Shown here piece after piece: positions 1 through 64,000 of a DNA stretch of 64,000 nt (its first letter is position 1; the number at the start of each line of letters is the position of its first letter). Made by a program: the position numbers and the translations under genes. The DNA comes from a virus (taxonomy: Duplodnaviria > Heunggongvirae > Uroviricota > Caudoviricetes): IMG/VR virus record IMGVR_UViG_3300025887_000009. One strand, written 5' to 3'. A model generated the notes under the pieces. That model had not been told where the DNA came from and made no database searches. It worked only from the letters and a program-made list of their open reading frames with translations.

Positions 1-1
1 G

Positions 2-403
2 CAATTCCAACCGCCGCAGAACTTTGCAGCATACAGACAAAGTGAATTAGATAACGCAAGAATCCCAACATTTACACAAATGATGGCTGTTCCGTTTATT
101 TCAAATAGATTTGCTATGAAACGTTACTTAGGCTTAACAGACGAAGAAGTTGCAGAGAACGAACGTCTTTGGAAAGAAGAAAATGACGACTTGCTTGACG
201 CAATGCCAACAGACACTGATGCAGAAATGCGCGGTGCCGGAGTTACTGGTGCCGGTCTCGAAGGCGATATGGGCGGACTTGATGCAGAACTAGAAGGTGA
301 CGAAACGGGCATGGAAGCAGGAATGGGCGAAGGTCCGACGTCAGCAACTGATCCAGCTCAAGGTACTGGCGCAGCACCAGGCAGCTCTGAAATAAATATT
401 TAA
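2..403 (+). CDS. 20: portal protein, C-terminal fragment (gene starts upstream of window)
   Basis: Open frame from position 2 with no stop until 403. C-terminal 'TQMMAVPFISNRFAMKRYLGLTDEEVAENERLWKEE' aligns with T4 gp20 '[39 protein letters not shown]'. Acidic tail. Confidence 0.7.
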   Translation, partial: QFQPPQNFAAYRQSELDNARIPTFTQMMAVPFISNRFAMKRYLGLTDEEVAENERLWKEENDDLLDAMPTDTDAEMRGAGVTGAGLEGDMGGLDAELEGDETGMEAGMGEGPTSATDPAQGTGAAPGSSEINI

Positions 404-412
404 GGTAAATAC
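392..412 (+). promoter_or_regulatory. T4-late-like promoter motifs (ATAAATAT / TAAATAC) abutting ATG 416
   Basis: aATAAATAtttaaggTAAATACaatATG. Confidence 0.4.
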
Positions 413-415
413 AAT

Positions 416-661
416 ATGCCATTACTACGTGAACTATTTTATTTTGATAAAGAGTCAATGGAAAACACTGACAGCAAGCTTTATAGCCCGAGAGATGACG
501 AATCTCCAATGCAATACGATGATACTCGTAAAACAAAGCTAACTTTACGCGCTATCAACAAGATTCGCAAAGCAAACGAACTACATCAAGAAGAATCTGA
601 AAAAGATTTAGTTTTTGTTCGTCAAATGTACGGAGCGCCACCGGCTGAAGAAGCTATCTAA
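416..661 (+). CDS. hypothetical protein (81 aa)
   Basis: ORF directly after the portal gene. Start is abutted by a TAAATACAATATG late-promoter-like motif. No recognised domain. Confidence 0.4.
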   Translation: MPLLRELFYFDKESMENTDSKLYSPRDDESPMQYDDTRKTKLTLRAINKIRKANELHQEESEKDLVFVRQMYGAPPAEEAI

Positions 662-662
662 C

Positions 663-1379
663 ATGACTAAGGTAGACAAACGCCTCTATACCAAAGAGGA
701 ATGGCATCGCATACGTGCAGAGCGAAGAAAAGAAAACGCACAACACCCTAAAATAGACACAACATCAAAACCTAAAACAAATGCTAATAGTAACGCACCT
801 ATTGCATTTGTTTTAGGTAATGGTACTTCAAGAGAGCACGTTCCTTTGCCTGATTTAAAGGAACGCGGCACAGTATATGCCTGTAATGCAGTGTATAGAG
901 ACTTTAATCCTGATTTTTTAGTAGCAGTTGACACTAAAATGGTTTTAGAGATAGCACAAAGCGGTTATCAAATGAATAATCAAGTTTGGACAAACCCAAA
1001 CAAAGTATACAGTAGCATAAAAAATTTAAACTTCTTTGATCCTCCTAAAGGATGGAGTTCAGGACCTACTGCACTTGATATGGCATCACGACATGGCTTT
1101 CAAGAAATATATATTCTCGGGTTTGACTACAAAGGTCTCCAAGATAAAATTAATAATATGTTTGCAGACACAAAAAACTATAAGAGATCTAAAGATCGTG
1201 CAACTTATTATGGAAATTGGCTTCGACAAACTGCGATCACTGTTGAAAAAAATAACAAAACGAGATATATAAGAGTAATAAGACCAAATGACTTTGTTCC
1301 TCCTGAGTTATTACGATTAAGCAATGTAGAACACATTACTGTCGAAAAATTCATGAAACAATTTAACATTTCACGGTGA
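663..1379 (+). CDS. hypothetical protein, possible MptE/DUF115-like Rossmann protein
   Basis: ATG at 663 directly after the stop at 661 (ORF track alternative start 615). 'FVLGNGTS...VYACNAV...AVD...ILGFDY' resembles the GNGPS motif region of the DUF115/Maf family. Weak call. Confidence 0.4.
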   Translation: MTKVDKRLYTKEEWHRIRAERRKENAQHPKIDTTSKPKTNANSNAPIAFVLGNGTSREHVPLPDLKERGTVYACNAVYRDFNPDFLVAVDTKMVLEIAQSGYQMNNQVWTNPNKVYSSIKNLNFFDPPKGWSSGPTALDMASRHGFQEIYILGFDYKGLQDKINNMFADTKNYKRSKDRATYYGNWLRQTAITVEKNNKTRYIRVIRPNDFVPPELLRLSNVEHITVEKFMKQFNISR

Positions 1380-1492
1380 AATACAAAAATGGGCTGTTTT
1401 GGCACCGTTTCCCACCCCTTTATCTAAATCTCTATAAGTATTAGTTGACAGCCTTGCTAAAGGTATTAACCCCATTTACAGGAGATTTAAAA

Positions 1493-2503
1493 ATGGCAGA
1501 TAAGAAAAAGTTTGAAAGAATGCTTGAACTTCTTATTGCGGAAGACCGCAAGGGAGCAGAAGAGCTATTCCACGAGATTGTTGTAGAACAGTCGCGTACA
1601 ATTTATGAAACCATCCTAGAAGACGATCTAGCAGATGACGAAGAAGTTGACGAAGCAACTGATGAAGAAGTTGACGAGTCAGACGACGACGAAGAAGTTG
1701 ACGAAGCAGATGATGAAGAAGTAGACGAAGACGACGAAGATCTTGACGAAGGTTTTGATTTAGACGAGTTTGAAGTTGAAGCAGATCCTGCAGACGACAT
1801 GATGGGCGACGTTGAATTCGGTAACGATGACGACGAAGAAGGTGAAGATGATCCATTCGGCGGTGACGACGAAGACGAAGGTGAAGAAGACGATGTTGAA
1901 GATCGTGTTGAAGACCTTGAGGATGCATTAGAAGATCTAAAAGCTGAATTTGACAAAATCATGGGCGGCGGCGACGACGAAGACGAAATGGACATGGACA
2001 GCGACGACGAAGATGGCATGGACATGGGTGACGAAGAAGGCGACGAAGACGAAACTGAAGAAGGTTACGAAAACTTTGCATTCGAAGATGAAGACGAAGA
2101 CGAAGAAGTCGACGAACATCAGAAGTCAGCGTCAGAAACAATGCGTGAGTATGTAGAAAAAGTCGGCAAAGGCGGCGGACTTGATCACAACGGCGAACTA
2201 AAGAGTGAAGCACCTGGTGCTAACACTAAGTCGTCAGTAGCAGGCAAGAATGACATGGGCGGCACTGCGTCGAACATTAATCAATCTGGTACCGAAGCAG
2301 GTGTTGAAGCAAACAAAGGTAACATTAAAGGCGCAGCTCTTAATGACCAAAACAAAAAAGAAGATTCGCATGGTAATGTAAATGTGCCAGGCGGTAAAGC
2401 AGCAAAATCTATGAAGCCAATGCCTAAGGGCCACGGAACTGAAAAGAAGGGCGCTGCTGAAACTGCTCCTGATAAGAAATCACTTATCGGTAGCAAGAAG
2501 TAA
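1493..2503 (+). CDS. highly acidic D/E-rich protein, probable prohead core/internal protein
   Basis: ATG at 1493 preceded by GGAG. Long ORF with over 40% D/E located just upstream of the protease gene. T4 prohead core proteins gp67/68 occupy the analogous position. Confidence 0.5.
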   Translation: MADKKKFERMLELLIAEDRKGAEELFHEIVVEQSRTIYETILEDDLADDEEVDEATDEEVDESDDDEEVDEADDEEVDEDDEDLDEGFDLDEFEVEADPADDMMGDVEFGNDDDEEGEDDPFGGDDEDEGEEDDVEDRVEDLEDALEDLKAEFDKIMGGGDDEDEMDMDSDDEDGMDMGDEEGDEDETEEGYENFAFEDEDEDEEVDEHQKSASETMREYVEKVGKGGGLDHNGELKSEAPGANTKSSVAGKNDMGGTASNINQSGTEAGVEANKGNIKGAALNDQNKKEDSHGNVNVPGGKAAKSMKPMPKGHGTEKKGAAETAPDKKSLIGSKK

Positions 2504-2515
2504 GGCGATCAATAG

Positions 2516-3148
2516 ATGAACTTTTTACGAGAGACATTGACGATGGACCAAGCTAATTTGGTTGTTGAGTCTGCTGATAACGCAAAGGGCGGCAAGGATC
2601 TATACCTTAAAGGTATTTGTATCCAAGGTGGTGTGCGTAATGCAAACCAACGTGTGTACCCTGTGAATGAGATTGGCAGGGCTGTCAAAACTCTTAACGA
2701 CCAAGTTACTGGAGGTTATTCAGTCCTCGGGGAAGTTGATCATCCAGATGGCCTTAATATAAACCTAGACCGAGTGTCTCATATGATCACAGAAATGTGG
2801 ATGGATGGAGCAAACGGTTACGGTAAACTGAAGATACTACCGACACCAATGGGAAAACTAGTTTCAACAATGTTTGAAAGCGGAGTTAAGCTAGGAGTTT
2901 CATCACGCGGTAGTGGCAATGTTAAAGAGGACGGAAGCGGTGAGGTTTCAGATTTTGAGATCATCACCGTGGACGTCGTCGCACAACCAAGCGCTCCGGG
3001 TGCATACCCCACTCCGATTTATGAGCACTTAATGAACACTCGAGGTGGGTATCAGGCATATACACTAGCACAGGCAACTAAAGAAGACCCTAAGGCACAA
3101 AAGTATCTCAAAGAATCGTTGATCAACTTGATCAAGGGTCTCCAATGA
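2516..3148 (+). CDS. 21: prohead core protein / prohead protease (T4 gp21 family)
   Basis: 'LYLKGICIQGGVRNANQRVYP...GEVDHP...TEMWMDGANGYG...GVSSRGSG...VVAQPSAPGAYPTP' matches T4 gp21 blocks (LYIEGIFMQAEVVNRNKRLYP, GELNHP, EDMWWKGNDVYG, GVSSRGLGS, VWGPSAPDAWVTP). Confidence 0.85.
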   Translation: MNFLRETLTMDQANLVVESADNAKGGKDLYLKGICIQGGVRNANQRVYPVNEIGRAVKTLNDQVTGGYSVLGEVDHPDGLNINLDRVSHMITEMWMDGANGYGKLKILPTPMGKLVSTMFESGVKLGVSSRGSGNVKEDGSGEVSDFEIITVDVVAQPSAPGAYPTPIYEHLMNTRGGYQAYTLAQATKEDPKAQKYLKESLINLIKGLQ

Positions 3149-3161
3149 AAGGAGAGAAAAC

Positions 3162-4262
3162 ATGTTGGATGCACTAAAAACTCTATTTGAAAACAATGTG
3201 GTTTCTGAAGAGATCAGAACTGATATTGAAGAAGCTTGGAACGCGAAAATTAAAGAAAATCGCTTACAAGCAACAGCAGAACTTCGCGAAGAATTTGCAA
3301 AAAAGTATGAACACGACAAGAGCACAATGGTTGAGGCCATTGAATCAATGCTTGAGGAACGCCTAACTGAAGAGATGGCAGAACTTAAGGATGATCGTAA
3401 TCAACTTGCAGAAGCAAAAGCAAAGTATGCAGTAGCAATGCGTGAGAACGCAGCGCTTGTTAACAAGTTTATTACTAAGCAACTATCTGAAGAAATCAAG
3501 GACCTCCACGAGGACCAAAAATTGATGGCTCAAAATTTTGCTAAACTTGAAGAATTCATTATCGAGTCACTGGCTAAAGAAATCAATGAGTTTATGGAGG
3601 ACAAACAGGACCTAGCAGAAACTAAGGTTCGCTTAATCCGCGAGGGTAAAGCACACTTCAACAAAGTCAAAAAGGCATTTGTTGAAAGAAGCGCAACGCT
3701 TGTTTCCGAAACTGTTTCAAAATCACTTAACCGTGAAATGACACAGCTTAAGGAAGACATCGAGCTTGCACGAAAGAACGACTTCGGTCGTAAAATATTT
3801 GAAGCGTTTGCTAACGAATATACTTCTAGTTACTTAAACGAGAAGTCAGAAACTGCACAACTACTTAAGGTTATTAACACCAAGAATAAGCAGATTGCAG
3901 AAGCAAAAACATTCGCTTCAAAAGCAAAATTACTCGCTGAAAGCGCAGCGAAAGAAAAGACACTATTAGTTGAAAGTCAAAGCCGCAAGGACACTATCAA
4001 TGAACTAGTATCACCTCTTTCAAAGTCACAGCGCGAAATTATGACAGACTTACTGGAATCAGTTCAAACAGTGAAGCTTCGTGCTTCGTTTGACAGATAC
4101 TTGCCATCCGTTCTAAACGAAGGTAAGAGCACTCCGGCCAAGCAAAAGGCACAACTAAATGAAGGCACATCTATCACAGGCAATCGCGAAAACACAAATA
4201 AAACCAGTAGTACAAGCAATGAGAACGTAGTTGATTTACGTAGACTTGCTGGATTGAAATAA
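3162..4262 (+). CDS. 22: prohead scaffolding protein (gp22-like, coiled-coil)
   Basis: Strong RBS AAAGGAGAG. Charged, heptad-rich helical protein between the protease and MCP genes. C-terminus ...DLRRLAGLK. Confidence 0.6.
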   Translation: MLDALKTLFENNVVSEEIRTDIEEAWNAKIKENRLQATAELREEFAKKYEHDKSTMVEAIESMLEERLTEEMAELKDDRNQLAEAKAKYAVAMRENAALVNKFITKQLSEEIKDLHEDQKLMAQNFAKLEEFIIESLAKEINEFMEDKQDLAETKVRLIREGKAHFNKVKKAFVERSATLVSETVSKSLNREMTQLKEDIELARKNDFGRKIFEAFANEYTSSYLNEKSETAQLLKVINTKNKQIAEAKTFASKAKLLAESAAKEKTLLVESQSRKDTINELVSPLSKSQREIMTDLLESVQTVKLRASFDRYLPSVLNEGKSTPAKQKAQLNEGTSITGNRENTNKTSSTSNENVVDLRRLAGLK

Positions 4263-4272
4263 GGAGATCATA

Positions 4273-5451
4273 ATGTCAGAACTACTAGAAAGCCGCTGGC
4301 AGGAAACTAAGGGTGCTCTACTTGAAGGTCTACACGGAACTAAAAAATCCGTTATGGCAACAACACTTGAGAACACTCGTAATTATCTTGCAGAAACAGC
4401 AACAGCAGGCGCTACAAGCGCAGGCAACATCGCAACACTTAACCGTGTTATTCTTCCAGTCATCCGTCGTGTAATGCCGACTGTGATTGCAAACGAACTT
4501 GTTGGTGTTCAGCCAATGACAGGTCCTGTGGGTCAGATCCACACGCTACGTGTACGTTATGCGGATTCGTTTAACAGCACAGGCGGTACTGATACTACTG
4601 CTGGCGAAGAGGCACTAAGCCCATTCAAGATTGCAGAAGGTTACTCCGGTAACGCTGCTGATGATAAGGCTGCACCAACTGCGTCTCTAGAAGGCCTAGC
4701 TGGTAACCGTATGAACATCCAGATCCTAAAGCAGACTGTTGAAGCTAAAACTCGTAAGCTATCAGCACGTTGGACTTTTGAATCTGCACAAGATGCTCAG
4801 TCACAGCACGGTATCGACGTAGAAGCAGAAGTAATGGCTGCTCTTGCACAGGAAATCACAGCAGAGATTGACCGTGAAGTACTATCTTCACTTCGTTCGC
4901 TTGCAGGTGCTGCTTCTGAAACATACGACCAAGCTGCGGTATCTGGTACTGCTACATTCGTTGGTGACGAACACGCTGCTCTAGCTGTTCAAATCAACCG
5001 TGTATCAAACATCATCGCTCAGCGTACACGTCGTGGCGCAGGCAACTACGCAGTTGTTAGCCCATTTGCACTTACAATTCTACAGTCAGCAACTACTTCG
5101 GCATTTGCTCGTACTACAGAAGGTTCGTTCGAAGCACCAACAAATACAAAGTTTGCTGGTACACTTAACAACGCAATGCGCGTATATGTTGACACATATG
5201 CATCAGACGCTACAGGTGTTCTTATTGGTTATAAAGGATCAACAGAAAGCGACGCGCCAGCGTTCTACTGCCCATATATCCCACTAATGAGCTCCGGTAC
5301 AGTGCTTGATCCGTCAACATTCGAACCAGTTGTGTCATTTATGACACGTTATGGTTATGTTGAGTTGAACAACACAGCATCATCGCTTGGTAACGCTGCT
5401 GACTATCTTGGTCAGGTTGCTATTACTAACGGTAACGTATCATTCAGCTAA
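4273..5451 (+). CDS. 23: major capsid protein (T4 gp23 family)
   Basis: RBS AAGGAGA. 'VMPTVIANELVGVQPMTGPVGQIHTLRVRY' aligns to T4 gp23 'AIPNLIAFDICGVQPMNSPTGQVFALRAVY'. Followed by a strong terminator. Confidence 0.9.
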   Translation: MSELLESRWQETKGALLEGLHGTKKSVMATTLENTRNYLAETATAGATSAGNIATLNRVILPVIRRVMPTVIANELVGVQPMTGPVGQIHTLRVRYADSFNSTGGTDTTAGEEALSPFKIAEGYSGNAADDKAAPTASLEGLAGNRMNIQILKQTVEAKTRKLSARWTFESAQDAQSQHGIDVEAEVMAALAQEITAEIDREVLSSLRSLAGAASETYDQAAVSGTATFVGDEHAALAVQINRVSNIIAQRTRRGAGNYAVVSPFALTILQSATTSAFARTTEGSFEAPTNTKFAGTLNNAMRVYVDTYASDATGVLIGYKGSTESDAPAFYCPYIPLMSSGTVLDPSTFEPVVSFMTRYGYVELNNTASSLGNAADYLGQVAITNGNVSFS

Positions 5452-5473
5452 TAAGTTGAGAATACAAATACAG

Positions 5474-5500
5474 AAAAGGCTCTTCGGAGCCTTTTCTTTT
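5474..5500 (+). terminator. rho-independent terminator after major capsid gene
   Basis: AAAAGGCTC-TTCG-GAGCCTTTT hairpin (UUCG loop) plus a T-tract. Confidence 0.7.
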
Positions 5501-5562
5501 GACTTGACTTTCGCCTAACAGTCTGCTATTCTATAATAGCAAAAATATTTAGGAACAATATT

Positions 5563-5841
5563 ATGATTACGAAAATTTCAGACTGGCATCCGATTATGAC
5601 AGATATTAATCAAAAAAAACAGCACCTTCCTTTTAGACAACGAATTGAAGTAAATGCTTTTAATCGTAATATTGAAAAGATGCTTTTTAACATTAGTAAA
5701 TTAGAAGTAGAACTTCGTCAAAAAAAGAGCAAACAAGTGCAATTAAAAATTGATCAAGCGTATGAAGAAGTTAATGCTATCCTTCCTGTAATGGTTAATA
5801 AAATCTCCAGATATAGTACTCTAGCTATTCTTTCAAAGTAA
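5563..5841 (+). CDS. hypothetical protein (92 aa)
   Basis: ORF after the MCP terminator and a promoter-like region. Contains an A9 homopolymer at 5604-5612. Confidence 0.35.
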   Translation: MITKISDWHPIMTDINQKKQHLPFRQRIEVNAFNRNIEKMLFNISKLEVELRQKKSKQVQLKIDQAYEEVNAILPVMVNKISRYSTLAILSK

Positions 5842-5858
5842 ACTATCTTTCTCCTTGC

Positions 5859-5866
5859 ATAAATAC
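5859..5866 (+). promoter_or_regulatory. late-promoter-like ATAAATAC 1 nt before ATG 5868
   Basis: cATAAATACtATG. Confidence 0.35.
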
Positions 5867-5867
5867 T

Positions 5868-6314
5868 ATGTCTATTAAAAGAACCAGCCAATGTGCTGGA
5901 CTTACAGCGGTTACCCGCCCTGTAGACCTAGAACGTCAAAGGAGAAACAGAATGGGACGTCCAGTTAATAAAAGATATTTCGGTGATCCAGTTGGTGGTA
6001 CTCAGCTTAAAGTAGAAGCTGATACCGGTAACGGTGCAAGTGAAGTAGCATATATCCTTGCTCAAAAAGGAACAAACGAATTTAAAGTTACCGATGGTAC
6101 GACAGCATTAGATTGCCGTCTTGTTGATAAAGCTTTTGCAGCTATTGCAGAAGGTGAAATGGTAATTGCCGGTTCAGTTGCAGGCGGTGTCGGTCGTGCA
6201 ACAATTGCAAAACTATTCAATAGAACAGCAGTTGATTTTAACAGTGTACGTTATACTTGGGAAATCCAAGATGACTCAACTGAAACAGCACTAATCCTGA
6301 CACCAATTGAGTAA
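5868..6314 (+). CDS. hypothetical virion-associated protein
   Basis: ORF with the ATAAATACTATG motif at its start. Alternative RBS-supported start at 5952 (AAGGAGAAACAGAATG). Sits in the structural module. Confidence 0.45.
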   Translation: MSIKRTSQCAGLTAVTRPVDLERQRRNRMGRPVNKRYFGDPVGGTQLKVEADTGNGASEVAYILAQKGTNEFKVTDGTTALDCRLVDKAFAAIAEGEMVIAGSVAGGVGRATIAKLFNRTAVDFNSVRYTWEIQDDSTETALILTPIE

Positions 6315-6323
6315 GGAATAAAA

Positions 6324-7301
6324 ATGACAAAGGTCCTCAGTGTACCCAATGGTAGTTACTACGTCTACGTTCAAGATGGCGGCGTAATTCGTTTAGATAC
6401 AGGCTCGGAATTAGGTAGAGTTGAAATTAGCGGTGATCTCATCGTTGAAGGAAACACTACTACAGTTTCGTCTGAGGACCTGTCTGTCCGTGACAATGTT
6501 ATTATAATTAATAACGGAGAAACTGGATCAGGAGTAACTCTTGACACAGCTGGCATACAAGTCGATAGAGGATCATTGCACGATGCATTGTTTGTTTGGG
6601 ACGAAAATGTAACATGGACAGATCCAATTTCAGAAGGTGCTCTAACAGGGGCGTGGCATTCTAAAACAGCTAACGGAAGCCTTGTCGGTATTCGAACTAA
6701 CAGCATTACAACCGGTGGCGGCGACCTTTATTTAATTAACTCTGGTACCGGTGTTATATCTGTAATAGGTACTGCAAATTACGAAGACCAAGTAATTGAT
6801 GATGATCATATTCCTAACAAGAAATATATTGTAGACTACGTTAGTACCGCGTTTACTATTAATCTTCCTATAAGAATTGAAGACGGAACAGTTGCAAGTA
6901 AAACTTATGTAGAAGCGCAAGACTTTGAAACAACTAGTAATCCGAGTAGAATAGCAGTCGGAATCGACGAAACTGTAGTAGCAACATTTAGTGCAGAGAG
7001 CGTCGACCTGTATGGATTAAGAATAGACGGAACACATCTCCAAGTAATTGATTCAAATGAAGATTTAATTTTATCAGCAGCTGGCACAGGTCTAGTTAGA
7101 GTAGATGATATGCTTCAAATTAACTCAGTACCGGGAGTAGATGATGCAACAACCGTTCCTGCTGCACCAATTGACGGCGTTACGGTATATACAAACAGTG
7201 AAGATGTAGGCGGCACCGGTATGTTCTTTGTTAATCAAGATTCTTCACGTGGAGAATTAATTTCAAAAAACAAAGCACTTGTGTTTAGCATGGTATTTTA
7301 A
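6324..7301 (+). CDS. putative structural protein (325 aa)
   Basis: Sits in the late structural block and is Gly/Thr/Val-rich. RBS AAGGAATAAAAATG. Confidence 0.5.
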   Translation: MTKVLSVPNGSYYVYVQDGGVIRLDTGSELGRVEISGDLIVEGNTTTVSSEDLSVRDNVIIINNGETGSGVTLDTAGIQVDRGSLHDALFVWDENVTWTDPISEGALTGAWHSKTANGSLVGIRTNSITTGGGDLYLINSGTGVISVIGTANYEDQVIDDDHIPNKKYIVDYVSTAFTINLPIRIEDGTVASKTYVEAQDFETTSNPSRIAVGIDETVVATFSAESVDLYGLRIDGTHLQVIDSNEDLILSAAGTGLVRVDDMLQINSVPGVDDATTVPAAPIDGVTVYTNSEDVGGTGMFFVNQDSSRGELISKNKALVFSMVF

Positions 7302-7310
7302 GGAAAAATA

Positions 7311-7655
7311 ATGGCAATTGATTATGTAGCAATAGCAAACACAGACACCGACCTTGTAGTAGTTCCTGCAGGAAAGCAGTATGCAATTACAACAATTATG
7401 GTGTGCAACACATGGGCATTAGTGAATAACCCAGAAGACGAACTCGATGGATTAACTAACTTTGATATGCACTTTGTTAAATCAGGTGGCACAAAATCCG
7501 CAGTTAATCAAGTAATTAATCAATTGGAAATTCCTGCAGGCGAAACGTTTACTTTCGATTCAGAAAAAATTATATTAAGCGAAGGCGATAAGATTGTAGT
7601 AGTTGGAGATTCGCCAACTAACCTGTCAGCAATGGTTAGTTGGTTGGAGGTATAA
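7311..7655 (+). CDS. hypothetical structural protein (114 aa)
   Basis: ORF tightly packed (9 nt gap) in the late block. Confidence 0.45.
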   Translation: MAIDYVAIANTDTDLVVVPAGKQYAITTIMVCNTWALVNNPEDELDGLTNFDMHFVKSGGTKSAVNQVINQLEIPAGETFTFDSEKIILSEGDKIVVVGDSPTNLSAMVSWLEV

Positions 7656-8155
7656 TGAGACTTATTAAAGCAAACTCGACAAATTTGCGCTCAATAAGAG
7701 GCAAAGGTATACGGTATGAAACATCGCAAGAAGTAATTGTAGATTCAACTAAATCTATAAAAATTCCAGTCGGTCCAACTTCGTCTCGTCCTCCAACCCC
7801 CGAAAACGGCATGATGCGTTACAACACAACACGCAGTGAATTTGAGTTTTATGTGCAAAATGAGTGGCAAGCTATTGGTTCAAAAAATCCAACAGATATT
7901 GTGCAACAGAACTTAGGTGTTGGCAACGATGCAGAAGTGCATTTCGGTCCATTAGATTCGGGCGATACAGATTTTCCTGTACCTAATTCGGCAGAGAATA
8001 TTTTAGTTTATGTTGAAAACGTTCCGCAAATATCAACAACTAACTACACTCTTGTTCAAAATCCTGTCGGCAAGGATCCAGGATTCTATGTTGCGTTTGG
8101 CACACCGCCACCAACCGGAAAGCCGATAATAGTATTGCATAATTTTGACAAGTAA
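7640..8155 (+). CDS. fibre-repeat-containing structural protein
   Basis: Carries 'PVGPTSSRPPTPENGMMRYNTTRSEFEFYVQNEWQAIG', the same motif found in both downstream fibre genes. Confidence 0.5.
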   Translation: MVGGIMRLIKANSTNLRSIRGKGIRYETSQEVIVDSTKSIKIPVGPTSSRPPTPENGMMRYNTTRSEFEFYVQNEWQAIGSKNPTDIVQQNLGVGNDAEVHFGPLDSGDTDFPVPNSAENILVYVENVPQISTTNYTLVQNPVGKDPGFYVAFGTPPPTGKPIIVLHNFDK

Positions 8156-8161
8156 ATTGCG

Positions 8162-8169
8162 ATAAATAT
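8162..8169 (+). promoter_or_regulatory. late-promoter-like ATAAATAT 17 nt before fibre gene ATG
   Basis: gATAAATAtctcgtaaggggtagcatATG. Confidence 0.3.
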
Positions 8170-8186
8170 CTCGTAAGGGGTAGCAT

Positions 8187-9650
8187 ATGGCACAACTAGG
8201 ACGCATAAGTGGACCTATGCTAGATGAAGATTTGTTAAGAAACGGATCTAATTTAGCTTTTAAAAACAACGCAATAGACGCACCTGTATTGTTTATTGAC
8301 GCAGTTAATGGCCGTATAGGCGTTAACACTAGCACGCCTGCTTCTGACTTAGAAGTAATCGGCGGATTAAAATTTACAGATATTACGCTAACTGATCCGG
8401 CAGATTACGGAAACCTTACAATATCTAATGGCTCTATCTCTGTAGTCTCCGGAGATCTTACAATTAGTTCTGCAGGAACAATTACGCTTCCAGGATTGCA
8501 AACAACTGATTATTTGTTTGACGGTAATAGAATAACTGGATTACAGACAGACGCTAACATAGAGATTTTGCCAAATGCCGCAGGTGAAATTGATTTCTAC
8601 GGCAACGTAAATGTAAATGAAAATATGTACGTTGCTGGAACATTATCTCTTACAGGAGACATAGATATAAATGGTAGTGTATCAACATTAGGCGATGCTA
8701 CGTCAGATACTATTGATTTTAATTTAGAATTTCAACAAAACATATTAGTAGCAATAAACGATACTCATTCTTTAGGATCTGTATTATCCGAATGGAAAAA
8801 TTTATTTGCATTTAGATTTCAAACCACTGACATATTAATTCATGATAATATAATCGAAACAACTCTAACCAATTCTAATTTAAATTTACAAACTACTGGT
8901 AGAGTAATTTTTGAAGATGTTACTGCAACTAACAACATAATTTCGTCAGATACTCAACTTGAATTAAATTCAAGTAGTAATATAATTGATTTAGATTCAA
9001 CATCATCTGTAGTAATTTCAAAAGGAACAACAGCAGAATTTGCACCTATTAATGGTGCTATGCGATATAATATAGACAATAACTTATTCGAAGGATACAA
9101 AGGAGAAGTTATTAGATTCAGCGGAATTTATTCCGGAGATACTCAAACTAGTGTACTTGCAGATCTGACACAGGATTTCCTTTCATTAACTACAAATTCA
9201 ATAACAGTTGGCACTATTAATAATAACACAAGTATTTTTAACAGAGTTGATGTTGACGACACTATAATTAATAACAACGAAATTAGTTCAGCTGTAACAA
9301 ACGCAGATTTAGAATTTAAACCTAACGGTAGTGGAGCAGTTTTCTTTGGATCTACTTTTGGATTCTTTGAAGACTCGTGGATAAACAGCACAAATTCTGC
9401 AATTTCTATCGGTGTTACAAACGATGGCAGAGTAAAATTAGCTAGTACATCTGCTGTGTCATTTCCGGCAGGAACAACAGCAGAACGTCATCCTACTCCG
9501 GAAGAAGGTATGGCCCGGTTTAATACTGACTTAGGATATTATGAGCTTCACAACGGTGCAGATTGGTTTCCTATGGTAGGTGTTGTACCACCAGTTACTC
9601 AAGAACGATTTGAGGAAATACGGTTCCTGTGGAGCCTTGTACTTACATAA
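8187..9650 (+). CDS. tail fibre-like protein (paralog A)
   Basis: N-terminus 'MAQLGRISGPML..NG.NLAFKNN..IDAVNGRIGVNT' is shared with the ORF at 9753. Contains three copies of 'GTT.ER(H)P.P..GM.R(Y/F)NTD...E'. Low-complexity N/S/T-rich middle. Confidence 0.6.
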   Translation: MAQLGRISGPMLDEDLLRNGSNLAFKNNAIDAPVLFIDAVNGRIGVNTSTPASDLEVIGGLKFTDITLTDPADYGNLTISNGSISVVSGDLTISSAGTITLPGLQTTDYLFDGNRITGLQTDANIEILPNAAGEIDFYGNVNVNENMYVAGTLSLTGDIDINGSVSTLGDATSDTIDFNLEFQQNILVAINDTHSLGSVLSEWKNLFAFRFQTTDILIHDNIIETTLTNSNLNLQTTGRVIFEDVTATNNIISSDTQLELNSSSNIIDLDSTSSVVISKGTTAEFAPINGAMRYNIDNNLFEGYKGEVIRFSGIYSGDTQTSVLADLTQDFLSLTTNSITVGTINNNTSIFNRVDVDDTIINNNEISSAVTNADLEFKPNGSGAVFFGSTFGFFEDSWINSTNSAISIGVTNDGRVKLASTSAVSFPAGTTAERHPTPEEGMARFNTDLGYYELHNGADWFPMVGVVPPVTQERFEEIRFLWSLVLT

Positions 9651-9752
9651 ACAGCTAAATAGTAGTAATGGGGAGGCAACACCCAGGACAAACTGTGGGC
9701 AGCCCGCAAGGTAAGGTGGCTGGAGGGACAGGATCCCCAAAAGAGGATTAAC

Positions 9753-11231
9753 ATGGCACTTGGTCGTATATCAGGTCCTATGTTGAAAGCTAATCTAGAA
9801 CGCCAAGGCGTTGATTTAGCTTTTGATACGGACTTACTTTACTTAGACGTAAATTCTGGCAGAATTGGTATCAATAAAGATAATCCCCAATTTGCTCTTG
9901 ATGTAGCTGGTCCTATTATTACTGATATTATTAATGCCGATTCGGCAAACATTAACGGAATGATAATAGATTCAAATTCTATTACAAGCACTTCGCCGAA
10001 TTTAACATTGGCATCCCCTGACAATGTCATCTATCAAAATAAATTAATTGTTGATGGATTGACGTTTAATGGAACTACAATTAGTTCAAATGAATCAAAT
10101 GCTAATGTTGAAATAAACCCAAATGGAATTGGGTCAATTGAATTACTTGCATCAACTAATGTTACAGGAGACGTTCACGTTATTGGTAACGTAACAGTTG
10201 TCGAGAATTTAATAATTGGCGGCGACATTACTATAGGCGATTCGGTAGATGATACATTAATAATTGTAGCAAGTATTGATTCTGATCTAATTCCTGTCGT
10301 TTCAAATACATACGATTTAGGATCTTTGGTTCAGAGGTGGAAGACTTTGTACGCAACAGAAGCGTACATAGATTCGATACATATTAACGGAAACGTAATC
10401 GAAACTATAGATTCGAATGCAGATTTAGATCTAAGAGCAGCCGGAACCGGTGTAATAATAGTTGACGATTTAACCTTTGAAAATAATACCATTTCTACAT
10501 CTACTGGTAACTTAGTATTAGAATCCCAGTCTGAAATTATTACAATGAATACTGTCGGAGCAGTAGTATTACCAAGAGGAACCACTCTTGAAAGACCTGG
10601 TGCTCCTCTTGCAGGAATGATTCGGTATAACACTGACACATCAGGTTTCGAAGGTTATACTAATGCAGCATGGACACCATTAGATGGCGTAAGAGATTTA
10701 GATGGTAATACATATATTACAGCAGAATTAACGCCTGGTGCAAATGATGATACTATTCGTTTTTATACTAATGGTGTTCTCCGCGCAGATATAACTGAAA
10801 CTCGAGCAAGGTTTGATAAATTAGAAGTAGACGAAATTACTATTGACGGTAATGTTATCTCAACAATTAGTGCCAATCAAGATTTACAGTTATCCCCAAA
10901 CGGAACCGGTTCTATTTTAATAGAAGACTTTGCAATTACTAGCAGTTCGATAACTAACACTGTATCAGATGCAGCGTTTACTTTTGAAATCACCGGCGAC
11001 AGTTATTACAAGTTTAGCGGAACAAAAGGTGTTGTGTTACCATCTGGTACTAGTTTGCAAAGACCGTCAGCAGGGAACACAGAAACAGGACAATTACGCT
11101 GGAATACAGATCTTCAGATTGCCGAAGTATATAACGGATCTGAATGGGGACTAGTTACCGGACCAGACGGATTAATTACAGAAGCAATTGCAACTGATCT
11201 CTCAATTGAATACGCATTATTATTAGGATAA
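9753..11231 (+). CDS. tail fibre-like protein (paralog B)
   Basis: N-terminus homologous to the ORF at 8187. Carries the 'RGTTLERPGAPLAGMIRYNTDTSGFEGY' and 'SGTSLQRPSAGNTETGQLRWNTDLQIAEVYNGSEWG' motifs. Confidence 0.6.
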   Translation: MALGRISGPMLKANLERQGVDLAFDTDLLYLDVNSGRIGINKDNPQFALDVAGPIITDIINADSANINGMIIDSNSITSTSPNLTLASPDNVIYQNKLIVDGLTFNGTTISSNESNANVEINPNGIGSIELLASTNVTGDVHVIGNVTVVENLIIGGDITIGDSVDDTLIIVASIDSDLIPVVSNTYDLGSLVQRWKTLYATEAYIDSIHINGNVIETIDSNADLDLRAAGTGVIIVDDLTFENNTISTSTGNLVLESQSEIITMNTVGAVVLPRGTTLERPGAPLAGMIRYNTDTSGFEGYTNAAWTPLDGVRDLDGNTYITAELTPGANDDTIRFYTNGVLRADITETRARFDKLEVDEITIDGNVISTISANQDLQLSPNGTGSILIEDFAITSSSITNTVSDAAFTFEITGDSYYKFSGTKGVVLPSGTSLQRPSAGNTETGQLRWNTDLQIAEVYNGSEWGLVTGPDGLITEAIATDLSIEYALLLG

Positions 11232-11234
11232 CAA

Positions 11235-11564
11235 ATGGCTACATTTTTTAAAAATCAATTAATTAAAGAAATAGGAACATCACCTGTAACTGCAATAACT
11301 ACAGGAGCATCATCGCAAATAACTGTAATTGGACTATCAGTGAGTAATCTAACTACCTCAGCAGTTAAAGTTAATATAACAGTTGTAGACGACTTAGCTG
11401 TTGAAGTTTACTATCTTAAAGATACAATTATTCCGGCAGGCCTTAGTCTTAGACCAATTGTCAGCGGAGAAAAATTAATCTTACCAGCGGATTATAGTAT
11501 TAAGATCTCGGCTGATACAGCAACTTCACTTGATGCTACATTTAGTTACGTAGAGATAGTGTAA
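11235..11564 (+). CDS. hypothetical protein (109 aa)
   Basis: ORF 3 nt after the fibre gene. Confidence 0.4.
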   Translation: MATFFKNQLIKEIGTSPVTAITTGASSQITVIGLSVSNLTTSAVKVNITVVDDLAVEVYYLKDTIIPAGLSLRPIVSGEKLILPADYSIKISADTATSLDATFSYVEIV

Positions 11565-11574
11565 GGAATTCATT

Positions 11575-11946
11575 ATGGATTATGTTGGCGGAAACAATAC
11601 AGTATTATCAAGTAGCGGCGTTGGCTTTCTTCAAGTAGGATTGTGGAAAGTAGCAACGGGCACAACCGAAATTGATAGTTTCCATCCGGGACAAATTGCT
11701 TATGCTGATTATACAGTAGTAGCTGATTACAGCGGGACTACTAAAGAGATAACAAAATTTACAGTTGTTGCTACTACAGCTGATGCAGTTACTGATGTGT
11801 ATAGCAAAGTAGCAGTCGGTGATCCGATAGTTGATATTTCGGTATCAGCTAGCCCGACAGCAGTGACAATAAACGTAACTCCGACAGCTGGCAAAGATGG
11901 ATGCAAGGTTACGTTTAGTGTTAGGTATTATCAAAGCAGTAGTTAA
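11575..11946 (+). CDS. hypothetical protein (123 aa)
   Basis: ORF with RBS GGAATTCATTATG. Thr/Val-rich. Confidence 0.4.
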   Translation: MDYVGGNNTVLSSSGVGFLQVGLWKVATGTTEIDSFHPGQIAYADYTVVADYSGTTKEITKFTVVATTADAVTDVYSKVAVGDPIVDISVSASPTAVTINVTPTAGKDGCKVTFSVRYYQSSS

Positions 11947-12387
11947 TTATATGTCTATAAATTCTTCTATTAATTCTAATACTGTTTTTAATTTTGTACG
12001 ACCTATTTTATTTCTTACAGTATTTAACAATCCGGAATGAAGAGGCTTAGGCCATTGTTCATAAGATACCCATGCATAACCGTCGTGTTCGTTATTTAAT
12101 ATAGGAATAAATTCTTCCTTAACTACACATAGGTATGTATAGAAATGAAATTTCTCGTCGTTGCTAACAAATGTTTCTAAAGGAATAGACTTTATAATAT
12201 CAGGCGGTGTTCCTATTTCTTCTGTGATTTCTCGTTGTAAACCCTGCCAAGGAGTTTCTTCTCCTTCTATTTTTCCACCAACAAGTCCCCAGCATTGTTT
12301 ATTTTCCTGGGTTCTATGTAAAAGTAAAAAACGCTTAGTAGTGAGATTATAAAATAACGCACCTGATCCTGTAATTGATTTGTCCAT
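11947..12387 (-). CDS. NUDIX hydrolase
   Basis: Nudix box 'GGKIEGEETPWQGLQREITEEIG' (G-x5-E-x7-REUxEExGU) is present. Confidence 0.8.
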   Translation of the reverse strand: MDKSITGSGALFYNLTTKRFLLLHRTQENKQCWGLVGGKIEGEETPWQGLQREITEEIGTPPDIIKSIPLETFVSNDEKFHFYTYLCVVKEEFIPILNNEHDGYAWVSYEQWPKPLHSGLLNTVRNKIGRTKLKTVLELIEEFIDI

Positions 12388-12417
12388 ACAAATAATTATC
12401 GGATATTATATTTTCAA

Positions 12418-13824
12418 TCATCCATCGAGGTTAAGACGCCATGTACCTGCAGGATAGATACCATCTACTGAAAGCATCCAATCTTCGCCGTCCCATCTAT
12501 ACTGCACGCCGGTGTTTAAGTTGGTAGTATAAACAAATTCTTCTATTTCTGTGTTTTCACTTGCATCAAAAACAATACTCCAACTTGATCCAGTCCATTC
12601 GATGATGTCATTTGCGCCAGCAACTAACGATGAACCATTTGTATTCTTCCACGCATCTGCGCCGTCTGTGTTATCTTCATTACCAATATCTTCTAGCAAC
12701 AATAACCGTAATCCGGAAGTTTTTAAATCTGTAGGATTAGTTTTTAATGGATCAACTATGTAATCAATACTTGTAAATGCATTTGTGTTACGTGCTGGAC
12801 CTTCGATTTGCGTGTCATCTGGGAATGTATCAGTATCCCAATTTACTACAATTTCGCCGTTGTTTAGTTCATTAATAGTAAACGTACCAGTCATTTCGAA
12901 ATAATCATTTAATTTACGAATAAGGAATAATCGAGAAATATCATCTTGATATGTACCCGGATGCGGTTCTGTTATCGTAAGCCAGTTAGCATCACTTATG
13001 ATACCATTCTTTGCAAGTTTAACAGTGCTACCGGAAACATATAAATCATAATCAAGATAGTTTACACCTACTACAGTATTGGTTTCGGTTGTTTCTATAT
13101 TTCGATTACCGCTGTTAGGATCATCAATTGCTCCTACAGGAACAGGATCATTATATTTTGATAATTGCGGAACAGAATCGCCCAAGTCAATTGTGCCTGC
13201 ACGTTCGTCGTGTATAGATGCAATAATATTTGTAATAACACCAAGACGTTTTACCTTTACGGGAGGGTTAATCCAGATAGGTGTACTGAATGTTAATGTA
13301 GCAACATCAATCTCACTGTCTGTGCCTTGAGGTATCGATCGACTACTGAAATTAAGACTGTCTAAATTTACAACAGTTAACGAAGTCCAGTCGACGTAAT
13401 TGTCTGTAGTTTGTATCTCGAGCGTCGGGCGGAATATCATTAGAATTTGTTCTAAAATCTGTAATTTTTGATCAGTGTTAGTTGTCCATAAATCTGCATT
13501 AACAGTTAATTTGTACGGAACACCCATTAAACGTTCTACTGTGTAATTCTTGCCTTGATAATTTAAATACTCTTGACCTTCGCTATCATATGCACGTTCT
13601 CTAACATGTACCTTATCAACAAACGTAGCATCACGTTGTCTTTCGCGGTCTGATTCAAGTCCGGTAATATAGATTGCCATGCGAGGCGCTTTTGGAATCT
13701 TGTTCTCAGAATTTTCTCTGATTATATTTGCTACCTGCTTGGTCATGTCTCCGTACTGCACAGGAATTTCTCTCTCAATACCTGAGCCATCTTTGTACTT
13801 AAAATTACTAAGCATACGAATCAT
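12418..13824 (-). CDS. putative virion structural protein (468 aa)
   Basis: Large ORF on the minus strand inside the structural region. No specific motif recognised. Confidence 0.45.
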   Translation of the reverse strand: MIRMLSNFKYKDGSGIEREIPVQYGDMTKQVANIIRENSENKIPKAPRMAIYITGLESDRERQRDATFVDKVHVRERAYDSEGQEYLNYQGKNYTVERLMGVPYKLTVNADLWTTNTDQKLQILEQILMIFRPTLEIQTTDNYVDWTSLTVVNLDSLNFSSRSIPQGTDSEIDVATLTFSTPIWINPPVKVKRLGVITNIIASIHDERAGTIDLGDSVPQLSKYNDPVPVGAIDDPNSGNRNIETTETNTVVGVNYLDYDLYVSGSTVKLAKNGIISDANWLTITEPHPGTYQDDISRLFLIRKLNDYFEMTGTFTINELNNGEIVVNWDTDTFPDDTQIEGPARNTNAFTSIDYIVDPLKTNPTDLKTSGLRLLLLEDIGNEDNTDGADAWKNTNGSSLVAGANDIIEWTGSSWSIVFDASENTEIEEFVYTTNLNTGVQYRWDGEDWMLSVDGIYPAGTWRLNLDG

Positions 13825-13883
13825 CTGTGTTAGATATCGTCTTACTTGCCCATCGTAGAAATGCTGTGAAATTTTAGGCTCCT

Positions 13884-15032
13884 TTATACGTCATCTGGTT
13901 TAGCTCGTAGAGCTTTTGTAATACTCTGACGCTCTTGTACTTCTTCGCCACCAATTTCGTTTGTATTTGTATTATTAACAAAAGTGCCAAGTTGTGTTTT
14001 ACGAGTGTCTGTGTTGGACAGTGTTTCGCGTACATCGTCGGTTACTTTAACCCAACGTTGTCCGTCATAACGGAATAATCTCTTTGGCATAAAATCGCTT
14101 CTTAAATAATAATCACCATTTGCGCTATCCATCGGAAATGAAATTCCAGAACCAAATGCTGCGCCATTAGGAGCTTCGTCTAAACCAATAAGGTAACCTT
14201 TGTATCCTAAACGATCGGGTTTACCAAACACTTCGTCTGCTGTATTAGTATCAGATGCATTTATATCATCTTGATCAGCAGTTCGTATTTCAGGTCTGCC
14301 TTCGTCGTCTAATGCAAGTGTATAAAAATGCGAAGTTTCGTGTCCGGATTTCTTAGCATCAGCTTCTGCTTGATCTAATACTGCTTGATTAATTGCCATA
14401 TCAGTTGAACAAGTAGATAGCAAATCTCTTAATGTAGTATTTGTATCTTCGCCTGCTGGTCGATCTAGGATATCTGAAAATTCCTGTCCGTCGTACATTT
14501 GTTTAAGTTTTACACGATATAAGTGAGGATACCAAGTTTGTGAATAACCTTCAGCGGCACGAGTTACATCTTCTACAACATAAAAACGCTTGAGTGCTAG
14601 TTCCAGATCATTAAGTGCGTATTCGTCGATTAGATGCGGCAGCTCAAACACATCCCCGGGCATTATTTTACGTCCGAGTATTTTTATAGATGAAACAATA
14701 TGTATAGTCATAAACAAAATATCGTTTGATAAAAATAAACCAAATTGTGATAAATCAAAGTCTAAGTCTTGCACATTGTAGATACCGCGAATTGAATAAA
14801 CATCTTCATCGTACGCTCTATCTCTGTTTTCAAGAAACAACATGTCTTGAATATTTCTTACATTAAGTGCATCGTATTGCGGCTGATCTGCGGTTGCATC
14901 TTCGTCGGAAACAATCTTTGGACCAAGATACTTATGTACAAATACATCAGTGCCGCCTACAGTAAATTGTTCTTCGATTATCCTATCAAAGAATCTGTAG
15001 TCATTGCCGCGCTCGGGTTTATAAAGACTCAA
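13884..15032 (-). CDS. putative virion structural protein (382 aa), TTG start
   Basis: The start codon on the minus strand is TTG (rc of plus CAA at 15030-15032). An in-frame stop lies 21 codons upstream with no ATG. A TATAAATA late motif lies 28 nt upstream on the minus strand. Confidence 0.45.
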   Translation of the reverse strand: MSLYKPERGNDYRFFDRIIEEQFTVGGTDVFVHKYLGPKIVSDEDATADQPQYDALNVRNIQDMLFLENRDRAYDEDVYSIRGIYNVQDLDFDLSQFGLFLSNDILFMTIHIVSSIKILGRKIMPGDVFELPHLIDEYALNDLELALKRFYVVEDVTRAAEGYSQTWYPHLYRVKLKQMYDGQEFSDILDRPAGEDTNTTLRDLLSTCSTDMAINQAVLDQAEADAKKSGHETSHFYTLALDDEGRPEIRTADQDDINASDTNTADEVFGKPDRLGYKGYLIGLDEAPNGAAFGSGISFPMDSANGDYYLRSDFMPKRLFRYDGQRWVKVTDDVRETLSNTDTRKTQLGTFVNNTNTNEIGGEEVQERQSITKALRAKPDDV

Positions 15033-15062
15033 TCTTGGTATGGAACTTCTCCTGTTACTTTA

Positions 15063-15070
15063 TATTTATA
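15063..15070 (-). promoter_or_regulatory. T4 late promoter consensus TATAAATA on minus strand
   Basis: rc of plus tatttata. Lies 28 nt upstream of the TTG start of the ORF at 13884..15032. Confidence 0.45.
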
Positions 15071-15073
15071 CGA

Positions 15074-15081
15074 ATAAATAC
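15074..15081 (+). promoter_or_regulatory. late-promoter-like ATAAATAC, 18 nt before ATG 15100
   Basis: aATAAATACtagtggagacaacacaaaATG. Paired with a divergent motif on the minus strand. Confidence 0.4.
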
Positions 15082-15099
15082 TAGTGGAGACAACACAAA

Positions 15100-15861
15100 A
15101 TGGCAGATGAACTAGCAACTAAAAAACAAGAAGTATTTGATTATGTTAACGCATTTTTAGGCGGCGGTATGATTGATGTAGAACTCGATCCAATTCATTA
15201 CGAAACTGCTCTTAAAAAAGCACTTGGTAAATTTAGACAGAGGTCTGATCACTCAGTCGAAGAAAGCTACATTTTTGTTGACTTAGCTATTGACAGAAAT
15301 GACTACACATTGCCACAAGAAGTAATCGAAGTGCGTCAAGTATTTCGTCGCTCTGTAGGATCACGCACAGGTGGCGGCGGAGGCGGCACAGTATTTGAAC
15401 CATTTAACATGGCATACACAAACACTTATCTTGCTTCTGGCTCTAGTATGGGAGGATTAGCAACATATGATTTCTTTGCACAACACCAAGAATTGGTAGG
15501 ACGCATGTTTGGTTCATACATTCAATTTAAATGGAACACAACAACTAAGAAACTTACTATATTTCAACGCCCGAGAGGCCCTGAGCAGATAATGCTTTAT
15601 GCTTATAACCTCCGCCCTGATGCACAACTGCTAGATGATTATCAAGCTGGGCAATGGATAAAAGATTACACACTTGCCCAATGCAAATATATATTAGGCG
15701 AAGCGAGAGGAAAATTTACTACAATTGCCGGACCACAAGGCGGCACTGCATTAAACGGCGATACGCTTAAAGCAGAAGCACAAGCAGAGATTGAAAGATT
15801 AGAGATTGAACTAATGCAGCAGGTAGGCGGCGGCAAGGGATATTCTTGGATCATCGGTTAA
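15100..15861 (+). CDS. hypothetical structural-module protein (253 aa)
   Basis: ORF downstream of an AATAAATAC motif. Contains a Gly run 'RTGGGGGGTVF'. Confidence 0.45.
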   Translation: MADELATKKQEVFDYVNAFLGGGMIDVELDPIHYETALKKALGKFRQRSDHSVEESYIFVDLAIDRNDYTLPQEVIEVRQVFRRSVGSRTGGGGGGTVFEPFNMAYTNTYLASGSSMGGLATYDFFAQHQELVGRMFGSYIQFKWNTTTKKLTIFQRPRGPEQIMLYAYNLRPDAQLLDDYQAGQWIKDYTLAQCKYILGEARGKFTTIAGPQGGTALNGDTLKAEAQAEIERLEIELMQQVGGGKGYSWIIG

Positions 15862-15868
15862 ATTTAGA

Positions 15869-15897
15869 TTGACAACTTAAAGCTTTTCTTATATAAT
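15869..15897 (+). promoter_or_regulatory. sigma70-type early promoter, perfect TTGACA-N17-TATAAT
   Basis: TTGACA 15869-15874, 17-nt spacer, TATAAT 15892-15897. Extended -35 TTGACAACTT. Confidence 0.6.
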
Positions 15898-15905
15898 ACG
15901 TTTAT

Positions 15906-16415
15906 ATGGAGAAGCTTTTGAAACCTAAATTATTAATTATCGGTCATGGACGCCACGGAAAAGATACAGTATGTGAAATACTGCGCGACGACTATGGCTT
16001 TAATTTTCAAAGCAGTAGTAAATTTTGTTCAGAGAAATTCATTTACGATAAGCTAAAAGACAGATACAACTATTCTTCTGAGGAAGAGTGTTACAATGAT
16101 CGTCACAATCATAGAGAAGAATGGTATAATTTAATCTGCGAATACAATGTGCCTGATCCTTCACGACTTGGTAGAGAAATCTTTAAAGAATACGACATTT
16201 ATTGCGGACTAAGGAATGCAGCAGAATATTATGCTATGATTGATAATCATGTTTTTGATTGTGCAGTTTGGGTAGACCGATCGCAACACCTGCCGCAAGA
16301 ATCACAAGACAGCATGACAATGGACGAAGAAATGGCAGACTATGTTATTGACAACAACGGCACTCTTGAAGAACTAAAAGAGAATGTAGAAAAGTTTTTA
16401 AAAGTCGGGGCGTAA
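15906..16415 (+). CDS. dNMP kinase-like P-loop protein
   Basis: Preceded by a perfect sigma70 promoter. 'LLIIGHGRHGKDT' and C-terminal 'DNNGTLEELKENVEKFL' resemble T4 gp1 'LIFLSGVKRSGKDT' and 'TNDGSLEELFSKIKNTL'. Confidence 0.5.
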   Translation: MEKLLKPKLLIIGHGRHGKDTVCEILRDDYGFNFQSSSKFCSEKFIYDKLKDRYNYSSEEECYNDRHNHREEWYNLICEYNVPDPSRLGREIFKEYDIYCGLRNAAEYYAMIDNHVFDCAVWVDRSQHLPQESQDSMTMDEEMADYVIDNNGTLEELKENVEKFLKVGA

Positions 16416-16736
16416 ATCTCCCTGCTTCCAGACTACGCCTTCTTTCTGTATAATGCGTTGACAGTTTGCACATACGGTTTTTAAATTTGGTACACGACAA
16501 TCGTCTAAATTTCCATTAATATGAAAAACATTAAATTGCTCAGAGTGCTTACTAGAGAAGCCGCATTTCTCGCATAAGCTTTTCTTAACATAACCAGCTT
16601 GTCTCCATTTAGGTATGCCGTGGGCATATCCTCCATGTTTTAAACAAATCTCACACTTTTTACGATAAAATACTTTCTTATCTTTTTTATAATTGATAGC
16701 TGCGGGGCGTAAACCGCATACGCATAATGGTCTCAT
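16398..16736 (-). CDS. HNH endonuclease (free-standing, homing-type)
   Basis: Cys-rich 112-aa ORF with an HNH-like 'FHINGNLDDCRVPNLKTVCANCQ' motif. It converges on and overlaps the kinase gene by 18 nt. Confidence 0.55.
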   Translation of the reverse strand: MRPLCVCGLRPAAINYKKDKKVFYRKKCEICLKHGGYAHGIPKWRQAGYVKKSLCEKCGFSSKHSEQFNVFHINGNLDDCRVPNLKTVCANCQRIIQKEGVVWKQGDLRPDF

Positions 16737-16905
16737 GTGTGTATTTATTTTTCCACACCTTTAGTGCCCCTTTTCGCCGTGATCAAAGCGGGGTTTTCCG
16801 CTCCCTTGTACTAAATACAAATGACGACGAATGTATATAAGTTATTTAACACAAATAGTTATAGCTGTACATAATTCGAATTGAGATTTAAAGGGAGACT
16901 CACTA

Positions 16906-19900
16906 ATGGCATTAGTATCACCAGGTGTAGAAGTTAGCGTAATCGACGAAAGTTTTTACACACCGGCAGAACCAGGAACTGTTCCACTTATTTTTGTTGC
17001 AACAGCATCAAATAAGGCAAACCCAAGCGGTACCGGAACAGCGCCAGGTACACTGGCAGCAAACGCAGGACGTCCATACTTGCTTACATCACAGCGTGAT
17101 CTAGCAGAAACTTTTGGAGACCCATCGTTTAAAACCGACAGCAATAACAATCCAATTCACGCAGGTGAATTAAACGAATACGGATTACAAGCAGCTTATT
17201 CATTGCTTGGTGTTTCTAATAGAGCATATGTTGTTCGTGCAGATGTTGATTTATCTGAACTTGAAGCATCTGCAACAGCGCCAGCAGGATCACCTGCAGA
17301 TGGCACATACTGGTTTGACACACAAAATACTAAGTTTGGTATTTTCGAATGGAACGGTAATCCGCAAACAACAACAGGCGGTCAAAGCTTTACTGTTAAA
17401 GAAGTTACTGTAATTACAGATGCAACTAAGGTCGATAGCTTTGGTGCACCAAAAACATCGGTTGGTGCAATTGGTGATTACGTGCTGCTTGCAACAACTA
17501 CACTTAACAAATTGTATTTCAAGAATACAGCAGGTACATGGGTAGAAGTTGGCGCGAGCGATTGGGCAGCAAGCTGGCCAACAGTACGCGGAACAGTAAG
17601 TAATCCGACGCTTTTAACAGGCGAGACAATTATTATTAACGGCACAACTGTTACACTTGCAGGAACGTTGCTTTCGAATCTAGCAAATGATATCAACGAT
17701 GCAGGAATTGCAGGAGTTACTGCGGCAGCAGTTGATGGTAGCATTGAGATTTATTCAACTGGTGTAGATGTTATTGTATCAGAAGGTTCTAATGAATTAA
17801 TGGCAGATGTTGGTTTAACAGCAGGTACGTTCTACGCGCCATCAGTTACAATCAGTCGTCACACGCAAGTACCTGAGTATAAACTTAACGATACTAATCC
17901 GCGCCCAACAGGTTCAATTTGGTCAAAGACTACAGAACCAAATGCTGGAGCACGTTGGAGAGTTAAAGTTTACAATGCAGACACACAATTGTTTGAAGAT
18001 GTCGAAGCACCACTTTACTCAAGTGGCAGTGCTGCAATTTATGCACTTGACGCAGCAGGCGGCGGCTTAAATCTTCCAGTCGGAACACTTTATGCAAAGT
18101 ATAATGACTCGGAAGAAAATCCGGTGTTTACAAACTATAAACTATATCGTCGTAGAGCAGCTGGTCCAACTAGCATCCGCTCAGGGGTTATATCCACTGG
18201 CATTTCAGCAGGTGCATTTAGCTTCGATATCCAAGAAGGTATTTTAACAAGTGGCGAACTAGCGGCTGCTATTACAGTTAGCGGAACAGCAACAGGTGCT
18301 TCGTCGGATGCAGATGTTATTGCTGGAGCAATTAACTCTGCAGGCTTTGTTAATATTACTGCAACAGTTGACGCACAGAACAGAGTTACAATCAGTCACA
18401 AACTAGGCGGCGACTTCCGTTTGGTGGATAGCGGTACTGTTTTAACAGAGATGGGCTATACAGCTTACGTAGACGCTAACAGCGGTACAACAAACCTGTA
18501 TGCAGCACCAGCTGGCGATTCAACAAACACACTAGTAGCAACAAACTGGCAAGTACTTTCGTATACAGCTTCAGAATCTGCACCAACTGCATTAACAGTA
18601 GACGGACGTCTATGGTATTCATCAGTTGTTGACGATGTCGATGTTATGGTTCATAACGGAACAACATGGGTTGGTTACCAAGATTCAACTAGCCCATTTT
18701 ATTCTGTAACCGAAGACGAAAAAACAGACCCAGCAGGTCCTATTGTTTCTGCAACCGAGCCGACTCTACAAAGCGACGGTACTGCACTAAAGAATGGCGA
18801 TTTGTGGATTGACACAGCAGATATCGAAAACTATCCAACTATCTACAAGTACAATGATGTACTTGCTGATTGGGAACTAGTTGACAAGTCTGATCAAACA
18901 ACCGAAGACGGTATCTTGTTTGCAGATGCTCGTTATAACACCTCGGGTGCTAACAGCAATACAGCAGGCGAAATTGTTGATCTATTAGCAAGCAACTTTG
19001 TTGACTTTGATGCTCCAGATCCAGCACTATACCCAAAAGGTATGCTACTTTGGAACCTACGTCGTTCAGGCTTTAACGTAAAGCGTTTTGCACGTAACTA
19101 CGTTAACACAAGTTCTGATAACATACGCTTTAGTGACGAATCAATGAGTGGTTATTATGCTAATCGTTGGGTAACTGAATCAGCAAACGAAGCAGACGGT
19201 TCGGGTGCATTTGGACGTAAGGCACAACGTAAGGTTGTGGTACAAGCGCTCCAAGCAACAGTAAACAGCAACCAAGAGATCCGCGACGACGAATCAAGAA
19301 TCTTTAACCTAATGGCAACACCGGGTTATCCAGAATTGATCGGTGAGATGATCTCACTTAACTTTGATAGAGGCCTAACAGCATTTATCGTAGCAGACTC
19401 GCCAGCAAGACTCACACCAGATGCAACATCGCTTAACGAATGGGGAACAAACGTTGCTCAAGCAGTTGAAGACAACGATGATGGATTGGTATCAAGAGAC
19501 GAGTATATGGGTGTTTACTATCCATGGGGCTTTACAAGTGACAACTTTGGTAACAACGTAGTTGTACCCCCAAGCCACATGATGCTACGTACAATTGCAC
19601 TAAGCGATCAGGTTAGCTATCCATGGTTTGCACCAGCTGGTACACGACGCGGCGGAATTACTAATGCAACGTCAACAGGCTATGTAACAAGCGAAGGCGA
19701 ATTTAACGCAATTGCTCTTAACGAAGGACAAAGAGATACATTGTACTCAGTAGATGTTAACCCAATTACATTTATTACTGGTGCAGGACTTGTAGCATTT
19801 GGACAAAAGACAAGAGCAAGAAGCGCAAGTTCGTTGGACAGAATCAACGTTGTTCGTCTTGTAGTATATCTGCGCTCGCAGCTTAAGAGACTTTCAAAGC

Positions 19901-20154
19901 CATACTTATTCGAACCTAACGATAAGATCACAAGGGACGAAATTAAGCAGGCAGCAGAAAGCTTGTGCTTAGAACTTGTAGGTTTACGCGCACTATATGA
20001 CTATCTAGTTGTATGTGACGAGTCAAACAACACACCATCGAGAATTGATAGAAATGAGCTGTATCTGGACATTGCTATCGAGCCAGTCAAGGCAGTTGAA
20101 TTTATCTATATCCCACTAAGGTTGAAAAACACTGGTGAGATTTCAGGGCTTTGA
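16906..20154 (+). CDS. 18: tail sheath protein (1082 aa, extended)
   Basis: N-terminus 'MALVSPGVEVSVIDESFY...' follows the conserved sheath start (T4 gp18 'MTLLSPGIELKET'). RBS AAAGGGAGA. Confidence 0.8.
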   Translation: MALVSPGVEVSVIDESFYTPAEPGTVPLIFVATASNKANPSGTGTAPGTLAANAGRPYLLTSQRDLAETFGDPSFKTDSNNNPIHAGELNEYGLQAAYSLLGVSNRAYVVRADVDLSELEASATAPAGSPADGTYWFDTQNTKFGIFEWNGNPQTTTGGQSFTVKEVTVITDATKVDSFGAPKTSVGAIGDYVLLATTTLNKLYFKNTAGTWVEVGASDWAASWPTVRGTVSNPTLLTGETIIINGTTVTLAGTLLSNLANDINDAGIAGVTAAAVDGSIEIYSTGVDVIVSEGSNELMADVGLTAGTFYAPSVTISRHTQVPEYKLNDTNPRPTGSIWSKTTEPNAGARWRVKVYNADTQLFEDVEAPLYSSGSAAIYALDAAGGGLNLPVGTLYAKYNDSEENPVFTNYKLYRRRAAGPTSIRSGVISTGISAGAFSFDIQEGILTSGELAAAITVSGTATGASSDADVIAGAINSAGFVNITATVDAQNRVTISHKLGGDFRLVDSGTVLTEMGYTAYVDANSGTTNLYAAPAGDSTNTLVATNWQVLSYTASESAPTALTVDGRLWYSSVVDDVDVMVHNGTTWVGYQDSTSPFYSVTEDEKTDPAGPIVSATEPTLQSDGTALKNGDLWIDTADIENYPTIYKYNDVLADWELVDKSDQTTEDGILFADARYNTSGANSNTAGEIVDLLASNFVDFDAPDPALYPKGMLLWNLRRSGFNVKRFARNYVNTSSDNIRFSDESMSGYYANRWVTESANEADGSGAFGRKAQRKVVVQALQATVNSNQEIRDDESRIFNLMATPGYPELIGEMISLNFDRGLTAFIVADSPARLTPDATSLNEWGTNVAQAVEDNDDGLVSRDEYMGVYYPWGFTSDNFGNNVVVPPSHMMLRTIALSDQVSYPWFAPAGTRRGGITNATSTGYVTSEGEFNAIALNEGQRDTLYSVDVNPITFITGAGLVAFGQKTRARSASSLDRINVVRLVVYLRSQLKRLSKPYLFEPNDKITRDEIKQAAESLCLELVGLRALYDYLVVCDESNNTPSRIDRNELYLDIAIEPVKAVEFIYIPLRLKNTGEISGL

Positions 20155-20189
20155 TAGGCATAAATAGTAGCAACAAGGAGAGAATTTAA

Positions 20190-20822
20190 ATGGCAATCTC
20201 AACACTATCAAAAATTACTGTTCCACTAGCGAGCGACCAATCCGCGGTCGCTCAGGGACAGCTAATGCCAAAGCTACAGTATCGCTTTCGAGTGATACTG
20301 GAGAACTTTGGAGTAAGTACGCCAAGAACAGAACTTACTAAGCAAGTTATGGACGTAACCCGTCCTAACTTAACTTTCGAAGAGATCACAATTGACGTGT
20401 ATAACTCACGTTCGTATCTTGCAGGAAAACACACTTGGGATCCAATCACGCTTAACTTGCGCGATGACGTAGGTGGCAACGTGCAGAAACTCGTAGGCGA
20501 GCAAAACCAGAAGCAGTTCGATTTCTTCGAACAAGCATCAGCAGCATCTGGTATTGACTATAAGTTTACAACACGCATTGAGATCCTAGACGGTGGTAAC
20601 GGAGCGTTTGACGCAACTGTACTTGAAACATTTGAACTATATGGTTGTTTTGTACAAAACACCAACTGGAACTCATTAGCTTACAACAGCAATGAACCAG
20701 CAACTGTTACACTTGCAATTCGTTACGACAACGCAATCCAGTCACCACAAGGATCTGGCATTGGTACAAATGTTGGACGTACAACAAATACACTTATTAC
20801 AGGTGGCGGCGGCGCTATCTAA
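20190..20822 (+). CDS. tail tube protein (putative)
   Basis: 210-aa ORF immediately after the sheath gene with RBS AAGGAGAGA. Followed by a strong terminator. Confidence 0.55.
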   Translation: MAISTLSKITVPLASDQSAVAQGQLMPKLQYRFRVILENFGVSTPRTELTKQVMDVTRPNLTFEEITIDVYNSRSYLAGKHTWDPITLNLRDDVGGNVQKLVGEQNQKQFDFFEQASAASGIDYKFTTRIEILDGGNGAFDATVLETFELYGCFVQNTNWNSLAYNSNEPATVTLAIRYDNAIQSPQGSGIGTNVGRTTNTLITGGGGAI

Positions 20823-20841
20823 TAATAGTTACAAGCAAAAT

Positions 20842-20870
20842 AAAAGGGGCCATGTGCCCCTTTTATTATG
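20842..20870 (+). terminator. rho-independent terminator after tail tube gene
   Basis: AAAAGGGGC-CATGT-GCCCCTTTT, then ATTATG...TTTTT. Confidence 0.75.
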
Positions 20871-20884
20871 ACTACTTTTTCTGA

Positions 20885-20892
20885 TATAAATA
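20885..20892 (+). promoter_or_regulatory. T4 late promoter consensus TATAAATA, 4 nt before ATG 20897
   Basis: gaTATAAATAcaatATG, just after the tube-gene terminator. Confidence 0.5.
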
Positions 20893-20896
20893 CAAT

Positions 20897-22039
20897 ATGT
20901 CAAATTTTTTAAATGGATTCTTAGATAACTTATTAAACGGGGCATTATCTCCGCGAGGCGATTTATCTGACTACAAACACGCTTCGTATCTATACAACCA
21001 GAACTCGTTTGCTTTAGCACCGAGACATAAATTTCTTTATCACGTTGTATTTGAACCATCAGCTGAGGCATTAAATTATATGCCTCAATTAAGTAACAGA
21101 AATAGAGAAGAAATCAACATGCTAGTTAAGTCTGTTGACTTGCCTCAATTTAATGCAGAGATTGAAACAAAGAATCAATACAATCGTAAAAAGAATGTAC
21201 AAACAGCTATTTCTTATGATCCTGTTCAAATAGTATTTCATGATGACAATGTAGGCATTACTACATCATTGCTAGAAGCATATTATCGTTATTATTACGA
21301 AGACGGAAACTTACTTGGTAATGCATCTGCATATGATCCAAGGTCCACGTACAAGTCATCACAGTTAGCAAAGATTAACTACGGTATGACTAACAAAGCG
21401 CAAGTGCCATTTTTTAGAAGAATTACCGTATTCCAATTAGCTAGACAAAGATTTACAGGATTTACATTAGTTAATCCGATTATTACAAATTGGGGCCACG
21501 ACTCATTAGATAACGCAGATAGTCAACCAACAGCAAACACTATACGAGTAGCATACGAAGCTGTGCACTATACTCGAGGAAATGCAGGCGAAGATAGTCC
21601 TGCTGGTTTTGCTAAATCGCACTACGACAAACAACCAAGTTCGATTAGATCAACAACAAGTGATTTTGGAAACGGTGGCGTGCTCGGTACTGTAGGTGAT
21701 ATTCTAACCGACGTTACAACAGGAAACACTGGTCTAAGTACAGTTCTTAAAGGAATTGATTTGTTTAGAAATTCAAAAACATTAACTTCTGACAGATTAC
21801 GAACAGACGGTGTAAGAATACTTGAAAACTTTGCATCAACTGCAATACGTTCTGCTCCGTTGTTTATTAATTCTAATACATCAACTAATTCGTTAAGCGG
21901 AATAGCAAACACATCGTTTCCTAAAAGTGCAGGACCTGGTGCAAGAGCGAGTCAAACGACTAGCCAAGGCGGATCAGTTGATACTGCTAGCTCGTCGTAT
22001 GCTGCAAGAATAGCCCAAGCAAGAGAGAACAATAGATAA
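20897..22039 (+). CDS. hypothetical late protein (380 aa)
   Basis: ORF starts right after a TATAAATACAATATG motif. S/T/N-rich C-terminus. Confidence 0.5.
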   Translation: MSNFLNGFLDNLLNGALSPRGDLSDYKHASYLYNQNSFALAPRHKFLYHVVFEPSAEALNYMPQLSNRNREEINMLVKSVDLPQFNAEIETKNQYNRKKNVQTAISYDPVQIVFHDDNVGITTSLLEAYYRYYYEDGNLLGNASAYDPRSTYKSSQLAKINYGMTNKAQVPFFRRITVFQLARQRFTGFTLVNPIITNWGHDSLDNADSQPTANTIRVAYEAVHYTRGNAGEDSPAGFAKSHYDKQPSSIRSTTSDFGNGGVLGTVGDILTDVTTGNTGLSTVLKGIDLFRNSKTLTSDRLRTDGVRILENFASTAIRSAPLFINSNTSTNSLSGIANTSFPKSAGPGARASQTTSQGGSVDTASSSYAARIAQARENNR

Positions 22040-22401
22040 TGTCAAACTATGAAAATAAACCTTCTGATAGCGCAACCGAAGTTAAAGAATTCTATGACAG
22101 ATATTTTGTTAAAAGAATATCATATCCGGCTGCTGAAGTAGATGCAGTTTTTAATTTCTTTACAAAGCGTAATTTTGAAGAACAAGCTGCCCGCGCAGTT
22201 AGTTCAGTTCTTTTAGAGCAGGCTAAACTAGACGGAATTAAAGTGTTTAAATTGTTAGACACACTTAAAGGATTGTCCGAAGTGCAATTAAGTTCAGTAG
22301 TTACAGAAATACTTAACTACAATCGCCCGCGTTCTAGCACACTTGGTTATAGAGTTGAGAACCAGTCACAGTTTAATGAGTTACGCAACATAATACTATA
22401 A
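22039..22401 (+). CDS. hypothetical protein (120 aa)
   Basis: ORF overlapping the previous stop by ATAATG. Confidence 0.45.
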   Translation: MSNYENKPSDSATEVKEFYDRYFVKRISYPAAEVDAVFNFFTKRNFEEQAARAVSSVLLEQAKLDGIKVFKLLDTLKGLSEVQLSSVVTEILNYNRPRSSTLGYRVENQSQFNELRNIIL

Positions 22402-22838
22402 TGTCTAGATTTGCACAAGGAAAATTTACGCCAAAGAATCCTGAAAAATATATTGGCAAAAAGACTCCTACGTACAGATCAGGCTGGGAATTCACGTTTA
22501 TGAAATTCTGCGACGAGAATCCTAATATACAACAATGGGCAAGTGAAGCAATACGCATACCTTACAAGAATCCTTTTACAGGTAAGAACACAGTATATGT
22601 GCCAGACTTCTTTATATCTTATACAGACCAAAAAGGTATCGATCACGTTGAACTAATAGAAGTCAAACCAAAAAATCAAGCAATACAAGAACAAGTGGGC
22701 AAGAACAAAAGCAATCAAGCACAGTATGCGCTAAATCAAGTAAAGTGGGCAGCGGCACAGGCATGGTGTAAGCAACAACGTATAAAATTCCGTATTGTTA
22801 CCGAGGACGATATCTTCGGTGGCGGTCGGAGAAGATAA
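22401..22838 (+). CDS. possible PD-(D/E)xK nuclease-like protein
   Basis: 'VYVPDFFISY...HVELIEVKP' resembles a D...ExK nuclease core. Weak call. Confidence 0.35.
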   Translation: MSRFAQGKFTPKNPEKYIGKKTPTYRSGWEFTFMKFCDENPNIQQWASEAIRIPYKNPFTGKNTVYVPDFFISYTDQKGIDHVELIEVKPKNQAIQEQVGKNKSNQAQYALNQVKWAAAQAWCKQQRIKFRIVTEDDIFGGGRRR

Positions 22839-22863
22839 CTAAATACACTTGGAGAAATAGCGT

Positions 22864-23016
22864 ATGTTTAAATGCAAAAATTGCGAGCGAGATTGTCATT
22901 GCGGCAGTCCGTTGTTTGAAGAAGCACGTAACTGGCGGGAAGAACGCCTAGGCGAACGAAAAGTTTGTAACGAATGCGACTGCAAAAACTGCAACAAAGA
23001 GGCATCCGAATTATGA
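22864..23016 (+). CDS. small Cys-rich zinc-ribbon protein (50 aa; below ORF-track cut-off)
   Basis: ATG at 22864 with GGAG 8 nt upstream. 'CKNCERDCHCG...CNECDCKNCN'. Stop overlaps the next ATG (ATGA). Confidence 0.4.
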   Translation: MFKCKNCERDCHCGSPLFEEARNWREERLGERKVCNECDCKNCNKEASEL

Positions 23017-23531
23017 CACGTAAATTAGAAGAACTTTTAAACCTTCCTGATTCAAAAGATGTAGTCGACGAAGAGCTCAAAAAGAAACAAGCAGAAGCGC
23101 TTGCTGAAAAGAAACGTAAGAAAAGTAAAGCATCAAAAGCGTTAACAACTTATGAGCAGCTTGATAAGATTACTTCGGCACTGCCGAGAGTTAAAGGACT
23201 TAATAACAAAGGCGATGAAGAAATCGACGACATTGCAGAACGTGCGTTAAAGTCATATGAAGACCTAATGGATCTTGGTATGAATGTAGAACAGCGCTAT
23301 GCAGGTAGAATATTTGAAGTAGCAGGATCAATGCTTAAAACAAGTCTAGATGCAAAGACAGCAAAGCTAGACAAAAAATTAAAGATGGTCGATTTGCAAC
23401 TTAAGAAAGAAAAGCAAGACAATGACTTGCGAGCTAAAGAAACCAACAACGGAGTAGTTAACGGCGACGGTGTAGTTATTACAGATCGTAACAGCTTACT
23501 AGCCAGCATTAAAGGCAACGCTGCTAAATAG
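23013..23531 (+). CDS. hypothetical coiled-coil protein
   Basis: Translationally coupled to the small Cys-rich ORF. K/E-rich. ORF track's alternative start is 22974. Confidence 0.45.
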   Translation: MTRKLEELLNLPDSKDVVDEELKKKQAEALAEKKRKKSKASKALTTYEQLDKITSALPRVKGLNNKGDEEIDDIAERALKSYEDLMDLGMNVEQRYAGRIFEVAGSMLKTSLDAKTAKLDKKLKMVDLQLKKEKQDNDLRAKETNNGVVNGDGVVITDRNSLLASIKGNAAK

Positions 23532-23547
23532 CTATAAGGGGATTACA

Positions 23548-24120
23548 ATGAAGAAGTTTTTAGAATATATAGTCGAAAGTGAAAAGAAATATGAATTTAA
23601 GATTCGTATTGCTGGTCACGACATACCGACTGACAGAGTAAGCAAGTTAGAAACAGCATTGCAAAAGTACGAGTTAGTGTCATTTGCATCTGGCAGGAAA
23701 ACACCAATACAAGAAAATCCGTTACACTTTCCGCAAATTCAAAATTGCGAAGTAATGACATATGATGCTGTATTAAAATACCCTGCAACAGCAACAATCT
23801 TGCAAAAGTATCTAGCTGATACAATTGGATTAGCAGAGACACATGTTCTTGTAACATCTGCAACTGAGCCTTTTGAAGAGCTTGCAAATCCAGCAGCTAA
23901 AAGCGACACATACGAGCCGATCCTTTCTAAAACAGAAATGGAAGATGCTGACCCCGATGCACAAAGCAAAGTAGGCTCAAACAGAGTAATGGACTTGCTT
24001 AAAGAACTAGAGCAAGCAAGAGCAGAACGCACTACAGGTAATCCAACAGAAGGAACTCCAGTAGGCGACAGCACAGATATATCCCCAATAGTAAACACCG
24101 ATTCGGTAGTAGGAGGTTAA
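23548..24120 (+). CDS. hypothetical protein (190 aa)
   Basis: ORF with RBS AAGGGGATTACAATG. Confidence 0.45.
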   Translation: MKKFLEYIVESEKKYEFKIRIAGHDIPTDRVSKLETALQKYELVSFASGRKTPIQENPLHFPQIQNCEVMTYDAVLKYPATATILQKYLADTIGLAETHVLVTSATEPFEELANPAAKSDTYEPILSKTEMEDADPDAQSKVGSNRVMDLLKELEQARAERTTGNPTEGTPVGDSTDISPIVNTDSVVGG

Positions 24121-24121
24121 C

Positions 24122-24955
24122 ATGGATAACCAAAAAGACATTTTTAAAGCTTTAATTCAAGCAGTAAAATCAAACGACGTAGACACTAAGCCAGCAAAGC
24201 AACTAAACGAAGCGGCAGCAGCAAATATCAGTCTTACAGGCGACAGCGCGGCAGAAGTAGAACAACTAATGCGTATGTTCAAAAATGCAGGAATGCCAGA
24301 TGCAGCGCCGGCGCCGATGTCTATTCAATCAGGCGAAGAAGAATCATGTGGGTCAGGCAGTGAAGAAGATCCTGAATCAATATCGATAGCAATGGGCGAC
24401 ATGGAAGACGAGCACGAAAATGGCGAATATGACAGCCAGTCTAACGAAGAATATGAAAATGAGCCAAATGACGAGTACCAAGACAACGAGTATATGCAAC
24501 ATGATTTAGCTGGCGGTATTAACAAGCCGAAGAAAATGTATGCAAAAGCACAAGATGGTGACAACGCAATGGCAGTTGAAACTATTAAGCAGTCTCTTTT
24601 GAAAGCACTTAGTGAAAAGATGCAAGATGACAAAGTCGCCGAAGCAAGCAAACCGTCATGGGAAAAAGAAGGCAGCTGGTCAAAGAATATAAAGAAGAAG
24701 CAAGACGAATATCTTCCTAAGAGTTCAAAGAAGCCAGTTGCTAAAGAAAAGAATACAACTGAAGCTTCAAAAGAAACGAAGTTTTCAGGCTATTCAAAAG
24801 GCAATAATAAAAAAGGGCATCCAGACCAAGGCAAGCTTGTTGGAGAGAGCAAAGAAGTTAACGATATTGTTAAACTTGCCCTAACAGAAGTAAACGCACC
24901 TTCTGCAAACAAAACACAACATGCACTGGACCTTAAGAAACTAGCAGGTATCTAA
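24122..24955 (+). CDS. acidic hypothetical protein, C-terminal ...DLKKLAGI (scaffold-like tail motif)
   Basis: RBS GGAGG. Acidic middle. The C-terminus matches the scaffold C-terminus ...DLRRLAGLK. Confidence 0.5.
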   Translation: MDNQKDIFKALIQAVKSNDVDTKPAKQLNEAAAANISLTGDSAAEVEQLMRMFKNAGMPDAAPAPMSIQSGEEESCGSGSEEDPESISIAMGDMEDEHENGEYDSQSNEEYENEPNDEYQDNEYMQHDLAGGINKPKKMYAKAQDGDNAMAVETIKQSLLKALSEKMQDDKVAEASKPSWEKEGSWSKNIKKKQDEYLPKSSKKPVAKEKNTTEASKETKFSGYSKGNNKKGHPDQGKLVGESKEVNDIVKLALTEVNAPSANKTQHALDLKKLAGI

Positions 24956-26539
24956 ATGTCAAAGTCGTTAGACGGCGTACTGATTAAAAAAGCCAATCAG
25001 AAGGAATCATACACTGAAAAAGAAGTTGGAGAACTTATAAAGTGTATGGATCCTGATGATGGCTATTTGTATTTTTCTAGAAATTTCGCATATATTCAAC
25101 ACCCTGTAAAAGGTAAGTTGTTATTTGCTCCATATGAATATCAGCTAGGATTAATGGACAGTTATCACAGCTTTAGATTTAATATTAATATGATGCCTAG
25201 ACAAACGGGTAAAACTACTTGTGCTGCTATCTATCTTGCATGGTATGCAATGTTTAATCCAGACCAAACTATTCTAATTGCTGCTCACAAATACACAGGT
25301 GCGCAGGAAATTATGTCACGTATACGATTTGTATACGAAAGTTGCCCTGATCATATTAGAGCCGGGGTTACAAGCTATAACAAAGGTTCTATTGAATTTG
25401 AAAATGGATCACGTATTGTAAGCCAAACAACAACAGGCAACACAGGACGTGGTATGTCTATTTCGTTATTATATTGTGACGAATTTGCATTTGTGCAACC
25501 TAACATTGCTGAAGAATTTTGGACTTCAATTTCACCTACACTAGCAACAGGTGGACGTGCAATTCTTACAAGCACGCCTAACTCAGATGAAGATACATTT
25601 GCTACTATATGGAAAGGTGCAGAACAAAAGTTTGACGAGCACGGCAACGAGAGCGACGTAGGAGTCAACGGGTTTCACTCGTTTATATCAACATGGGACG
25701 AACATCCAGATAGAGACGAAGCGTGGAAAGCTACCGAAGTTGGAAGAATTGGTGAAGAGAAATTCCGTCGTGAATACGGCTGTGAATTCCTTGTATTTGA
25801 TGAGACTCTTATTCACGCAATTAAGCTTGCTGAAATGGAAGGCATATCTCCTATACTTAATATGGGACAAACACGCTGGTATAAGAAGCCAAAGAAACAA
25901 TATTCTTATGTTGTAGCACTCGACCCTAGTATGGGAACCGGTGGCAACAATGCAGCTATACAAATTATCGAAGTTCCTACTTACATACAAGTAGGAGAAT
26001 GGATGCACAACGACACAGGCATACCTGGGCAGATACGAGTACTAAAAGACATCTGCACGTACATTGCAGATAGATGTAAAAATAATGGAGAAAATGTATA
26101 CTGGTCTGTTGAAAATAACGGACTTGGAGAAGCAGCTCTAATTGTAATTGATGATTTTGGAGAAGAAACTATTCCCGGAATGTTCCTCTCAGAGCCTGCA
26201 CGAAAAGGGCACGTTCGTAAATTCCGTAAAGGTTTTAACACGACTCACGGGCATAAGATCTCGTCGTGTTCTAAGTTAAAAACGATGGTAGAAAATAATA
26301 AATTTACCATTAATTCAAAGCCACTTATTTCTGAATTAAAAAACTTTGTAGCAACTGGATCTTCGTATCAAGCTAAGTCGGGACAAACAGACGACTTGGT
26401 TTCTGCAATCTTGTTAACCTTACGAATGCTAACAGTAATGAAAGACTGGGATGCAAAGATTTATAACACCTTCACACAACTTGACGAGGATGAGAAATAC
26501 GACGTTGCTCCGATGCCAATGTTTATCAGTATAACTTAA
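24956..26539 (+). CDS. 17: terminase large subunit
   Basis: Walker A 'MPRQTGKTT'. Classic T4 gp17-like ATPase N-domain and nuclease C-domain layout. Confidence 0.9.
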   Translation: MSKSLDGVLIKKANQKESYTEKEVGELIKCMDPDDGYLYFSRNFAYIQHPVKGKLLFAPYEYQLGLMDSYHSFRFNINMMPRQTGKTTCAAIYLAWYAMFNPDQTILIAAHKYTGAQEIMSRIRFVYESCPDHIRAGVTSYNKGSIEFENGSRIVSQTTTGNTGRGMSISLLYCDEFAFVQPNIAEEFWTSISPTLATGGRAILTSTPNSDEDTFATIWKGAEQKFDEHGNESDVGVNGFHSFISTWDEHPDRDEAWKATEVGRIGEEKFRREYGCEFLVFDETLIHAIKLAEMEGISPILNMGQTRWYKKPKKQYSYVVALDPSMGTGGNNAAIQIIEVPTYIQVGEWMHNDTGIPGQIRVLKDICTYIADRCKNNGENVYWSVENNGLGEAALIVIDDFGEETIPGMFLSEPARKGHVRKFRKGFNTTHGHKISSCSKLKTMVENNKFTINSKPLISELKNFVATGSSYQAKSGQTDDLVSAILLTLRMLTVMKDWDAKIYNTFTQLDEDEKYDVAPMPMFISIT

Positions 26540-26546
26540 TAAATAC
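26539..26546 (+). promoter_or_regulatory. late-promoter-like ATAAATAC, 3 nt before ATG 26550
   Basis: taATAAATACaatATG. Same 13-mer as at 416 and 20897. Confidence 0.4.
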
Positions 26547-26549
26547 AAT

Positions 26550-29222
26550 ATGAAAGATTTAAGCACAATAGGTGAAGAACTATTTAACAAGATTCGCGGA
26601 CGATTCCCGTCAGTTACCATCGGTGACGAAAACGGCAAAGTAACCAACGTTCCAGAAGAGGCAAGATTTTTTGATTTTGCATATTCAAAAATGGATCCAA
26701 ACAACAAAGTATCTGTTAGCATAGATGAAGACAGTGGCTTGGTTGTGATGTACAACAGTGATTTAATTGCACTCGAAGGCAGCAACAGAAAAAGCGACTG
26801 GTACGGATTCTTACGTGAGTTACGTCGATTTGCTCGCAAGCGGTTACTTAGTTTTGACACTAGAGATATTGAGCGCAACAATTTAAAGAAAAGAGATTAC
26901 AAGTATCTCGCTAAACCTCCAAAGGACGAATCAATGAACGAATCAAAGATGTACGGCACTGCAAGAATAAGCTACCAGGATGTAGGAAACGCAAGATTAA
27001 TGGTGCGTCATACTAAGCCGGTAAACACAGAATTACCAACAGGTAGAACGATGCATATTGAAGGCATTTACATTGAGAGTTCAGAAGGTGAAAGATTTAA
27101 ATATCCATTTAAGCACATGTCAGGTGCTCGTGCAATGGCTCGTCACGTATCCGAAGGCGGTAATGCGTATGATGAGTTTGGCGGGCACATTACGGGACTA
27201 TCAGAAGAACTAGCAAAACTACGCAAGTTTAAATCGTACATGGGTCGTTCAAGTGTTATGGCAGAAGGTTTGTCGGGATACATGGACGTTGTTAACGAAC
27301 GAGTAAGCGAAGTAAAATCACGCATTGATAAACTACAGCGCGAAAGCTATTACAAAGAAGCTTTTGAAGGTTTTGAAAAGCCTATGTTTGAAGATGTTCC
27401 AGAAGACGTAAAGCAAGACTGGATTGCACAACTTACAATTAAACAGTTTAACGAAGAATTGCAAGATGTATTTCCTTACATCTACAAGCTTATCGGAGAA
27501 GCCGGACCACGCGAGCTTACAGCTGATGAGATGGTGTCCGAAGATGATCCGTGCTGGAAAGATCACAAGCAAGTTGGAATGAAAGAAAAAAGCGGCAAAA
27601 AAGTGCCAAATTGTGTTCCGGAAGAAGAAGAACTAGAACGCGGAATTGAAGAAATGATGGGACAATTTGCAGAACATCAAATATCCGAAAAGAAAGATTA
27701 CAACTTTACAGCAGATGACATTCAAAAACTACAACGCATCAAAGATTTGAAGCAAGCACAAGAATTTGCATTTAAATTAGTTTCTGCAGATTCAGCTAAG
27801 CCTATGCAAAAGCAAAAAGTTAACTGGTTTAAGCAAAATATTGCTTCAAAGAAATCAGTAATGGATCTTGTAAAAATGATGTACGACCTTCTACTAAGTG
27901 GAGAAGGTAAAGGTGTAATTGGATCAGGTAGCAGCATGAGCAAAAACAGCTATCGCAGAACATTTGATTCTGTTGAAGAAGCCGGCGGCGTTGGTAACCT
28001 TTATCTTAAATTTAGAACACAAATGACTCCGGGTTCGAGCGCAGAAGGTTCTGTTCCTTACCTTGTAGGTTTTGCAGGTTTTGAACAAGATCCTAAAGAT
28101 CTAAAAATGAAAACAGCAACCCGAAAGTTTCTTAACTTAAACACTCAAAAAGATATTCAGAACGCTGTTAAGAAATTGATGAACGACAAGGTGTTTGTAA
28201 ACGCTGGGAAGATTATATTATATAGAGAAGACAGTGTAGTCGGGCAACACCCGCAACTGCGTGACTTCTTTAAGTGGATGAAATCATACAGCGGCGAAGC
28301 AGTCGGAGTAGAACGTGCGCCGGATAGAGACAAGATTGAAAAAGATCCTAATGGACCTCTTAAAAAGAGAGCAAAGAAAGGCTCGTTTGCATCAGGAGAC
28401 AGAGAAGTAACTGCACCTGATAAGAAGATGACTAGATACCTTACTATTGATAATGCTCGACTTCTTGACATGTTTAAAAAGCAATATCCAGACTTTATGA
28501 GAAAGTATTACAAGCCTGCTCAGAGGACGTTTGTTATGCCTGATAAGGTCTACAGACAATTTGCAAACACAGTAACGAAGCCGGCAATAGTACAAAGCTA
28601 TGGTCCAACTAAGATAACAGTTGATCAAGAGAAGAGTTTTGCAGAAGAGCCACAAATGAAAGCAGCAAAGCCGGATCAGATACCATTAGGTGAATTTATC
28701 CTTAGCTATTTTGATAAAGAAACTGGGCGATTCCCTAAGGGCGAAACAGCAGTGCTTACGTCAATTGAGAAAGACTATGGTGAAAGCTTTATTGATCCTG
28801 CAAAGAAGTTTATTGAACAGATCCACGGTAAGTTCGCAGAGCATACTAAGCGTCCAGAAATAAATGATGTAGAGCAACTAGGCGACAGTGAAATTGGCGA
28901 GAGAGCCGGCGAAAAAAGTGGTGAATTTGACAGCTATATAGACGATGACGACGGCACAGAAGTAACTGTACATTGGGAAGCAGACGAAGATATGTACGGA
29001 AATTCCGACATCACATTTTATGCAGTTGATGCAGCAGGAAACGAAGTAGATTATTCTCCAAGAGATGAAGCTCGTTGGAAAGAAGAACTCGGCGATCAAA
29101 TGAGCAGCTACGACGACGAACGCGGCGATCATATGTATCAACAGCAAAAAGACAACGGCTTTGAATCATCTGGGTACCGTGAAGAAATGGCTGGTATTGC
29201 AAAGTTAGCAGGTTTAAAGTAA
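26550..29222 (+). CDS. large hypothetical protein (890 aa), C-terminal ...IAKLAGLK
   Basis: Long uninterrupted ORF with an AATAAATACAATATG start. No polymerase or portal motifs seen. The C-terminus shares the LAGLK tail with the scaffold protein. Confidence 0.55.
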   Translation: MKDLSTIGEELFNKIRGRFPSVTIGDENGKVTNVPEEARFFDFAYSKMDPNNKVSVSIDEDSGLVVMYNSDLIALEGSNRKSDWYGFLRELRRFARKRLLSFDTRDIERNNLKKRDYKYLAKPPKDESMNESKMYGTARISYQDVGNARLMVRHTKPVNTELPTGRTMHIEGIYIESSEGERFKYPFKHMSGARAMARHVSEGGNAYDEFGGHITGLSEELAKLRKFKSYMGRSSVMAEGLSGYMDVVNERVSEVKSRIDKLQRESYYKEAFEGFEKPMFEDVPEDVKQDWIAQLTIKQFNEELQDVFPYIYKLIGEAGPRELTADEMVSEDDPCWKDHKQVGMKEKSGKKVPNCVPEEEELERGIEEMMGQFAEHQISEKKDYNFTADDIQKLQRIKDLKQAQEFAFKLVSADSAKPMQKQKVNWFKQNIASKKSVMDLVKMMYDLLLSGEGKGVIGSGSSMSKNSYRRTFDSVEEAGGVGNLYLKFRTQMTPGSSAEGSVPYLVGFAGFEQDPKDLKMKTATRKFLNLNTQKDIQNAVKKLMNDKVFVNAGKIILYREDSVVGQHPQLRDFFKWMKSYSGEAVGVERAPDRDKIEKDPNGPLKKRAKKGSFASGDREVTAPDKKMTRYLTIDNARLLDMFKKQYPDFMRKYYKPAQRTFVMPDKVYRQFANTVTKPAIVQSYGPTKITVDQEKSFAEEPQMKAAKPDQIPLGEFILSYFDKETGRFPKGETAVLTSIEKDYGESFIDPAKKFIEQIHGKFAEHTKRPEINDVEQLGDSEIGERAGEKSGEFDSYIDDDDGTEVTVHWEADEDMYGNSDITFYAVDAAGNEVDYSPRDEARWKEELGDQMSSYDDERGDHMYQQQKDNGFESSGYREEMAGIAKLAGLK

Positions 29223-29230
29223 CCTGCTAA
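29205..29230 (+). other. 10-bp perfect inverted repeat overlapping the stop of the 890-aa gene
   Basis: TTAGCAGGTT-taaagt-AACCTGCTAA. No adjacent T-tract. Confidence 0.4.
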
Positions 29231-29266
29231 CCCCTTGAAAACATTCGCTTTTTGCGTATTTTTCTC

Positions 29267-29295
29267 TTGACTTGCTAAATAAGTGTGTAATAATA
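29267..29295 (+). promoter_or_regulatory. sigma70-like promoter upstream of gene 32 (TTGACT ... TAATAAT)
   Basis: TTGACT at 29267-29272, then a 16-17-nt spacer, then TAATAA. Confidence 0.35.
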
Positions 29296-29353
29296 CAAGT
29301 ATAGTGTTGTTACACATTAGGCACTTATAGGCATTACAGGAGAAAATCACATT

Positions 29354-30349
29354 ATGGCCACACTAGCAGAAATTCGCGCGAAACTTAAAGAGCAAGAAAC
29401 CAGAGGCGGTTCTAACTCAGGACCGTCAGACAACGCAATATTCCCTTTTTGGAATATGCAAGAAGGACAATCATCTACAGTTAGATTCCTTCCAGACGCA
29501 AACCCTAAAAATGACTTTTTCTGGCAAGAACGATTAATGATCAAACTACCCTTTGCAGGTATTAAAGGTCAAACTGATTCACGACCAACAGTTGTACAAG
29601 TACCATGCATGGAAATGTATGGCGAAGCTTGTCCAGTTCTTACCGAAGTACGTCCATGGTTTAAAGATCCAGCTATGGAATCTATGGGTCGTACATATTG
29701 GAAAAAGCGTTCGTACATCTTCCAGAATCTGGTTGTTGAATCAGATATGAACGAAGAGAACAAGCCAGAGAATCCGATTCGTAGAAGTATTATTGGACCA
29801 CAAATCTTTGGATTGATCAAGGACGCACTTCTTGATCCAGATCTTGAAGACTTGCCAACTGACTATGCAAACGGTCTTGACTTTGTTATTAAGAAGACTA
29901 GCAAAGGTAATTTTGCTGATTATTCAACATCAAAGTGGGCACGTCGCGAGCGTCCGTTGTCACAATCTGATATCGACGCAATTGAAGAGCATGGTTTGCT
30001 TGATCTGTCTGACTTTATTCCAAAGCAGCCAGATGCAGTAGCAGTGCAAGTTATTAAAGAAATGTTTGAAGCAAGCGTTGATGGCGAACCATACGATCCA
30101 GATCGTTGGAGCCAGTACTTCCGTCCAGCAGGCATGAGTCAAGCAACAGGCGATCCAAACAAGACACCTGCACCTGCACCTAAGCCAGCCCCGGCAGCTA
30201 GCGAAGACATTCCTTTTAAAAGCAATGAAGAAGCAGCGGCAGAGGCATCAGTATCTCCGCCAGCAGAAACAGCACCTGCACCAGATGCAAGTGCAAGCGG
30301 TGATGCAAGCGATATCCTAGCAGCGATTCGCAGACGTCAAGGCGCGTAA
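29354..30349 (+). CDS. 32: ssDNA-binding protein (T4 gp32 family)
   Basis: 'VRFLPDANPKNDFFWQERLMIKLP' aligns to gp32 '[21 protein letters not shown]'. Has the Cys/His zinc site region and an acidic PAPAP C-tail. A terminator follows. Confidence 0.9.
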   Translation: MATLAEIRAKLKEQETRGGSNSGPSDNAIFPFWNMQEGQSSTVRFLPDANPKNDFFWQERLMIKLPFAGIKGQTDSRPTVVQVPCMEMYGEACPVLTEVRPWFKDPAMESMGRTYWKKRSYIFQNLVVESDMNEENKPENPIRRSIIGPQIFGLIKDALLDPDLEDLPTDYANGLDFVIKKTSKGNFADYSTSKWARRERPLSQSDIDAIEEHGLLDLSDFIPKQPDAVAVQVIKEMFEASVDGEPYDPDRWSQYFRPAGMSQATGDPNKTPAPAPKPAPAASEDIPFKSNEEAAAEASVSPPAETAPAPDASASGDASDILAAIRRRQGA

Positions 30350-30355
30350 CTAAAA

Positions 30356-30390
30356 AGAGACAGGGTTTCGGCTCTGTCTCTTTCTTATCT
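30356..30390 (+). terminator. rho-independent terminator after gene 32
   Basis: AGAGACAG...CTGTCTCT hairpin followed by TTTCTTATCT. Confidence 0.6.
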
Positions 30391-30410
30391 AAAACCATAT
30401 AGGAGACATA

Positions 30411-31505
30411 ATGGCGAATAAATCATTTGACCCATCTGCATTTCGCAAAGGGTTAACTAAATCCATCACGGGCATGAGCAGCGGCTTTAACGATCCAACA
30501 GACTGGATCTCAACAGGCAACTATGCCTTAAATTATCTTGTTAGCGGAGACTTTAATAAAGGTGTTCCGCTAGGAAAAGTAAGCGTATTTGCTGGAGAAT
30601 CAGGTGCAGGTAAATCATATATTGCATCAGGAAATATTGTAAAAGCAGCGCAAGATCAAGGCATTTACGTTATCTTAATTGATACAGAAAATGCACTTGA
30701 CGAATCTTGGCTAACTGCACTGGGCGTAGACACTAGCGAAGAAAAGATCCTAAAGCTAAACATGGCAATGATCGACGACGTAGCTAAAACTATGTCAACA
30801 TTTATGAAAGACTACAGAGACAGTCCAGAAGAAGATCGACCGAAAGTTTTGTTTGTAGTTGACTCGCTAGGCATGTTAATGACACCGACCGAGGTTAATC
30901 AGTTTGACGCAGGTGACATGAAAGGCGACATGGGTCGTAAAGCAAAAGCACTCAAAGCACTTGTAACAAACTGTGTGAATATGTTTGGTTCATTTAACGT
31001 AGGCATGGTTGCAACCAATCACACTTATGCATCACAAGATATGTTTGACCCAGACGACAAGATCTCAGGCGGCGCAGGCTTTATCTATGCATCAAGTATT
31101 GTTGTTGCTATGAAAAAGCTTAAACTAAAAGTAGATGCAAACGGCGTAAAAACTTCTCAAGTACACGGTATTAGAGCAGCATGTAAGGTTGTTAAAACAC
31201 GTTATGCAAAACCGTTTGAAGGTGTACAAGTTGAGATTCCTTGGGAAACAGGCATGAATCCTTATAGTGGTCTAGTTGAGTTGTTCGAAAAGAAAGAACA
31301 GCTTGTTAAACAAGGCAACCGTTTGAAATATGTTGATTCGTCAGGCGAAGAGCATCTTGCTTATCGTAAAGACTGGAATGGCGAAATGCTTGACATGGTT
31401 ATGTCAGACTACCTTCTTAAAGAAGAACTTTCGGTAAATACCGAGATTGAAGAAGCTGAAGAAATCGATACAGAAATTGATGTCGACATCGAAGCTGAAT
31501 CCTAA
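30411..31505 (+). CDS. uvsX: UvsX recombinase (RecA family)
   Basis: Walker A 'GESGAGKS' and a RecA-like core. Acidic C-terminal tail. Confidence 0.9.
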   Translation: MANKSFDPSAFRKGLTKSITGMSSGFNDPTDWISTGNYALNYLVSGDFNKGVPLGKVSVFAGESGAGKSYIASGNIVKAAQDQGIYVILIDTENALDESWLTALGVDTSEEKILKLNMAMIDDVAKTMSTFMKDYRDSPEEDRPKVLFVVDSLGMLMTPTEVNQFDAGDMKGDMGRKAKALKALVTNCVNMFGSFNVGMVATNHTYASQDMFDPDDKISGGAGFIYASSIVVAMKKLKLKVDANGVKTSQVHGIRAACKVVKTRYAKPFEGVQVEIPWETGMNPYSGLVELFEKKEQLVKQGNRLKYVDSSGEEHLAYRKDWNGEMLDMVMSDYLLKEELSVNTEIEEAEEIDTEIDVDIEAES

Positions 31506-31519
31506 GGAGACTGCCATTT

Positions 31520-31744
31520 ATGGATGAAGATATACTAGTTGATTTGTGGACACTATTTCGACCAAATCTTGATAAAAAACAGATTGAAATTACAGCTGAA
31601 AAGTTTGTTGATCTGTGCGCAGACTACGGAGTTAGTGAAGAAACATTAACTCTTAGTTTAGGTGCAGACGCAGCATTAGATGACGCTATTAAGTACTATC
31701 TCGATCTTGATGAAAAAGACGACGAGGATGAAGAGGATTACTAA
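31520..31744 (+). CDS. small acidic protein (74 aa)
   Basis: ORF with RBS AAGGAGA. Confidence 0.4.
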   Translation: MDEDILVDLWTLFRPNLDKKQIEITAEKFVDLCADYGVSEETLTLSLGADAALDDAIKYYLDLDEKDDEDEEDY

Positions 31745-32200
31745 ATGGGATGGTACAATAAAGTATCAAGTGACATTAACGAGATTCCAAATGCGATTGC
31801 ATATTATGAATCTGAATTAGTAGACGCCCAAAAGGAAGTTCGCCTCAAAGGAAATGTAGAAAAAGCAGCCGCTGAATTACCAGGATTGGTAGAACAGCGG
31901 TTTGCTCAACTACAAGAAATCGAAGCAATACTAAATCATCTTAACATTAAACTACGTAAAGTACGATCTGTACTTTTTAAAAAGTATCTTGAAAATTATC
32001 AAAGAGCACTGTCTAGTAGAGACGTTGAAAAATACGTTGACGGAGAACAGGCAGTAATCGACTATGAAGATCTAATTAACGAATTTGCACTTGTGCGTAA
32101 TCGCTGGTTAGCAGTTCTAAAAGGACTGGATCAAAAACAGTGGCAGATTACAAACATTGTTAAACTACGAGTAGCAGGAATGGAAGATGCCTCAGTATGA
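31745..32200 (+). CDS. hypothetical protein, possibly UvsY-like recombination mediator
   Basis: Sits next to uvsX. 151-aa helical protein with faint pattern similarity to the T4 UvsY C-terminal region. Speculative. Confidence 0.3.
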   Translation: MGWYNKVSSDINEIPNAIAYYESELVDAQKEVRLKGNVEKAAAELPGLVEQRFAQLQEIEAILNHLNIKLRKVRSVLFKKYLENYQRALSSRDVEKYVDGEQAVIDYEDLINEFALVRNRWLAVLKGLDQKQWQITNIVKLRVAGMEDASV

Positions 32201-32853
32201 GCAATAATATTAAACACGGATGGCATGTGCTTGAGGGAGATAATACCCTCGAGCGTGCTATGAAAAAAGAAAGAATAACAGAAGTTTCTGAATATCAAAA
32301 ACAACAGTTAGACATTTCTTATAAATTTTGTAAACAGTTTCGACATGCAATTGATGTAGGAGCAAATTACGGAATAATGTCGTACAACATGGCTAGGAAG
32401 TTTCAAAAAGTTTCTGCATTTGAAATTGTACCAGAAGTACTAGAATGTTTTAAACTTAATGCTGCTAAGTTTAACCTATCAAATGTTGATATTTACAACT
32501 GCGGGTTAGGCAATAAAGAAGAAACAGTATCCTTGCATTTTAATCCAGGCAAAACTTTTTCCACTCATGTAGACACAAGCAAACCCGGAAACGTAAAAGT
32601 TAATAAATTAGATTATTACAATTTTACAGATGTAGATTTCATCAAAATCGATGCAGAAGGATTTGAATCATTTATAATCGAAGGCGGAATGGAAACAATT
32701 CAGAAATACAAACCGGTTATTTTGTATGAAAGAAAAGGACATTCGCAACGATATAACAAACCTAACAGTATTGTCTTGGACATATTAGCCCCGTTAGGGT
32801 ATAAAGAATTAGCACCGATAGATAGAAAAAATGCGTTAATAGGTGTAGCATGA
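32197..32853 (+). CDS. FkbM-family methyltransferase 1
   Basis: 'IDVGANYGIMS' SAM motif and 'FIKIDAEGFE' match the FkbM domain signature. Confidence 0.7.
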   Translation: MSNNIKHGWHVLEGDNTLERAMKKERITEVSEYQKQQLDISYKFCKQFRHAIDVGANYGIMSYNMARKFQKVSAFEIVPEVLECFKLNAAKFNLSNVDIYNCGLGNKEETVSLHFNPGKTFSTHVDTSKPGNVKVNKLDYYNFTDVDFIKIDAEGFESFIIEGGMETIQKYKPVILYERKGHSQRYNKPNSIVLDILAPLGYKELAPIDRKNALIGVA

Positions 32854-33476
32854 AACAGGTTTACAAATATTGGATGCCCGACAGCGATGACCATTTTGAA
32901 AGATTAATTACCAAGCGAATTAAAAATGGCGGACCTGCAGAATATCAGGATGACGTCAGAGACGAAGCATACAAGTACGTAACTGATTTTAATTTAGCAG
33001 TAGATGTTGGCGCAAATGTCGGATTATGGGCAAGACCGTTAAGTGAAAAATTTGGAAAAGTCTTAGCATATGAACCTATTCAAGAGGTTTATAAATGTTT
33101 GAAATTAAATGTACGAGACTGCAATGTACAACTAAACAACTTTGCTTTAGGCAATGCAAACAGCACAATTGAAATGATTTTTGATCGAGAAAATACCGGT
33201 GCAAGTTACGTTGACGAAAGTTCAATAGGCAAAGGCAGTATTGATATAAAGCGTATGGATGATTTAAATTTACCAAGGTTTGGATTACTTAAAATTGATT
33301 GTGAAAGATTTGAATTAGAAGTACTCAATGGCGGTATTGAAACTATTTTAAAATATAAACCTATTGTAGTAGTTGAGCAACACCCTGATACTGAATATTG
33401 TGCAGGAAAGTTTTTAAAAGAATACGGTGCAAAAGAAATCACCAATGTCAGGAAAGACTATATTTTCGGCTGGTAA
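32850..33476 (+). CDS. FkbM-family methyltransferase 2
   Basis: 'VDVGANVGLWA' and 'LLKIDCERFE'. 4-nt ATGA overlap with the upstream methyltransferase. Confidence 0.7.
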   Translation: MKQVYKYWMPDSDDHFERLITKRIKNGGPAEYQDDVRDEAYKYVTDFNLAVDVGANVGLWARPLSEKFGKVLAYEPIQEVYKCLKLNVRDCNVQLNNFALGNANSTIEMIFDRENTGASYVDESSIGKGSIDIKRMDDLNLPRFGLLKIDCERFELEVLNGGIETILKYKPIVVVEQHPDTEYCAGKFLKEYGAKEITNVRKDYIFGW

Positions 33477-33513
33477 TGGTTAAATAGCAGCATATAATTT
33501 AATAGGAATAACA

Positions 33514-34221
33514 ATGAAAAATAGAGTTTATATAGGCTACGATCCAAGAGAAGATATTGCGTATCAAGTATGCAAATACAGCATAGAATCTCGCAATCCG
33601 GATATCGAAGTTATACCTCTTAAGCAACAAGAATTACGCAATTACGAATTATACTGGAGAGAAATAGATAAGTTAGCAGCAACTGAATTTACTTTTACTA
33701 GATTTCTTATACCTGAATTAAATAAATTCGAAGGCTGGGCGTTATTTTGTGATTGCGACATTTTGTTTTTAACAGACGTACAAGAACTTTTTGATCAAGC
33801 AGATGACCAATATGCTGTGATGTGTGCGCAGCACGATTATAAGCCAACAGACACAATTAAGATGGATGGACAAGTTCAATCAATTTATCCACGTAAGAAT
33901 TGGAGCTCGGTTATGCTTATTAATTGCGGACACGCATCAAATAAGCAACTAACAAAAGAGCTTGTTAATCATCCAGATACTACTGGTGCATTCTTGCATA
34001 GATTTAGTTGGTTAGATGACAGCGAAGTTGGAGAGTTTAGTCACGAATGGAATTGGTTAGTTGATTGGTATGAAGAACCATCTAACGGTAAACCAAAGGC
34101 ATTACATTATACGTCAGGCGGACCTTGGTTTGAGAACTATAGATTTTGCCATTATCATAAAGAATGGAAATACGAACTTAGAAAAATGATGAACGACAAT
34201 CCAGAAGAAGCCAATGACTGA
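33514..34221 (+). CDS. glycosyltransferase family 8-like (retaining, DxD)
   Basis: 'TRFLIPEL...WALFCDCDILFL' (DxD), 'VMLINCG', and the GT8 C-terminal motif 'HYTSGGPWFE' (HxxGxxKPW-like). Confidence 0.6.
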   Translation: MKNRVYIGYDPREDIAYQVCKYSIESRNPDIEVIPLKQQELRNYELYWREIDKLAATEFTFTRFLIPELNKFEGWALFCDCDILFLTDVQELFDQADDQYAVMCAQHDYKPTDTIKMDGQVQSIYPRKNWSSVMLINCGHASNKQLTKELVNHPDTTGAFLHRFSWLDDSEVGEFSHEWNWLVDWYEEPSNGKPKALHYTSGGPWFENYRFCHYHKEWKYELRKMMNDNPEEAND

Positions 34222-35023
34222 AGTAAGAATGCTAGGCACAGATTCTACAGATGTAATCTTAGGAGCATGGATTGAAGGCACCGGTGGCATATCAATTAAT
34301 GCTAAATCTAGAGATGATTATCCTAAGCATATTCCTCTTGCATTCCGGTCGCTAACTAAGCGTAAATTAATTTATGCACTTTGGGACGAGGGCAGAGACT
34401 TCTATTATATAGATACTGGATACATCGGCAATCTAGGAAAAAGAAAAGATTTTCATCGTGTTGTTAAAAATAACGTACAACATTTAACCGGTGTTAAAAA
34501 GATGCCAAGAGACAGATTCGAAACTATATGCAGAATGCAACCTTATATGGAATATAAAGGAAAAAGACAAGACACAGGTGAAGCAATTCTTGTCGTTACT
34601 CCATCAGGTAAACCCTGCCAATTTTATAATGTTAACAGGGACAAATGGTTAGAAGAAACAATAAGTGAGATTAAAAAACATACAAATCGTCCTATTGTTA
34701 TACGTGATAAACCCGATCGTCGTAATCGTGTCGGCGACAACTCATTAGCCGCACAGTTACAAACCGATAACATACATGCGCTAGTGACGTACAATTCAAT
34801 TGCTGCTGTTGAAGCAATACATGCAGGAGTGCCAGCGTTTACCCTTGCTCCAAATGCTGCGCAATCACTAGCATCGCAAGATTTATCTACAATCGAAGAT
34901 CCGTATTATCCAGCAGAAGAAGCAGTAGAAGAATTTCTTTGTTATTTGGCGTATTGTCAGTACACCCCAGAAGAACTAGCCGACGGAACAGCATGGAAAC
35001 TACAACAGGAATATCAGCTATGA
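34214..35023 (+). CDS. GT-B-like paralog A (putative glycosyltransferase)
   Basis: C-terminal region 'IVIRDKPDRRN...LVTYNSIAAVEAIHAGVPAFTL...LAYCQYTPEELADG' is paralogous to the ORFs at 35020 and 36787. Confidence 0.5.
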   Translation: MTEVRMLGTDSTDVILGAWIEGTGGISINAKSRDDYPKHIPLAFRSLTKRKLIYALWDEGRDFYYIDTGYIGNLGKRKDFHRVVKNNVQHLTGVKKMPRDRFETICRMQPYMEYKGKRQDTGEAILVVTPSGKPCQFYNVNRDKWLEETISEIKKHTNRPIVIRDKPDRRNRVGDNSLAAQLQTDNIHALVTYNSIAAVEAIHAGVPAFTLAPNAAQSLASQDLSTIEDPYYPAEEAVEEFLCYLAYCQYTPEELADGTAWKLQQEYQL

Positions 35024-35961
35024 TTTCGGTTGCTGCATATCTATCAGGAATACCACCTAACAACAGAAACCTTGAAAAACCGCTTTTGATTAAGAACTTC
35101 ATAGAGGGCGTAAACAATTCAGGAGATCAAGGTACTGTTGTCGACACAAGAACAGTACTTCCTGCAGACGTAGCATTAATACAAGGCTTTGTGCACGCCA
35201 ACAGCAAAAATACTCCCCATTTGATGTTGCGCAAAAAAGTTTTCGAAACACAGTTAGAAGAGAACAAGCGTTGTATTATAGCAGACAGCAATTTGTTTCT
35301 TTATGCAGATCCGGGTAATTCAAAAAAATATCTACGTTATTCGTACGATGGAGTATTTCCAAATACTGGAGAATATTGTAATGCAAGTCCTGATCCGGAA
35401 CGCTGGGAAAAGATAAAAACAGCCTTAGGGATTGCATTAAAGCCTTGGGATTTTAATGGCAAATATTTTCTAATTTGTTGTCAGCGTGACGGCGGTTGGA
35501 GTATGGGCGGCAATAGCATTGTTCCGTGGTTAATTAATACTATAACCGAAATGCGAAGATATTCAACTACTCCTATTAAAATACGATTCCATCCCGGTGA
35601 CAAAAAGAAAAAAGATCATATAGCAAGAATAAAAAGATTACGTATACCAGATACTGAAATATCGGTTGAACCCGATATCCGCAACGACTTTAAGAAAGCA
35701 AAGGCAGTAATCACGTATAACTCATCTCCCGGGGTTGCAGCAGCAATAGAAGGTAAACCTGTGGTTGTATTAGATCCGCAACGAAGCCAAGCTGCTTCTG
35801 TTTCTCATCACCATCTTAGAGATCTAAAAAACTTAAAAGAATTTGATAGAGAATTTTGGATACAGCAAATTGCACAAATGCATTGGAATTTAGACGAACT
35901 AAAATCAGGCGAAGCGTGGACCCATATGAAGAAATGGGCAAAATTGGAAACAAAAACATGA
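35020..35961 (+). CDS. GT-B-like paralog B (putative glycosyltransferase)
   Basis: ATGA overlap. 'IKIRFHPGD...VITYNSSPGVAAAIEGKPVVVL' shares the paralogous core and carries an HP motif. Confidence 0.5.
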   Translation: MISVAAYLSGIPPNNRNLEKPLLIKNFIEGVNNSGDQGTVVDTRTVLPADVALIQGFVHANSKNTPHLMLRKKVFETQLEENKRCIIADSNLFLYADPGNSKKYLRYSYDGVFPNTGEYCNASPDPERWEKIKTALGIALKPWDFNGKYFLICCQRDGGWSMGGNSIVPWLINTITEMRRYSTTPIKIRFHPGDKKKKDHIARIKRLRIPDTEISVEPDIRNDFKKAKAVITYNSSPGVAAAIEGKPVVVLDPQRSQAASVSHHHLRDLKNLKEFDREFWIQQIAQMHWNLDELKSGEAWTHMKKWAKLETKT

Positions 35962-36797
35962 AGATCGAAGTAGTAACTACATTTCATAAAGAAGGTCTAG
36001 ACACATATGGTCAGAGATTTTTAAACAGCTTTGCACATAATGTGCCTAAAGAAATAAAACTCACAGTGTACGCAGAGAATTGTGTTCCTGTTAATCCTAA
36101 TTCTAAGCAAATTGTAATATTAGATGCAAGCCACTTAACTGACTTACATGAGTTTAAAACAAAATGGAAAGATGTTCCTAAAGCAAATGGCAAATGTCCG
36201 TTTCCAGAAAGACGTCCGAGAGACCATCATAAAGAATTTAAATGGGATGCTGTGAGATTTGCTAATAAAGTGTATGCGGTATTTGATGCAGTAATGAAAA
36301 CCGATGCCGACTGGGTAGTATGGATGGATGCAGACACTTATGTTCACTCACCTATTACTAACGAAGAGTTTGAATCGTTGTTAGATCCTAAACATTGGAT
36401 AACTTACGTTGGACGCGGCAAAGGTTCGCAGTCGTGGCCGGAGTGTGGATTCTACGGAATAAACATGCACGATCCAGCAGCACAATATTTCCTAGGCGAG
36501 TTTCAGCGTATGTACGACGATGCAGAAAATGGAATCTTCAAACTAGAAGAATGGCACGACTCGTTTGTGTTTGGGCATATATTAAATGACATGAAATCTA
36601 AGTATCCTCACTTTTATGATTACACAGATGGGATATATAACAAGACTGCTAAAACTGGCGGTGGCGGACACCCCCTTATTAATAGTGTGCTAGGCACGTG
36701 GTTTGATCACATGAAAGGCGGTCGTAAAGACACAGGACATTCTCATAAAAAAGATCTAATGTCCCAACGCAAGGAAAAATATTGGAATGAAATTTAG
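35958..36797 (+). CDS. GT-A-like DxD glycosyltransferase (putative)
   Basis: ATGA overlap. 'DWVVWMDADTYV' is a DxD motif preceded by a hydrophobic strand. Confidence 0.45.
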   Translation: MKIEVVTTFHKEGLDTYGQRFLNSFAHNVPKEIKLTVYAENCVPVNPNSKQIVILDASHLTDLHEFKTKWKDVPKANGKCPFPERRPRDHHKEFKWDAVRFANKVYAVFDAVMKTDADWVVWMDADTYVHSPITNEEFESLLDPKHWITYVGRGKGSQSWPECGFYGINMHDPAAQYFLGEFQRMYDDAENGIFKLEEWHDSFVFGHILNDMKSKYPHFYDYTDGIYNKTAKTGGGGHPLINSVLGTWFDHMKGGRKDTGHSHKKDLMSQRKEKYWNEI

Positions 36798-37617
36798 TCT
36801 ATGGACCAAATACGGAGCGCAAAACTCAAAACCTGTATTTGATGCTTTTGCACAATCATTAAAAAATGAAGGGCACACTGTTGTTTACAATGAGCCTGGA
36901 GCAGACAAAGACGTAATATGGAGCGTACTTTGGAAAGGAAAGATGGCATCAAATAAAGCCATCTTTAACAGCAGCACTATTGTTTTAGAAGTAGGCGGTA
37001 TTAAACGAGGCACAACGTGGAAGGTAGCAATAGGTGGCATAGATCGCCATGCAATGTTTCCGAGACCAGATCCAGGGGACGAACGAGCTAAGAAGCTAGG
37101 ATTAAAAGCAGACCTATGGTGCCCAAATACAAAAGGACCGGTTGTAATTTGTTGTCAAAATTATAATTCATTTCAGTGGAACGGAAAACCAAGTATCGAA
37201 CAATGGTTAGAAAATACTATAATTGAACTTCGGCAACACACCAAACGAGACATTCTAATTAGAGCCCATCCAAGATCTACAATTTCCGACATATCTAAAA
37301 AATTCAAAAACGTGCAATATTCAGTACCAACAAAAATCCCCCGCAGCTACGATGATTACGACTTCAATCCAAAAACCGCTTGGGCAGTAGTTAACGCATC
37401 TTCTGGCCCTGGTGTACAAGCAGCTATAAAAGGGATCCCTGTTTTTGTAGAAAATGCAAGCCTGGCATGGGACGTAGGAAATCATAACCTTTCTACAATA
37501 GAACATCCAGAAATGCCAGATCGCACAGAATGGATAAATCATTTAGCTTACACAGAATGGACTGTGTCTGAGATTGCCAGCGGCGAACCGTTAAAGAGGT
37601 TGACAGATCACTTGTAG
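36787..37617 (+). CDS. GT-B-like paralog C (putative glycosyltransferase)
   Basis: 'ILIRAHPRS...AVVNASSGPGVQAAIKGIPVFV...LAYTEWTVSEIASG' gives a paralogous core with an HP motif. 11-nt overlap upstream. Confidence 0.5.
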   Translation: MKFSLWTKYGAQNSKPVFDAFAQSLKNEGHTVVYNEPGADKDVIWSVLWKGKMASNKAIFNSSTIVLEVGGIKRGTTWKVAIGGIDRHAMFPRPDPGDERAKKLGLKADLWCPNTKGPVVICCQNYNSFQWNGKPSIEQWLENTIIELRQHTKRDILIRAHPRSTISDISKKFKNVQYSVPTKIPRSYDDYDFNPKTAWAVVNASSGPGVQAAIKGIPVFVENASLAWDVGNHNLSTIEHPEMPDRTEWINHLAYTEWTVSEIASGEPLKRLTDHL

Positions 37618-37657
37618 TATAGTATCTTAGTATAAGCACAACCTTATAGAGGACGTT

Positions 37658-38872
37658 ATGCAAGATATTGAAACCATGATCGCTACCTTACATCTAACCA
37701 AGGTAATGAAAGATTCTAAAGATAAAAAAGTAATTTCATCTTTGTATCGACAAACAGCTGATAATAAACTAGGACTAACTGCTCGTCAGATGGTTCTAGC
37801 TTCTTCTATTTTAGACAAACATCGTAGTTATCTTGAAGAAACTAAAATTGACTACGATGTCGCTATTGCTAATACTGCCCTTGGAATCAGAGAAATTGAT
37901 CGCACACGTTTGATTACAATAATTGATTCAACGATTGCTGTACGATTTGCATTCTCAACCGAAATCCTTAAAAAAATAAGAGTCTTACAACGAGACATTG
38001 CAGGGCACTATTACAAAGACAAAACTCATTTCTGGCCCGCAACGCACAAAAATCTTTATAAAATTATTTCAAATTTAAAGGATATGTCTTTTGAAATCGA
38101 AGAAGACTTAATGGAACGATACGCAGAATACGAAAATATTATCTTAAACAAAACTGCACATCTTCCTTATGTTGAAATTGGGAAAATTTCAAGACTTCAT
38201 GCCAATTCAAAAAAAGCAATGATAGCAGAACTCGGAGAACCAGCTGCGGAAAATATTCACTTGTTTCAAGATCGTTCTGTGCAGTACGGAACACTTGTAA
38301 ATCAAGATCAAGTAAACAATGCATTGCGTTCAAAAACAGAATTGACTGGACTAATTGCAAATCGATGCAAATCGCATGTTAATCTTTTGCCTAGCGAATT
38401 CGGGTATAGTGACATTTTTAAGTCGTTGCTAGAACTCAACCGATTCCCTCTCATGATCGTACTTGATGATAAATCTGCATTGCAGCAATTAAAGACTACA
38501 CACGATGCGTTGCAGGGAATTGTTGCAAACGAAGACATCTCTGTTCTATATCGATTGCTTAACAAAGGCACCGGCATTGAATACAACGAATATGTAAAGT
38601 CAAGCAAAATCAACAACCGACTTGACAAAACTACTAAAGTGTTGTATACTAACAAGAATAAGCTACAAAAAACTATTTTAAAAGAAAATATACAAGCTAA
38701 GACAATTTTATTATGCTCGAGTACTAGATTAACTGCTAAACTCGAGAACTACGCAAATTCAACAGACTTGGTCATTCATTATGATACCTCTATAACAAGC
38801 TGGAGAAGCGTATTGCAAAGAACGGAACTCTTACGGAGAATGAATGCCAACGTGCCAATTAAAAATATTTGA
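37658..38872 (+). CDS. hypothetical protein (404 aa)
   Basis: Long ORF between the sugar operon and uvsW. Confidence 0.5.
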   Translation: MQDIETMIATLHLTKVMKDSKDKKVISSLYRQTADNKLGLTARQMVLASSILDKHRSYLEETKIDYDVAIANTALGIREIDRTRLITIIDSTIAVRFAFSTEILKKIRVLQRDIAGHYYKDKTHFWPATHKNLYKIISNLKDMSFEIEEDLMERYAEYENIILNKTAHLPYVEIGKISRLHANSKKAMIAELGEPAAENIHLFQDRSVQYGTLVNQDQVNNALRSKTELTGLIANRCKSHVNLLPSEFGYSDIFKSLLELNRFPLMIVLDDKSALQQLKTTHDALQGIVANEDISVLYRLLNKGTGIEYNEYVKSSKINNRLDKTTKVLYTNKNKLQKTILKENIQAKTILLCSSTRLTAKLENYANSTDLVIHYDTSITSWRSVLQRTELLRRMNANVPIKNI

Positions 38873-40301
38873 CGAAGTTAATATTAAAATAGAAGGCTTG
38901 CCCGCAGACATCCGTCGCAAGTTAACTAAAGAAATGAAATTTGAAATACCTTATGCTCGGCACACGCCGCAGTTTAAGTTAGGCCGATGGGACGGAATGA
39001 AAGGATATTTTGGACTTTCTGGTCACGGCTATTTAAATCATTTAGAGAAACTATTACCTATTCTTGAGGCTAACGGTTATGCAATTGACGACATTGAAGA
39101 CAATCGTCATGTTGTTGATTTAAGTATTGATCCTATTACAGAAGATTATTGGGGCGATCAAGTGTGGCCACCAGGGCATCCTGCGGCAGGCGAACCAATA
39201 CGAATGCGCGACTATCAAGTCGAAGCTGTTAACAATTTTATTAAGAATCCGCAATCGTTGCAACAGATTGCAACAGGCGCAGGTAAAACAATTATGACAG
39301 CAACACTGTCAAAAATTGTAGAACCTATTGGACGTTCTATTATTATTGTTCCAAATAAAAGCCTTGTTGTGCAAACAGAAAAAGACTATATAAATGTAGG
39401 TCTTGACGTAGGTGTGTACTTTGGTGATAGAAAAGAATTAGGCAGAACGCATACTATCTGCACTTGGCAAAGTCTTAACATTCTTGACAAGAAAGGCGCA
39501 GACGGATCTTCAAAGCTTACATTGGCAGAATTTCTCGAAGGTGTTGCAACGGTTATTGTTGACGAAGTTCACCAAGCAAAAGCAGATGTTCTTACAAAAT
39601 TGTTAACAGAGAATCTACGTCACGCTCCAATACGTTGGGGATTGACGGGAACTGTACCAAAAGAAGATTTTGAATTTATGGGAATCTTAGCTGCAATCGG
39701 CCCAGTTGTAGGAAACATTGCAGCGCATGATTTACAAGACCAAGGCGTTCTCGCTAAACTGCAAGTTAATATCGTGCAGTTGCTAGATATGGTAGATTTT
39801 AAAAACTATCAAGAAGAACTAAAATATCTAGTTACAGATCAGAAAAGATTAGAATATTTAGGCAAACTGTTAACAAAGGTTAGCAATACAGGCAATACAT
39901 TAATACTTGTGGATAGGATATCCACGGGCACACTTTTAACAGAACTTATTGAAGGTGCAGTTTTTATCAACGGATCGGTCAAAGTAGACGACCGTAATAC
40001 AGAATACGATGATATTAATACATCTGAAAATAAAGTAATTATTGCGACTTATGGAGTCGCTGCCGTTGGAATTAATATTCCGCGAATATTTAATCTAGTA
40101 CTAATTGAACCAGGCAAATCTTTTGTTAGAGTTATTCAGTCAATTGGTCGAGGAGTACGTGTTGCAAAAGACAAAGACTTTGTAAATATTTGGGATATTA
40201 CTAGTAATTGTAAATTCGCAAAAAGGCATTTGCGTGAACGTAAAAAATTCTATAACGAGGCAAAATATCCATTTTCAATAGAAAAGGTTGACTGGAAATG
40301 A
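38844..40301 (+). CDS. uvsW: UvsW DNA helicase (SF2)
   Basis: N-terminus aligns with T4 UvsW ('GRWDGMKGYF' vs 'GNWDGRIRLL'). Motif I 'ATGAGKT' and motif II 'DEVHQ'. Confidence 0.85.
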   Translation: MPTCQLKIFDEVNIKIEGLPADIRRKLTKEMKFEIPYARHTPQFKLGRWDGMKGYFGLSGHGYLNHLEKLLPILEANGYAIDDIEDNRHVVDLSIDPITEDYWGDQVWPPGHPAAGEPIRMRDYQVEAVNNFIKNPQSLQQIATGAGKTIMTATLSKIVEPIGRSIIIVPNKSLVVQTEKDYINVGLDVGVYFGDRKELGRTHTICTWQSLNILDKKGADGSSKLTLAEFLEGVATVIVDEVHQAKADVLTKLLTENLRHAPIRWGLTGTVPKEDFEFMGILAAIGPVVGNIAAHDLQDQGVLAKLQVNIVQLLDMVDFKNYQEELKYLVTDQKRLEYLGKLLTKVSNTGNTLILVDRISTGTLLTELIEGAVFINGSVKVDDRNTEYDDINTSENKVIIATYGVAAVGINIPRIFNLVLIEPGKSFVRVIQSIGRGVRVAKDKDFVNIWDITSNCKFAKRHLRERKKFYNEAKYPFSIEKVDWK

Positions 40302-40804
40302 AAATCCTAACACTCGAAAATACATTCTTTAACTTAACGCAACTACCGGACGAAATAGAAGACGACGTACGATTTGCAGTACTAGATAATTCAGATAATA
40401 AGAATCCAGATTTCTTTTTTGTTCCTCTTATCTTTCTGGAATCTTTTAGTTCGCCTGCTGTTGTATTAGACGTCGGCGGCCACGAAGTAACTGTTCCTCT
40501 GGATTGGTGCATTGCATTAGGTGACAGAGAAACAGGTAACGACTTAGAAGTAATCTCAATTACTAGTTTGAATCTAAGAGGCTTTGATGCGTTCATATTC
40601 AATCCTCTAACCAGTTACATGACCAGCTTTGCTCCTGTAAAAGTTGTTAACTTTTATAACGACGTGCAATGGTATTTTCCAAAGATGCGAAACGGCCAAT
40701 TGCTAGCACTACCAATTGAAGACAAACCAAATCCACAATGCATTTACATCGTTAAAGAAATTAGCAGACAAAGCGAACTGATTGACTATGACTTGCTGAT
40801 GTAA
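40298..40804 (+). CDS. hypothetical protein (168 aa)
   Basis: ORF overlapping the uvsW stop (ATGA). Confidence 0.45.
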   Translation: MKILTLENTFFNLTQLPDEIEDDVRFAVLDNSDNKNPDFFFVPLIFLESFSSPAVVLDVGGHEVTVPLDWCIALGDRETGNDLEVISITSLNLRGFDAFIFNPLTSYMTSFAPVKVVNFYNDVQWYFPKMRNGQLLALPIEDKPNPQCIYIVKEISRQSELIDYDLLM

Positions 40805-40939
40805 CATGTGGATATTTCTAATCATGTTAGGATTACTTAAACTAGCACTGTTTTTTGTTATAAAGAATTTGTTAGAATCTATAGCTTGGAAATTAATAGT
40901 AAAATCTGTTAAATCAAGGGTATCAAAAAAAGATAAAAG

Positions 40940-40968
40940 TTGACAACTTGCACAAAGGAAAGTATAAT
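40940..40968 (+). promoter_or_regulatory. sigma70-type early promoter, perfect consensus
   Basis: TTGACAACTT...17-nt spacer...TATAAT at 40963-40968, upstream of the ORF at 41016. Confidence 0.6.
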
Positions 40969-41015
40969 TATAACATGACACAACAAAATAATATTAACCG
41001 AAGAAATTTTATAAC

Positions 41016-41474
41016 ATGAGTAAGCTTCCGTTAAAAGATATACTTGCTGCAATTGATTACAACGCCAAAAGCGTATGGAAGGAATTCAGCGACGAAGATA
41101 GAAAACAAGTAAGTTTCTGGTTACTTAATCGTTATGTTAGTTCGGTTGAAGGGACGCCGGATCAAGTAGAGCTTGCTGTATTAAAAGTAAACGAATACTA
41201 CAATAAGAACTGGAATGTAATTGGCACAAAGCACCCGCACTTACAGTGGCAACTTTTATGTGCCGCAGGAGGTGAAGGAAAGATCCAAAGACACACCTGG
41301 ATTGGTCATAAGAAAAAAGGTGTAGACAATTCAAAAACTGCTAAATTTATTGACAAGCACTTTCCTAATATGAAGACAGATGAGGTTGAATTACTTGCTA
41401 GAATATCTACCAAAGAAGAAATCAGAGAGTTGGCTAAAGACCTTGGTTATGAAAAACGAGACTTCCCGGTCTAA
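41016..41474 (+). CDS. hypothetical early protein (152 aa)
   Basis: ORF downstream of a perfect sigma70 promoter at 40940. Confidence 0.45.
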   Translation: MSKLPLKDILAAIDYNAKSVWKEFSDEDRKQVSFWLLNRYVSSVEGTPDQVELAVLKVNEYYNKNWNVIGTKHPHLQWQLLCAAGGEGKIQRHTWIGHKKKGVDNSKTAKFIDKHFPNMKTDEVELLARISTKEEIRELAKDLGYEKRDFPV

Positions 41475-42153
41475 TAAACCTTTTAAGTGTGGTTATTGCA
41501 ACACTGGGTTTACTAGAGAAAAAACATTATTCTCACATACGTGTGAACAAAAGCGCAGGCATTTGCAAAAAGACGACAAGCATGTTCGTCTTGCGTTTTA
41601 TGCTTTCTTGAGGTTTTATAAACTAAACGTAGGATCAACTACAAAAGAAAAGAGCTACGACGATTTTTGTAGATCGCAATATTATAAAGCATTTGTTAAA
41701 TTTGGATCGTATGTGTCAAACGTTAAGCCATTGTATCCTGAAAAATATATTGACTATGTTGTAACAAGTGGCGCAAAATTGGATCATTGGTGCAGAGATG
41801 AATTGTATGAAAAGTATGCACTAGCATACATTCTCAAAGAAGATGCAACAGTAGCACTAACTCGATCGATAGAAACAATGGATGCATGGGCAAAAGAAAA
41901 TAACTCTTCGTACAATCATTATTTCTTATATGCATCACCGAACAGAATTGTACGAGATGTCAGAGATGGTAAAGTATCCCCGTGGTTAATGCTAAATTGT
42001 AAGAGCGGTAAAGAAGCGCTGAATAAATTTAATGACGAGCAACTAAGCAACGTGTTTGATGTAATTAATCCAAAGAACTGGACTATACGTTTTAGCAGAG
42101 AAAAAGATGATGTTGCACTTATAAAAGACATAGCTAAGAAGGCAAACCTATAA
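41449..42153 (+). CDS. hypothetical protein with C2H2-like zinc finger
   Basis: Internal Met start with a 26-nt overlap (ORF track start 41380). 'FKCGYCNTGFTREKTLFSHTCEQ'. Confidence 0.4.
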   Translation: MKNETSRSNKPFKCGYCNTGFTREKTLFSHTCEQKRRHLQKDDKHVRLAFYAFLRFYKLNVGSTTKEKSYDDFCRSQYYKAFVKFGSYVSNVKPLYPEKYIDYVVTSGAKLDHWCRDELYEKYALAYILKEDATVALTRSIETMDAWAKENNSSYNHYFLYASPNRIVRDVRDGKVSPWLMLNCKSGKEALNKFNDEQLSNVFDVINPKNWTIRFSREKDDVALIKDIAKKANL

Positions 42154-42653
42154 TGGAATTAGTACACTACCCAGCAGAAATATTAAACAAACAATTAAAA
42201 CTAATTGATATTGAAAACATCGATTTTGACCCAAATGAATTACTTAAAGAAATGTCAGACACAATGCTTGCATCGGACGGCGTTGGCTTAGCAGCTTGTC
42301 AAGTTGGAATAGATCGTGCATTGTTTATTATGGGCGACAAAGTTGCTGGTGTAAAAATGTTTATCAATCCTCAAGTCCTACAGCACACATCTGACACTGG
42401 ATTAGACTACGAAGGATGTTTGTCGTTTCCTGGAATGTTTGTAAAAGTAAAACGTCCAAAAGAAATCTTAGTTCAATATTTCGACGAGGATCTTGTGCAG
42501 CAAACAGTTAAAATCGATGACTACTCTGCCCGGGTGTTTTTGCACGAATGGGACCACTTGCAAGGTATCACATTTAAAGACCGAGTAAGTAAACTCAAAT
42601 GGGATAGAGCAAGACAAAAGAAAAACAAAGTAGCAAAGCTGTATTCAATCTAA
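42153..42653 (+). CDS. def: peptide deformylase
   Basis: Deformylase motifs 'GVGLAACQVG', 'EGCLSFPG' and 'HEWDHLQG' are all present. Confidence 0.85.
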   Translation: MELVHYPAEILNKQLKLIDIENIDFDPNELLKEMSDTMLASDGVGLAACQVGIDRALFIMGDKVAGVKMFINPQVLQHTSDTGLDYEGCLSFPGMFVKVKRPKEILVQYFDEDLVQQTVKIDDYSARVFLHEWDHLQGITFKDRVSKLKWDRARQKKNKVAKLYSI

Positions 42654-43216
42654 TGGACGTCGACATTGATTTTTCAAACAGAGATGATCTTCTAAACCTT
42701 TTCAAGCATCATCCTGCTATACTTGAAAACGGAAAGAAGCATAACACCGGGGTATATTTTACAGATATACCCCACGATCCTATCACAGGCTATGCTACAA
42801 TAGATTACAAGAAAGCTGAAGAGCGTGGTTATTTTAAACTCGACTGTCTTAATGTAAGTATCTATCAAAATGTCAGAGACGAAGAACATCTCAACGAGTT
42901 AATGCGTGAACCTATGTGGGAACTGTTGCAGCATGAAGAATTTGTAGATAAAGTTTTTCACTTGTCTGGGCATCATAATATTTTACAAAAACTCAAACCC
43001 GACACAGTTGAAAAGTTAGCAGCTTGTCTTGCTGTTATTCGTCCTGCAAAACGATACTTGTTAAATAGAGATTGGTATGATATATTTCAAGAAGTGTGGA
43101 TTGCTCCGAGTACTGATCAATACTTCTTTAAGAAAAGCCACGCCCATTCTTATGCAATGGCTGTAGTTGTTCATATGAATTTACTTTGTGAAGAACTTAA
43201 TCCTTTGGACGTCTAA
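42653..43216 (+). CDS. hypothetical protein (187 aa)
   Basis: ORF whose start overlaps the deformylase stop. Confidence 0.45.
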   Translation: MDVDIDFSNRDDLLNLFKHHPAILENGKKHNTGVYFTDIPHDPITGYATIDYKKAEERGYFKLDCLNVSIYQNVRDEEHLNELMREPMWELLQHEEFVDKVFHLSGHHNILQKLKPDTVEKLAACLAVIRPAKRYLLNRDWYDIFQEVWIAPSTDQYFFKKSHAHSYAMAVVVHMNLLCEELNPLDV

Positions 43217-43568
43217 CTAACTGCACTGATTTACGTTTTACCCTTTTAACAGCAAGGTTGTTTAAATTTACTGTCGGACCTGTTACTACTTTTACATCTT
43301 TTGTTACCATAGACATTATGCAATATCCAAATTGATCCATTTCGTCTCCTAAGAAAATATTTATAGGTATCATTCTATTTGATTCCCACCACCAAACATC
43401 TCCTAGTTCTAAGAATGCTTGTTTTTCCAAAGTTGTCTTTAAAAGGTTGTAACTATACAAACTTGTAATAACTTGATCTTGATTTGAAATAATTCCTACG
43501 TATTCGTTGCCGCCATAGGTGACTACGCTTATGAAAGGAAAATTTTCGTTGATATCTCTTAATAACAT
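43197..43568 (-). CDS. hypothetical protein (123 aa), lone leftward gene
   Basis: ORF on the minus strand in a plus-strand context. 20-nt convergent overlap. Confidence 0.3.
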   Translation of the reverse strand: MLLRDINENFPFISVVTYGGNEYVGIISNQDQVITSLYSYNLLKTTLEKQAFLELGDVWWWESNRMIPINIFLGDEMDQFGYCIMSMVTKDVKVVTGPTVNLNNLAVKRVKRKSVQLVRRPKD

Positions 43569-43580
43569 ATAAATATACTC

Positions 43581-44363
43581 ATGCAGTTAGTGCCGCGATA
43601 TTTAGTCAATAACAGAACCGTAGTTGTCTTAGATGAAGCCGGCTTCACCGTGGAGTTCAGACCAGTGTATCAAAGAAACTTATATGTCTACAAAGGAATT
43701 GATAATGTGTTACAATTCCAAGTTAAAAACGCAGACCAAAAGCCAGTTAACATAACATCCTATACACCGAGGTTTGTTGCCTTTGATGAAAATTCAAATC
43801 AAGTGTTAGACATTAATGGTGTTCTTCTTGATGACGATTCGAGCGCAACACGTGGCACGTTTAAAGTAATAATTCCTGAGAACAATTTGCTCAATTTAAA
43901 ACAGCAGTATCTCACTTATAACATTTACATGGAAGATGCAGACAACGAAAAAGTTTTAACTTACGCCAACGAATGGTTTGACGCAACTGGTGTTATATAC
44001 TTGTCGTCTAGAGCTTTTCCTGGACCGCGGGCAACTGGCGAGATTAATACCTTCTCAAAAGTGTCACCAAGTCTTGATGAATGGACAAGTGAAAGTTTAG
44101 ACGCACAGCCTGGCATCAATGGCAACGAAGCATTGCATACTGTAGCGGTGTATACAAGCGAATACACAGGCGATGTAGTAGTACAAGGTACCTTAGAGAA
44201 CCAAGTTACTCCTAACACTGTGTGGGCTGATTTGACTACTCTAACAGCAGCTAACGAAACTGCTCCTATCTACGCAAATTTCAACGGAGTGTTTAGCTAC
44301 CTTAGAGTTAAAACAACGGTAGATCCTGCAGATAAAATCACAAAGATTCTCGTCAGGAATTAA
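43581..44363 (+). CDS. hypothetical protein (260 aa)
   Basis: ORF with no recognised domain. Confidence 0.45.
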   Translation: MQLVPRYLVNNRTVVVLDEAGFTVEFRPVYQRNLYVYKGIDNVLQFQVKNADQKPVNITSYTPRFVAFDENSNQVLDINGVLLDDDSSATRGTFKVIIPENNLLNLKQQYLTYNIYMEDADNEKVLTYANEWFDATGVIYLSSRAFPGPRATGEINTFSKVSPSLDEWTSESLDAQPGINGNEALHTVAVYTSEYTGDVVVQGTLENQVTPNTVWADLTTLTAANETAPIYANFNGVFSYLRVKTTVDPADKITKILVRN

Positions 44364-44364
44364 C

Positions 44365-44393
44365 TTGACAACTTGACCAGGCTGTGCTAATGT
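44365..44393 (+). promoter_or_regulatory. sigma70-type promoter (TTGACA-N17-TAATGT)
   Basis: TTGACAACTT -35 with a 17-nt spacer, upstream of the plus-strand MORN gene pair. Confidence 0.45.
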
Positions 44394-44414
44394 TCTTTTA
44401 AGAAAGGACAATGT

Positions 44415-44762
44415 ATGCGTAATGGATTAATCGTAGACGAAGATGGACCCAAGACTTGGTATCAAAACAATCTACTACATCGCGAAGATGGACCAGCAGT
44501 TGAATGGACAGATGGCACCAAAGCGTGGTATCAAAACAATCAGCTACATCGAACAGATGGACCAGCTGTTGAATATGCAGATGGCAAAAAGGTGTGGTAT
44601 CAAAACGGCCGACTACATCGAATTGACGGACCAGCAGTCGAACATCCAGATGGCACCAAGGTGTGGTATTTCAACGGGGAACAACTTTCATTAAACCTAT
44701 GGTTTGAACAGGTCGACGCCACCGAAGCACGAAAAACATTGATGAGGTTACAGTATGCGTAA
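44415..44762 (+). CDS. MORN-variant (YwqK-like) repeat protein, 3 repeats
   Basis: 23-aa repeats 'WYQNNxLHRxDGPAVEYADGTKx', conserved C-terminal '...TLMRLQYA', and an ATGCGTAA overlap with the next gene. Preceded by a sigma70 promoter. Confidence 0.65.
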   Translation: MRNGLIVDEDGPKTWYQNNLLHREDGPAVEWTDGTKAWYQNNQLHRTDGPAVEYADGKKVWYQNGRLHRIDGPAVEHPDGTKVWYFNGEQLSLNLWFEQVDATEARKTLMRLQYA

Positions 44763-45036
44763 TGGATTAATCGTAGACGAAGATGGAACCAAGACTTGGT
44801 ATCAAAACAATCTACTACATCGCGAAGATGGACCAGCAGTCGAACATCCAGATGGCACCAAGGTGTGGTATCAAAACAATCAGCTACATCGAACAGATGG
44901 CCCAGCTGTTGAATATGCAGATGGCGTCAACCTTTGGTTCCTCAAAGACGTCGAGCACGACTTCAACGAGTGGCTTGAGCGTGTTGACACATGTACAGAA
45001 GTAGAAAAAACAATGATACGATTGCAATATACGTAA
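44755..45036 (+). CDS. MORN-variant repeat protein, 2 repeats
   Basis: First ~85 nt nearly identical to the ORF at 44415. Ends '...TMIRLQYT'. Confidence 0.65.
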   Translation: MRNGLIVDEDGTKTWYQNNLLHREDGPAVEHPDGTKVWYQNNQLHRTDGPAVEYADGVNLWFLKDVEHDFNEWLERVDTCTEVEKTMIRLQYT

Positions 45037-45045
45037 TGGAAAATC

Positions 45046-45074
45046 TTGACAGTACACTGAAATAATGTTATAAT
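45046..45074 (+). promoter_or_regulatory. sigma70-type early promoter, perfect consensus
   Basis: TTGACA 45046-45051, 17 nt, TATAAT 45069-45074. Upstream of the primase gene. Confidence 0.6.
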
Positions 45075-45080
45075 TACAGT

Positions 45081-46064
45081 ATGAGTATTGTGTATGATAC
45101 ATTAATGACCTATCTGCCTGGCAAGAGGAAGACAACGCCGAGCGGATGGACGTCGTTTAACGCTACCTGTTGTATTCACAATGGCGAGTCTGCAGATACA
45201 CGAATGCGCGGCGGCGTTATTGGTAGTGATGAAGAAGTTAGTTATCATTGCTTTAACTGTGGCTATAAAGCAAGTCATGTTAAAGGGCGCACACTATCTC
45301 ATAATATGAGAAAACTGTTTGTTTGGTTAGGAATACCTGACGACACTATTAATAAAATTGCTTTACAACTTCTAAGAGAAAAAGAAGGCGTAGAGTCTAC
45401 AGAAAGAATAGTTCATCTACCAAGTTTTGATGAAAAGGAACTGCCTCCTGATTCTAAGCCTATTTTAGATTGGGATATCGAAAACAATCAATATATTGTT
45501 AAAGTTGCAACCTACATGAACGAACGAGGATTGTATCTTGACGACTACAACTTTCACTGGTCGCCTGATAGAATATACCGTAACAGACTTATGATACCAT
45601 TTTACTATGAGGGTAAAATTGTCGGCTGGACTGCAAGAGACGTGACAGGAAATGCAGCATCAAAATACATGTCGCACCAGCCTGTAGGATATGTGTTTAA
45701 TTTAGACGAGCAACAAAATAATCGTGTATTCTGCTTGGTGTTCGAAGGACCAATTGATGCAATATACTTTGACGGAGTTGCGATACTAGGATCAGAAATC
45801 AAAGACGAGCAAGCATTGCTAATTAATAGACTGGCTAAAATAAATGTATTAGTGCCTGACAGAGACAGCAAAGGCAAACAGATGGTTCAACAAGCAATCG
45901 ATCTAGGCTGGCTTGTTTCGTTTCCTGAGTGGGAAGAAGGCATAGATGATGCTGGCTCGGCTGTTGAAAAATACGGAAGGCTATATACGTTGCACTCGAT
46001 TATCGGCGCAATCGAGACAAGCCCACTTAAGATAAAACTAAGGATGAAGAAATGGTTTGGTTAA
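45081..46064 (+). CDS. 61: DNA primase (gp61-like; zinc ribbon + TOPRIM)
   Basis: 'CCIHNGE...CFNCGY' zinc ribbon. TOPRIM-like 'VFCLVFEGPIDAIYFDG' and 'VPDRDSKG'. A perfect sigma70 promoter lies upstream. Confidence 0.7.
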   Translation: MSIVYDTLMTYLPGKRKTTPSGWTSFNATCCIHNGESADTRMRGGVIGSDEEVSYHCFNCGYKASHVKGRTLSHNMRKLFVWLGIPDDTINKIALQLLREKEGVESTERIVHLPSFDEKELPPDSKPILDWDIENNQYIVKVATYMNERGLYLDDYNFHWSPDRIYRNRLMIPFYYEGKIVGWTARDVTGNAASKYMSHQPVGYVFNLDEQQNNRVFCLVFEGPIDAIYFDGVAILGSEIKDEQALLINRLAKINVLVPDRDSKGKQMVQQAIDLGWLVSFPEWEEGIDDAGSAVEKYGRLYTLHSIIGAIETSPLKIKLRMKKWFG

Positions 46065-46182
46065 AGAAGCTTTGGGGAATTATTAAATTTCCATACACAT
46101 GGTATAAAGAAGAGAAGGCGTTTAAAAAGCGTCTTAAGAAAATGAGAGAACAAGATCCGTTTATATACCGATAAGGAACACA

Positions 46183-47154
46183 ATGACAACAAAAATTATC
46201 TGGGGAATGACTGGTAACAGCCATGACGCAAGCATTGCCGGTTTTACACACGACGGTAAAACATTAACACCAAAATGGGCAAAGTTAGCCAATAACTCTG
46301 ACATCACCGAAGAGCTTATTCAAGGAGCAATAGAAAATGTCGGTTACCCGGATCAAGTAGTCTGGTATGAAAAACCTTTGTTAAAAACTCTACGACAATG
46401 GCGTGCAGGGCAAGGATGGTTGCTAAAAGAAAACAACATCAAGCAATATCTTGCAGAACGTAATTTATGCGACATTCCTATCGTCTATACCAAACACCAC
46501 CTCAGTCATGCAGCATATGCTTACTATACGCAACCGTATGCCGACTGTGCAATAATCTGTCTTGACTCAATTGGAGAGTTTGAAACATTAACGATGTGGA
46601 AAGGCGACAAAGACTGGCGGCTTACTAAAGTCTATTCACAAAACTATCCGCATAGTCTTGGTTTGTTTTATTCAGCTATGGTTCAGCGCGCCGGCGGCAC
46701 GCCGCAACAAGATGAACATTTGTTAGCAGCACTCGGCGATCCAGTAAAAGGTATTGATTCTCTTGTTCCTGCTATCTACGAAGATATTTTGGAAATACAA
46801 GACACTGCTCCGTTTATTAAGATGAAGCAAAACTTGCACAAAGGATACAAAGACTGGCGTCCAGATCTTAAAAAATTTAAGGATCGAAAACGCATTGCAG
46901 CGGCAACACAATCAGTATTTGAAGATTGCATCAGTCATTTGTCGTCTAAAGCAGTGTATCTAACTGGATCACCAAATCTTGCACTTGCAGGTGGCGGAGC
47001 AATGAATAAAAGAGCGGTTGACAAAATTCGAAATCAATGGCATAATGTACATGTACCGGTAAATCCAGGCGACCCAGGGTCTGCGATAGGTGCAGTTCTA
47101 GCGCGGTATAATCAGCGTGTGAACATAGACGGAATTTGGGAGACAAAGGAGTAA
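46183..47154 (+). CDS. carbamoyltransferase N-terminal (Kae1/NodU-like ASKHA) domain protein
   Basis: 'ILGMTGNSHDASIA', 'HHLSHAAYAY', 'CLDSIGE', 'SLGLFYSAMVQ', 'LAGGGAMNKRAV' and 'NPGDPGSAIGAVL' match the NodU/CmcH/TobZ N-domain. No YrdC-like C-domain. Confidence 0.6.
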   Translation: MTTKIIWGMTGNSHDASIAGFTHDGKTLTPKWAKLANNSDITEELIQGAIENVGYPDQVVWYEKPLLKTLRQWRAGQGWLLKENNIKQYLAERNLCDIPIVYTKHHLSHAAYAYYTQPYADCAIICLDSIGEFETLTMWKGDKDWRLTKVYSQNYPHSLGLFYSAMVQRAGGTPQQDEHLLAALGDPVKGIDSLVPAIYEDILEIQDTAPFIKMKQNLHKGYKDWRPDLKKFKDRKRIAAATQSVFEDCISHLSSKAVYLTGSPNLALAGGGAMNKRAVDKIRNQWHNVHVPVNPGDPGSAIGAVLARYNQRVNIDGIWETKE

Positions 47155-47155
47155 A

Positions 47156-48586
47156 ATGGCAGTAAGACAAAACACAGACTACGGGGTAGACATACAAAAG
47201 GTTTATCTCGAAATAATGCTATCAGATGCAGAAACATTTGTACGATGCCAGAATATTTTTGACGATACGTTGTTTGACAGATCATTGCAACCGTCTGCAA
47301 AGTTCATAAATGATTATGTAACAGAATACAATGCTATGCCGACCATTGATATTGTATCATCTGCTACCGGAACAAAATTTAAGGAAATAACAGACCTTGC
47401 TGAAAATCATTATGACTGGTTACTTGACGAATTTGAAACATTTACAAAACACAAAGCACTAGAACGGGCAATATTCGAAAGTGCAGACTTATTAGAAAAA
47501 GGCGACTACGGACCAGTAGAAGAGCGCATTAAAGCAGCCGTACAAATCGGTTTGCAGAAAGACATGGGCACAGATTACTTTGGTAATCCTCTTGAACGAT
47601 TGATGGCAATTAAAGACAAGAACGGACAGATATCTACAGGCTGGCCTGGGTTGGATAGAAAGCTGTTTGGTGGATTTAACAGAGGCGAACTAAACATCTT
47701 CGCAGGTGCATCAGGCGCAGGTAAGAGTTTGTTCCTTGCTAACCTCGGAGTGAACTGGGCCGAGGCAGGCTACAACGTATTGTATCTAACATTAGAGCTT
47801 AGTGAAAACCTAGTTGGTATGCGACTCGACTCTATGACAACAGGCATACCATCGCGGGACATCTTTAAGAATATCGAAGACGTTAACTTAAAGGTCAGAA
47901 TGATTGGTAAGAAGAGTGGATCATTCCAAATCAAATATATGCCCAGCGGCAAGACAGCAAACGATGTTCGTGCATACTTAAAAGAACTTGAAATCAAAAC
48001 AGGACGCAAAGTAGATATTGTGTTGCTTGACTATCTTGATCTGTTGATGCCTATCTCTATTAAAATTAGTCCAGAGAACTTGTTCATCAAAGACAAATAC
48101 GTATCAGAAGAACTACGCAATCTAGCAATGGAATTGAACACTATCTTTGTAACAGCATCGCAGTTAAACAGAGGTGCAACAGAGGAAGTTGAATTTGACC
48201 ATTCACACATCTCAGGAGGCTTGTCAAAGATTCAAACAGCAGACAACGTGCTCGGTATCTTTACATCTAGGGCAATGCGAGAACGAGGACGATATCAGCT
48301 TCAGTTAATGAAGACACGTTCGTCATCCGGTGTTGGCTCAAAAATTGATCTAGGATTTAATGTAGATACATTGCGCATTGAAGATTTAGGCGAAGACGAA
48401 GACGGAGATTCTCCAACTGCATCTGCAAGTTCAAAAGTCGGCGCTGCTATCATTGACAAAGTAAAACGCAATAGTTCTAGCAGAGACGAAGATGCAGACG
48501 AACCGGCACCTAAGATCCGCGCAGAAGCAGACTCGACTAAATTGCGAGCATTTTTAAATAATCTTGGAAACGACGACGAAGATTAA
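47156..48586 (+). CDS. 41: replicative DNA helicase (DnaB/gp41 family)
   Basis: Walker A 'GASGAGKS' in a RecA-like C-domain. Acidic C-tail. Confidence 0.85.
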   Translation: MAVRQNTDYGVDIQKVYLEIMLSDAETFVRCQNIFDDTLFDRSLQPSAKFINDYVTEYNAMPTIDIVSSATGTKFKEITDLAENHYDWLLDEFETFTKHKALERAIFESADLLEKGDYGPVEERIKAAVQIGLQKDMGTDYFGNPLERLMAIKDKNGQISTGWPGLDRKLFGGFNRGELNIFAGASGAGKSLFLANLGVNWAEAGYNVLYLTLELSENLVGMRLDSMTTGIPSRDIFKNIEDVNLKVRMIGKKSGSFQIKYMPSGKTANDVRAYLKELEIKTGRKVDIVLLDYLDLLMPISIKISPENLFIKDKYVSEELRNLAMELNTIFVTASQLNRGATEEVEFDHSHISGGLSKIQTADNVLGIFTSRAMRERGRYQLQLMKTRSSSGVGSKIDLGFNVDTLRIEDLGEDEDGDSPTASASSKVGAAIIDKVKRNSSSRDEDADEPAPKIRAEADSTKLRAFLNNLGNDDED

Positions 48587-48589
48587 TAG

Positions 48590-48618
48590 TTGACACAGCT
48601 TAACGGCTGTGTTACATT
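48590..48618 (+). promoter_or_regulatory. sigma70-like promoter (TTGACA-N17-TACATT) overlapping a hairpin
   Basis: The spacer contains the inverted repeat ACACAGC..GCTGTGT after the helicase gene. Confidence 0.35.
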
Positions 48619-48643
48619 GTGCTAACAAGCTGAGGATATGTAG

Positions 48644-48904
48644 ATGCCATTAAGTAAAATAAAACCTACCTGGCACATCGAAGTCGATACCCGTCTTCAT
48701 CCTTTAATTAGTGTCATTCAAACAATCTTACTGCTCAGCAATTTCGGCTTCGATGTAGAAGAAATGCCCGAATGTCATGCACGGTGGAAATGGCAGTACC
48801 AATTAACCCACGATAGCAAAAGTGCATTTACTGCTTTTATGATGTTATATCCCGGAGACGTAACCGACCTTATAACTGTAGTATGGGAAAGAGAATGTTT
48901 GTAG
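48644..48904 (+). CDS. hypothetical protein (86 aa)
   Basis: ORF after a promoter-like TTGACA-17-TACATT. Confidence 0.35.
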   Translation: MPLSKIKPTWHIEVDTRLHPLISVIQTILLLSNFGFDVEEMPECHARWKWQYQLTHDSKSAFTAFMMLYPGDVTDLITVVWERECL

Positions 48905-49197
48905 AACGAAAAATTGTAAACCTGTATTATATTAGCACAACCGTCGATCACAATAGTTACTACAATCTACTTAAGATTGTAGAGAAGGTACATTTTACTC
49001 AATTAAGAGGTCCGTTTGCCTATGCGTATAGGGTGTTTTATTTTAAAGATGAAAAAGATGAAACAATATGGCTGTTATCCTGTAGAGACATTCCTCGAGC
49101 TTTCTCAACCCGTGCAGTAGATAATAAAATTTCATTTAAAGAAGCAGTGATAAGAAAATTACAAAAAGATAAGTCTATTCTTTTTAGGCCTTTTTAG
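48883..49197 (+). CDS. hypothetical protein (104 aa)
   Basis: ORF overlapping the previous one. Confidence 0.35.
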   Translation: MGKRMFVERKIVNLYYISTTVDHNSYYNLLKIVEKVHFTQLRGPFAYAYRVFYFKDEKDETIWLLSCRDIPRAFSTRAVDNKISFKEAVIRKLQKDKSILFRPF

Positions 49198-49346
49198 CAA
49201 GCACACTTCTAAATTTTGCTTCTCTAGTATCATTATGCGTTACGCATATATAGATAAAAAAATTAACAAACCTGCACGACAGGTAGGTTTTAACGTGGCG
49301 GAAACTACCTGTCGTTAAGGTTTAGAAAAAGATGGTTCTTTATTAT

Positions 49347-49634
49347 CTAGTCTAGGTCTGTAAATACTAGTTCTGTCTCCCAGCAAGGATCAATCCATTG
49401 GCCAGAAGATAACACCAAGAATGTGCTAAGATTCTCGGGTGCGTTGTCTATTATTATTTGTATCCAAGTGCGGTGAACATGTTCTATCATAGCATCGTGT
49501 CCTTGTGCACACATCCACGCAACAGCTTTTTCTGCCCTGCGTTCCATCTTAAACATGTGTGTTAGGTATACTGAATATCTTACATTAGAATCTCGAGACT
49601 CGTCTAAGTTGGTGCTAATAATTCTTACTCGCAT
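49347..49634 (-). CDS. hypothetical early protein
   Basis: Member of a densely packed leftward small-gene block. Confidence 0.4.
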   Translation of the reverse strand: MRVRIISTNLDESRDSNVRYSVYLTHMFKMERRAEKAVAWMCAQGHDAMIEHVHRTWIQIIIDNAPENLSTFLVLSSGQWIDPCWETELVFTDLD

Positions 49635-49642
49635 ACACGTAC

Positions 49643-49906
49643 TTATGCAAACATTAAACTAAACCAAGTTTTTTCCTTGTCAGATCGAAAATACACTAGT
49701 AAATCTCTGTCAGTGTGTACTGCATAAATTCCCTGACCGCAACAGACTTGATATATGTTTTCTATAGTTATGTGATCGCACATTTCTTCAGCTCGGATTG
49801 AAACATAATATCTTTCTGGTTCTGTTATCATTTCCCATTTGTTTTCTTCGTACTCGTACGGTTGCTCACTTTCGGGGAAATATCCAAACTCAATTTTCAT
49901 GACCAT
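49643..49906 (-). CDS. hypothetical early protein
   Basis: Packed ORF in the leftward block. Confidence 0.4.
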   Translation of the reverse strand: MVMKIEFGYFPESEQPYEYEENKWEMITEPERYYVSIRAEEMCDHITIENIYQVCCGQGIYAVHTDRDLLVYFRSDKEKTWFSLMFA

Positions 49907-50160
49907 TTTAACAAGAATACAGTAAAGGCCGCTTCTGATTCAAATTCAATCGAGTGCCATCGTGGTTGGTTATTACTTTCCGACACGCCTCCGAGAATTT
50001 TAGCCTTGTGTAGCTTCTTCCATTGTATCTCCATTGTTGTCCAATGGTTAGGTTGTTTTGCTAAATGGTTAGCACCGCCTAATGATTTAACAACTGCGTG
50101 GTGAGCTCGCTGAAAAGGTCCGTCGATCTCATACATCTTTACAATATAAGTCATATGCAC
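49897..50160 (-). CDS. hypothetical early protein
   Basis: Packed ORF with a 10-nt overlap. Confidence 0.4.
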   Translation of the reverse strand: MHMTYIVKMYEIDGPFQRAHHAVVKSLGGANHLAKQPNHWTTMEIQWKKLHKAKILGGVSESNNQPRWHSIEFESEAAFTVFLLKWS

Positions 50161-50474
50161 ATTGTAAATTTTGTAGCGTCTTTGTTATACGCAAAATAGA
50201 ACCGAGAGTTTAGATTGACCCATGCGCCTTCTTTGAGGTTCTTTCGGCACCAGACCTTAGCTTTAATTAGATCAGTTAGAGATATTTTAATGCAACTATA
50301 TCCAGCTGCGGTCACATCACTGACTTTTTGTTTCTTTTTTCTATTGTCTAATTTAATAAAATGTTGGTAATGTACTTTTTTCATAATAACCTCTGATGTC
50401 CAACCCTTCCAAATTCTGGATCGTCTTGATTTAAAAATTGGATAGGATTTAACAATCGGACGGATCTGCATCAT
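50151..50474 (-). CDS. hypothetical early protein
   Basis: Packed ORF. Confidence 0.4.
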   Translation of the reverse strand: MMQIRPIVKSYPIFKSRRSRIWKGWTSEVIMKKVHYQHFIKLDNRKKKQKVSDVTAAGYSCIKISLTDLIKAKVWCRKNLKEGAWVNLNSRFYFAYNKDATKFTMCI

Positions 50475-50477
50475 ACG

Positions 50478-50897
50478 TTAACTCCAGATAAGTATGAACA
50501 AAATAAGGTCTCGATCATCTTTGAATCCCATTGCTAATCTATCTACTCCAAATGTACCAATTGGAGAATATTGATCTTTGTAATCTTTTATGTGTGGCAG
50601 CCAGAAATGTTTAAACTTGTTTCTGCAATGTTTCTCACACCAATTTATTACGTTGTCACAATTATGAATAGGTCCCCACATGCTGTCATGAGTAACTCCT
50701 AGTTTACTAGAATCGATAATTGTGTAGTAAGGATAGCCACAGAATATTTCTTCAAGGTTTCGACCTTCTGGATTTAAACCCGGATCATTGTGGTAAAGAT
50801 AATTCTCCCAACTACGGTAACCGCCATCTTTGAGAACTTGATCCCATTCGCGTTCTAATCGTGTATACTTAAACTGCTTAAATAATTTTCTTAGCAA
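50478..50897 (-). CDS. hypothetical early protein (139 aa)
   Basis: Packed ORF. Confidence 0.4.
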   Translation of the reverse strand: MLRKLFKQFKYTRLEREWDQVLKDGGYRSWENYLYHNDPGLNPEGRNLEEIFCGYPYYTIIDSSKLGVTHDSMWGPIHNCDNVINWCEKHCRNKFKHFWLPHIKDYKDQYSPIGTFGVDRLAMGFKDDRDLILFILIWS

Positions 50898-50906
50898 CTT
50901 AGTCTC

Positions 50907-51278
50907 TTAAGGTGGTGCATCTTTTGGCTTCCATAACTTTGCAAATTTAAGCACATTAGGTCTAACTGCATCTTCTGTTACTAACGGAATTGCGCAACTT
51001 GGATTGCCCTCTAATACAGTACTTTCGTAACCTATGTACGCATTATTTATACTACACACCTTGTCAAATTCCTTCTGGTTTACTTGAACAACGCATTTCT
51101 TAAAATTGTTTGTAAACCAATCTATGTATTCAGGAAATTTGTATGTGCCTTGGTCAAAGATATCTTCAAGTTTGTTTACAGCGATAAAATGTTTGTGTGC
51201 ACCTAGCACTGAATGTGCAACAAGAACAGGTACCATATGATCCGGTACTTGGTCTAGAACTGCAATATACATTTTCAT
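50907..51278 (-). CDS. possible PTH2-type peptidyl-tRNA hydrolase-like protein
   Basis: N-terminus 'MKMYIAVLDQVPDHMVPVLVAHSVLGAHKHF' resembles the PTH2 'KMVIVVRTDL...IAAQCAHAALGAY' start. Weak call. Confidence 0.3.
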   Translation of the reverse strand: MKMYIAVLDQVPDHMVPVLVAHSVLGAHKHFIAVNKLEDIFDQGTYKFPEYIDWFTNNFKKCVVQVNQKEFDKVCSINNAYIGYESTVLEGNPSCAIPLVTEDAVRPNVLKFAKLWKPKDAPP

Positions 51279-51460
51279 TTTGTTTCCTGACTGATTCTAA
51301 ATTTAGTATAGTAATCATCCCAGATAATCATCCAGCCTGGAATTGCAAGTGCGTTTAATACAACTTTCCACCAAATCTCTTCGATGAACATTCCTGTTGT
51401 GACTGTAAAAAGTGCGTGTGCAACAATTGCTGCTGCAATGTAATCATACCAACGTATCAT
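51275..51460 (-). CDS. small membrane protein (61 aa)
   Basis: Hydrophobic 61-aa ORF with a sigma70-like promoter upstream on the minus strand. Confidence 0.4.
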   Translation of the reverse strand: MIRWYDYIAAAIVAHALFTVTTGMFIEEIWWKVVLNALAIPGWMIIWDDYYTKFRISQETK

Positions 51461-51483
51461 GTACTGTCTCCTATTTGTAAGTT

Positions 51484-51512
51484 TACTATATGCTAACTAG
51501 ACAACAATGTCA
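51484..51512 (-). promoter_or_regulatory. sigma70-type promoter on minus strand (TTGACA-N17-TATAGT)
   Basis: rc of plus 51507-51512 gives TTGACA. rc of 51484-51489 gives TATAGT. Upstream of the ORF at 51275..51460. Confidence 0.5.
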
Positions 51513-51923
51513 ACTTTTAATCCCTCTATGTCGGAAGCCAGATCCGTAAGGTTTAACAGTTAACTCGATCCAATCTTTTATTCCTACACCGTCGTGCTGA
51601 TGTGTAGTCGAAACCGTTAATTGTTCGTTGTCCCAAAATGATACAAATTCCTGCCACAACTCTTGGTGTTTAGCGTTACCTTTGATTGCAGCATGTATCC
51701 AAGATTTTAAGTTATAGTCACTGATTTTAATATACGGTATTTTTCCGCTTTCAATATCAGTGACTATATTAGTTTGCCATTTATTAAGGGTATCTTGTAT
51801 TTTTTTGCGTTCTTTACGAATCTTGGCCATGTCAGCAAGGTGCTGAGCTTCAAGGCCTTTAACCTTAGCTTGGTCGAGCTCTGTCAAAGTAGCTTTTAAT
51901 TTATCAACTAGTTTCATTCCCAC
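51510..51923 (-). CDS. hypothetical early protein (137 aa)
   Basis: Packed ORF with a coiled-coil N-terminus. Confidence 0.4.
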   Translation of the reverse strand: MGMKLVDKLKATLTELDQAKVKGLEAQHLADMAKIRKERKKIQDTLNKWQTNIVTDIESGKIPYIKISDYNLKSWIHAAIKGNAKHQELWQEFVSFWDNEQLTVSTTHQHDGVGIKDWIELTVKPYGSGFRHRGIKS

Positions 51924-52261
51924 TGTCCTAATCCTTCTGAACTAAACGGATGTGTGTCGTCGTTAAAATCATGCAAGTAGCCTTCATCATCAAAAGGATC
52001 GCATTCTTCACCGGTTCGACTGTTCATCCAAACTTTACCTTCGCGACGAATTTTCTTCATACGCTCTGGATGCAAATTGCTTACACCTTTGCCGTTAAGA
52101 TATGCAGCATGTTGTCCGTTTTTCTTCTCTTGTGCAATAGCTTTGCATCTTTTGCTACAGAATTTACCCCAGCCTCGATCTAAGTCAGCTCGGCGAACTT
52201 CGTGACCTTTGCCACAACATGCACATAATTTTAAAACCATTGTTGCCATTGTCTCTTCCAA
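51914..52261 (-). CDS. hypothetical zinc-binding protein
   Basis: Cys pairs 'CACCGKGH...CSKRCK'. Confidence 0.4.
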   Translation of the reverse strand: MEETMATMVLKLCACCGKGHEVRRADLDRGWGKFCSKRCKAIAQEKKNGQHAAYLNGKGVSNLHPERMKKIRREGKVWMNSRTGEECDPFDDEGYLHDFNDDTHPFSSEGLGQWE

Positions 52262-52337
52262 TATATTTCTTATAACTTACTATAGCGCCGGAGCAATCAG
52301 AAAGCAAGAAGCAATTGTAGTTATTACCAGGCCGGCA

Positions 52338-52586
52338 TTATCGGTCGTCGGAGTCAATTGGAAATGTTTCAGGATGATGTGGAATTTCTTCAAAGCTGTC
52401 AATCTCACACATTCCGCGTAGTTTCCACGTTCCGAACTCGCACATCAAAACATGTCCAAGAGCATGTTCGAATTCGCCCAAGCATGTATATACCAGTTCA
52501 CGTTCGATTTCATACATTTTCGGCGAGCTGTCTTTGAGCATATCGATCCACCAGCCTGCTCGTCTATATAGTTTAAGAGTTTTCAT
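52338..52586 (-). CDS. hypothetical early protein
   Basis: Packed ORF. Confidence 0.4.
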   Translation of the reverse strand: MKTLKLYRRAGWWIDMLKDSSPKMYEIERELVYTCLGEFEHALGHVLMCEFGTWKLRGMCEIDSFEEIPHHPETFPIDSDDR

Positions 52587-52589
52587 ATT

Positions 52590-52808
52590 TTATACTCCGT
52601 CAATTACCACAGCTCTGCAAAGGTCATTTGCATCGTACTCTCCGATGTCTTCGTCTGCAATTTCTTCTCCATCTTCGTCTACATATCTCATCACCGGACC
52701 GCCTGCGGCAAGACACATCTGACCATGGTCTGCCCAGACGTAAACTGGAACATTGCCATTTTCTTTTTCAAGCTTTTTAAGCTGTTTAATCAATTTTTTA
52801 ATCTTCAT
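52590..52808 (-). CDS. hypothetical early protein
   Basis: Packed ORF. Confidence 0.4.
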   Translation of the reverse strand: MKIKKLIKQLKKLEKENGNVPVYVWADHGQMCLAAGGPVMRYVDEDGEEIADEDIGEYDANDLCRAVVIDGV

Positions 52809-53035
52809 GTTTTGTTAATGCTTTCTTGTTCGAGCAGATCTAGCAGCCAGCCACCGCCTTCATAAACACTGTCGTGCCAAACAAATCCAGCATCTTCCAG
52901 CTTGTTGAGTTCTTCTTGTGAAAGTTGATCTCGCGGTGCAAGATCGCCAGGAATACCAAATGAGCCGTTGCCTTTTTCTTCAATGCGCGTCAACATCATT
53001 TCTAGTACTTCGATAAGATTTTTATCAAGTTTCAT
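52805..53035 (-). CDS. hypothetical early protein
   Basis: Packed ORF with a 4-nt overlap. Confidence 0.4.
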   Translation of the reverse strand: MKLDKNLIEVLEMMLTRIEEKGNGSFGIPGDLAPRDQLSQEELNKLEDAGFVWHDSVYEGGGWLLDLLEQESINKT

Positions 53036-53406
53036 TTCTGTTTCCGTCTCTCTTCTTTTAAGTGTTTCATAAAATTATTCATATAGCTGATAATCTTTTC
53101 TTTACCAACTGGGTTCATACTATGTACAGTATAGTGGAAATCCTTAGGAAAGTCAAGATCATTATCAAGAATATGATCACACAGCCAGCGAGCAAAGTCG
53201 TAGCCTGTCTTGTCGCCATGGCCTTGTACGTAATGCTCTTCAGCAAGATCGTGGTCGAAATGTACAACCTGCGGAATGCCGTAACGAGTAACATAGAAAA
53301 TAGCATCATCCATATTGCGAGCAATGATCAGTAGTTCGTCCTTTTCATACGAAACCTTTGCTTGGTCTAGTGTTCTAATGTCATCGAGGAAAAGATACCA
53401 TTTCAT
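53032..53406 (-). CDS. hypothetical early protein (124 aa)
   Basis: Packed ORF with His-rich motifs 'HFDHD' and 'HYTVHS'. Confidence 0.4.
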   Translation of the reverse strand: MKWYLFLDDIRTLDQAKVSYEKDELLIIARNMDDAIFYVTRYGIPQVVHFDHDLAEEHYVQGHGDKTGYDFARWLCDHILDNDLDFPKDFHYTVHSMNPVGKEKIISYMNNFMKHLKEERRKQK

Positions 53407-53420
53407 TTTATTACCCTTTG

Positions 53421-53672
53421 CTATCGCTTCTGGTGGCGATTGATTTCTTCGTCAGTAAATTGCCCGCCGGACCTGTCGGGATTGTGTTCCCAAGACAGTG
53501 CACTTAATACATCTCCCATGCTGTCGCAGCCTGCTGAATATCCAGCTTGCCATGCAACGTACAACAATTCGTAGTTGTCATGATTTAGCATCTTTGTAAG
53601 TTTGTCTTGGTTTGATTCAAACCATTTATCAAATTTACTAACACTCATTGCGTTATTCCTTGTACTTTCCAT
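53421..53672 (-). CDS. hypothetical early protein
   Basis: Packed ORF. Confidence 0.4.
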   Translation of the reverse strand: MESTRNNAMSVSKFDKWFESNQDKLTKMLNHDNYELLYVAWQAGYSAGCDSMGDVLSALSWEHNPDRSGGQFTDEEINRHQKR

Positions 53673-54058
53673 TCACCAAAATCGCCGTAGTAGTTGTCCT
53701 TGTGACGGCATTCTTTGAAGCTCATAACTCTTGCCTCTGCCAGATCGCCGGTGATGCTTTGCTCAAACACACGGCACTCTTGCATCATTTGTGTTTGCAC
53801 AGTCGGCGGTCCTATAATAAAAAACAAGCTCGGGAAAAAGGTGATAATAAACATCGCTGGACCCCATTTTTGATATTTTCTAAGTTTATCAAAAAATGTC
53901 ATTGGACCGGCTATAATAAGTGTGCCTACAAGTACATAAGGAAAAACCCAAAAGGTGTTAACAAGCATTTCTCCATCAAGCAAGTAAAACAGCAATTCGG
54001 CTGCACCTAACATAATATCTCTAATCATTTCCTTCTCCATAGTGTAGGACCGTTCCAC
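53645..54058 (-). CDS. predicted multi-pass membrane protein
   Basis: Several hydrophobic segments (three or more predicted TM helices). Confidence 0.4.
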   Translation of the reverse strand: MERSYTMEKEMIRDIMLGAAELLFYLLDGEMLVNTFWVFPYVLVGTLIIAGPMTFFDKLRKYQKWGPAMFIITFFPSLFFIIGPPTVQTQMMQECRVFEQSITGDLAEARVMSFKECRHKDNYYGDFGEWKVQGITQ

Positions 54059-54426
54059 GAGTCCGAGTCAGTAACAACACATCCTTTCGGAACGTAGTAC
54101 TCTTTTTTAGTGCGTTCGCCTTTGAGGACTTCACCGAAAGGATTTTCTCTGCCATCATCAGAAACATAATTTAGAAGTGTAAAGAGGTAGTCTCGACCAC
54201 TTTGTTCCACTTCGTCTGCTGTGCCTTTAAACCAAGTTCGAACTTCTGTGTCTTCTAACTGTTCTTGATGAGATCTAGCAAACCAAGGATGTGATAGTGA
54301 ATGAAAGTTAGATATGCACGGCTTAGGCGCATTATACGCTTCATACAGTGTGCCTGCATAGAAAAAGCTAGCACATGCTAGTGACGCAATTGCCCATCCT
54401 GTAATGTATCCGTATCGATTAACCAT
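54025..54426 (-). CDS. N-terminally anchored / secreted protein
   Basis: N-terminal hydrophobic segment 'ITGWAIASLACASFFYAGTLY'. Confidence 0.4.
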   Translation of the reverse strand: MVNRYGYITGWAIASLACASFFYAGTLYEAYNAPKPCISNFHSLSHPWFARSHQEQLEDTEVRTWFKGTADEVEQSGRDYLFTLLNYVSDDGRENPFGEVLKGERTKKEYYVPKGCVVTDSDSWNGPTLWRRK

Positions 54427-54486
54427 CTTATGATTCTTTCTTTTGTTGTGTTACTAATGTGTAGCATATTACTATTAGCGTGTCAA

Positions 54487-55020
54487 CTAGAAAGTTGCAA
54501 AATATCTAGGTTGTCCGAATGTTATTTTCGGGTTGAAAGGAATATCGGACATAATAGAATGAGTCTTTTGAATTTCTATTCGTTCGACTAATTTAGGCCA
54601 GTCATCGGCAAAAAACTCAGTGCTGTACCCAAACCGGTTGTTGCCGCCGCCACTTCCTGTGCCAAGCCGGATGCGACTTCCTTGAAAAAGGTCCTTTGCA
54701 AAAACCGGAAGATTGTGAGTTATACAAAATTCAATTCTTGAACGCCATCCGGGATATCCCCTTGGTGCATCTTTTACTCTGCCGCCCCAGTTGGTCCGTT
54801 TGCCAAACGGGGCACTATGATTGTTCGAAACTACTTCGCTCCAGCGTCCTTCGAGGTAAGTGACTTCAATACGAAAGTCGTTGACTATTCTGTTATACAA
54901 ATATCGATAATTACTATTGTTTCCTAATGCGTTTAACAGGAACACATTGGAATTAATATTAACCCATTCGGCTATTTTTTCAAAGCTAGGTTGTTGCCAA
55001 AGTTCTGCAAATTTGTCCAT
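54487..55020 (-). CDS. hypothetical protein, paralog 1 of the 'SAPFGKRTNWGGRVKDAPRGYPGW' family
   Basis: Shares a conserved core and a 71-bp DNA-identical segment with the ORF at 55340. A sigma70-like promoter lies upstream on the minus strand. Confidence 0.5.
   Translation of the reverse strand: MDKFAELWQQPSFEKIAEWVNINSNVFLLNALGNNSNYRYLYNRIVNDFRIEVTYLEGRWSEVVSNNHSAPFGKRTNWGGRVKDAPRGYPGWRSRIEFCITHNLPVFAKDLFQGSRIRLGTGSGGGNNRFGYSTEFFADDWPKLVERIEIQKTHSIMSDIPFNPKITFGQPRYFATF
54744..54814. repeat. 71-bp perfect direct repeat, copy 1 (copy 2 at 55531-55601)
   Basis: Identical string gccatccgggatatccccttggtgcatcttttactctgccgccccagttggtccgtttgccaaacggggca inside both paralogs. Confidence 0.8.
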
Positions 55021-55052
55021 TGTACTAATTTCTATATTGTTGCAATTATCTT

Positions 55053-55081
55053 ATTGTAGCATGTCTGTTAACGTATGTCAA
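55053..55081 (-). promoter_or_regulatory. sigma70-type promoter on minus strand (TTGACA-N17-TACAAT)
   Basis: rc of 55076-55081 gives TTGACA. rc of 55053-55058 gives TACAAT. Upstream of the ORF at 54487..55020. Confidence 0.5.
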
Positions 55082-55339
55082 TAGAAATTATAAATATGCA
55101 TATGAAGTTTAAAGAATTTGCCATTGCCGAAGACCCTGTATCAAGTTCATGGATTGCTGATTTAACATTAGTCAATGGACCGAGCGGAGACATTACTATG
55201 GCGTTAGGAAACGGTCGCCGGTATCGTGTAAGAAGAGCCGGGGAACAAGTTTACCAGGCGTGGATGCAAGCGGGCAGTAAAGGTCAGTTCTGGCACAGTA
55301 ATGTTAAGAACCAATTTGTTACCGTCCGCTTGATGTAAG

Positions 55340-56053
55340 TTATTTCTGACTTAGAATGTCTAGTGTTCGTGATTTTGCAAGACCAGGCCAGTCATCTTCA
55401 AAGAGTTCCACCGTGTATTGAAATTTAAGGCCACCGCCCCCGCCACTTCCTATGTTGATTCCAGTGTTATTGAACATATTAGTAGTGAAGCTAGGCACTT
55501 CATGACTCATTGTAAAACTAATAGAACCTTGCCATCCGGGATATCCCCTTGGTGCATCTTTTACTCTGCCGCCCCAGTTGGTCCGTTTGCCAAACGGGGC
55601 AGAATGCGAGTTGCTTACATTATTGCTATAATTGAGTACAAGTCTAGTAACAGTGATGTTAAAATCACAAATAATACTCTCTAGATATTTTCGGTCGTCT
55701 GCAAAACTGTCTAGGATTATGTTATTGATAAAAAATTCTGGATTCATTTCGATCCATTGAATAATATTGTCAATACTAGTTTGGTTCCTTAGATTCTCTA
55801 ATTTTCGTTGCCAACGTTGCTTTGAATTATTTCTACGAATAGTAGTCGCGCGGTACTTTTGCAGATGCGTCACGTATGCACGTTTTGTACTGTAAATTTT
55901 ATTAGTAAACGGGCAACGATATGCCTTGCCGACTTTTGCTTCCTCAAATGGAATAACTAGTCCATTTGCTTTGTATACTTTAATTGCTGGCATTGTCTTC
56001 TCTCTGTGTATGTTTCTTTTGTTCACAATAGCAGGTGCAATATTAGATGTCAA
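55340..56053 (-). CDS. hypothetical protein, paralog 2 (with N-terminal extension)
   Basis: Same core 'NSHSAPFGKRTNWGGRVKDAPRGYPGW...GSGGGGG'. Extra ~90-aa basic N-terminus. Confidence 0.5.
   Translation of the reverse strand: MTSNIAPAIVNKRNIHREKTMPAIKVYKANGLVIPFEEAKVGKAYRCPFTNKIYSTKRAYVTHLQKYRATTIRRNNSKQRWQRKLENLRNQTSIDNIIQWIEMNPEFFINNIILDSFADDRKYLESIICDFNITVTRLVLNYSNNVSNSHSAPFGKRTNWGGRVKDAPRGYPGWQGSISFTMSHEVPSFTTNMFNNTGINIGSGGGGGLKFQYTVELFEDDWPGLAKSRTLDILSQK
55531..55601. repeat. 71-bp perfect direct repeat, copy 2
   Basis: See copy 1. Confidence 0.8.
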
Positions 56054-56058
56054 GAAAA

Positions 56059-56328
56059 TTATAGATTGTTTTTAAGTAAAAACAATGTGAGTTCTTTTTC
56101 CGAGCCCACAAACTTTGCATAACGTTCTTTATTTTTTTGGAAAACAGAAAATCTTTGAGTCCATAGCCAGTCTTCGAAATGCCTGCCTCTGATAGGACAT
56201 TGCCGGCTAACATGTTTGTATGTGTAACGTGCAGGGTACCTGTAATTAATATCAGAATGATTTACACGGACTAACCATTGTTGGTATAGAGAATCTAGTG
56301 CCTCTGGAGGTAATACGTATTCTTTCAT
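56059..56328 (-). CDS. hypothetical early protein
   Basis: Packed ORF. Confidence 0.4.
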   Translation of the reverse strand: MKEYVLPPEALDSLYQQWLVRVNHSDINYRYPARYTYKHVSRQCPIRGRHFEDWLWTQRFSVFQKNKERYAKFVGSEKELTLFLLKNNL

Positions 56329-56585
56329 TTTTTGTATTCTGGGTCAACATCAAGCAACTTGGTTTCACAAGTTGCAGTGAATTTGTTTGTAGGGAACATC
56401 AATAACACTGCGTTGTCTGGATCAACTCGATAATGATTTTCAATATCTTCAATCATTAATTTAGTAATTGTCTGACATTGATCAAGTGTCTGTCCTGCAA
56501 AGCCCATTGTTAATACAACCTTGCCTGCAAAATAAAGCGTTGCCCAATATGTCATAGATATTTCTTTAACTGCTTTGCATAACAA
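56325..56585 (-). CDS. hypothetical early protein
   Basis: Packed ORF with a 4-nt overlap. Confidence 0.4.
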   Translation of the reverse strand: MLCKAVKEISMTYWATLYFAGKVVLTMGFAGQTLDQCQTITKLMIEDIENHYRVDPDNAVLLMFPTNKFTATCETKLLDVDPEYKK

Positions 56586-56770
56586 GTATCATCAATCTTC
56601 TTGATGCTAAAGTTATTGTCTACTAATGTTTGTATTACGTCTCGCTTAAGAACATTAACTGTAAACACAGTAGGGGATCCTCCCCAAGGTTTTGTGCTAC
56701 GATCAGTAATGCGCATGTCGTCTACATAAATTGAACCATTCTTAAGCACTTCGAGTTTTACAGTTTTCAT
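56552..56770 (-). CDS. hypothetical early protein (first gene of the leftward block)
   Basis: RBS AAAGGAGACTGTAATG and a sigma70-like promoter upstream. Confidence 0.4.
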   Translation of the reverse strand: MKTVKLEVLKNGSIYVDDMRITDRSTKPWGGSPTVFTVNVLKRDVIQTLVDNNFSIKKIDDTCYAKQLKKYL

Positions 56771-56795
56771 TACAGTCTCCTTTGTGTAAATTTAA

Positions 56796-56824
56796 CGTAT
56801 ACTATTTTTTTTAATCGATGTCAA
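56796..56824 (-). promoter_or_regulatory. sigma70-like promoter on minus strand (TTGACA-N17-TATACG)
   Basis: Heads the leftward early block (ORF 56552..56770). Confidence 0.4.
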
Positions 56825-57052
56825 CCGATTACGCATACTTTACTACAACCTATTTGTGTGTTAAAACATTTTGGCCAACAGCTTCGGCCAAATCCTGTCC
56901 CACTGCGTGGTAGTGTATCGCCTGCGTTGTCCTAGACGAGAATTAAATTCAACAGTAGTGCCGTCGCTTGATACATGAAACATTCTATAATCCTATGTTG
57001 CTTTTATTTTATATAATTTACTGTAGCACAAATACGCAATAGATGTCAAGAA

Positions 57053-57080
57053 AAAAGAGCCCCTAAAGGCTCTTTTTGTT
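57053..57080 (-). terminator. bidirectional hairpin terminator ending the leftward SPFH operon
   Basis: AAAAAGAGCC-CCTAAA-GGCTCTTTTT, with A-run and T-run flanks. Confidence 0.65.
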
Positions 57081-57095
57081 TGCATGTGTTGTGAA

Positions 57096-58469
57096 TTATT
57101 TAAATCGCGGTGCTTCTTTTGCTGCGCGGTCTTCCAGGTTCTTCAGTGCGCCGAGCGTAGTAAACACATCAAGTGATGTTGGTGCTTCTGCGCCGCTACC
57201 GCCGCTGTAGAAGTCTGGCATGTCAATAGTAACATCTTTCAGCGCAGGGTACATAACCCGAGCAATGTCACGTTCGATTTCTGCCATATAGATATCCTTA
57301 GCTGATTGCTTTGCACTCAATTTAGCAAGTTCAACATCTGCTTCGGCTAGACCCTTTTCGCGGATTGCCATACCTTCAAACTTTGCAGCTTGTGCAGCAG
57401 CTTCTTGGATACCGCGGTTAGCTTCGGCAATAGCAAGTTCCTTTTCCTTTTGGATCACAGCAACATCTTTCTCTTTTTGTTGCTTTACAAGTTCTTGCAA
57501 GGCTTGCTGGCGCTCTACTTCAACACGTTGCTGACCTTGGATAGTTGCAAGTTCTTTTTCCTTCTGAGCATCTTGAATAGCTTTTTGCTTATCAATTTCG
57601 CGCTCTTGCTTTGCTGCTTCTGCCTTTACACGGTTTGTGTCGATTTCCTGTTGAGCAGTAATCTTTTCACCAACCGATTGACGCTTTCGGTCAAGCAATG
57701 TTTCAAGTTGAGAATCTGCTGTAGGTTTACCAATTGTTACCTGCGTAACTTGGATACCGTATTCTGCCATAGGATTCTCAAGTCGCCGAGGTTGTCCCGA
57801 AGTCTCGTCAATGACGATCACATTTTTCATCACAAGTCGAATTTCGTTTTCAACAAGATTAGCGTTTGAGTTTGTGCTTGATACATCAGCATATCCGCTT
57901 TCTGTAACTTCAACTTGCTGTCGCTTTGTTACATATAGACCATTTGAAAGTTGATCTTCCATTTGTGCTTTGTAAGCGTTAACTCCACCTTGGATGAATT
58001 CTTCACCTGTGTACTGAGTTGCTGTAACAACTGCAACGTTGCGAGAGTTGTTAACAAGCAAAGTATCTACCAAGTTGTCAAAGCTTCGGAAATCTTGGTG
58101 CAGCTTTCGGAAGTTCTCTTCATCTACAGGCAAACGATAACGGAACGTTGCAGGAACTGTGCCTGTGTAAGTATCCGCAAAGCCGACATTAATTGCACCA
58201 AGGTTTCGAGTAAAGTTACCGTCTTCCATGGTCATATCAATTGTTGCAACACGTTTGTATTCATAGATATTAGTAAACAATGGCATCTTCAAGTGCACAC
58301 CCGGTTCCGAGTAAACAGTAGTAGAGCCCGTGAGTTTGTTTTGCACATAGTACAAATACCCTTCACTGGTAGTAAACCAAGTCGAAAGTGCCACGAATAG
58401 AACTACTACAGATGCTACTGCGTATTTTGCAAATCGTTTTACCATATTCGTAAATTCTTTATCATTCAT
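57096..58469 (-). CDS. SPFH/band-7 (flotillin-like) membrane protein
   Basis: N-terminal TM 'YAVASVVVLFVALSTWF', an SPFH-type domain, then a long Q/E/K/A-rich coiled coil with EA-rich stretches. Terminator downstream. Confidence 0.75.
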   Translation of the reverse strand: MNDKEFTNMVKRFAKYAVASVVVLFVALSTWFTTSEGYLYYVQNKLTGSTTVYSEPGVHLKMPLFTNIYEYKRVATIDMTMEDGNFTRNLGAINVGFADTYTGTVPATFRYRLPVDEENFRKLHQDFRSFDNLVDTLLVNNSRNVAVVTATQYTGEEFIQGGVNAYKAQMEDQLSNGLYVTKRQQVEVTESGYADVSSTNSNANLVENEIRLVMKNVIVIDETSGQPRRLENPMAEYGIQVTQVTIGKPTADSQLETLLDRKRQSVGEKITAQQEIDTNRVKAEAAKQEREIDKQKAIQDAQKEKELATIQGQQRVEVERQQALQELVKQQKEKDVAVIQKEKELAIAEANRGIQEAAAQAAKFEGMAIREKGLAEADVELAKLSAKQSAKDIYMAEIERDIARVMYPALKDVTIDMPDFYSGGSGAEAPTSLDVFTTLGALKNLEDRAAKEAPRFK

Positions 58470-58481
58470 TTGTTTAGTTCC

Positions 58482-58742
58482 TTATTGAGTTTTCTGAAAA
58501 CATTCCATGCCCATGTACGGTGCATGATCTGCGTTACCGATTGCAACAGTACAGAATGTATTTTCATCATTTTCTGTCTGCCATTCGTACACACGAAAAT
58601 CAAATCCGTATGCTTCGACTTTGTAAGCTGAACTCTCTTTAGACGGCCACTTTGATGTAGCCAACTGATCGAACAATCCTGCTTGAGCAGATGCTACACT
58701 GAGTGCTAGTCCTGCCACAAGTCCAAATAGTACCTTTTGCAT
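58482..58742 (-). CDS. small secreted protein (signal peptide)
   Basis: 'MQKVLFGLVAGLALSVASAQA' signal peptide with an AxA site. Confidence 0.5.
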   Translation of the reverse strand: MQKVLFGLVAGLALSVASAQAGLFDQLATSKWPSKESSAYKVEAYGFDFRVYEWQTENDENTFCTVAIGNADHAPYMGMECFQKTQ

Positions 58743-58810
58743 TTTATCTCCATGCGTTGTTTTGTGTAAGTTAACACTAGCAGGTATAAGTTATAATGTC
58801 AACCTTTATT

Positions 58811-59083
58811 TTAAAGCAATTCACCTTCTTGGATTTCAATATGATAACTTCCTAGATCATATTCGATTTCTGCGCGGTCCTCATCGTCTATATCTGCAGA
58901 GTCAAGGTCGTCAGTGATTTTGAGATTGTATTCACTGTAGATGTTAGCTTTAACAGCATCCTGGGCCAGCTGCATTGCTTTCTCGTATGTAGTTGCAGCA
59001 ACCCATGGAGTATAAAACGTATTCCAATTCTCGCGATCGCCGCCTTCTTCGCGGTCATAGAATGCAATATAGATTTTAGTCAT
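58811..59083 (-). CDS. small acidic protein (90 aa)
   Basis: ORF in the same leftward operon. Confidence 0.4.
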   Translation of the reverse strand: MTKIYIAFYDREEGGDRENWNTFYTPWVAATTYEKAMQLAQDAVKANIYSEYNLKITDDLDSADIDDEDRAEIEYDLGSYHIEIQEGELL

Positions 59084-59096
59084 CTTGTAATCCTTT

Positions 59097-59272
59097 TAAG
59101 ATGTGCGCAAAGGCACGTTGGTTTGTGAATCAATGTAATCGCCTTTGTAGAAACGACGAGTGGTTGTAGTGCGAACTGTAGTACCATCAGGTTTTGATCG
59201 ATAGGTTATAAGTTCTTGCATGATGATGTCATCGCATGGATCTTCCATCATTGTTTTATATGGGTCAGACAT
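59097..59272 (-). CDS. small protein (58 aa; below ORF-track cut-off)
   Basis: ATG (rc) at 59272 with AAGGA 9 nt upstream. 'MSDPYKTMMEDPCDD...'. Confidence 0.3.
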
Positions 59273-59313
59273 TTTGTTTTTCCTTTTGTTTTGTGTACAT
59301 ATAGCTTTGTTGA

Positions 59314-59595
59314 TTACGCATATTGTAACCTCATTAATGTTTTTTCTACTTCGGTGTATGTGTCGACTAGTTCAAGCCACTCGTCAAATAAAAGTGGTTT
59401 GCCTTTATAAAACCAATGTCGGTCGCCATTTGTATATTCAGCTGCTGGGCCGTCAACACGATGCAGTCGGCCTTCGAACCACCAACTGTATTCGCCATTT
59501 GCATATTCAACTGCCGGTCCATCAGTTCTGTGCAGCAATCCGTCTTGATACCAATACCGGTCGCCGCTTGCAAGTGTAGCTACTCCATTACGCAT
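59314..59595 (-). CDS. MORN-variant repeat protein (2 repeats)
   Basis: Last gene of the array. 'MRNGVATLASGDRYWYQDGLLHRTDGPAVEYANG...TLMRLQYA'. Confidence 0.65.
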   Translation of the reverse strand: MRNGVATLASGDRYWYQDGLLHRTDGPAVEYANGEYSWWFEGRLHRVDGPAAEYTNGDRHWFYKGKPLLFDEWLELVDTYTEVEKTLMRLQYA

Positions 59596-60142
59596 ATTGT
59601 AACCTCATTAATGTTTTTTCTACTTCTGTGTAATTGGCGTGTTCGAGCCAATCAATGAAGTTGTACTCGACGCCTCTGAAGTACCAAAGCTTAGAACCAC
59701 TTACGCGGTCAACTGCCGGACCGTCGGTTCGGTGTAATTCTCCGTTTTGATACCAAGCCCGATCGCCATTTGCGTATTCAGTTGCTGGTCCAGCTGTTCT
59801 GTGTCGTTGATTGTTTTGATGCCACTCCTTGGTGCCACTTGCGTATTCAACTGCTGGTCCGTCAATTCGATGTAGTTCTCCGTTTTGATACCACATCTTA
59901 GTGCCATTTGCACGTTCAGCAGCTGGGCCATCAGTTCTGTGTCGTTGCCCGTTTTGATACCACTCCTTATCACCATCTGCAAATTCGATTGCTGGTCCGT
60001 CAATTCTATGTAGTAAGCCGTGTTGATACCACTCCTTGTTGCCATCTGGGTATTCAACTGCTGGCCCATCGTCGCGATGTAGTAGACCGTTTTGATACCA
60101 AAACCGGTCGCCGGATTTGTTTGTGATCATTCTATTACGCAT
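59588..60142 (-). CDS. MORN-variant repeat protein (6 repeats)
   Basis: 23-aa repeats. 8-nt ATGCGTAA overlaps on both sides. Confidence 0.65.
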   Translation of the reverse strand: MRNRMITNKSGDRFWYQNGLLHRDDGPAVEYPDGNKEWYQHGLLHRIDGPAIEFADGDKEWYQNGQRHRTDGPAAERANGTKMWYQNGELHRIDGPAVEYASGTKEWHQNNQRHRTAGPATEYANGDRAWYQNGELHRTDGPAVDRVSGSKLWYFRGVEYNFIDWLEHANYTEVEKTLMRLQYA

Positions 60143-60551
60143 ACTGCAACCTCAACATTGTTTTTTGTACTTCGTTGAAAGCGACCTCTTCAAGCCAGTC
60201 ATTAAAAAAAAGTGGTTCATTTTTAAGGAACCAACGCCGGTTGCCATTTGCGTATTCAATAGCTGGTCCGGTGGTTCTGTGTAGTAGATCATTTTGATAC
60301 CAATACCGGTCGCCCGCAGCGAATTCAACTGCTGGTCCATCTGTTCTGTGTCGCTGGCCGTGTTGATGCCACTCTTTGCCGCCACTTGCATATTCAGCTG
60401 CTGGACCATTAGTGCGGTGTAGTCGGCCTTTAAAATACCAATGCTTGTCGCCGTTGTGCCATTCAACTGCTGGTCCATCTGTTCTGTGTCGTCGGTCGTT
60501 TTGGTACCAAATCTTGGTGCCATTTTTGTCTACGATCAATCCATTACGCAT
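60135..60551 (-). CDS. MORN-variant repeat protein (4 repeats)
   Basis: Same repeat family and C-terminal 'TMLRLQYA'. Confidence 0.65.
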   Translation of the reverse strand: MRNGLIVDKNGTKIWYQNDRRHRTDGPAVEWHNGDKHWYFKGRLHRTNGPAAEYASGGKEWHQHGQRHRTDGPAVEFAAGDRYWYQNDLLHRTTGPAIEYANGNRRWFLKNEPLFFNDWLEEVAFNEVQKTMLRLQYA

Positions 60552-61098
60552 ACTGCAACCTCAACATTGTTTTTTGTACTTCTGTGTAATTGACGTGTTC
60601 AAGCCAGTCATTTAAAAAAAACGGTTCACTTTTAAGGAACCAACGCTGATTGCCATTTGCGTATTCAATAGCTGGTCCATCTGTTCGGTGTAGTTGATTG
60701 TTTTGATACCAATACCGGTCGCCGCTTGCGCGTTCAATCGCTGGGCCATCTGTTCTGTGTCGTCCGTTGTGTTGATACCAATACCGGCCGCCGCTTGCGC
60801 GTTCAATCGCTGGGCCATCTGTTCGATGTAGTCGGCCTTCGAAATACCACTCCTTGTCGCTGTTGTACCATTCAATCGCTGGGCCATCTGTTCGATGTAG
60901 TCGGCCTTCGAAATACCACTGCTTGGTGCCATCGTTCCGTTCAATCGCTGGTCCATTTGTTCTGTGTCGTTGCCCGTGTTGATACCACTCCTTGCGGCCA
61001 TTTGCATATTCGACTGCTGGTCCTTGGTCTCGATGTAGTAGATCATCTTGATACCACACCTTAGCACCTTGAATGTCTACGATCAATCCATTACGCAT
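60544..61098 (-). CDS. MORN-variant repeat protein (6 repeats)
   Basis: Same repeat family. Confidence 0.65.
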   Translation of the reverse strand: MRNGLIVDIQGAKVWYQDDLLHRDQGPAVEYANGRKEWYQHGQRHRTNGPAIERNDGTKQWYFEGRLHRTDGPAIEWYNSDKEWYFEGRLHRTDGPAIERASGGRYWYQHNGRHRTDGPAIERASGDRYWYQNNQLHRTDGPAIEYANGNQRWFLKSEPFFLNDWLEHVNYTEVQKTMLRLQYA

Positions 61099-61645
61099 AC
61101 TGCAACCTCATCATTGTTTTTTCTACTTCGGTGATGTTAACAAGTTCAATCCAGTCGCCAAAGGAACACCTAACGCCTTCGAAGTACCACTTTTTGGTCC
61201 CACTTGAGCGCTCAATAGCTGGGCCATCTGTTCGGTGTAGTTCTCCGTCTTGATACCACACCTTTTTGCCAGTTGCATATTCAATCGCTGGGCCATCAAT
61301 TCGATGTAGTCGGTTGTGTTGATACCACTCCTTGGTGCCACTTGAGCGCTCGATTGCCGGGCCATCTGTTCGATGTAGTTCTCCGTCTTGATACCACACC
61401 TTTTTGCCAGTTGCATATTCAACTGCTGGTCCGTCAATTCGATGTAGTTCTCCGTGTTGATACCACTCCTTGGTGCCATCTGCGAATTCAACTGCTGGTC
61501 CGTCAATTCGATGTAGTTCTCCGTTTTGATACCACTCCTTGTGGACATCTGCATATTCAACAGCTGGACCATCCGTTCGATGTAGTTGGCCGTTTTGATA
61601 CCAAGTCTTGGTTCCATCTCCTTCTATGATCAATCCATTACGCAT
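61091..61645 (-). CDS. MORN-variant repeat protein (6 repeats)
   Basis: Same repeat family. Confidence 0.65.
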   Translation of the reverse strand: MRNGLIIEGDGTKTWYQNGQLHRTDGPAVEYADVHKEWYQNGELHRIDGPAVEFADGTKEWYQHGELHRIDGPAVEYATGKKVWYQDGELHRTDGPAIERSSGTKEWYQHNRLHRIDGPAIEYATGKKVWYQDGELHRTDGPAIERSSGTKKWYFEGVRCSFGDWIELVNITEVEKTMMRLQYA

Positions 61646-61985
61646 ATTGTAACCTCATTAACGTTTTTTGTGCTTCGGTATAATCGGTGTGTTCAAGCCA
61701 TTGGTCGAAGCTGTATATATCGCCTTTGATGAACCACAACTTGGTGCTGCTTGAATGTTCAACTGCTGGACCATCTATTCTGTGTCGTTGCCCGTGTTGA
61801 TACCACTCCTTGGTGCCATCGCTCCATTCAGCTGCTGGTCCATCTTCGCGATGTAGTAGATTGTTTTGATACCACATCTTGCGGCCATTTGGATATTCAA
61901 CTGCTGGCCCGTCAACACGATGTAGTTCTCCGTTTTGATACCAAGACTTAGTGCCATTTTCGGTTATGGTCAATCCATTACGCAT
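61638..61985 (-). CDS. MORN-variant repeat protein (3 repeats)
   Basis: Same repeat family. The first ~60 nt are identical to the next gene. Confidence 0.65.
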   Translation of the reverse strand: MRNGLTITENGTKSWYQNGELHRVDGPAVEYPNGRKMWYQNNLLHREDGPAAEWSDGTKEWYQHGQRHRIDGPAVEHSSSTKLWFIKGDIYSFDQWLEHTDYTEAQKTLMRLQYA

Positions 61986-62325
61986 ATTGTAACCTCATTA
62001 ACGTTTTTTGTGCTTCGGTATAATCGGTGTGTTCAAGCCATTTGTCGAAGCTGTACCTGATGCCTTTGATGTACCAATACCGTTCGCCATCTGTATATTC
62101 AACTGCTGGGCCATCTGTTCGATGTAGCTGATTGTTTTGATACCAAAAATGATTGCCATTTGGATATTCAATAGCTGGTCCGTCAATTCGATGTAGTTCT
62201 CCGTTTTGATACCACTCCTTATCGCCATCTGCAAATTCGATTGCTGGTCCATCGGTTTGATGCAGTAGATTGTTTTGATACCAAGACTTAGTGCCATTTT
62301 CGGTTATGATCAATCCATTACGCAT
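61978..62325 (-). CDS. MORN-variant repeat protein (3 repeats), first of array
   Basis: RBS AGGAAGAAATATG on the minus strand. Same repeat family. Confidence 0.65.
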   Translation of the reverse strand: MRNGLIITENGTKSWYQNNLLHQTDGPAIEFADGDKEWYQNGELHRIDGPAIEYPNGNHFWYQNNQLHRTDGPAVEYTDGERYWYIKGIRYSFDKWLEHTDYTEAQKTLMRLQYA

Positions 62326-62352
62326 ATTTCTTCCTGATATTCCCGGGTTTGC

Positions 62353-62724
62353 TTATAGCAATATTTCTGGCCAAATTGTTACAGAAGCAACCACTAGTAC
62401 AAGTGCTACAAGCACAAGCGCTACAACACTGGATGTATTGGATTGTGTAATGGTTACTAACTTAGTTGGATCTGGTTCAGCTTTTGAACGCTTGCCACGA
62501 TACGCAACTGATATAGTACGATGATATGTATTGACTGTAACGTTCTTTACTGAACAGTTATTCCCACTAAACACTCGATCGATATATTCCCCCGCTGGTT
62601 CGTATACAGTTTTGTGAACAGGGTTCCACGAATGTCGATTGTCAGAAACAACAACCCACCCAGCATCATCCTCGTCATAATAAATCGGGATCACCGCTAC
62701 CTTATCTCTCACAGTAATATCCAT
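62353..62724 (-). CDS. tail-anchored membrane protein (123 aa)
   Basis: Start at internal Met 'MDITVRDK' with AAAGGA 8 nt upstream. C-terminal TM 'VVALVLVALVLVVASVTIW'. A sigma70-like promoter lies upstream on the minus strand. Confidence 0.5.
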   Translation of the reverse strand: MDITVRDKVAVIPIYYDEDDAGWVVVSDNRHSWNPVHKTVYEPAGEYIDRVFSGNNCSVKNVTVNTYHRTISVAYRGKRSKAEPDPTKLVTITQSNTSSVVALVLVALVLVVASVTIWPEILL

Positions 62725-62755
62725 AGTAGTTCCTTTATACTCTAATTGCTGTACG

Positions 62756-62784
62756 ACTATAACACGGAAAGCGCAACCTGTCAA
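62756..62784 (-). promoter_or_regulatory. sigma70-type promoter on minus strand (TTGACA-N17-TATAGT)
   Basis: rc of 62779-62784 gives TTGACA. rc of 62756-62761 gives TATAGT. Drives the membrane protein and MORN array operon. Confidence 0.5.
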
Positions 62785-62928
62785 GAGAAAGCAGCGTAGC
62801 TGCCTCAGCAAAAATTTTTTAGACGTTTAATGTACATGCTTTTTCTACACCCACTCACAGAAGCTGCGCTTCTCGTCGTAGGGTTCCGAAACGCAGTATA
62901 GCTCAGATTCTTTTCTTAGAAACTCGCT

Positions 62929-62947
62929 ATTCTCTAAGTTAGAGAAT
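62929..62947. other. 9-bp inverted repeat hairpin overlapping the stop of the ORF at 62939..63193
   Basis: ATTCTCTAA-g-TTAGAGAAT. T-run follows on the plus strand. Confidence 0.35.
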
Positions 62948-63193
62948 TTTGTTCTCTTCTATGTTAACAGTATAGTAGTCGGAGTACCGTGAACCCAGAA
63001 GTTCGAATAGTACAAGAGTAGCATCGCTTGCGCGTGTGTGCTCTAAGACTAGTTTGTAATCATCTTCACGGTGCACGGTTCTAGGTGAGCCACTGTGGGC
63101 TATGGTGTTAACAAGGTTACCGACTATTCGCTTGCTGAGTGCAGGCATGGTTTTAAGAGCTGGGGTGAAGTTGATGTTGTATATGGTTCTCAC
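62939..63193 (-). CDS. hypothetical protein (84 aa)
   Basis: ORF at the edge of the non-coding repeat region. A hairpin overlaps its stop. Confidence 0.35.
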   Translation of the reverse strand: MRTIYNINFTPALKTMPALSKRIVGNLVNTIAHSGSPRTVHREDDYKLVLEHTRASDATLVLFELLGSRYSDYYTVNIEENKIL

Positions 63194-63534
63194 AGTGTAT
63201 ATATCATCTTACACTGTATGCTATGGTACTCGTCTGGTGCAGTCTGCACCATTCGCAGCTGGCTTCGTTCGCTTCGCGACTCGAGCTGAGTCAGCTTCGC
63301 TTTTGTGTAGTGCCCGAAATGGGTCCTGCGTGTTCTTAAAAATTTCCCGCGCAGTTTTTTATGGTGAAGTACTTATAGATGGTAGGTGGTGATTCTGCAT
63401 CACCCAGTTTTAAAAATGTTGATTTAAATTTGAAATTAAATAATTTGAAATCCGTTTAGCGTTTAGTGTTGTAAAGCAAATAATTAATTTATATACCCCG
63501 ACCCCCCTCTTTTTTTATTTTTTATTTTTTTATT

Positions 63535-63570
63535 TTTGTTTGTTACTTTGTTTGTTACTTTGTTTGTTAC
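63535..63570. repeat. 3 x 12-bp tandem repeat TTTGTTTGTTAC in AT-rich non-coding region
   Basis: Perfect triplication, preceded by T7/T6/T7/T5 runs. Confidence 0.8.
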
Positions 63571-63604
63571 TATACATATACTGTACACTACTGCGCTACG
63601 CATT

Positions 63605-63646
63605 GCAAGCACTAATATAATTTATTTTAATGCATTTAGTGCTTGC
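63605..63646. repeat. 11-bp perfect inverted repeat GCAAGCACTAA / TTAGTGCTTGC with 20-nt AT-rich loop
   Basis: Arms at 63605-63615 and 63636-63646. Confidence 0.75.
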
Positions 63647-63648
63647 GC

Positions 63649-64000
63649 TAGTGCTGCGCAACTGCTATAACATATGTATAGCAACGCAACAAACAGCAAA
63701 GTAGCACAGTATGTACACAGCAACGCATTACGCAAACTACACAACGCAAAAGCGCGCAAACATTGCACAAGCAGCATTGTACGCAAAGCTTATTAAAAAG
63801 CTTAACAAGTACAACGCAAAGCACAACACAAACTACGTGCTGCAAGCAACAACACAAGCTAGCGTATGCAATACGCAAGTGTACGTAACACTTGCAATTA
63901 CTTGCAAAAAGTATAAGCAAGCTGTTAAGTTGTTTAACAAAACAGTAAGTGCGTTTTACAAGCAACTTAACGACTCGCACGATTCTAACAGCTTTGTTGT
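63649..64000. other. strand-biased A+C-rich (T-poor) low-complexity non-coding region with recurring ACGCAA/GCAAGC words
   Basis: No plausible ORF. Only a Cys-rich antisense artefact ORF is present. Composition is unlike the rest of the genome. Confidence 0.5.

Follow-up and report, generated by a model that had tools for sequence, protein, structure and literature searches.

A predicted transcription unit of a marine jumbo myovirus that joins a MORN-like repeat-gene array with an SPFH protein gene

Organization of the unit

The window, that is, the whole 64,000-nucleotide stretch of DNA analysed here, carries on its minus strand (positions 62784–57052) a compact co-directional unit with short intergenic gaps, located in a small-ORF region of a marine jumbo myovirus. 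The features of the unit are collected in Table 1. The ORFs, the sigma70 promoter (62784–62756), and the strong bidirectional terminator described in an earlier note on this DNA are all present where that note placed them, every ORF on the minus strand.

Table 1. Features of the unit, in the direction of transcription, and the second array of the same family. L060 is a relative with 97% SPFH identity; L073 is a contig 99.35% identical to the window.
Feature	Positions	Strand	Description
Weak hairpin with T-rich tail	62788..62806	-	dG -9.3 kcal/mol; directly upstream of P1
Promoter P1	62756..62784	-	sigma70-type, TTGACA-17-TGt-TATAGT, extended -10, 11/12 with TG; conserved in L060
TA123	62353..62724	-	123-aa ORFan; predicted C-terminal transmembrane segment (hydropathy)
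R1	61978..62325	-	115 aa, 3 units; recombinant of L073 paralogs 1 and 3
R2	61638..61985	-	115 aa, 3 units; repeat paralog
R3	61091..61645	-	184 aa, 6 units; DUF6745 at 43.8 bits
R4	60544..61098	-	184 aa, 6 units; repeat paralog
R5	60135..60551	-	138 aa, 4 units; repeat paralog
R6	59588..60142	-	184 aa, 6 units; repeat paralog
R7	59314..59595	-	93 aa, 2 units; sole array member with a positional counterpart in L060
s58	59096..59272	-	58-aa small ORF; kept only in strain-level relatives
s90	58811..59083	-	90-aa small ORF, very acidic (pI 4.05, net charge -15)
Internal promoter P2	58774..58802	-	TTGACA-17-TGc-TAGTGT; same class as P1; upstream of the SP86 gene
SP86	58482..58742	-	86-aa protein, predicted secreted; signal peptide, AQA↓G cleavage motif
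SPFH/Band-7 protein	57096..58469	-	457 aa; N-terminal TM helix, SPFH domain, long coiled coil
Bidirectional intrinsic terminator	57052..57077	-	unit end; hairpin AAAAAGAGCC-TTTAGG-GGCTCTTTTTT
Second mini-array	44415..45036	+	same family; 115 aa + 93 aa, 8-nt overlap; own promoter 44365–44393

The promoters of the region belong to a uniform class, TTGACA with a TGn-extended -10, with sites at 62784, 58802, 57049, 56053, and 55081, and the third of these (57049–57020) directly follows the terminator. P2 is kept in relatives, and its counterpart in L060 reads TTGACA-17-TATTGT (10/12 with TG). The region holds 16 promoter-like matches, no excess over the 20.0 expected from shuffles, so the support for the promoters comes from their quality, intergenic position, and conservation rather than from their count. 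The terminator hairpin has a dG of -15.3 kcal/mol (z = -4.4), none of 200 shuffles folds as well, and the A-run before it and the T-run after it make it bidirectional. The weaker hairpin before P1, whose L060 version is flagged as terminator-like, is probably the end of the preceding unit.

The proposal that these genes form one operon is borne out in part. A co-directional unit runs from promoter to terminator, but P2 lies within it and the array holds two weak hairpin+T8 sites (T-runs at 60621 and 60211). With its genes closely packed in one direction between a sigma70-type promoter and a terminator, amid many such promoters, the unit fits an early operon, the "early" label being based solely on promoter type.

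Two of the non-repeat products have the envelope features that had been attributed to them. The hydrophobic segment of TA123 reaches a Kyte-Doolittle 19-residue mean of 2.97 at residues 99–117 of 123, consistent with C-terminal anchoring. TA123 is strain-specific: its only database relative is an identical copy, and no relatives have been found among viral contigs. SP86 has the signal peptide expected of it and two Cys conserved in all 14 aligned members of its family. Together with the SPFH protein, these two are predicted to be membrane or periplasmic proteins.

The repeat proteins and their array

Each of R1–R7 consists of 2–6 strictly phased 23-aa units followed by a conserved two-helix tail. 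The 30 units keep a perfect 23-aa register and have the consensus WYQNGxLHRtDGPAvEyaxGxKx. Neighbouring genes overlap by 8 nt at a common junction, ATGCGTAA, and Tandem Repeats Finder reports periods of 69, 138, and 207 nt along with gene-scale periods of 340 and 409 nt. In relatives, the proteins range from 69 to 230 aa in steps of 23 aa.

The AF2 model of R1 (pLDDT 95.6) predicts a MORN-type beta-hairpin sheet. When this fold is searched against the PDB, the top ~35 matches are MORN proteins without exception, with moderate scores (TM about 0.45, E about 1e-3). Among viral proteins, it comes closest to uncharacterised phage proteins and to giant-virus "MORN repeat" proteins. On the other hand, Pfam MORN (PF02493) does not match the repeat proteins and MORN_2 reaches only E = 0.11. 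The best Pfam match is DUF6745 (PF20530), with R3, R6 (36.6 bits), and R1 (31.2 bits) above the cutoff of 27 and the other paralogs under it. The "MORN" name given to these genes in the earlier note is therefore valid for the period and the predicted fold, but the Pfam MORN model does not bear it out. Database relatives number more than 7,000, most of them annotated DUF6745, and some carry RING fingers (PF13639, PF13923) beside the repeats.

A hydropathy search for a hydrophobic segment or signal peptide has found neither in the repeat proteins, which are predicted to be soluble since they lack a hydrophobic segment. The literature contradicts the claim of a membrane-organising role for MORN repeats: one study found no binding of TbMORN1 to membranes or vesicles and describes MORN repeats as protein-protein interaction modules (PMC7725318). 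This study and the RING fingers found alongside the repeats in some relatives point to a protein-binding role.

One alternative is that the repeat proteins are envelope or virion binding modules, either cell-wall-binding domains or structural decoration, instead of cytoplasmic host-interaction factors. MORN repeats do occur in phage endolysins (PMC9238414), and the second mini-array directly follows a 260-aa ORF (43581–44363) that looks like a candidate structural protein. The absence of a signal peptide and TM segment speaks against such a role, as do Pfam and PHROG profile searches, which have found no fused catalytic or structural domain, the lack of any structural annotation of the family in PHROG, the host-type promoters, and the small-ORF setting. 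This alternative is judged highly improbable. The mini-array also adjoins replication genes, namely a DnaB-type helicase gene and, in our reading, a putative Toprim/primase-like ORF.

A second alternative holds that the array is repetitive or selfish DNA without function, or an artefact of assembly, and that its ORFs do not encode meaningful proteins. Repeats mis-assemble readily, short-read viral assemblies under-recover MORN-repeat genes (PMC9238414), and L073 has nine repeat genes where the window has seven, a difference that could be assembly collapse in one source. However, each of the window's nine repeat paralogs has an intact reading frame that strictly keeps the 23-aa phase, and synonymous divergence exceeds non-synonymous divergence. 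Most paralog pairs have synonymous p-distances of 0.5–0.7 and a pN/pS of about 0.6. These values and the intact ORFs mark the paralogs as functional genes, most pairs being old duplicates; a pN/pS below 1 gives no direct evidence of positive selection. The same architecture also recurs across independent samples and across distant contigs (45–65% identity), the structure model is highly confident, and the database relatives are numerous, which leaves this second alternative with hardly any credibility.

The array most likely grows and shrinks by homologous recombination between paralogs, as a birth-and-death repertoire. The crossover between L073 paralogs 1 and 3 that gives R1 maps to a 34-nt identical stretch, and close relatives have 1, 7, or 9 repeat genes at the position of the unit. 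R7 shares 65% DNA identity with its L060 counterpart, compared with 85–94% for the downstream genes; this low value may come from replacement by another paralog and not from diversifying selection.

The SPFH protein

The last product of the unit had been described as a flotillin-like SPFH protein. Its SPFH identity, TM helix, and coiled coil are upheld, with matches to Pfam Band_7 (57.1 bits, cutoff 23.6, 3e-15) and phrog_11908 (4e-70); no NCBIfam family is matched at E <= 0.01, and a sequence search of the PDB gives no match. The structure model is of moderate quality (pLDDT 77) and has coiled-coil helices at 253–331 and 339–389. Foldseek matches it to HflK/C, erlin, prohibitin, flotillin, vault, and stomatin, the best match being 7vhq (E = 8e-11). 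As modelled, the protein is a generic cage-type member, closest to HflK/C and not specifically flotillin-like.

K11, R12, and K15 are located directly N-terminal of the TM helix. Positive charges on this side of the anchor lead to a predicted periplasmic SPFH domain, and by the positive-inside rule, the only basis for this orientation, the protein is probably N-in/C-out. Marinobacter and Marinobacterium chromosomes encode homologues with 52% identity, suggesting gene exchange with marine Gammaproteobacteria.

SPFH proteins in general form cages, and the HflK/C cage is periplasmic (PMC12624060). Instead of being aimed at a host complex such as FtsH, a phage cage could be a general membrane stabiliser or superinfection-exclusion barrier that keeps the inner membrane intact or blocks the entry of secondary-phage DNA during the long jumbo-phage cycle. 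Bacterial SPFH proteins have been linked to membrane stress and repair (PMC8581546), SPFH genes recur in unrelated lytic phages (T5-like Ceto, N4-like vibriophages, crAss-like phages), and a sigma70-type promoter precedes the SPFH gene both in the window and in another locus, L064. Yet the sequence fits the FtsH-target and stabiliser readings alike, and a literature search has found no paper establishing a role for any phage SPFH protein. A stabiliser or barrier is a possible but rather unlikely explanation.

Conservation of the unit among relatives

The earlier note had proposed that TA123, the array, SP86, and the SPFH protein form one module for membrane remodelling, superinfection exclusion, or an anti-abortive-infection role. 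In such a module, the repeats would attach to the membrane or to the SPFH scaffold. The genes do lie within one promoter-terminator unit with short gaps, and three of them encode predicted envelope proteins. L073 keeps the order of array, small ORFs, and SPFH gene, and one repeat gene lies upstream of SPFH in L060. Comparison with relatives argues against this proposal. SPFH is absent within ±10 kb of the repeat family at all 54 viral loci, and repeat genes are found at two of 15 SPFH loci (eight lineages), only those of the strain-level relatives L060 and L063 with 97% SPFH identity. At nine loci with SPFH identities of 90%, 82%, and 56–71%, and in Vibrio phage Ceto, no other gene of the unit lies within ±10 kb, and the called genes at three Marinobacter SPFH loci include no repeat-family gene. 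Within the s58-s90-SP86-SPFH cassette, only SPFH has been found in more distant relatives, there in other neighbourhoods.

The layout of L060 points in the same direction. The promoter is kept and drives one repeat gene and SPFH, while the TA123 body and six repeat genes are missing. A nine-gene array lies in a separate transcription unit with its own promoter and terminators; between it and SPFH are terminator-like hairpins and a gene on the opposite strand. Comparable arrays occur in dozens of unrelated large viral contigs, and across 41 array-bearing loci neither a recurrent partner gene nor an enrichment of TM neighbours has been found. With paralogs next to replication genes elsewhere in the genome and the repeat proteins free of membrane segments, the single module has become improbable. 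Predicted co-transcription of array and SPFH is kept in three strain-level variants; hence a lineage-specific functional link between them may exist.

Proposed roles of the unit

Based on the lack of co-occurrence, the L060 layout, the copy number in L073, and the dispersed mini-array, the favoured reading (probability roughly 0.6) is that the unit is a mosaic of a repertoire of protein-binding scaffolds and an independent SPFH cage. It would consist of three independently evolving pieces, i.e. TA123, the tandem array, and the s58-s90-SP86-SPFH cassette, with array and SPFH sharing a transcript by genomic accident and not by functional need.

In this mosaic, the repeat proteins would be cytoplasmic scaffolds made as infection starts. 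Binding host proteins for takeover or counter-defence, they would make up a diversifying repertoire, and unequal recombination would tune the gene copy number and unit number of the array. The SPFH protein would insert N-in/C-out. As all SPFH proteins of solved structure do, it would then form a domed homo-oligomeric cage, here on the periplasmic side of the inner membrane, fencing off a membrane patch or a host membrane complex, for which HflK/C-FtsH is a precedent. SP86, served by P2, may be a strain-specific accessory.

Comparison with known systems

The phage repeats share the 23-aa period of MORN proteins (TbMORN1, TgMORN1, MORN4, the SETD7 N-domain, junctophilin), and each unit is similarly predicted to form a beta-hairpin and loop within an elongated sheet. 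Position by position, GPA corresponds to GxG, G9 to G10, and the aromatic strand WYQNG to YEGEW, and TbMORN1 likewise consists of repeats only. The phage proteins differ in their signature residues (HR-DGPA), their very short length (93–184 aa), their two-helix tail, and their encoding as tandem gene arrays. The match to DUF6745, a family of unknown function on which a literature search has found nothing, is repeatedly limited to profile positions of about 62–102 of 206, so only the repeat portion is in common.

Giant viruses also carry clustered paralogous repeat-protein genes (MORN, ankyrin, FNIP, and others) in very large genomes (PMC5753266). The viral fold neighbours include "MORN repeat" proteins of Harvfovirus, Hokovirus, Pandoravirus, and Mimivirus, and one repeat-family locus (L052) is on a giant-virus MAG contig. 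Unlike those families, the array belongs to a tailed jumbo phage with a bacterial host, its genes are tiny, with translation-coupled overlaps and sigma70-type promoters, and its copy number differs between 99%-identical genomes.

The SPFH protein falls with a phage set of the phrog_11908 kind that includes Vibrio phage Ceto gp164, the N4-like VBP47/pYD6-A, crAss001, and the T4-like 44RR, Aeh1, and RB43. Its identity to the Ceto and N4-like vibriophage proteins is 31–36% over about 90% of the length. As in these phages, it is an accessory gene of a lytic phage, but here it is preceded by the gene for SP86, no counterpart of which has been found beside the other SPFH genes at the loci compared. 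With HflK/C, it shares a single N-terminal TM anchor with preceding positive charges and an SPFH domain followed by a long coiled coil, whereas the phage has a single gene rather than a heterodimeric pair and its coiled coil is longer.

Genomic setting and transcription of the unit

The window belongs to a jumbo myovirus, and its products include a 1082-aa tail sheath protein, the large terminase, the major head protein, and helicases of DnaB type and other types. The major head protein is 72% identical to its counterpart in Vibrio phage 2.275.O (349 kb) and 68–71% identical to those of PA5oct-like Pseudomonas phages, Escherichia phage A4, Xanthomonas phage XbC2, and Sinorhizobium phage Phosso. 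A near-identity search at the DNA level (megablast) found no match to 57000–62900 in the phage collection. Two metagenomic contigs, L073 (208 kb) and L074 (192 kb), are 99.35% identical to the window over 62328–54000.

The minus strand between ~49 and 64 kb is crowded with small ORFs, and five promoters listed in the table (P1, P2, and three further ones) belong to one uniform host-type class with a perfect TTGACA, a spacer of 17–18 nt, and TGn-TAnnGT. Judged from these features, the region resembles an early region read by the host RNA polymerase. An Rfam scan of 55000–64000 gave no RNA families. Elsewhere, the plus strand carries three perfect sigma70 consensus promoters amid structural and replication genes, and two short tandem repeats have been observed near the end of the window, the first in a non-coding-looking stretch upstream of the unit.

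All of the ORFs listed in the earlier note are present in the window, as are the promoter (P1) and the terminator proposed there. P1 is kept base for base in the relative L060 despite different downstream genes, and the weak hairpin immediately upstream of P1 has also been flagged in L060. The terminator is bidirectional, since an A-run and a T-run flank the hairpin, and another TTGACA promoter follows it directly. The intergenic gaps in the unit are 12–68 nt, and every gene is preceded by a Shine-Dalgarno-like sequence. A second promoter of the same class as P1, P2, is found inside the 68-nt gap before the signal-peptide ORF SP86; therefore, the unit has two promoters. The P2 counterpart in L060 and L063 is nearer to consensus (TATTGT, 10/12). 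A lenient scan also gave two weak hairpin+T8 tracts in the tail-coding parts of the repeat genes R4 and R5, which could act in attenuation or partial termination or could be slippage-prone sites. The operon reading is thus supported by the arrangement of the promoter, the co-directional genes, the short gaps, and the terminator, with the caveat of the internal P2 and the two weak hairpin+T8 sites.

Coordinates of the unit and of other features in the window
Feature	Position	Strand	Remarks
Unit under study	62784–57052	−	
Weak hairpin	62806–62788		immediately upstream of P1
P1	62784–62756	−	TTGACA-17-TATAGT; 11/12, extended −10 TG
TA123	62353–62724	−	123 aa, C-terminal TM (predicted)
R1–R7	62325 down to 59314	−	seven tandem repeat-protein genes
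T8 runs in R4 and R5	60621, 60211		weak hairpin before each
s58	59096–59272	−	
s90	58811–59083	−	90 aa
P2	58802–58774	−	TTGACA-17-TGc-TAGTGT
SP86	58482–58742	−	signal-peptide ORF
SPFH	57096–58469	−	457 aa
Terminator hairpin	57077–57052		−15.3 kcal/mol, z = −4.4
Further host-type promoters	57049, 56053, 55081	−	same class as P1
ORF before mini-array	43581–44363		260 aa
Second mini-array	44365–45036	+	own TTGACA promoter
Mini-array gene 1	44415–44762	+	115 aa
Mini-array gene 2	44755–45036	+	93 aa
Consensus sigma70 promoters	15869–15897, 40940–40968, 45046–45074	+	TTGACA-17-TATAAT, 12/12
12-nt tandem repeat	63535–63571		TTTGTTTGTTAC x3.1, perfect
26-nt repeat	63819–63871		x2.1

The repeat proteins

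The seven repeat proteins show 57–69% identity to the first one (R1), and all of them start with MRN and end with RLQYA. Together they hold 30 repeat units in an exact 23-aa register (2, 3, 4, or 6 units per gene) with the consensus W-Y-Q-N-G-x-L-H-R-t-D-G-P-A-v-E-y-a-x-G-x-K-x, and the gene lengths of their relatives step by 23 aa (69, 92/93, 115, 138, 161, 184, 207, and 230 aa). Successive repeat genes share an 8-nt overlap, ATGCGTAA, which places the stop of each gene within the beginning of its successor. Nested periods of 69, 138, and 207 nt within genes and of 340 and 409 nt between genes have been identified with Tandem Repeats Finder.

The MORN label of the earlier note stands for the period and the predicted fold but not for the Pfam MORN profile or the signature residues. 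The 23-aa register and the 69-nt DNA period agree with the MORN period of 23 residues. The AlphaFold2 model of R1 (pLDDT 95.6) consists of beta-hairpins followed by two C-terminal helices, and the predicted structure contains the beta-hairpin and loop units and the elongated antiparallel sheet of the MORN fold. The about 35 best PDB neighbours of the model are MORN proteins without exception, including TbMORN1, TgMORN1, PfMORN1, MORN4, SETD7, junctophilin, and radial-spoke and central-pair MORN proteins, with moderate scores (E about 1e-3 to 1e-2, TM 0.40–0.46, probability 1.0). The Pfam MORN profile (PF02493) gave no matches to the repeat proteins even at E <= 10, and MORN_2 (PF07661) stayed below its cutoff (E = 0.11, 13.2 bits vs 29.6). 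The structure-based MORN signature opens with GxG and has G10 and YEGEW at positions 13–17 (PMC7725318), whereas the repeat family has GPA, G9, and WYQNG at 13–17 (indexed from GPA), which is analogous and not identical. Therefore, we use the term “MORN-like”, which is right for the period and the modelled fold and does not place the proteins in the sequence family itself. The best Pfam match is DUF6745 (PF20530), for which R3, R6, and R1 score above 27 bits with only profile positions ~62–102 of 206 matched; R2, R4, R5, and R7 do not reach the cutoff. No literature on DUF6745 was found.

One alternative is that the repeat proteins bind the envelope or the virion. The proteins lack a hydrophobic segment (maximum 19-residue hydropathy <= 0.33), a signal peptide was not seen, and most of them are mildly acidic; they should be soluble and cytoplasmic. 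Membrane binding by TbMORN1 was not found, so lipid or membrane binding is an unreliable defining property of MORN proteins (PMC7725318). Binding to the envelope or virion is less well supported than a role as cytoplasmic scaffolds.

A database search gave more than 7,000 related proteins, nearly all unnamed and mostly labelled DUF6745, some of them with RING fingers. In IMG/VR, 54 loci have been identified, many on contigs of 100–520 kb and one on a giant-virus MAG. At 41 of these there are genes with at least two repeat units, typically in tandem arrays of up to 13 genes, each array with its own shared N-terminus and C-terminal tail. The closest locus is a nine-gene array on a 317-kb contig, which shares the MRNGL start and the 8-nt overlaps with the window array. 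A pattern-limited scan of 185,579 species genomes returned 17 loci only, scattered and mostly on short MAG contigs. Among viruses, the fold neighbours are uncharacterised proteins from uncultured tailed phages, Agrobacterium phage Atu_ph07 (several paralogs), and Celeribacter phage P12053L, as well as giant-virus ‘MORN repeat’ proteins. Giant viruses are known to have MORN multigene families (PMC5753266), and short-read marine viral assemblies under-recover MORN-repeat genes 37-fold (PMC9238414).

A second mini-array of the same family, with the same 8-nt overlap, is present on the plus strand of the window. It is followed by a putative Toprim/primase-like ORF and lies upstream of the DnaB-type helicase gene.

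Turnover of the array

Most paralog pairs have a synonymous p-distance of 0.5–0.7 and a pN/pS of about 0.6. Recent amplification has been rejected for most paralogs on the basis of these distances and kept for R1/R2 and R4/R5 (about 0.1). Most repeat paralogs are, by this measure, old duplicates, and R1/R2 and R4/R5 alone look recently duplicated or converted. The array could also be viewed as junk or as an artefact. The old divergence and the pN/pS of about 0.6 argue that the repeat genes are maintained and are not junk, and this reading is less well supported.

L073 and L074 have nine repeat genes where the window has seven. Up to alignment column 263, the window R1 equals paralog 1 of L073/L074 at all diagnostic sites; from column 298 onward, it equals paralog 3 (3/3 diagnostic sites). 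From the alignment, the R1 junction is read as a 686-bp two-gene deletion by recombination in a 34-nt identical stretch of the tail-coding segment. The database protein P0031 appears to be another recombinant, judged from its tail sequence in alignment A4.

In L060 and L063, the SPFH proteins of which are 97% identical to that of the window, the order is the kept P1, the first ~8 codons of TA123, a single 93-aa repeat gene, and s58-s90-SP86-SPFH. A separate nine-gene array is located upstream of a block homologous to window 62708–63993. This array has a promoter of its own, hairpins that resemble terminators, and an opposite-strand gene in between. R7 is the only array member with a positional counterpart in L060, to which it shows 65% DNA identity, while the next four genes show 85–94%. 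The L060 copy has an N-terminus common to another L060 paralog, which suggests paralog replacement. Within L060 3571–9131, the homologous block, which carries u84, an opposite-strand 106-aa gene, and the promoter, is placed between the nine-gene array and the single repeat gene. This order arose either through insertion of the block into an array or through movement of the array across it. Upstream of the L060 array (59–2582) there are rIIB-like, Macro-domain, and Thg1-like (tRNA-His guanylyltransferase family) genes, which are typical accessory genes of this group of jumbo phages. By these comparisons, the unit offers a clear natural case of a MORN-like multigene family that evolves by birth and death in a jumbo phage.

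Linkage of the array and the SPFH gene

The earlier note had joined TA123, the array, SP86, and a flotillin-like SPFH protein into one early module for membrane remodelling or exclusion. The linkage has been assessed by tblastn with all window proteins as queries. SPFH is the only unit gene present in loci L001–L005 and L064–L069, where its neighbours are a thymidine kinase and an HD-domain protein, or a DNA ligase. In L064, the gene has its own unit (terminator, promoter, 185-aa gene, SPFH, terminator), and the 185-aa gene has neither an evident signal peptide or hydrophobic stretch nor an NCBIfam match. No SPFH gene is found within ±10 kb of the repeat-family loci (0/54). Repeat genes accompany SPFH at 2 of 15 SPFH loci, both of them 97% relatives (L060 and L063), and a repeat-family gene is absent among the called genes of the Marinobacter loci. 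No recurrent neighbour family of the arrays emerged in 41 loci, and TM-containing neighbours are not enriched (33/297 ORFs).

The proposed tail anchor of TA123 is supported by a predicted C-terminal TM at residues 99–117 of 123 (Kyte-Doolittle mean 2.97), and a comparable hydrophobic segment was not seen at the N-terminus of the translation. No relatives were found in viral contigs, and among 5.8 billion proteins only an identical copy was returned; TA123 is, by these searches, an ORFan. An integrated membrane module, which would take the shared unit and the predicted membrane proteins together, is less well supported than separate roles, and the co-occurrence data (0/54, 2/15, an ORFan TA123, and no recurrent neighbour) do not support a functional module. 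From these comparisons, the unit is a mosaic. Its make-up shifts between phages that are nearly identical, and array and SPFH do not form a conserved pair.

SP86 belongs to a small family of predicted secreted proteins of ~80–100 aa (57 cluster representatives), most with AxA-type signal peptides. A 14-sequence alignment shows two invariant Cys and the motif YKVEAYGxDxRVYEW. SP86 has been rejected as a general SPFH partner since it is absent from every other SPFH locus, and only strain-level relatives pair them.

The small protein s90 is extremely acidic (pI 4.05, net charge −15), and its composition recalls that of DNA-mimic anti-restriction proteins. No family matched it, and homologues were found in strain-level relatives only. 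The PADLOC defence models gave no matches for SPFH, SP86, s90, s58, R3, and TA123 and therefore lend no support to a defence or anti-defence label. NCBIfam gave nothing useful for the genes of the unit.

The SPFH protein

The assignment to the SPFH class is supported by a match to Band_7 (PF01145) of 57.1 bits against a cutoff of 23.6 (residues 34–279) and by a match to phrog_11908 (4e-70). At E <= 0.01, Pfam gave nothing besides Band_7 and a weak DUF7876, and NCBIfam gave no families. A sequence search of the PDB returned no matches; therefore, a fold search was needed. The model (pLDDT 77) shows an N-terminal helix (3–28), an alpha/beta domain, and long helices (253–331 and 339–389), and the N-terminal hydrophobic core covers residues 17–35. 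The predicted model and its fold matches agree with an architecture of anchor, SPFH domain, and coiled coil. In Foldseek, the protein matches all of the cage-forming assemblies (E 8e-11 to 1e-5), with HflK/C as the best match (8e-11), followed by erlin, prohibitin, flotillin, vault (MVP), stomatin, and QmcA. The flotillin-like label had to be dropped, as there is no flotillin-specific Pfam or NCBIfam match and flotillin structures rank below HflK/C, erlin, and prohibitin.

The TM helix has K11, R12, and K15 before it and few charges after it. By the positive-inside rule, the protein would be N-in/C-out with a periplasmic domain, as in HflK/C, the SPFH domain of which is periplasmic (PMC12624060). 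Oligomerisation into rings or domes on the membrane is general among SPFH proteins (PMC12624060), and by analogy the phage protein may assemble into oligomers.

The closest relatives of the protein are on phage contigs (97%, 90%, and 82% identity), and other viral contigs show 56–71%. At ~52%, the relatives are chromosomal genes that stand alone in Marinobacter, Marinobacterium, and related bacteria, and those at 23–36% are found in Vibrio phage Ceto, N4-like vibriophages, Aeromonas phages, and crAss-like phages. No papers on a tested function of any phage SPFH were found. The Marinobacter homologue (L070–L072) has genes for an ATP-dependent DNA ligase and for a nucleoside deoxyribosyltransferase as neighbours. 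On phage contig L068, a DNA ligase gene is directly before SPFH and a deoxyribosyltransferase gene is ~3 kb upstream. This hints at an exchange of a ligase-SPFH block between phage and host.

Proposed roles and comparison with known systems

The best-supported mechanism treats the array and SPFH separately. MORN repeats are protein-protein interaction modules (PMC7725318), and the repeat proteins may serve as cytoplasmic protein-protein interaction scaffolds from the first minutes of infection. Unequal recombination would tune their number and composition, which would suit a host-interaction or counter-defence repertoire. A broader proposal is that the nested architecture (69-nt units in genes, genes joined by the 8-nt overlap) is a phage ‘genomic accordion’, in which unequal recombination would continually make new copy numbers, unit numbers, and chimeric paralogs and so yield an evolvable repertoire of decoys or of binders of host proteins (e.g. 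against defence systems) in jumbo phages and in parallel in giant viruses. We consider this proposal rather unlikely.

The MORN-SPFH ‘membrane module’ is not worth pursuing as a unit, and two separate tractable questions are left. The first concerns the MORN-like mini-proteins, a very large family with almost no annotation that forms multigene arrays in jumbo phages and giant viruses. The window and its near-identical relatives catch the turnover of such an array in the act. The recombinant junction falls in a 34-nt stretch between 99.35%-identical genomes; therefore, the copy-number dynamics and the selective value of the array are directly testable.

The second concerns SPFH, an uncharacterised viral protein of predicted cage type, and phage SPFH proteins recur in unrelated lytic phages. 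The window protein may form a periplasm-facing dome that would fence off a host complex or a patch of the inner membrane, for which HflK/C-FtsH is the precedent. HflK and HflC have NCBIfam models and a heterodimer partner gene, whereas here there is neither and SPFH is the single such gene in the unit. Likewise, SPFH-NfeD operons (e.g. QmcA-YbbJ) have an adjacent NfeD gene, whereas here the neighbouring ORFs have no Pfam or NCBIfam match, and no NfeD-family gene is listed beside SPFH in the relatives. The window SPFH has close homologues in marine Gammaproteobacteria that can be cultured, and its predicted periplasmic topology is like that of HflK/C; it is a reasonable entry point to the role of a predicted viral membrane cage.

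Follow-up and report, generated by a model that had tools for sequence, protein, structure and literature searches.

The seven overlapping genes found on the minus strand at positions 59314-62325 of the window, that is, of the whole 64,000-nucleotide stretch analysed here, appear to represent a lineage-specific, recombination-driven family of small soluble MORN-like proteins in a jumbo-type myophage, which would be co-transcribed and translationally coupled and would act as host-binding scaffolds, a reading to which we assign a probability of roughly one half. The phage origin presumed in the first-pass annotation holds, since the window encodes a tail sheath, a terminase and helicases, the closest terminase being that of the Pseudomonas jumbo phage PA5oct (55% identity); no tRNA genes were found in the window. 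ORF and repeat parsing likewise recovered all the genes as they had been described, namely as seven intact tandem ORFs carrying two to six copies (2, 3, 3, 4, 6, 6 and 6) of a 23-residue repeat, whose consensus WYQNGxLHRxDGPAxExxxGxK is common to all of them and whose GPA motifs are spaced by exactly 23 residues in 7/7 genes.

In the order of transcription the genes measure 348, 348, 555, 555, 417, 555 and 282 nt. Gene 1 (61978..62325; 115 aa, three repeats) is recombinant and has AGGAAG 5 nt upstream of its ATG, while the start of gene 2 (61638..61985; 115 aa, three repeats) shares 8 nt with the gene 1 stop (61978-61985). The same overlap recurs at the start of gene 3 (61091..61645; 184 aa, six repeats; overlap 61638-61645), gene 4 (60544..61098; 184 aa, six repeats; overlap 61091-61098), gene 5 (60135..60551; 138 aa, four repeats; overlap 60544-60551), gene 6 (59588..60142; 184 aa, six repeats; overlap 60135-60142) and gene 7, the last of the array (59314..59595; 93 aa, two repeats; overlap 59588-59595). 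Unit lengths had been said to differ by multiples of 69 bp and most of them do, but gene 7 differs by 66 nt because of one extra codon. Beyond gene 7 the junction ATGCGTAAT is kept in what seems to be the relic of a further unit (59265..59321, minus strand) and opens only an unrelated 18-codon ORF. The tandem periodicity of the array far exceeds chance, Tandem Repeats Finder detecting arrays of period 69, with scores of 170-429, as well as periods of 340-409, the length of a gene, with scores of about 1000-1100. ORFs of 99-164 aa in alternative frames of both strands were dismissed as by-products of a stop-poor repeat, homologues conserving only the WYQNG frame.

All six internal junctions consist of the 8-nt overlap ATGCGTAA, read as TAT-GCG-TAA (Y-A-stop) and as ATG-CGT-AAT (M-R-N), and because every junction is of this kind the reading frame rotates 0, 2, 1 along the array. 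A GAGG Shine-Dalgarno site lies 7 nt upstream of each internal ATG, inside the MRLQYA codons of the preceding gene, and a terminator scan found no terminator-like site on the minus strand within 59314-62325. The signature expected of the translational coupling proposed earlier, stop/start overlap with an internal Shine-Dalgarno site, is thus present, and the array has the sequence hallmarks of a coupled operon. A programmed +1 frameshift fusing successive genes was considered and rejected, the next frame having TAA and TGA 15-21 nt upstream of the ATG and there being no slippery site. The notion that junction DNA is near-identical between units is strictly correct only from about 30 nt upstream of each ATG to about 12 nt downstream of it, the final 60 nt of the array genes being 70-100% identical. 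Since the units are fused stop-to-start with a fixed overlap, one conserved 30-nt element doubles as C-terminus, ribosome-binding site, start and recombination substrate.

A sigma-70-like promoter candidate, recognised by consensus match (TTGACA, 17-nt spacer, TG-TATAGT; 11/12 matches), is found on the same strand at 62756..62784, upstream of a 124-aa gene (62353..62727, minus strand) that precedes the array and possibly heads the same transcript. The 124-aa protein has no family match, and the hydrophobic C-terminal segment ...VVALVLVALVLVVASVTIW read from its translation is probably a membrane anchor. On the other side of the array lie, also on the minus strand, a gene for an 86-aa, putatively secreted protein with a signal-peptide-like N-terminus (58482-58742) and an SPFH/Band-7 gene (57096-58469; Band_7, E 3e-15), after which a terminator-like hairpin (56870..56892) possibly marks the end of the transcription unit holding the array; the array neighbours otherwise comprise ORFans and a cREC_REC protein. 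Canonical MORN proteins act at membrane junctions, and one may ask whether the array proteins are membrane-associated adaptors that work with the membrane proteins of the operon (the 124-aa, 86-aa and SPFH proteins) in superinfection exclusion, membrane remodelling or lysis timing. This we consider unlikely. It would agree with the shared strand, with the position of all these genes between promoter-like and terminator-like sites and with the junctophilin structures among the fold matches described below, but the array proteins are of a soluble type devoid of signal peptides and hydrophobic segments (GRAVY -0.7 to -1.2) and two further family members are found among replication genes. Furthermore, the arrays of contigs L035, L001, L008 and L009 do not adjoin SPFH genes, the one weak SPFH match being 7 kb away in L017, and relatives of the SPFH gene (56-71% amino acid identity, four contigs) have no array genes within 10 kb of it, and the lineage sharing this gene can thus do without the array. 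Only the SPFH gene is common to these contigs, and its synteny hence yields no orthologous locus to compare.

The fold of the repeat is MORN-like, in agreement with the first-pass annotation. An AlphaFold2 model of the gene 3 protein (pLDDT 97.3, pTM 0.87) shows an array of beta-hairpins of about 23 residues forming an elongated single-layer sheet, followed by helices at 161-167 and 172-182, and Foldseek matches it best, within the PDB, to MORN1, junctophilin, MORN4 and radial-spoke MORN proteins, with E values from 2.5e-8 to 1e-4. As modelled, the protein plan is an N-terminal half repeat, two to six 23-residue repeats, another half repeat and two short C-terminal helices, giving a self-capped single-layer beta-sheet. 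With canonical MORN proteins (MORN1, junctophilins, MORN4, RSP1/RSP10) the array proteins share the 23-residue hairpin, the elongated sheet and a similar spacing of the conserved residues (aromatic, glycine and histidine), whereas they differ in consensus (W-Y-Q-N-G-x-L-H-R-x-D-G-P-A-x-E), in being very small, phage-encoded and made of repeats only, and in their two-helix cap. There is likewise no match at the sequence level: canonical MORN (PF02493) gave none at E<=1 in the seven proteins, nor did a profile of 54 homologues against PDB sequences.

The more specific assignment to the YwqK-like MORN_2 family (PF07661) did not survive the HMM search proposed for it, since the scores of 10.7 bits (E 0.73) in one of the seven proteins and 13.2 bits (E 0.11) in another fall short of the gathering score of 29.6 bits, the other five give nothing at E<=1, and NCBIfam returned no YwqK-family match but only unrelated, far sub-threshold ones (14-19 bits to the PRK11443 lipoprotein model, whose cut-off is 124). 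This bears on the idea that the array is an immunity or antitoxin repertoire directed against polymorphic toxins or toxin-based abortive-infection effectors, which builds on the precedent of YwqK as antitoxin of the LXG toxin YwqJ (PMC8321402, PMC6562991). The 22-23-residue periodicity and the W/Y-Y-x-N-G element of the repeat do recall MORN_2 and B. subtilis YwqK, and a few distant homologues come near the threshold (22.8-25 bits). However, the array is a set of viral tandem genes rather than a toxin-immunity pair, no toxin domain was found among the adjoining genes, and homologues in phage, prophage and giant-virus-like contexts have no toxin partners. With the profile searches failing and no toxin-like neighbour, the reasoning from immunity is without basis here, and we regard this explanation as highly improbable. 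The only Pfam family to reach its gathering score (27 bits) is instead DUF6745 (PF20530), of which no mention was found in the literature. It is matched by three of the seven array genes (gene 1, 31.2 bits; gene 3, 43.8 bits; gene 6, 36.6 bits) and by one of the two plus-strand genes, and many homologues carry the label; as only about positions 56-106 of the 206 in the profile are matched, repeatedly, the shared part is an embedded repeat element and not a whole domain. PHROGs gave nothing meaningful for the seven proteins, and PADLOC, whose library covers defence systems and not counter-defence, returned nothing.

The suspicion that unequal crossover is ongoing is borne out directly by a near-identical strain, contig L029, whose flanks are 99.7-100% identical to the window and which has two extra array genes (678 bp). 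Gene 2 is 100% identical to its L029 counterpart, while gene 1 is chimeric, nt 1-282 being identical to L029 gene g1 and nt 249-348 to L029 gene xB, with the crossover lying within nt 249-282 (diagnostic sites 283, 333 and 340). Genes 1 and 2 are in addition mosaic with respect to each other (97-100% identical at the ends, 59-79% inside), gene 3 contains an internal two-repeat duplication of 138 bp (DNA identity 91% for r4 and r6, 87% for r3 and r5), and contig L019 has a perfect 749-bp duplication spanning two genes. Unequal homologous recombination in the conserved gene ends thus alters copy number, and the array behaves as an accordion-type family of tandem paralogs whose number differs between close genomes, the differences being read from short-read metagenome contigs, in which repeat arrays are liable to mis-assembly. 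Turnover is not rampant, since four contigs of a phage with at least 13 family genes keep the same gene order.

With such sources one must also consider that the array might be an artefact of assembly, or else a repeat expansion that has no function and is decaying. In viral assemblies built from short reads, MORN-type repeats are under-represented 37-fold (PMC9238414), and as many contigs end inside arrays, such assemblies under-report them; relic junctions are found at both cluster ends, an inserted gene splits one member past the window, and the relatives of the SPFH gene lack the array. Nevertheless all nine paralogs of the window are intact ORFs with conserved start, Shine-Dalgarno site and stop, the window and contig L028 agree to 99.95% with the gene 1/gene 2 junction included, and the architecture is kept in contigs only about 70% identical in DNA and in four independent samples. 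Selection points the same way: in 35 repeats the scaffold codons have a dN/dS of 0.07 at a dS of 0.70, and several synonymous codons are used at invariant Gly, Pro, Ala, His and Arg. Decay or artefact must consequently be judged very improbable, and the genes are, by all indications of their codons, real coding sequence under selection.

This substitution pattern indicates strong purifying selection on the scaffold residues W2, Y3, Q4, H9, R10, G13, P14, A15, E17 and G21, whereas positions 1, 5, 7, 11, 18-20 and 22, repeat number and net charge vary freely. The variable codons of the 35 repeats have a dN/dS of 0.94 (0.41 overall), a value biased upward because these columns were picked for being variable; being near 1, it could reflect relaxed constraint just as well as diversifying selection. 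The pI of the paralogs ranges from 4.7 to 9.2, gene 5 encoding the sole basic one (pI 9.2), and the idea that they are DNA mimics was rejected because of this range.

The family is larger than the array, at least two further members being present elsewhere in the phage. An eighth paralog (44415..44762, plus strand; 115 aa, three repeats; DUF6745 36.2 bits) lies within a block of replication genes and is followed, with the same ATGCGTAA 8-nt overlap, by a ninth (44755..45036, plus strand; 93 aa, two repeats), after which a decayed junction ATACGTAATGGA is found at 45029-45040. The gene preceding this pair has a sub-threshold BppU_N match. Just past the window end, at least two more members are seen in L028, one divergent and one disrupted. 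One could take the proteins for self-assembling structural components, be it virion decoration or fibres or an intracellular scaffold built from end-to-end or side-by-side beta-sheets, for MORN1 dimerises and builds higher-order assemblies, the matched PDB entries are dimeric MORN1 forms, the protein lengths come in steps (46+23n aa) like a set of spacers, and the BppU_N-like gene adjoins the plus-strand pair. We find this quite unlikely, since the array lies outside the structural module and is transcribed in the opposite direction, no PHROG structural families were matched, host-type promoter-like sites point to early expression, and a copy number differing between near-identical strains is unusual for structural components.

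As regards novelty, a literature search that included MORN proteins in phages and jumbo phages found no description of the repeat or of such arrays, so the claim that the arrangement is uncharacterised stands in this respect, but arrays of a comparable kind turn up often in large viral contigs. Contig L035, which comes from another phage, carries at least 13 consecutive family genes of one to six repeats each (46+23n aa) behind a terminator-like hairpin and a promoter-like site (TTGACT-N18-TACAAT), downstream of rIIB, Macro and Thg1 genes, and the 8-nt overlaps are kept in L019 (about 70% nucleotide identity) and L035-L038. The exact junction pattern has no match in IMG/VR; in JGI metagenomes it identified the useful contigs L028 and L029, along with chance matches in L026 and L027, which have no family genes. 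A near-identity search of 50,697 phage records (INPHARED) with the array and 24 kb of the window gave no match.

In our preferred reading the seven genes would be co-transcribed early from a host-type promoter and translated through termination-reinitiation coupling, and their products would form a battery of binding scaffolds with differing surfaces and lengths, engaging host macromolecules for host take-over or counter-defence, while the family expands and contracts as a genomic accordion. The role as binding scaffolds in early host interaction is one that we infer by analogy with MORN, ankyrin and similar repeat proteins and from genomic context. Phages and poxviruses are known to amplify counter-defence genes in accordion fashion (PMC13359090, PMC9391042, PMC13096335), and examples from large DNA viruses include the MORN, ankyrin and FNIP families of giant viruses, poxvirus K3L, T4 tifA, SegB-driven amplification in T6 and a roughly 35-copy zinc-ribbon expansion in Bacillus phage G (PMC5753266, PMC5871332, PMC13359090, PMC9391042, PMC13096335, PMC7824862). 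The array resembles these in consisting of tandem paralogs with protein-binding repeats, located in the accessory parts of a large viral genome, in its recombination-driven copy number and in its proposed role in host interaction, but it is built from very small units (93-184 aa) joined stop to start, and its variation has two levels, the number of genes and the number of repeats. More speculatively, and with little probability in our estimation, the arrays may be a recombination-shuffled binder library in which a fixed MORN-like scaffold presents surfaces and lengths that vary, each member neutralising another of the host's immune sensors or effectors, or the members co-assembling as a heteromeric scaffold, with the 30-nt junction having evolved as a dedicated recombination cassette for quick gain, loss and shuffling of units; the repeat class (about 27,000 protein clusters) would then serve large phages and giant viruses in general as a counter-defence module.

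Expanding and contracting repeat families are a hallmark of large DNA viruses and hard to study in eukaryotic giant viruses, and the array offers a compact bacterial-virus version with clear units, natural gain and loss by unequal crossover and a clean partition of selection between a frozen scaffold and free surfaces. A function for one member would furthermore serve to annotate many viral genes, the repeat class being very large, with 27,458 mostly viral clusters when grouped at 50% identity, and having no published characterisation. Matches in BFVD come from uncultured Caudovirales, mimiviruses and marseilleviruses as well as from the culturable Celeribacter phage P12053L and Agrobacterium phage Atu_ph07, and a Novosphingobium homologue is located within a prophage.

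The array at 59314-62325 consists of seven minus-strand open reading frames, for which the coordinates of the first-pass annotation proved exact upon ORF calling. In transcription order these are gene 1 (61978-62325, 115 aa, three full repeats), gene 2 (61638-61985, 115 aa, three), gene 3 (61091-61645, 184 aa, six), gene 4 (60544-61098, 184 aa, six), gene 5 (60135-60551, 138 aa, four), gene 6 (59588-60142, 184 aa, six) and gene 7 (59314-59595, 93 aa, two). Every protein is composed of an N-terminal half repeat of 13 residues (MRNGLI..xGxK), a middle of full 23-residue repeats whose GPA motifs are spaced by exactly 23 residues, and a C-terminal tail of 33-34 residues (WYxKG...F..WLE....TE..KT.MRLQYA), and Tandem Repeats Finder detects periodicity both at 69 nt and at gene length (scores up to ~1100). 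All six internal boundaries are formed by ATGCGTAA, which reads TAT-GCG-TAA in the upstream gene and ATG-CGT-AAT in the downstream gene, so that the frame shifts by one at each junction. Each ATG is furthermore preceded, 7 nt upstream, by a GAGG lying within the M-R-L codons of the preceding gene, and translation of the array would probably proceed by termination-reinitiation. The proposal that unit lengths differ in 69-nt steps stands except for gene 7, which is 66 nt shorter than genes 1 and 2, and the near-identity claimed for the junction DNA extends over only ~40 nt; compared over their final 60 nt, the genes share 70-100% identity. A single conserved 30-nt element encodes the C-terminus of one product, supplies the ribosome-binding site and start codon of the next gene and serves as substrate for recombination, and this is a distinctive feature of the array, as is its length variation at two levels.

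The same annotation had named the genes YwqK-like and considered them as a possible immunity, decoy, anti-defence or membrane-adaptor repertoire. Pfam MORN_2 matches only two of the seven array proteins, at 10.7 and 13.2 bits against a gathering score of 29.6, and finds no match in the other five; neither canonical Pfam MORN nor a YwqK family of NCBIfam matches the array proteins. Only DUF6745 reaches its threshold, with three of the seven genes here and with one of two paralogs encoded on the plus strand, and since these matches are confined to profile positions ~56-106 of 206, the common part is the repeat element and not the domain. The MORN-like fold itself was correctly perceived: the product of gene 3, modelled with AlphaFold2 from 54 homologues at very high confidence (pLDDT 97.3, pTM 0.87), forms a regular row of short beta-hairpins and then two helices (161-167 and 172-182), and its top Foldseek matches in the PDB are MORN1 of T. 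brucei, P. falciparum and T. gondii, junctophilins, MORN4 and radial-spoke MORN proteins (E 2.5e-8 to 1e-4). YwqK-type immunity is most improbable, and the YwqK and immunity framing does not hold. A self-assembling structural or scaffold role seems rather improbable; the array sits in a block of small minus-strand ORFans, away from the structural and replication modules.

For the 35 repeats encoded by the nine genes of the window, dN/dS was 0.41 over all repeat codons and 0.07, at a dS of 0.70, for the scaffold codons (W2, Y3, Q4, H9, R10, G13, P14, A15, E17, G21), several synonymous codons being in use for the invariant repeat residues. The most variable codons (1, 5, 7, 11, 18-20, 22) gave 0.94, a class that was picked after seeing the data, so that this value indicates freedom to change and not proven positive selection. 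Copy number was followed in short-read metagenome contigs, of which the window and L028, a contig of the same phage, are concordant at the junction of genes 1 and 2. L029, a contig that is 99.7-100% identical to the window on either side of the array, has two genes more, which encode 117 and 115 aa, add 678 bp and lie between genes 1 and 2. Nucleotides 1-282 of window gene 1 are those of the L029 gene g1, from which it departs at nt 283, 333 and 340, and nt 249-348 are those of the extra gene xB, a chimerism that places an unequal crossover inside the identical 34-nt stretch 249-282. Natural gain or loss of array genes is here seen directly, a distinctive observation, and the unequal crossover suspected from the window is borne out by these contigs. 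In addition, genes 1 and 2 share 97-100% identity at either end, against 59-79% in the interior, gene 3 contains a recent two-repeat duplication, and L019, from a related family at ~70% DNA identity, has a perfect 749-bp two-gene duplication. That the array is junk or an artefact is a suspicion which short-read contigs of repetitive DNA may invite, and it has very little probability given the constrained scaffold codons and the concordance of the two contigs. We can conclude, with a probability of about 0.9, that the tandem, closely joined genes encode a real family of small proteins with MORN-like repeats. The family is under selection; its scaffold is frozen, its surface, length and charge vary, and its copy number has changed via unequal homologous recombination. 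It may evolve as a genomic accordion, as recorded in poxviruses and giant viruses and, by experiment, in T-even phages (PMC13359090, PMC9391042, PMC13096335, PMC5753266).

Two more paralogs are found on the plus strand of the window (44415-44762, 115 aa, and 44755-45036, 93 aa), joined by the same 8-nt ATGCGTAA overlap as the array genes. This cluster ends in a decayed junction, ATACGTAATGGA, after 45036 (region to 45040), and gene 7 is likewise followed by a relic junction, ATGCGTAAT, which merely starts an unrelated 18-codon ORF; relics closing both clusters imply that the duplicated unit runs from start codon to start codon. The plus-strand pair lies among replication genes, and 3' of its decayed junction a near-consensus TTGACA-N17-TATAAT site is seen at ~45047-45075, upstream of a Toprim-like gene (45081-46064). 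L028, 99.95% identical to window positions 61951-64000 and reaching 6.6 kb farther, has a divergent family member at 3410-3985 and, at 4651-6152, ~2.3-3.7 kb past the window end, a member apparently split by an inserted UDP-glucose 6-dehydrogenase gene (4794-5975), with a start relic MRNGLIT... at 4651 and a C-terminal piece ...EVEKTLMRLQYAH at 5988-6152. Farther upstream, this contig also encodes an HD-domain protein and a homing endonuclease of the I-HmuI/NUMOD type.

Gene products recognised in the window include a tail sheath of 1082 aa, the large terminase, helicases and a DnaB-like helicase; judged by the terminase, the nearest cultured relative is Pseudomonas jumbo phage PA5oct (55% identity), and no nucleotide-level match to the phage was found in INPHARED. 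Consensus matching places a strong sigma-70-like site at 62784-62756 (-) (TTGACA, 17-nt spacer, TG-TATAGT), followed by a gene whose 124-aa product ends in a hydrophobic anchor, the array, three small genes (the product of one begins like a signal peptide), the SPFH/Band-7 gene (57096-58469, minus strand, 457 aa; Pfam E 3e-15; PHROG 11908) and a terminator-like hairpin at 56892-56870 (-), and the consensus scan found no minus-strand terminator-like site within the array. The array would then be expressed early and polycistronically from a host-type promoter. A membrane-associated role together with the SPFH operon is suggested by this gene order, and is nonetheless unlikely: the array proteins are hydrophilic (pI 4.7 to 9.2) and lack both signal peptides and hydrophobic segments. 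The SPFH gene is the only gene of the region common to four related viral contigs (56-71% amino acid identity), and its surroundings differ in all of them, so that the region is hypervariable. By analogy, the array products may tentatively be regarded as binding scaffolds for host macromolecules, possibly serving take-over or counter-defence. A cREC_REC protein (cyclic-phosphate processing receiver domain; 53032-53406, minus strand, 124 aa; Pfam E 2.8e-20; PHROG 1479) is also encoded. Two genes 3' of the array, at 58811-59083 (-), lies a strongly acidic 90-aa ORFan (pI 4.05, net charge -15) for which no family match was found; a similar charge profile occurs in DNA-mimic anti-restriction proteins. 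The stretch 63400-64000, without convincing ORFs, contains several minus-strand terminator-like hairpins and short tandem repeats (TTTGTTTGTTAC three times at 63535-63571; a 26-nt unit twice at 63819-63871), and is possibly regulatory or intergenic.

Related phages have the same subfamily (MRNG...MRLQYA). Contig L035 carries at least 13 consecutive genes, all junctions being 8-nt overlaps, with 6, 4, 1, 3, 1, 3, 2, 3, 5, 2, 5, 3 and at least 1 repeats and protein lengths of 46+23n aa, and L036-L038, from other samples, have the same gene order. Ahead of the L035 array (8190-8502) are a terminator-like element (long inverted repeat plus T-run) and a promoter-like TTGACT-N18-TACAAT site, and the upstream genes (2766-7514: thymidine kinase, a 712-aa protein, rIIB, Macro-domain and Thg1-like) look like an early or counter-defence neighbourhood. 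Analogous arrays with the same repeat and lineage-specific termini are found in other large viral contigs, namely L001 (at least six genes, MKNGL...ILKWSS), L008 (eight genes, MKLD.WEAISS...) and L009/L017 (IMGVR_UViG_3300005577_000027, 131 kb; at least 18 small genes in five clusters within ~40 kb, MTKVYS...DEEWIIFQIIN), the latter being an independent, larger expansion in another phage. Numerous contigs terminate inside arrays, in keeping with a report that MORN-type repeats are 37-fold enriched in long-read marine viromes compared with assembled ones (PMC9238414).

Clustered at 50% identity, the repeat class counts 27,458 clusters when E<=1e-3 is required and 14,366 when E<=1e-10 is. In viral structure space, 30-50% identity is shared with many proteins labelled 'uncharacterized' from uncultured Caudovirales, Atu_ph07, Celeribacter phage P12053L, Mimivirus R871, megaviruses and marseilleviruses, and only 12-20% with annotated giant-virus MORN proteins. 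Atu_ph07, a culturable phage, has roughly 9 copies. The one bacterial-genome homologue examined, from Novosphingobium, is in a prophage, and two other copies on long contigs lie amid dense small ORFans with HNH nucleases, a setting which fits huge phages or giant viruses. Neither the repeat nor its arrays were found in the searchable literature, in agreement with the earlier impression of an uncharacterised arrangement. Paralog expansion of repeat proteins is well known in large viruses and the array is a further case, so that specialists will not be surprised, and it offers experimenters a good way into a viral repeat class that is very large and uncharacterised. The cultured podophage P12053L is a possible experimental model: its gp09 (contig L021, where genes 09 and 10 span 3474-4050) is a homologue with two repeats, encoded in the early region adjoining thyX, and the stop of its gene shares an 8-nt overlap with the start of the small gene that follows.

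Follow-up and report, generated by a model that had tools for sequence, protein, structure and literature searches.

The DNA at the end of the window, i.e., of the whole 64,000-nt stretch that was analyzed, is very likely a control region between two divergent small genes of a jumbo phage related to PA5oct. Two mirror-image promoters of the sigma70 type would stand back to back at 63566-63685, with the arms of an inverted repeat serving as their -35 boxes. RNA from the plus-strand promoter, P(+), would start at about 63678-63681 and run through a 30-nt A/C-rich leader into the gene of a 106-aa orphan protein. RNA from the minus-strand promoter, P(-), would start at about 63570-63573, begin with three copies of a 12-mer and a purine tract of about 80 nt, and then pass through about 375 nt of conserved untranslated sequence before reaching an 84-aa gene (63193-62939). 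Predicted promoters of the same class precede almost all small genes of the adjoining region. The features are collected in Table 1.

Table 1. Features of the divergent control region and its flanking genes (L120, related lineage; R1, covariance model of the promoter class; P(+) and P(-), predicted promoters).
Feature	Position	Strand	Basis or remark
84-aa gene, GTG start, orphan	62939-63193	-	first gene downstream of P(-)
Untranslated stretch of ~375 nt, predicted 5' leader of P(-), no conserved ORF	63194-63565	-	comparison with L120
Hairpin GGTGCAG-TCT-CTGCACC	63236-63250		-9.6 kcal/mol, z -3.8
Compound hairpin: three GCTTCG, GACTC..GAGTC, then CGCTTTTGTG	63257-63307	+	terminator-like; flagged by scan
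Hairpin CUGCGUG..CGCGCAG, then T6	63326-63360	+	terminator-like; -9.0 kcal/mol, z -2.7
Hairpin GGUGGUG..CAUCACC, then AGTTTT	63385-63412	+	terminator-like; -9.5 kcal/mol, z -2.4
AATTTGAAAT twice (15 nt apart) and CGTTTAG twice (adjacent)	63427-63466		AT-rich core
Homopurine tract (GTAACAAACAAA)x3, A-runs, GAGGGGGGTCGGGG	63496-63571	-	first ~80 nt of predicted P(-) RNA
P(-)	63566-63608	-	R1 match; alignment with 11 sister promoters
11-bp inverted repeat GCAAGCACTAA / TTAGTGCTTGC, 20-nt AT-rich spacer	63605-63646		one -35 box per arm
P(+)	63643-63685	+	R1 match; matches in non-training relatives
A/C-rich mRNA leader GCAACAAACAGCAAAGTAGCACAGT, directly before ATG	63686-63710	+	conserved
First 290 nt of 106-aa gene	63711-64000	+	open frame, homologues, codon-position bias

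Genomic setting and extent of the non-coding DNA

The 5' end of the window lay inside a T4-type portal gene (Pfam Portal_T4), and the window carried genes for a Gp23-type capsid protein, a tail sheath, and DnaB-type and other helicases, the helicases being located at 38-48 kb. The capsid gene was the only DNA-level match of the window among 50,697 phage records, with 71% identity to PA5oct, which is a 287-kb Pseudomonas jumbo phage. Judged by these genes, the source appears to be a T4-core jumbo myovirus and a distant relative of Pseudomonas phage PA5oct. The genes were oriented on the plus strand up to about 49 kb and, for the rest of the window beyond about 50 kb, on the minus strand, and the GC content stepped from 0.40 to 0.48 between the structural module and the small-gene region. 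The neighbouring genes were orphans of 84, 106 and 123 aa with no Pfam or PHROG assignment. No tRNA or tmRNA was found in the 64-kb window, and no Rfam 15 family reached the gathering threshold over its whole length.

Metagenome contigs that matched the window tail at 99.6-99.9% were found via an exact-protein look-up of a neighbouring gene. The set, in which two contigs were 208,784 bp and 192,302 bp long, supplied 10 kb past position 64000. Megablast and blastn of 62800-64000 against the 50,697 phage records gave no match, and an exact 49-mer had 0 matches in IMG/VR.

The first-pass annotation had taken about 800 bp at the window end as non-coding. Only 63194-63710 (517 bp) was found to be so, because a plus-strand ORF starts with the ATG at 63711 and the 84-aa minus-strand gene extends to 63193. 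A terminal or packaging region had also been proposed, and it is barely conceivable that this DNA is a pac or cos site or that a direct terminal repeat has its boundary here. The DNA at 63194-63710 is repeat-rich, AT-rich and non-coding, and phages of the PA5oct type have long terminal repeats that carry ncRNAs (PMC7318152). However, the 208,784-bp contig read across the region, being identical over 10 kb to either side, and no assembly ended in it, a kind of evidence to which a terminal-repeat boundary is invisible. The other contigs broke in a MORN-like repeat array or inside a UDP-glucose dehydrogenase gene and not in the region. The portal gene is about 63 kb away, and the neighbouring genes included no recognised terminase gene.

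The individual sequence elements that had been listed were present. They were GCTTCG at 63262, 63271 and 63294, the palindrome GACTCGAGCTGAGTC at 63278-63292, the direct repeat AATTTGAAAT at 63427 and 63442, two CGTTTAG copies at 63453-63466, T-runs at 63510-63541, a perfect tandem of 3.1 copies of TTTGTTTGTTAC at 63535-63571 (TRF), and a perfect 11-bp inverted repeat at 63605-63615/63636-63646. In simulations with a first-order Markov model of the region, the tandem was equalled in 0 of 300 runs, the inverted repeat in 2 of 300, and a repeat as long as AATTTGAAAT in 5 of 300, which was marginal. Three or more copies of GCTTCG arose in 0 of 1000 Markov simulations, for a word that had been picked after being seen, and the frequency of palindromes of up to 7 nt was not above chance (129 of 300 simulations). 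The description of the repeats as iteron-like did not hold. They were 7-12 nt long, had two to three copies that were contiguous or irregularly spaced, and were found nowhere else in 74 kb; an iteron origin would have at least three regularly spaced direct repeats of about 17-22 bp, and no such array was found in the region.

The predicted divergent promoters and their class

P(+) and P(-) shared one pattern, namely TTGCnn, a spacer of exactly 17 nt, TGnTATAAC or TACAGT, and then TATAGyAAC. In P(+), the -35 box TTGCGC (63643-63648) was followed across the spacer by the extended -10 box TGC-TATAAC (63663-63671), then by ATATG and the initiation box TATAGCAAC (63677-63685); the start codon ATG lies at 63711. 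In P(-), the order was -35 TTGCAA (63608-63603), the spacer, -10 TACAGT (63585-63580), ATATG, and the initiation box TATAGTAAC (63574-63566). Each arm of the 11-bp inverted repeat supplies the -35 box of one of these mirror-image divergent promoters. Folding of the inverted repeat gave -17.5 kcal/mol (z -3.6), and a GCAAGC..GCTTGC hairpin with a loop of 5-9 nt also preceded promoters in the relatives L001, L011 and L012. The match to TTGACA was 3/6 in P(+) and 4/6 in P(-), and sister sites with the full TTGACA were present. The final C of the P(+) -10 box TATAAC is atypical for sigma70, and the TGn extension presumably offsets it. A generic promoter scanner flagged neither P(+) nor P(-), because it demanded T at the last -10 position.

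The segment 63632-63706 recurred 8 kb further on in the same phage with 92% identity, directly before another 84-aa gene, and again before a cell-wall hydrolase gene. Sister sites were gathered by the word TATAGYAAC, and 12 sites in 10.5 kb (63.5-74 kb) were aligned. The alignment showed a -35 box TTGACA/TTGCAy, 17 nt, and a -10 box TAtAAc (often TGn-extended) or TAGTGT, followed downstream by 5-7 nt, TA(T/C)AGCAAC, an A/C-rich leader, a Shine-Dalgarno sequence and ATG. The columns TTG, TA and TA-AG-AA were invariant over the 12 sites. A sequence-only covariance model, R1, was built on these sites. Over the 64-kb window, R1 had only two strong matches, P(+) at 63630-63698(+) with 50 bits (E 2e-14) and P(-) at 63553-63620(-) with 42 bits (E 5e-12), both of which belonged to its training set. 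In the next 10 kb, about 13 sites were matched, all on the coding strand and 20-35 nt before a Shine-Dalgarno sequence and ATG.

The relatives outside the training set (L011, L012, L013 and L120) gave R1 matches with E values of 1e-4 to 7e-14 and showed the same recurrent pattern of a promoter before a gene. Counterparts of P(+) were matched in L013 (E 7e-14) and L120 (E 3e-13), and P(-) was kept in L013 and present as a tandem duplicate in L120. Four lineages shared CTTGC, TGCTA and the leader CAAACAGCAAAG as invariant positions ahead of the 106-aa gene. Moreover, CAACAAACAGCAAAG followed by 9-10 nt and ATG was common to the window, L013, L011, L012 and the second cassette of the same phage. 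The words of the promoter motif had no other occurrence in the 64-kb window. The 16-mer leader GCAACAAACAGCAAAG had 106 single-copy matches in IMG/VR, consistent with chance.

The class was read as host-sigma70-type because PA5oct depends on host RNA polymerase during infection and has 32 predicted TTGAC / TATAATA promoters (PMC7318152). Early timing is probable because the promoters serve a dense array of small orphan genes. Hence, early promoters read by host RNA polymerase are the most likely identity of the class. A T4-type late promoter was also considered; TATAAATA had 6 occurrences vs 5.5 expected and was not enriched, so TATAAATT in the non-coding stretch was dropped as a late promoter.

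Like the PA5oct promoters, those described here belong to a common lineage by core genes, carry a TTGAC(A)-like -35 and a TATAA-type -10 box, and stand in intergenic DNA before genes. They differ in the extra initiation box TA(T/C)AGCAAC and the A/C-rich leader, and there was no DNA similarity between 62800-64000 and PA5oct. Furthermore, TTGCnn replaces TTGACA in the sub-class found here, and its -35 box lies inside the GCAAGC..GCTTGC hairpin. In T4-like phages, the early regions consist of small orphan genes in arrays, and every gene has a strong promoter of the host type ahead of it. The adjoining region resembled them in its many genes of 50-180 aa that had no assigned function and each had its own promoter, and in the difference in composition from the structural module. 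Unlike in T4-like early regions, the promoter cassette overlapped the hairpin of the upstream gene, and one cassette, that of the 106-aa gene, was inverted with respect to all its neighbours.

The 106-aa and 84-aa genes

The last 350 bp of the window had been described as almost T-free. The composition of 63650-64000 was A 39%, C 23%, G 17% and T 20.5%, the T content being 28% in the whole window. The AT skew of 0.31 in this segment corresponded to the 95th percentile of 350-bp windows, and stronger skews (0.42-0.43) were found at 1831-1981 and 23881-24601. The likeness drawn to the first 80 nt of the window was borne out; these are similarly A/C-rich and lie inside the T4-type portal gene, and their flavour is the general coding-strand bias of the phage. 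The statement that the region is unlike anything else in the window was therefore correct for the promoter motif and incorrect for base composition.

The frame opened by the ATG at 63711 closes 31 nt past the window end, as read from the metagenome contigs, and yields a 106-aa ORF. This ORF was absent from the ORF list because the lister omits ORFs running off an end. The gene was called on at least 14 contigs, and full-length homologues of the protein, with 89, 61, 61 and 57% identity, had a common start and stop. The differences between this ORF and its relatives were distributed over the three codon positions as 23/24/46, 31/26/47 and 9/5/16, and as 8/5/16 in the comparison with a 91%-identical lineage, with many codon changes being synonymous. 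The open frame, the homologues and the codon-position bias argue firmly that the A/C-rich segment, which had seemed T-poor, is a genuine conserved protein-coding gene. ACGCAA occurred six times within the ORF, and the ACGCAA/GCAAGC words are a product of the codon and amino-acid usage of the gene (GCA, CAA, AAC, ACG, TAC). A 110-aa minus-strand ORF at 63648-63980, rich in Cys, Leu and Val, was rejected as a complement by-product of the A/C-rich coding strand, and the conserved plus-strand frame was preferred.

The 106-aa product is an orphan protein with a predicted ferredoxin-like fold. The AF2 model had a moderate pLDDT of 70.6 and a beta-alpha-beta-beta-alpha-beta order, and the fold search yielded nothing more specific than generic ferredoxin-like folds (TM of about 0.6 to de novo designs). 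In a profile search, the only match of the protein was its own family, which had 2 representatives among 1.84 billion cluster representatives. Neither Pfam nor PHROGs had a match above threshold, tblastn against cultured phages gave nothing, and the scan of IMG/VR found no relatives.

On the other side, the 84-aa ORF differed from L120 at 21 positions, distributed as 5/2/14 over the codon positions, and 13 of the codon changes were synonymous and 7 non-synonymous. Four synonymous changes lay within the first 15 codons, upstream of an internal ATG used by some gene callers; the gene is therefore translated from GTG. These counts point clearly to a real gene. The protein had only homologues that were 93-99% identical, and no Pfam or PHROG match. 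A 96-aa plus-strand ORF at 63102-63392, called by some pipelines, was rejected; it overlaps the validated 84-aa gene in antisense, and its frame is shifted by +1/-2 indels in L120.

The untranslated stretch and its meaning for the lineage

The block formed by the 106-aa gene, the divergent promoters, the non-coding stretch and the 84-aa gene was intact in the L120 lineage (L120-L129), in which the flanking genes were rearranged and the MORN-like gene array had moved to the other side of the block. The 517 bp of non-coding DNA were conserved at about 90% in a relative; in the comparison with L120, the stretch was 83-91% identical outside one variable patch, and the two genes were 91-93% identical. 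The patch, at 63417-63440, had 46% identity and a 12-nt indel. Two segments of 73-77 nt were near-invariant, 63340-63416 being identical and 63441-63513 having two substitutions; such blocks would imply some function. In the AT-rich core, the second AATTTGAAAT and both CGTTTAG copies were kept in L120, and the first AATTTGAAAT was not.

The stretch was taken as a leader of about 375 nt because no promoter other than P(-) was predicted for the 84-aa gene. This length is unusual next to the 20-35-nt leaders of the sister promoters. The three TTTGTTTGTTAC copies on the plus strand read as (GTAACAAACAAA)x3 on the minus strand, so that the 3x 12-mer tandem is the first transcribed sequence of the predicted P(-). 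The tract in L120 had two 12-mer copies and slightly different A-run lengths, and the leaders of sister promoters resembled the P(-) tract, e.g., GCAACAAACAAACAAGAGG. For 63194-63565, a long regulatory leader is the likeliest role, followed by a separate ncRNA and then by a transcription-primed origin.

Four local hairpins were found within the stretch. The stem at 63236-63250 was kept in L120 despite a 2-nt loop deletion. The compound hairpin at 63257-63307 folded with -19.1 kcal/mol on the plus strand vs -12.6 on the minus strand, its z against shuffles was not significant (-0.66), and two L120 substitutions kept pairing only on the plus strand (GU to AU, UA to UG). The hairpin at 63326-63360 had its 3' arm and T-run inside an invariant block, and its two L120 substitutions fell at the base of the 5' arm and in the loop. 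The hairpin at 63385-63412 lay inside the invariant block. Three hairpin-plus-T-run elements in the leader thus read as terminators on the opposite (plus) strand, and they are unexplained by the promoter model. A 26-aa plus-strand ORF at 63381-63461 kept its frame in L120 across the 12-nt indel, but it had no Shine-Dalgarno sequence and no promoter, and retention of the frame by chance was estimated at about 1 in 10; it was not retained as a gene.

A non-coding RNA had been among the earlier suggestions. It falls for the A/C-rich 350 bp, which are a protein gene, and is confined to 63194-63565, where a free-standing ncRNA is quite unlikely. It could be the minus-strand P(-) transcript, serving as an A-rich regulator or sponge, or else a small plus-strand RNA antisense to the leader that ends at the hairpin-plus-T-run elements at 63300, 63360 and 63410. 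The three terminator-like elements on the plus strand and the near-invariant blocks are in its favour, and the consensus fold of the window and L120 was more stable on the plus strand (-49.9 vs -34.7 kcal/mol), with seven G-U pairs, four one-sided changes that keep pairing and none broken. In addition, four ORF-less tandem-repeat units stood directly behind promoter modules in the relative L012, and four RNAs of 236-620 nt that lack ORFs are expressed by PA5oct, two of which are abundant (PMC7318152). The stretch resembles these RNAs, ncRNA001-004, in being ORF-less, of similar length and predicted to be transcribed; it has no sequence similarity to them, and they were defined by RNA-seq and have no known promoters (PMC7318152), whereas here a promoter is predicted. 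Against a free-standing RNA, Rfam gave no match over the surrounding 2.1 kb, even at E<=1, the folding z of the whole stretch was weak (-1.6 on the minus and -2.1 on the plus strand), and neither a sigma70 scan nor R1 found a plus-strand promoter upstream. No two-sided compensatory changes were seen, because only two lineages were available for comparison.

A replication origin or initiator-binding array had also been suggested, and the AT-rich element that it would need is present. P(-) might fire into the easily unwound AT-rich homopurine/homopyrimidine tract, and an R-loop of the A/G-rich RNA might prime leading-strand synthesis; such an origin is distinctly improbable. T4 oriF and oriG, the T7 primary origin and ColE1 are transcription-primed origins. 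The predicted P(-) RNA would open directly with about 80 nt of pure purines that end in GAGGGGGGUCGGGG, and an SD-like AAGAGGGG has no ORF after it. The GC content was 26% over 63400-63540, which marks an AT-rich unwinding element, a feature that is not specific to origins. The conservation of the tract region outside its one short patch, with the near-invariant blocks, is also consistent with an origin, and the tandem P(-) of the L120 lineage recalls the paired promoters at the T7 origin. As at T4 oriF (uvsY), oriG (34) and the T7 primary origin, P(-) runs straight into an easily melted AT-rich stretch. T4 origins rely on MotA-dependent middle promoters and the T7 origin on promoters for the phage RNA polymerase, whereas P(-) is a predicted promoter of the host type. 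Moreover, the GC skew was smooth through 63-64 kb without an inflection, and its cumulative maximum lay at 49-50 kb, where gene orientation switches. No replication gene adjoins the region, the helicases being far off at 38-48 kb, and no DnaA-box-like or iteron-like array was found in it. A-rich leaders are general in this promoter class, so the purine tract may be a leader that has expanded. No mapped origin is known for this phage clade, and the PA5oct paper mentions none (PMC7318152).

Taken more broadly, it is unlikely that the P(-) unit is a dedicated element, either an R-loop origin or an abundant A-rich decoy RNA, and not a messenger leader. In such an element, a host-type promoter would fire into the A-rich purine tract of about 80 nt, which has a G-run at its end and near-invariant blocks behind it. 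If it were, the ORF-less promoter-plus-tandem-repeat units of L012 would hint at a class of short repeat-bearing non-coding transcripts. The ORF-less stretch of about 375 nt is a testable candidate in a phage clade for which no origin or regulatory RNA has been defined.

The preferred reading is that of divergent promoters with a messenger leader. The sequence that had drawn attention was real and partly misread; it is an ordinary, well-organised divergent promoter region with a small orphan gene, located where a small-gene region dense in promoters begins. As an aid to annotation, what looked like an exotic 800-bp "repeat region" comes down to standard parts, namely divergent promoters of the host type, one orphan gene and a leader. 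For this uncultured jumbo phage lineage, a usable promoter consensus is provided (TTGACA/TTGCAy, 17 nt, TAtAAc, 5-7 nt, TAyAGCAAC, A/C leader), and it marks the boundary between the structural and replication half and the dense small-gene region, which is probably early.

Surroundings of the 106-aa cassette

The plus-strand cassette consisting of the promoter and its 106-aa orphan gene was flanked by inverted repeats, the left copy lying in the window and the right copy beyond its end. One pair of these repeats measured 62 nt with 82% identity, and another measured 25 nt with 100% identity. The right-hand copy was accompanied by the 15-mer ACAGCGCAGTAGTGT, present 2.6 times. This copy was absent from L120 and L013, relatives in which the promoter region of the 106-aa gene was retained; a plain terminator, composed of a hairpin and a T-run, occupied its position in both. 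Within a stretch of over 20 kb in which genes lie on the minus strand, the only plus-strand genes were the cassette and one homing-endonuclease gene. The orientation of the cassette thereby hints that promoter modules once underwent an inversion or exchanged sequence by gene conversion.

Features along the right part of the window and the sequence that continues it are listed in the table. The 26-aa ORF is probably a chance frame because it had neither a Shine-Dalgarno sequence nor a promoter. In the L120 lineage, its frame and stop were preserved over a 12-nt indel, where it encoded 30 aa.

Coordinates of features in the window, in the sequence continuing past its end (L008) and in the distant relative L012
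Feature	Coordinates	Strand	Details
26-aa ORF	63381-63461	+	MVGGDSASPSFK...LKSV
Six tandem paralogous genes	59588-62325	-	WYxNGxxHRxDGPA repeats
Near-consensus sigma70 promoter	62756-62784	-	TTGACA-17-TATAGT, upstream TG, 11/12; before 123-aa gene
Short hairpin and T-run	62791-62803		directly ahead of the promoter of the 123-aa gene
Inverted repeat, left copy	63558-63628		
Inverted repeat, right copy	L008 2097-2223		54-180 nt past the window end
Second sub-class promoters	L008 9803-9867, 11241-11304, 11514-11582		7.8-9.6 kb past the window end
ORF-less tandem arrays	L012 149-367, 897-1034, 1500-1586, 2522-2636		

Neighbouring genes and the region beyond the window

The six paralogues were MORN-like and matched Pfam DUF6745. 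Their copy number varied among otherwise near-identical contigs, with two extra in L007 and L009, and the array was a place where assemblies tended to break. In the L120 lineage, the array was located on the opposite side of the block formed by the 106-aa and 84-aa genes. The hairpin and T-run ahead of the 123-aa gene would be the end of the 84-aa transcription unit.

Most of the window had a GC content of about 0.40; from approximately position 64000, this value rose in a step, reaching 0.47-0.49 across the small-gene region at 64-74 kb. Other genes in this region encoded an HNH/NUMOD homing endonuclease, a UDP-glucose dehydrogenase, an HD-domain protein and a cell-wall hydrolase.

Palindromic spacers and tandem arrays at promoters

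A second promoter sub-class beyond the window end carried a perfect palindrome within the 17-nt spacer (gcacTTGACActagc-N7-gctagTGT), which could serve as an operator for a dimeric regulator.

In L012, a distant relative with the same promoter class, four tandem arrays without an ORF were each positioned immediately downstream of a promoter module. The repeat units were 29, 49 and 53 nt in length, together with a 12-mer repeated 9.6 times, and the arrays were purine-rich and T-poor, with GAAGCG words. Tandem repeats close to promoters appear to recur as a trait within this phage group.
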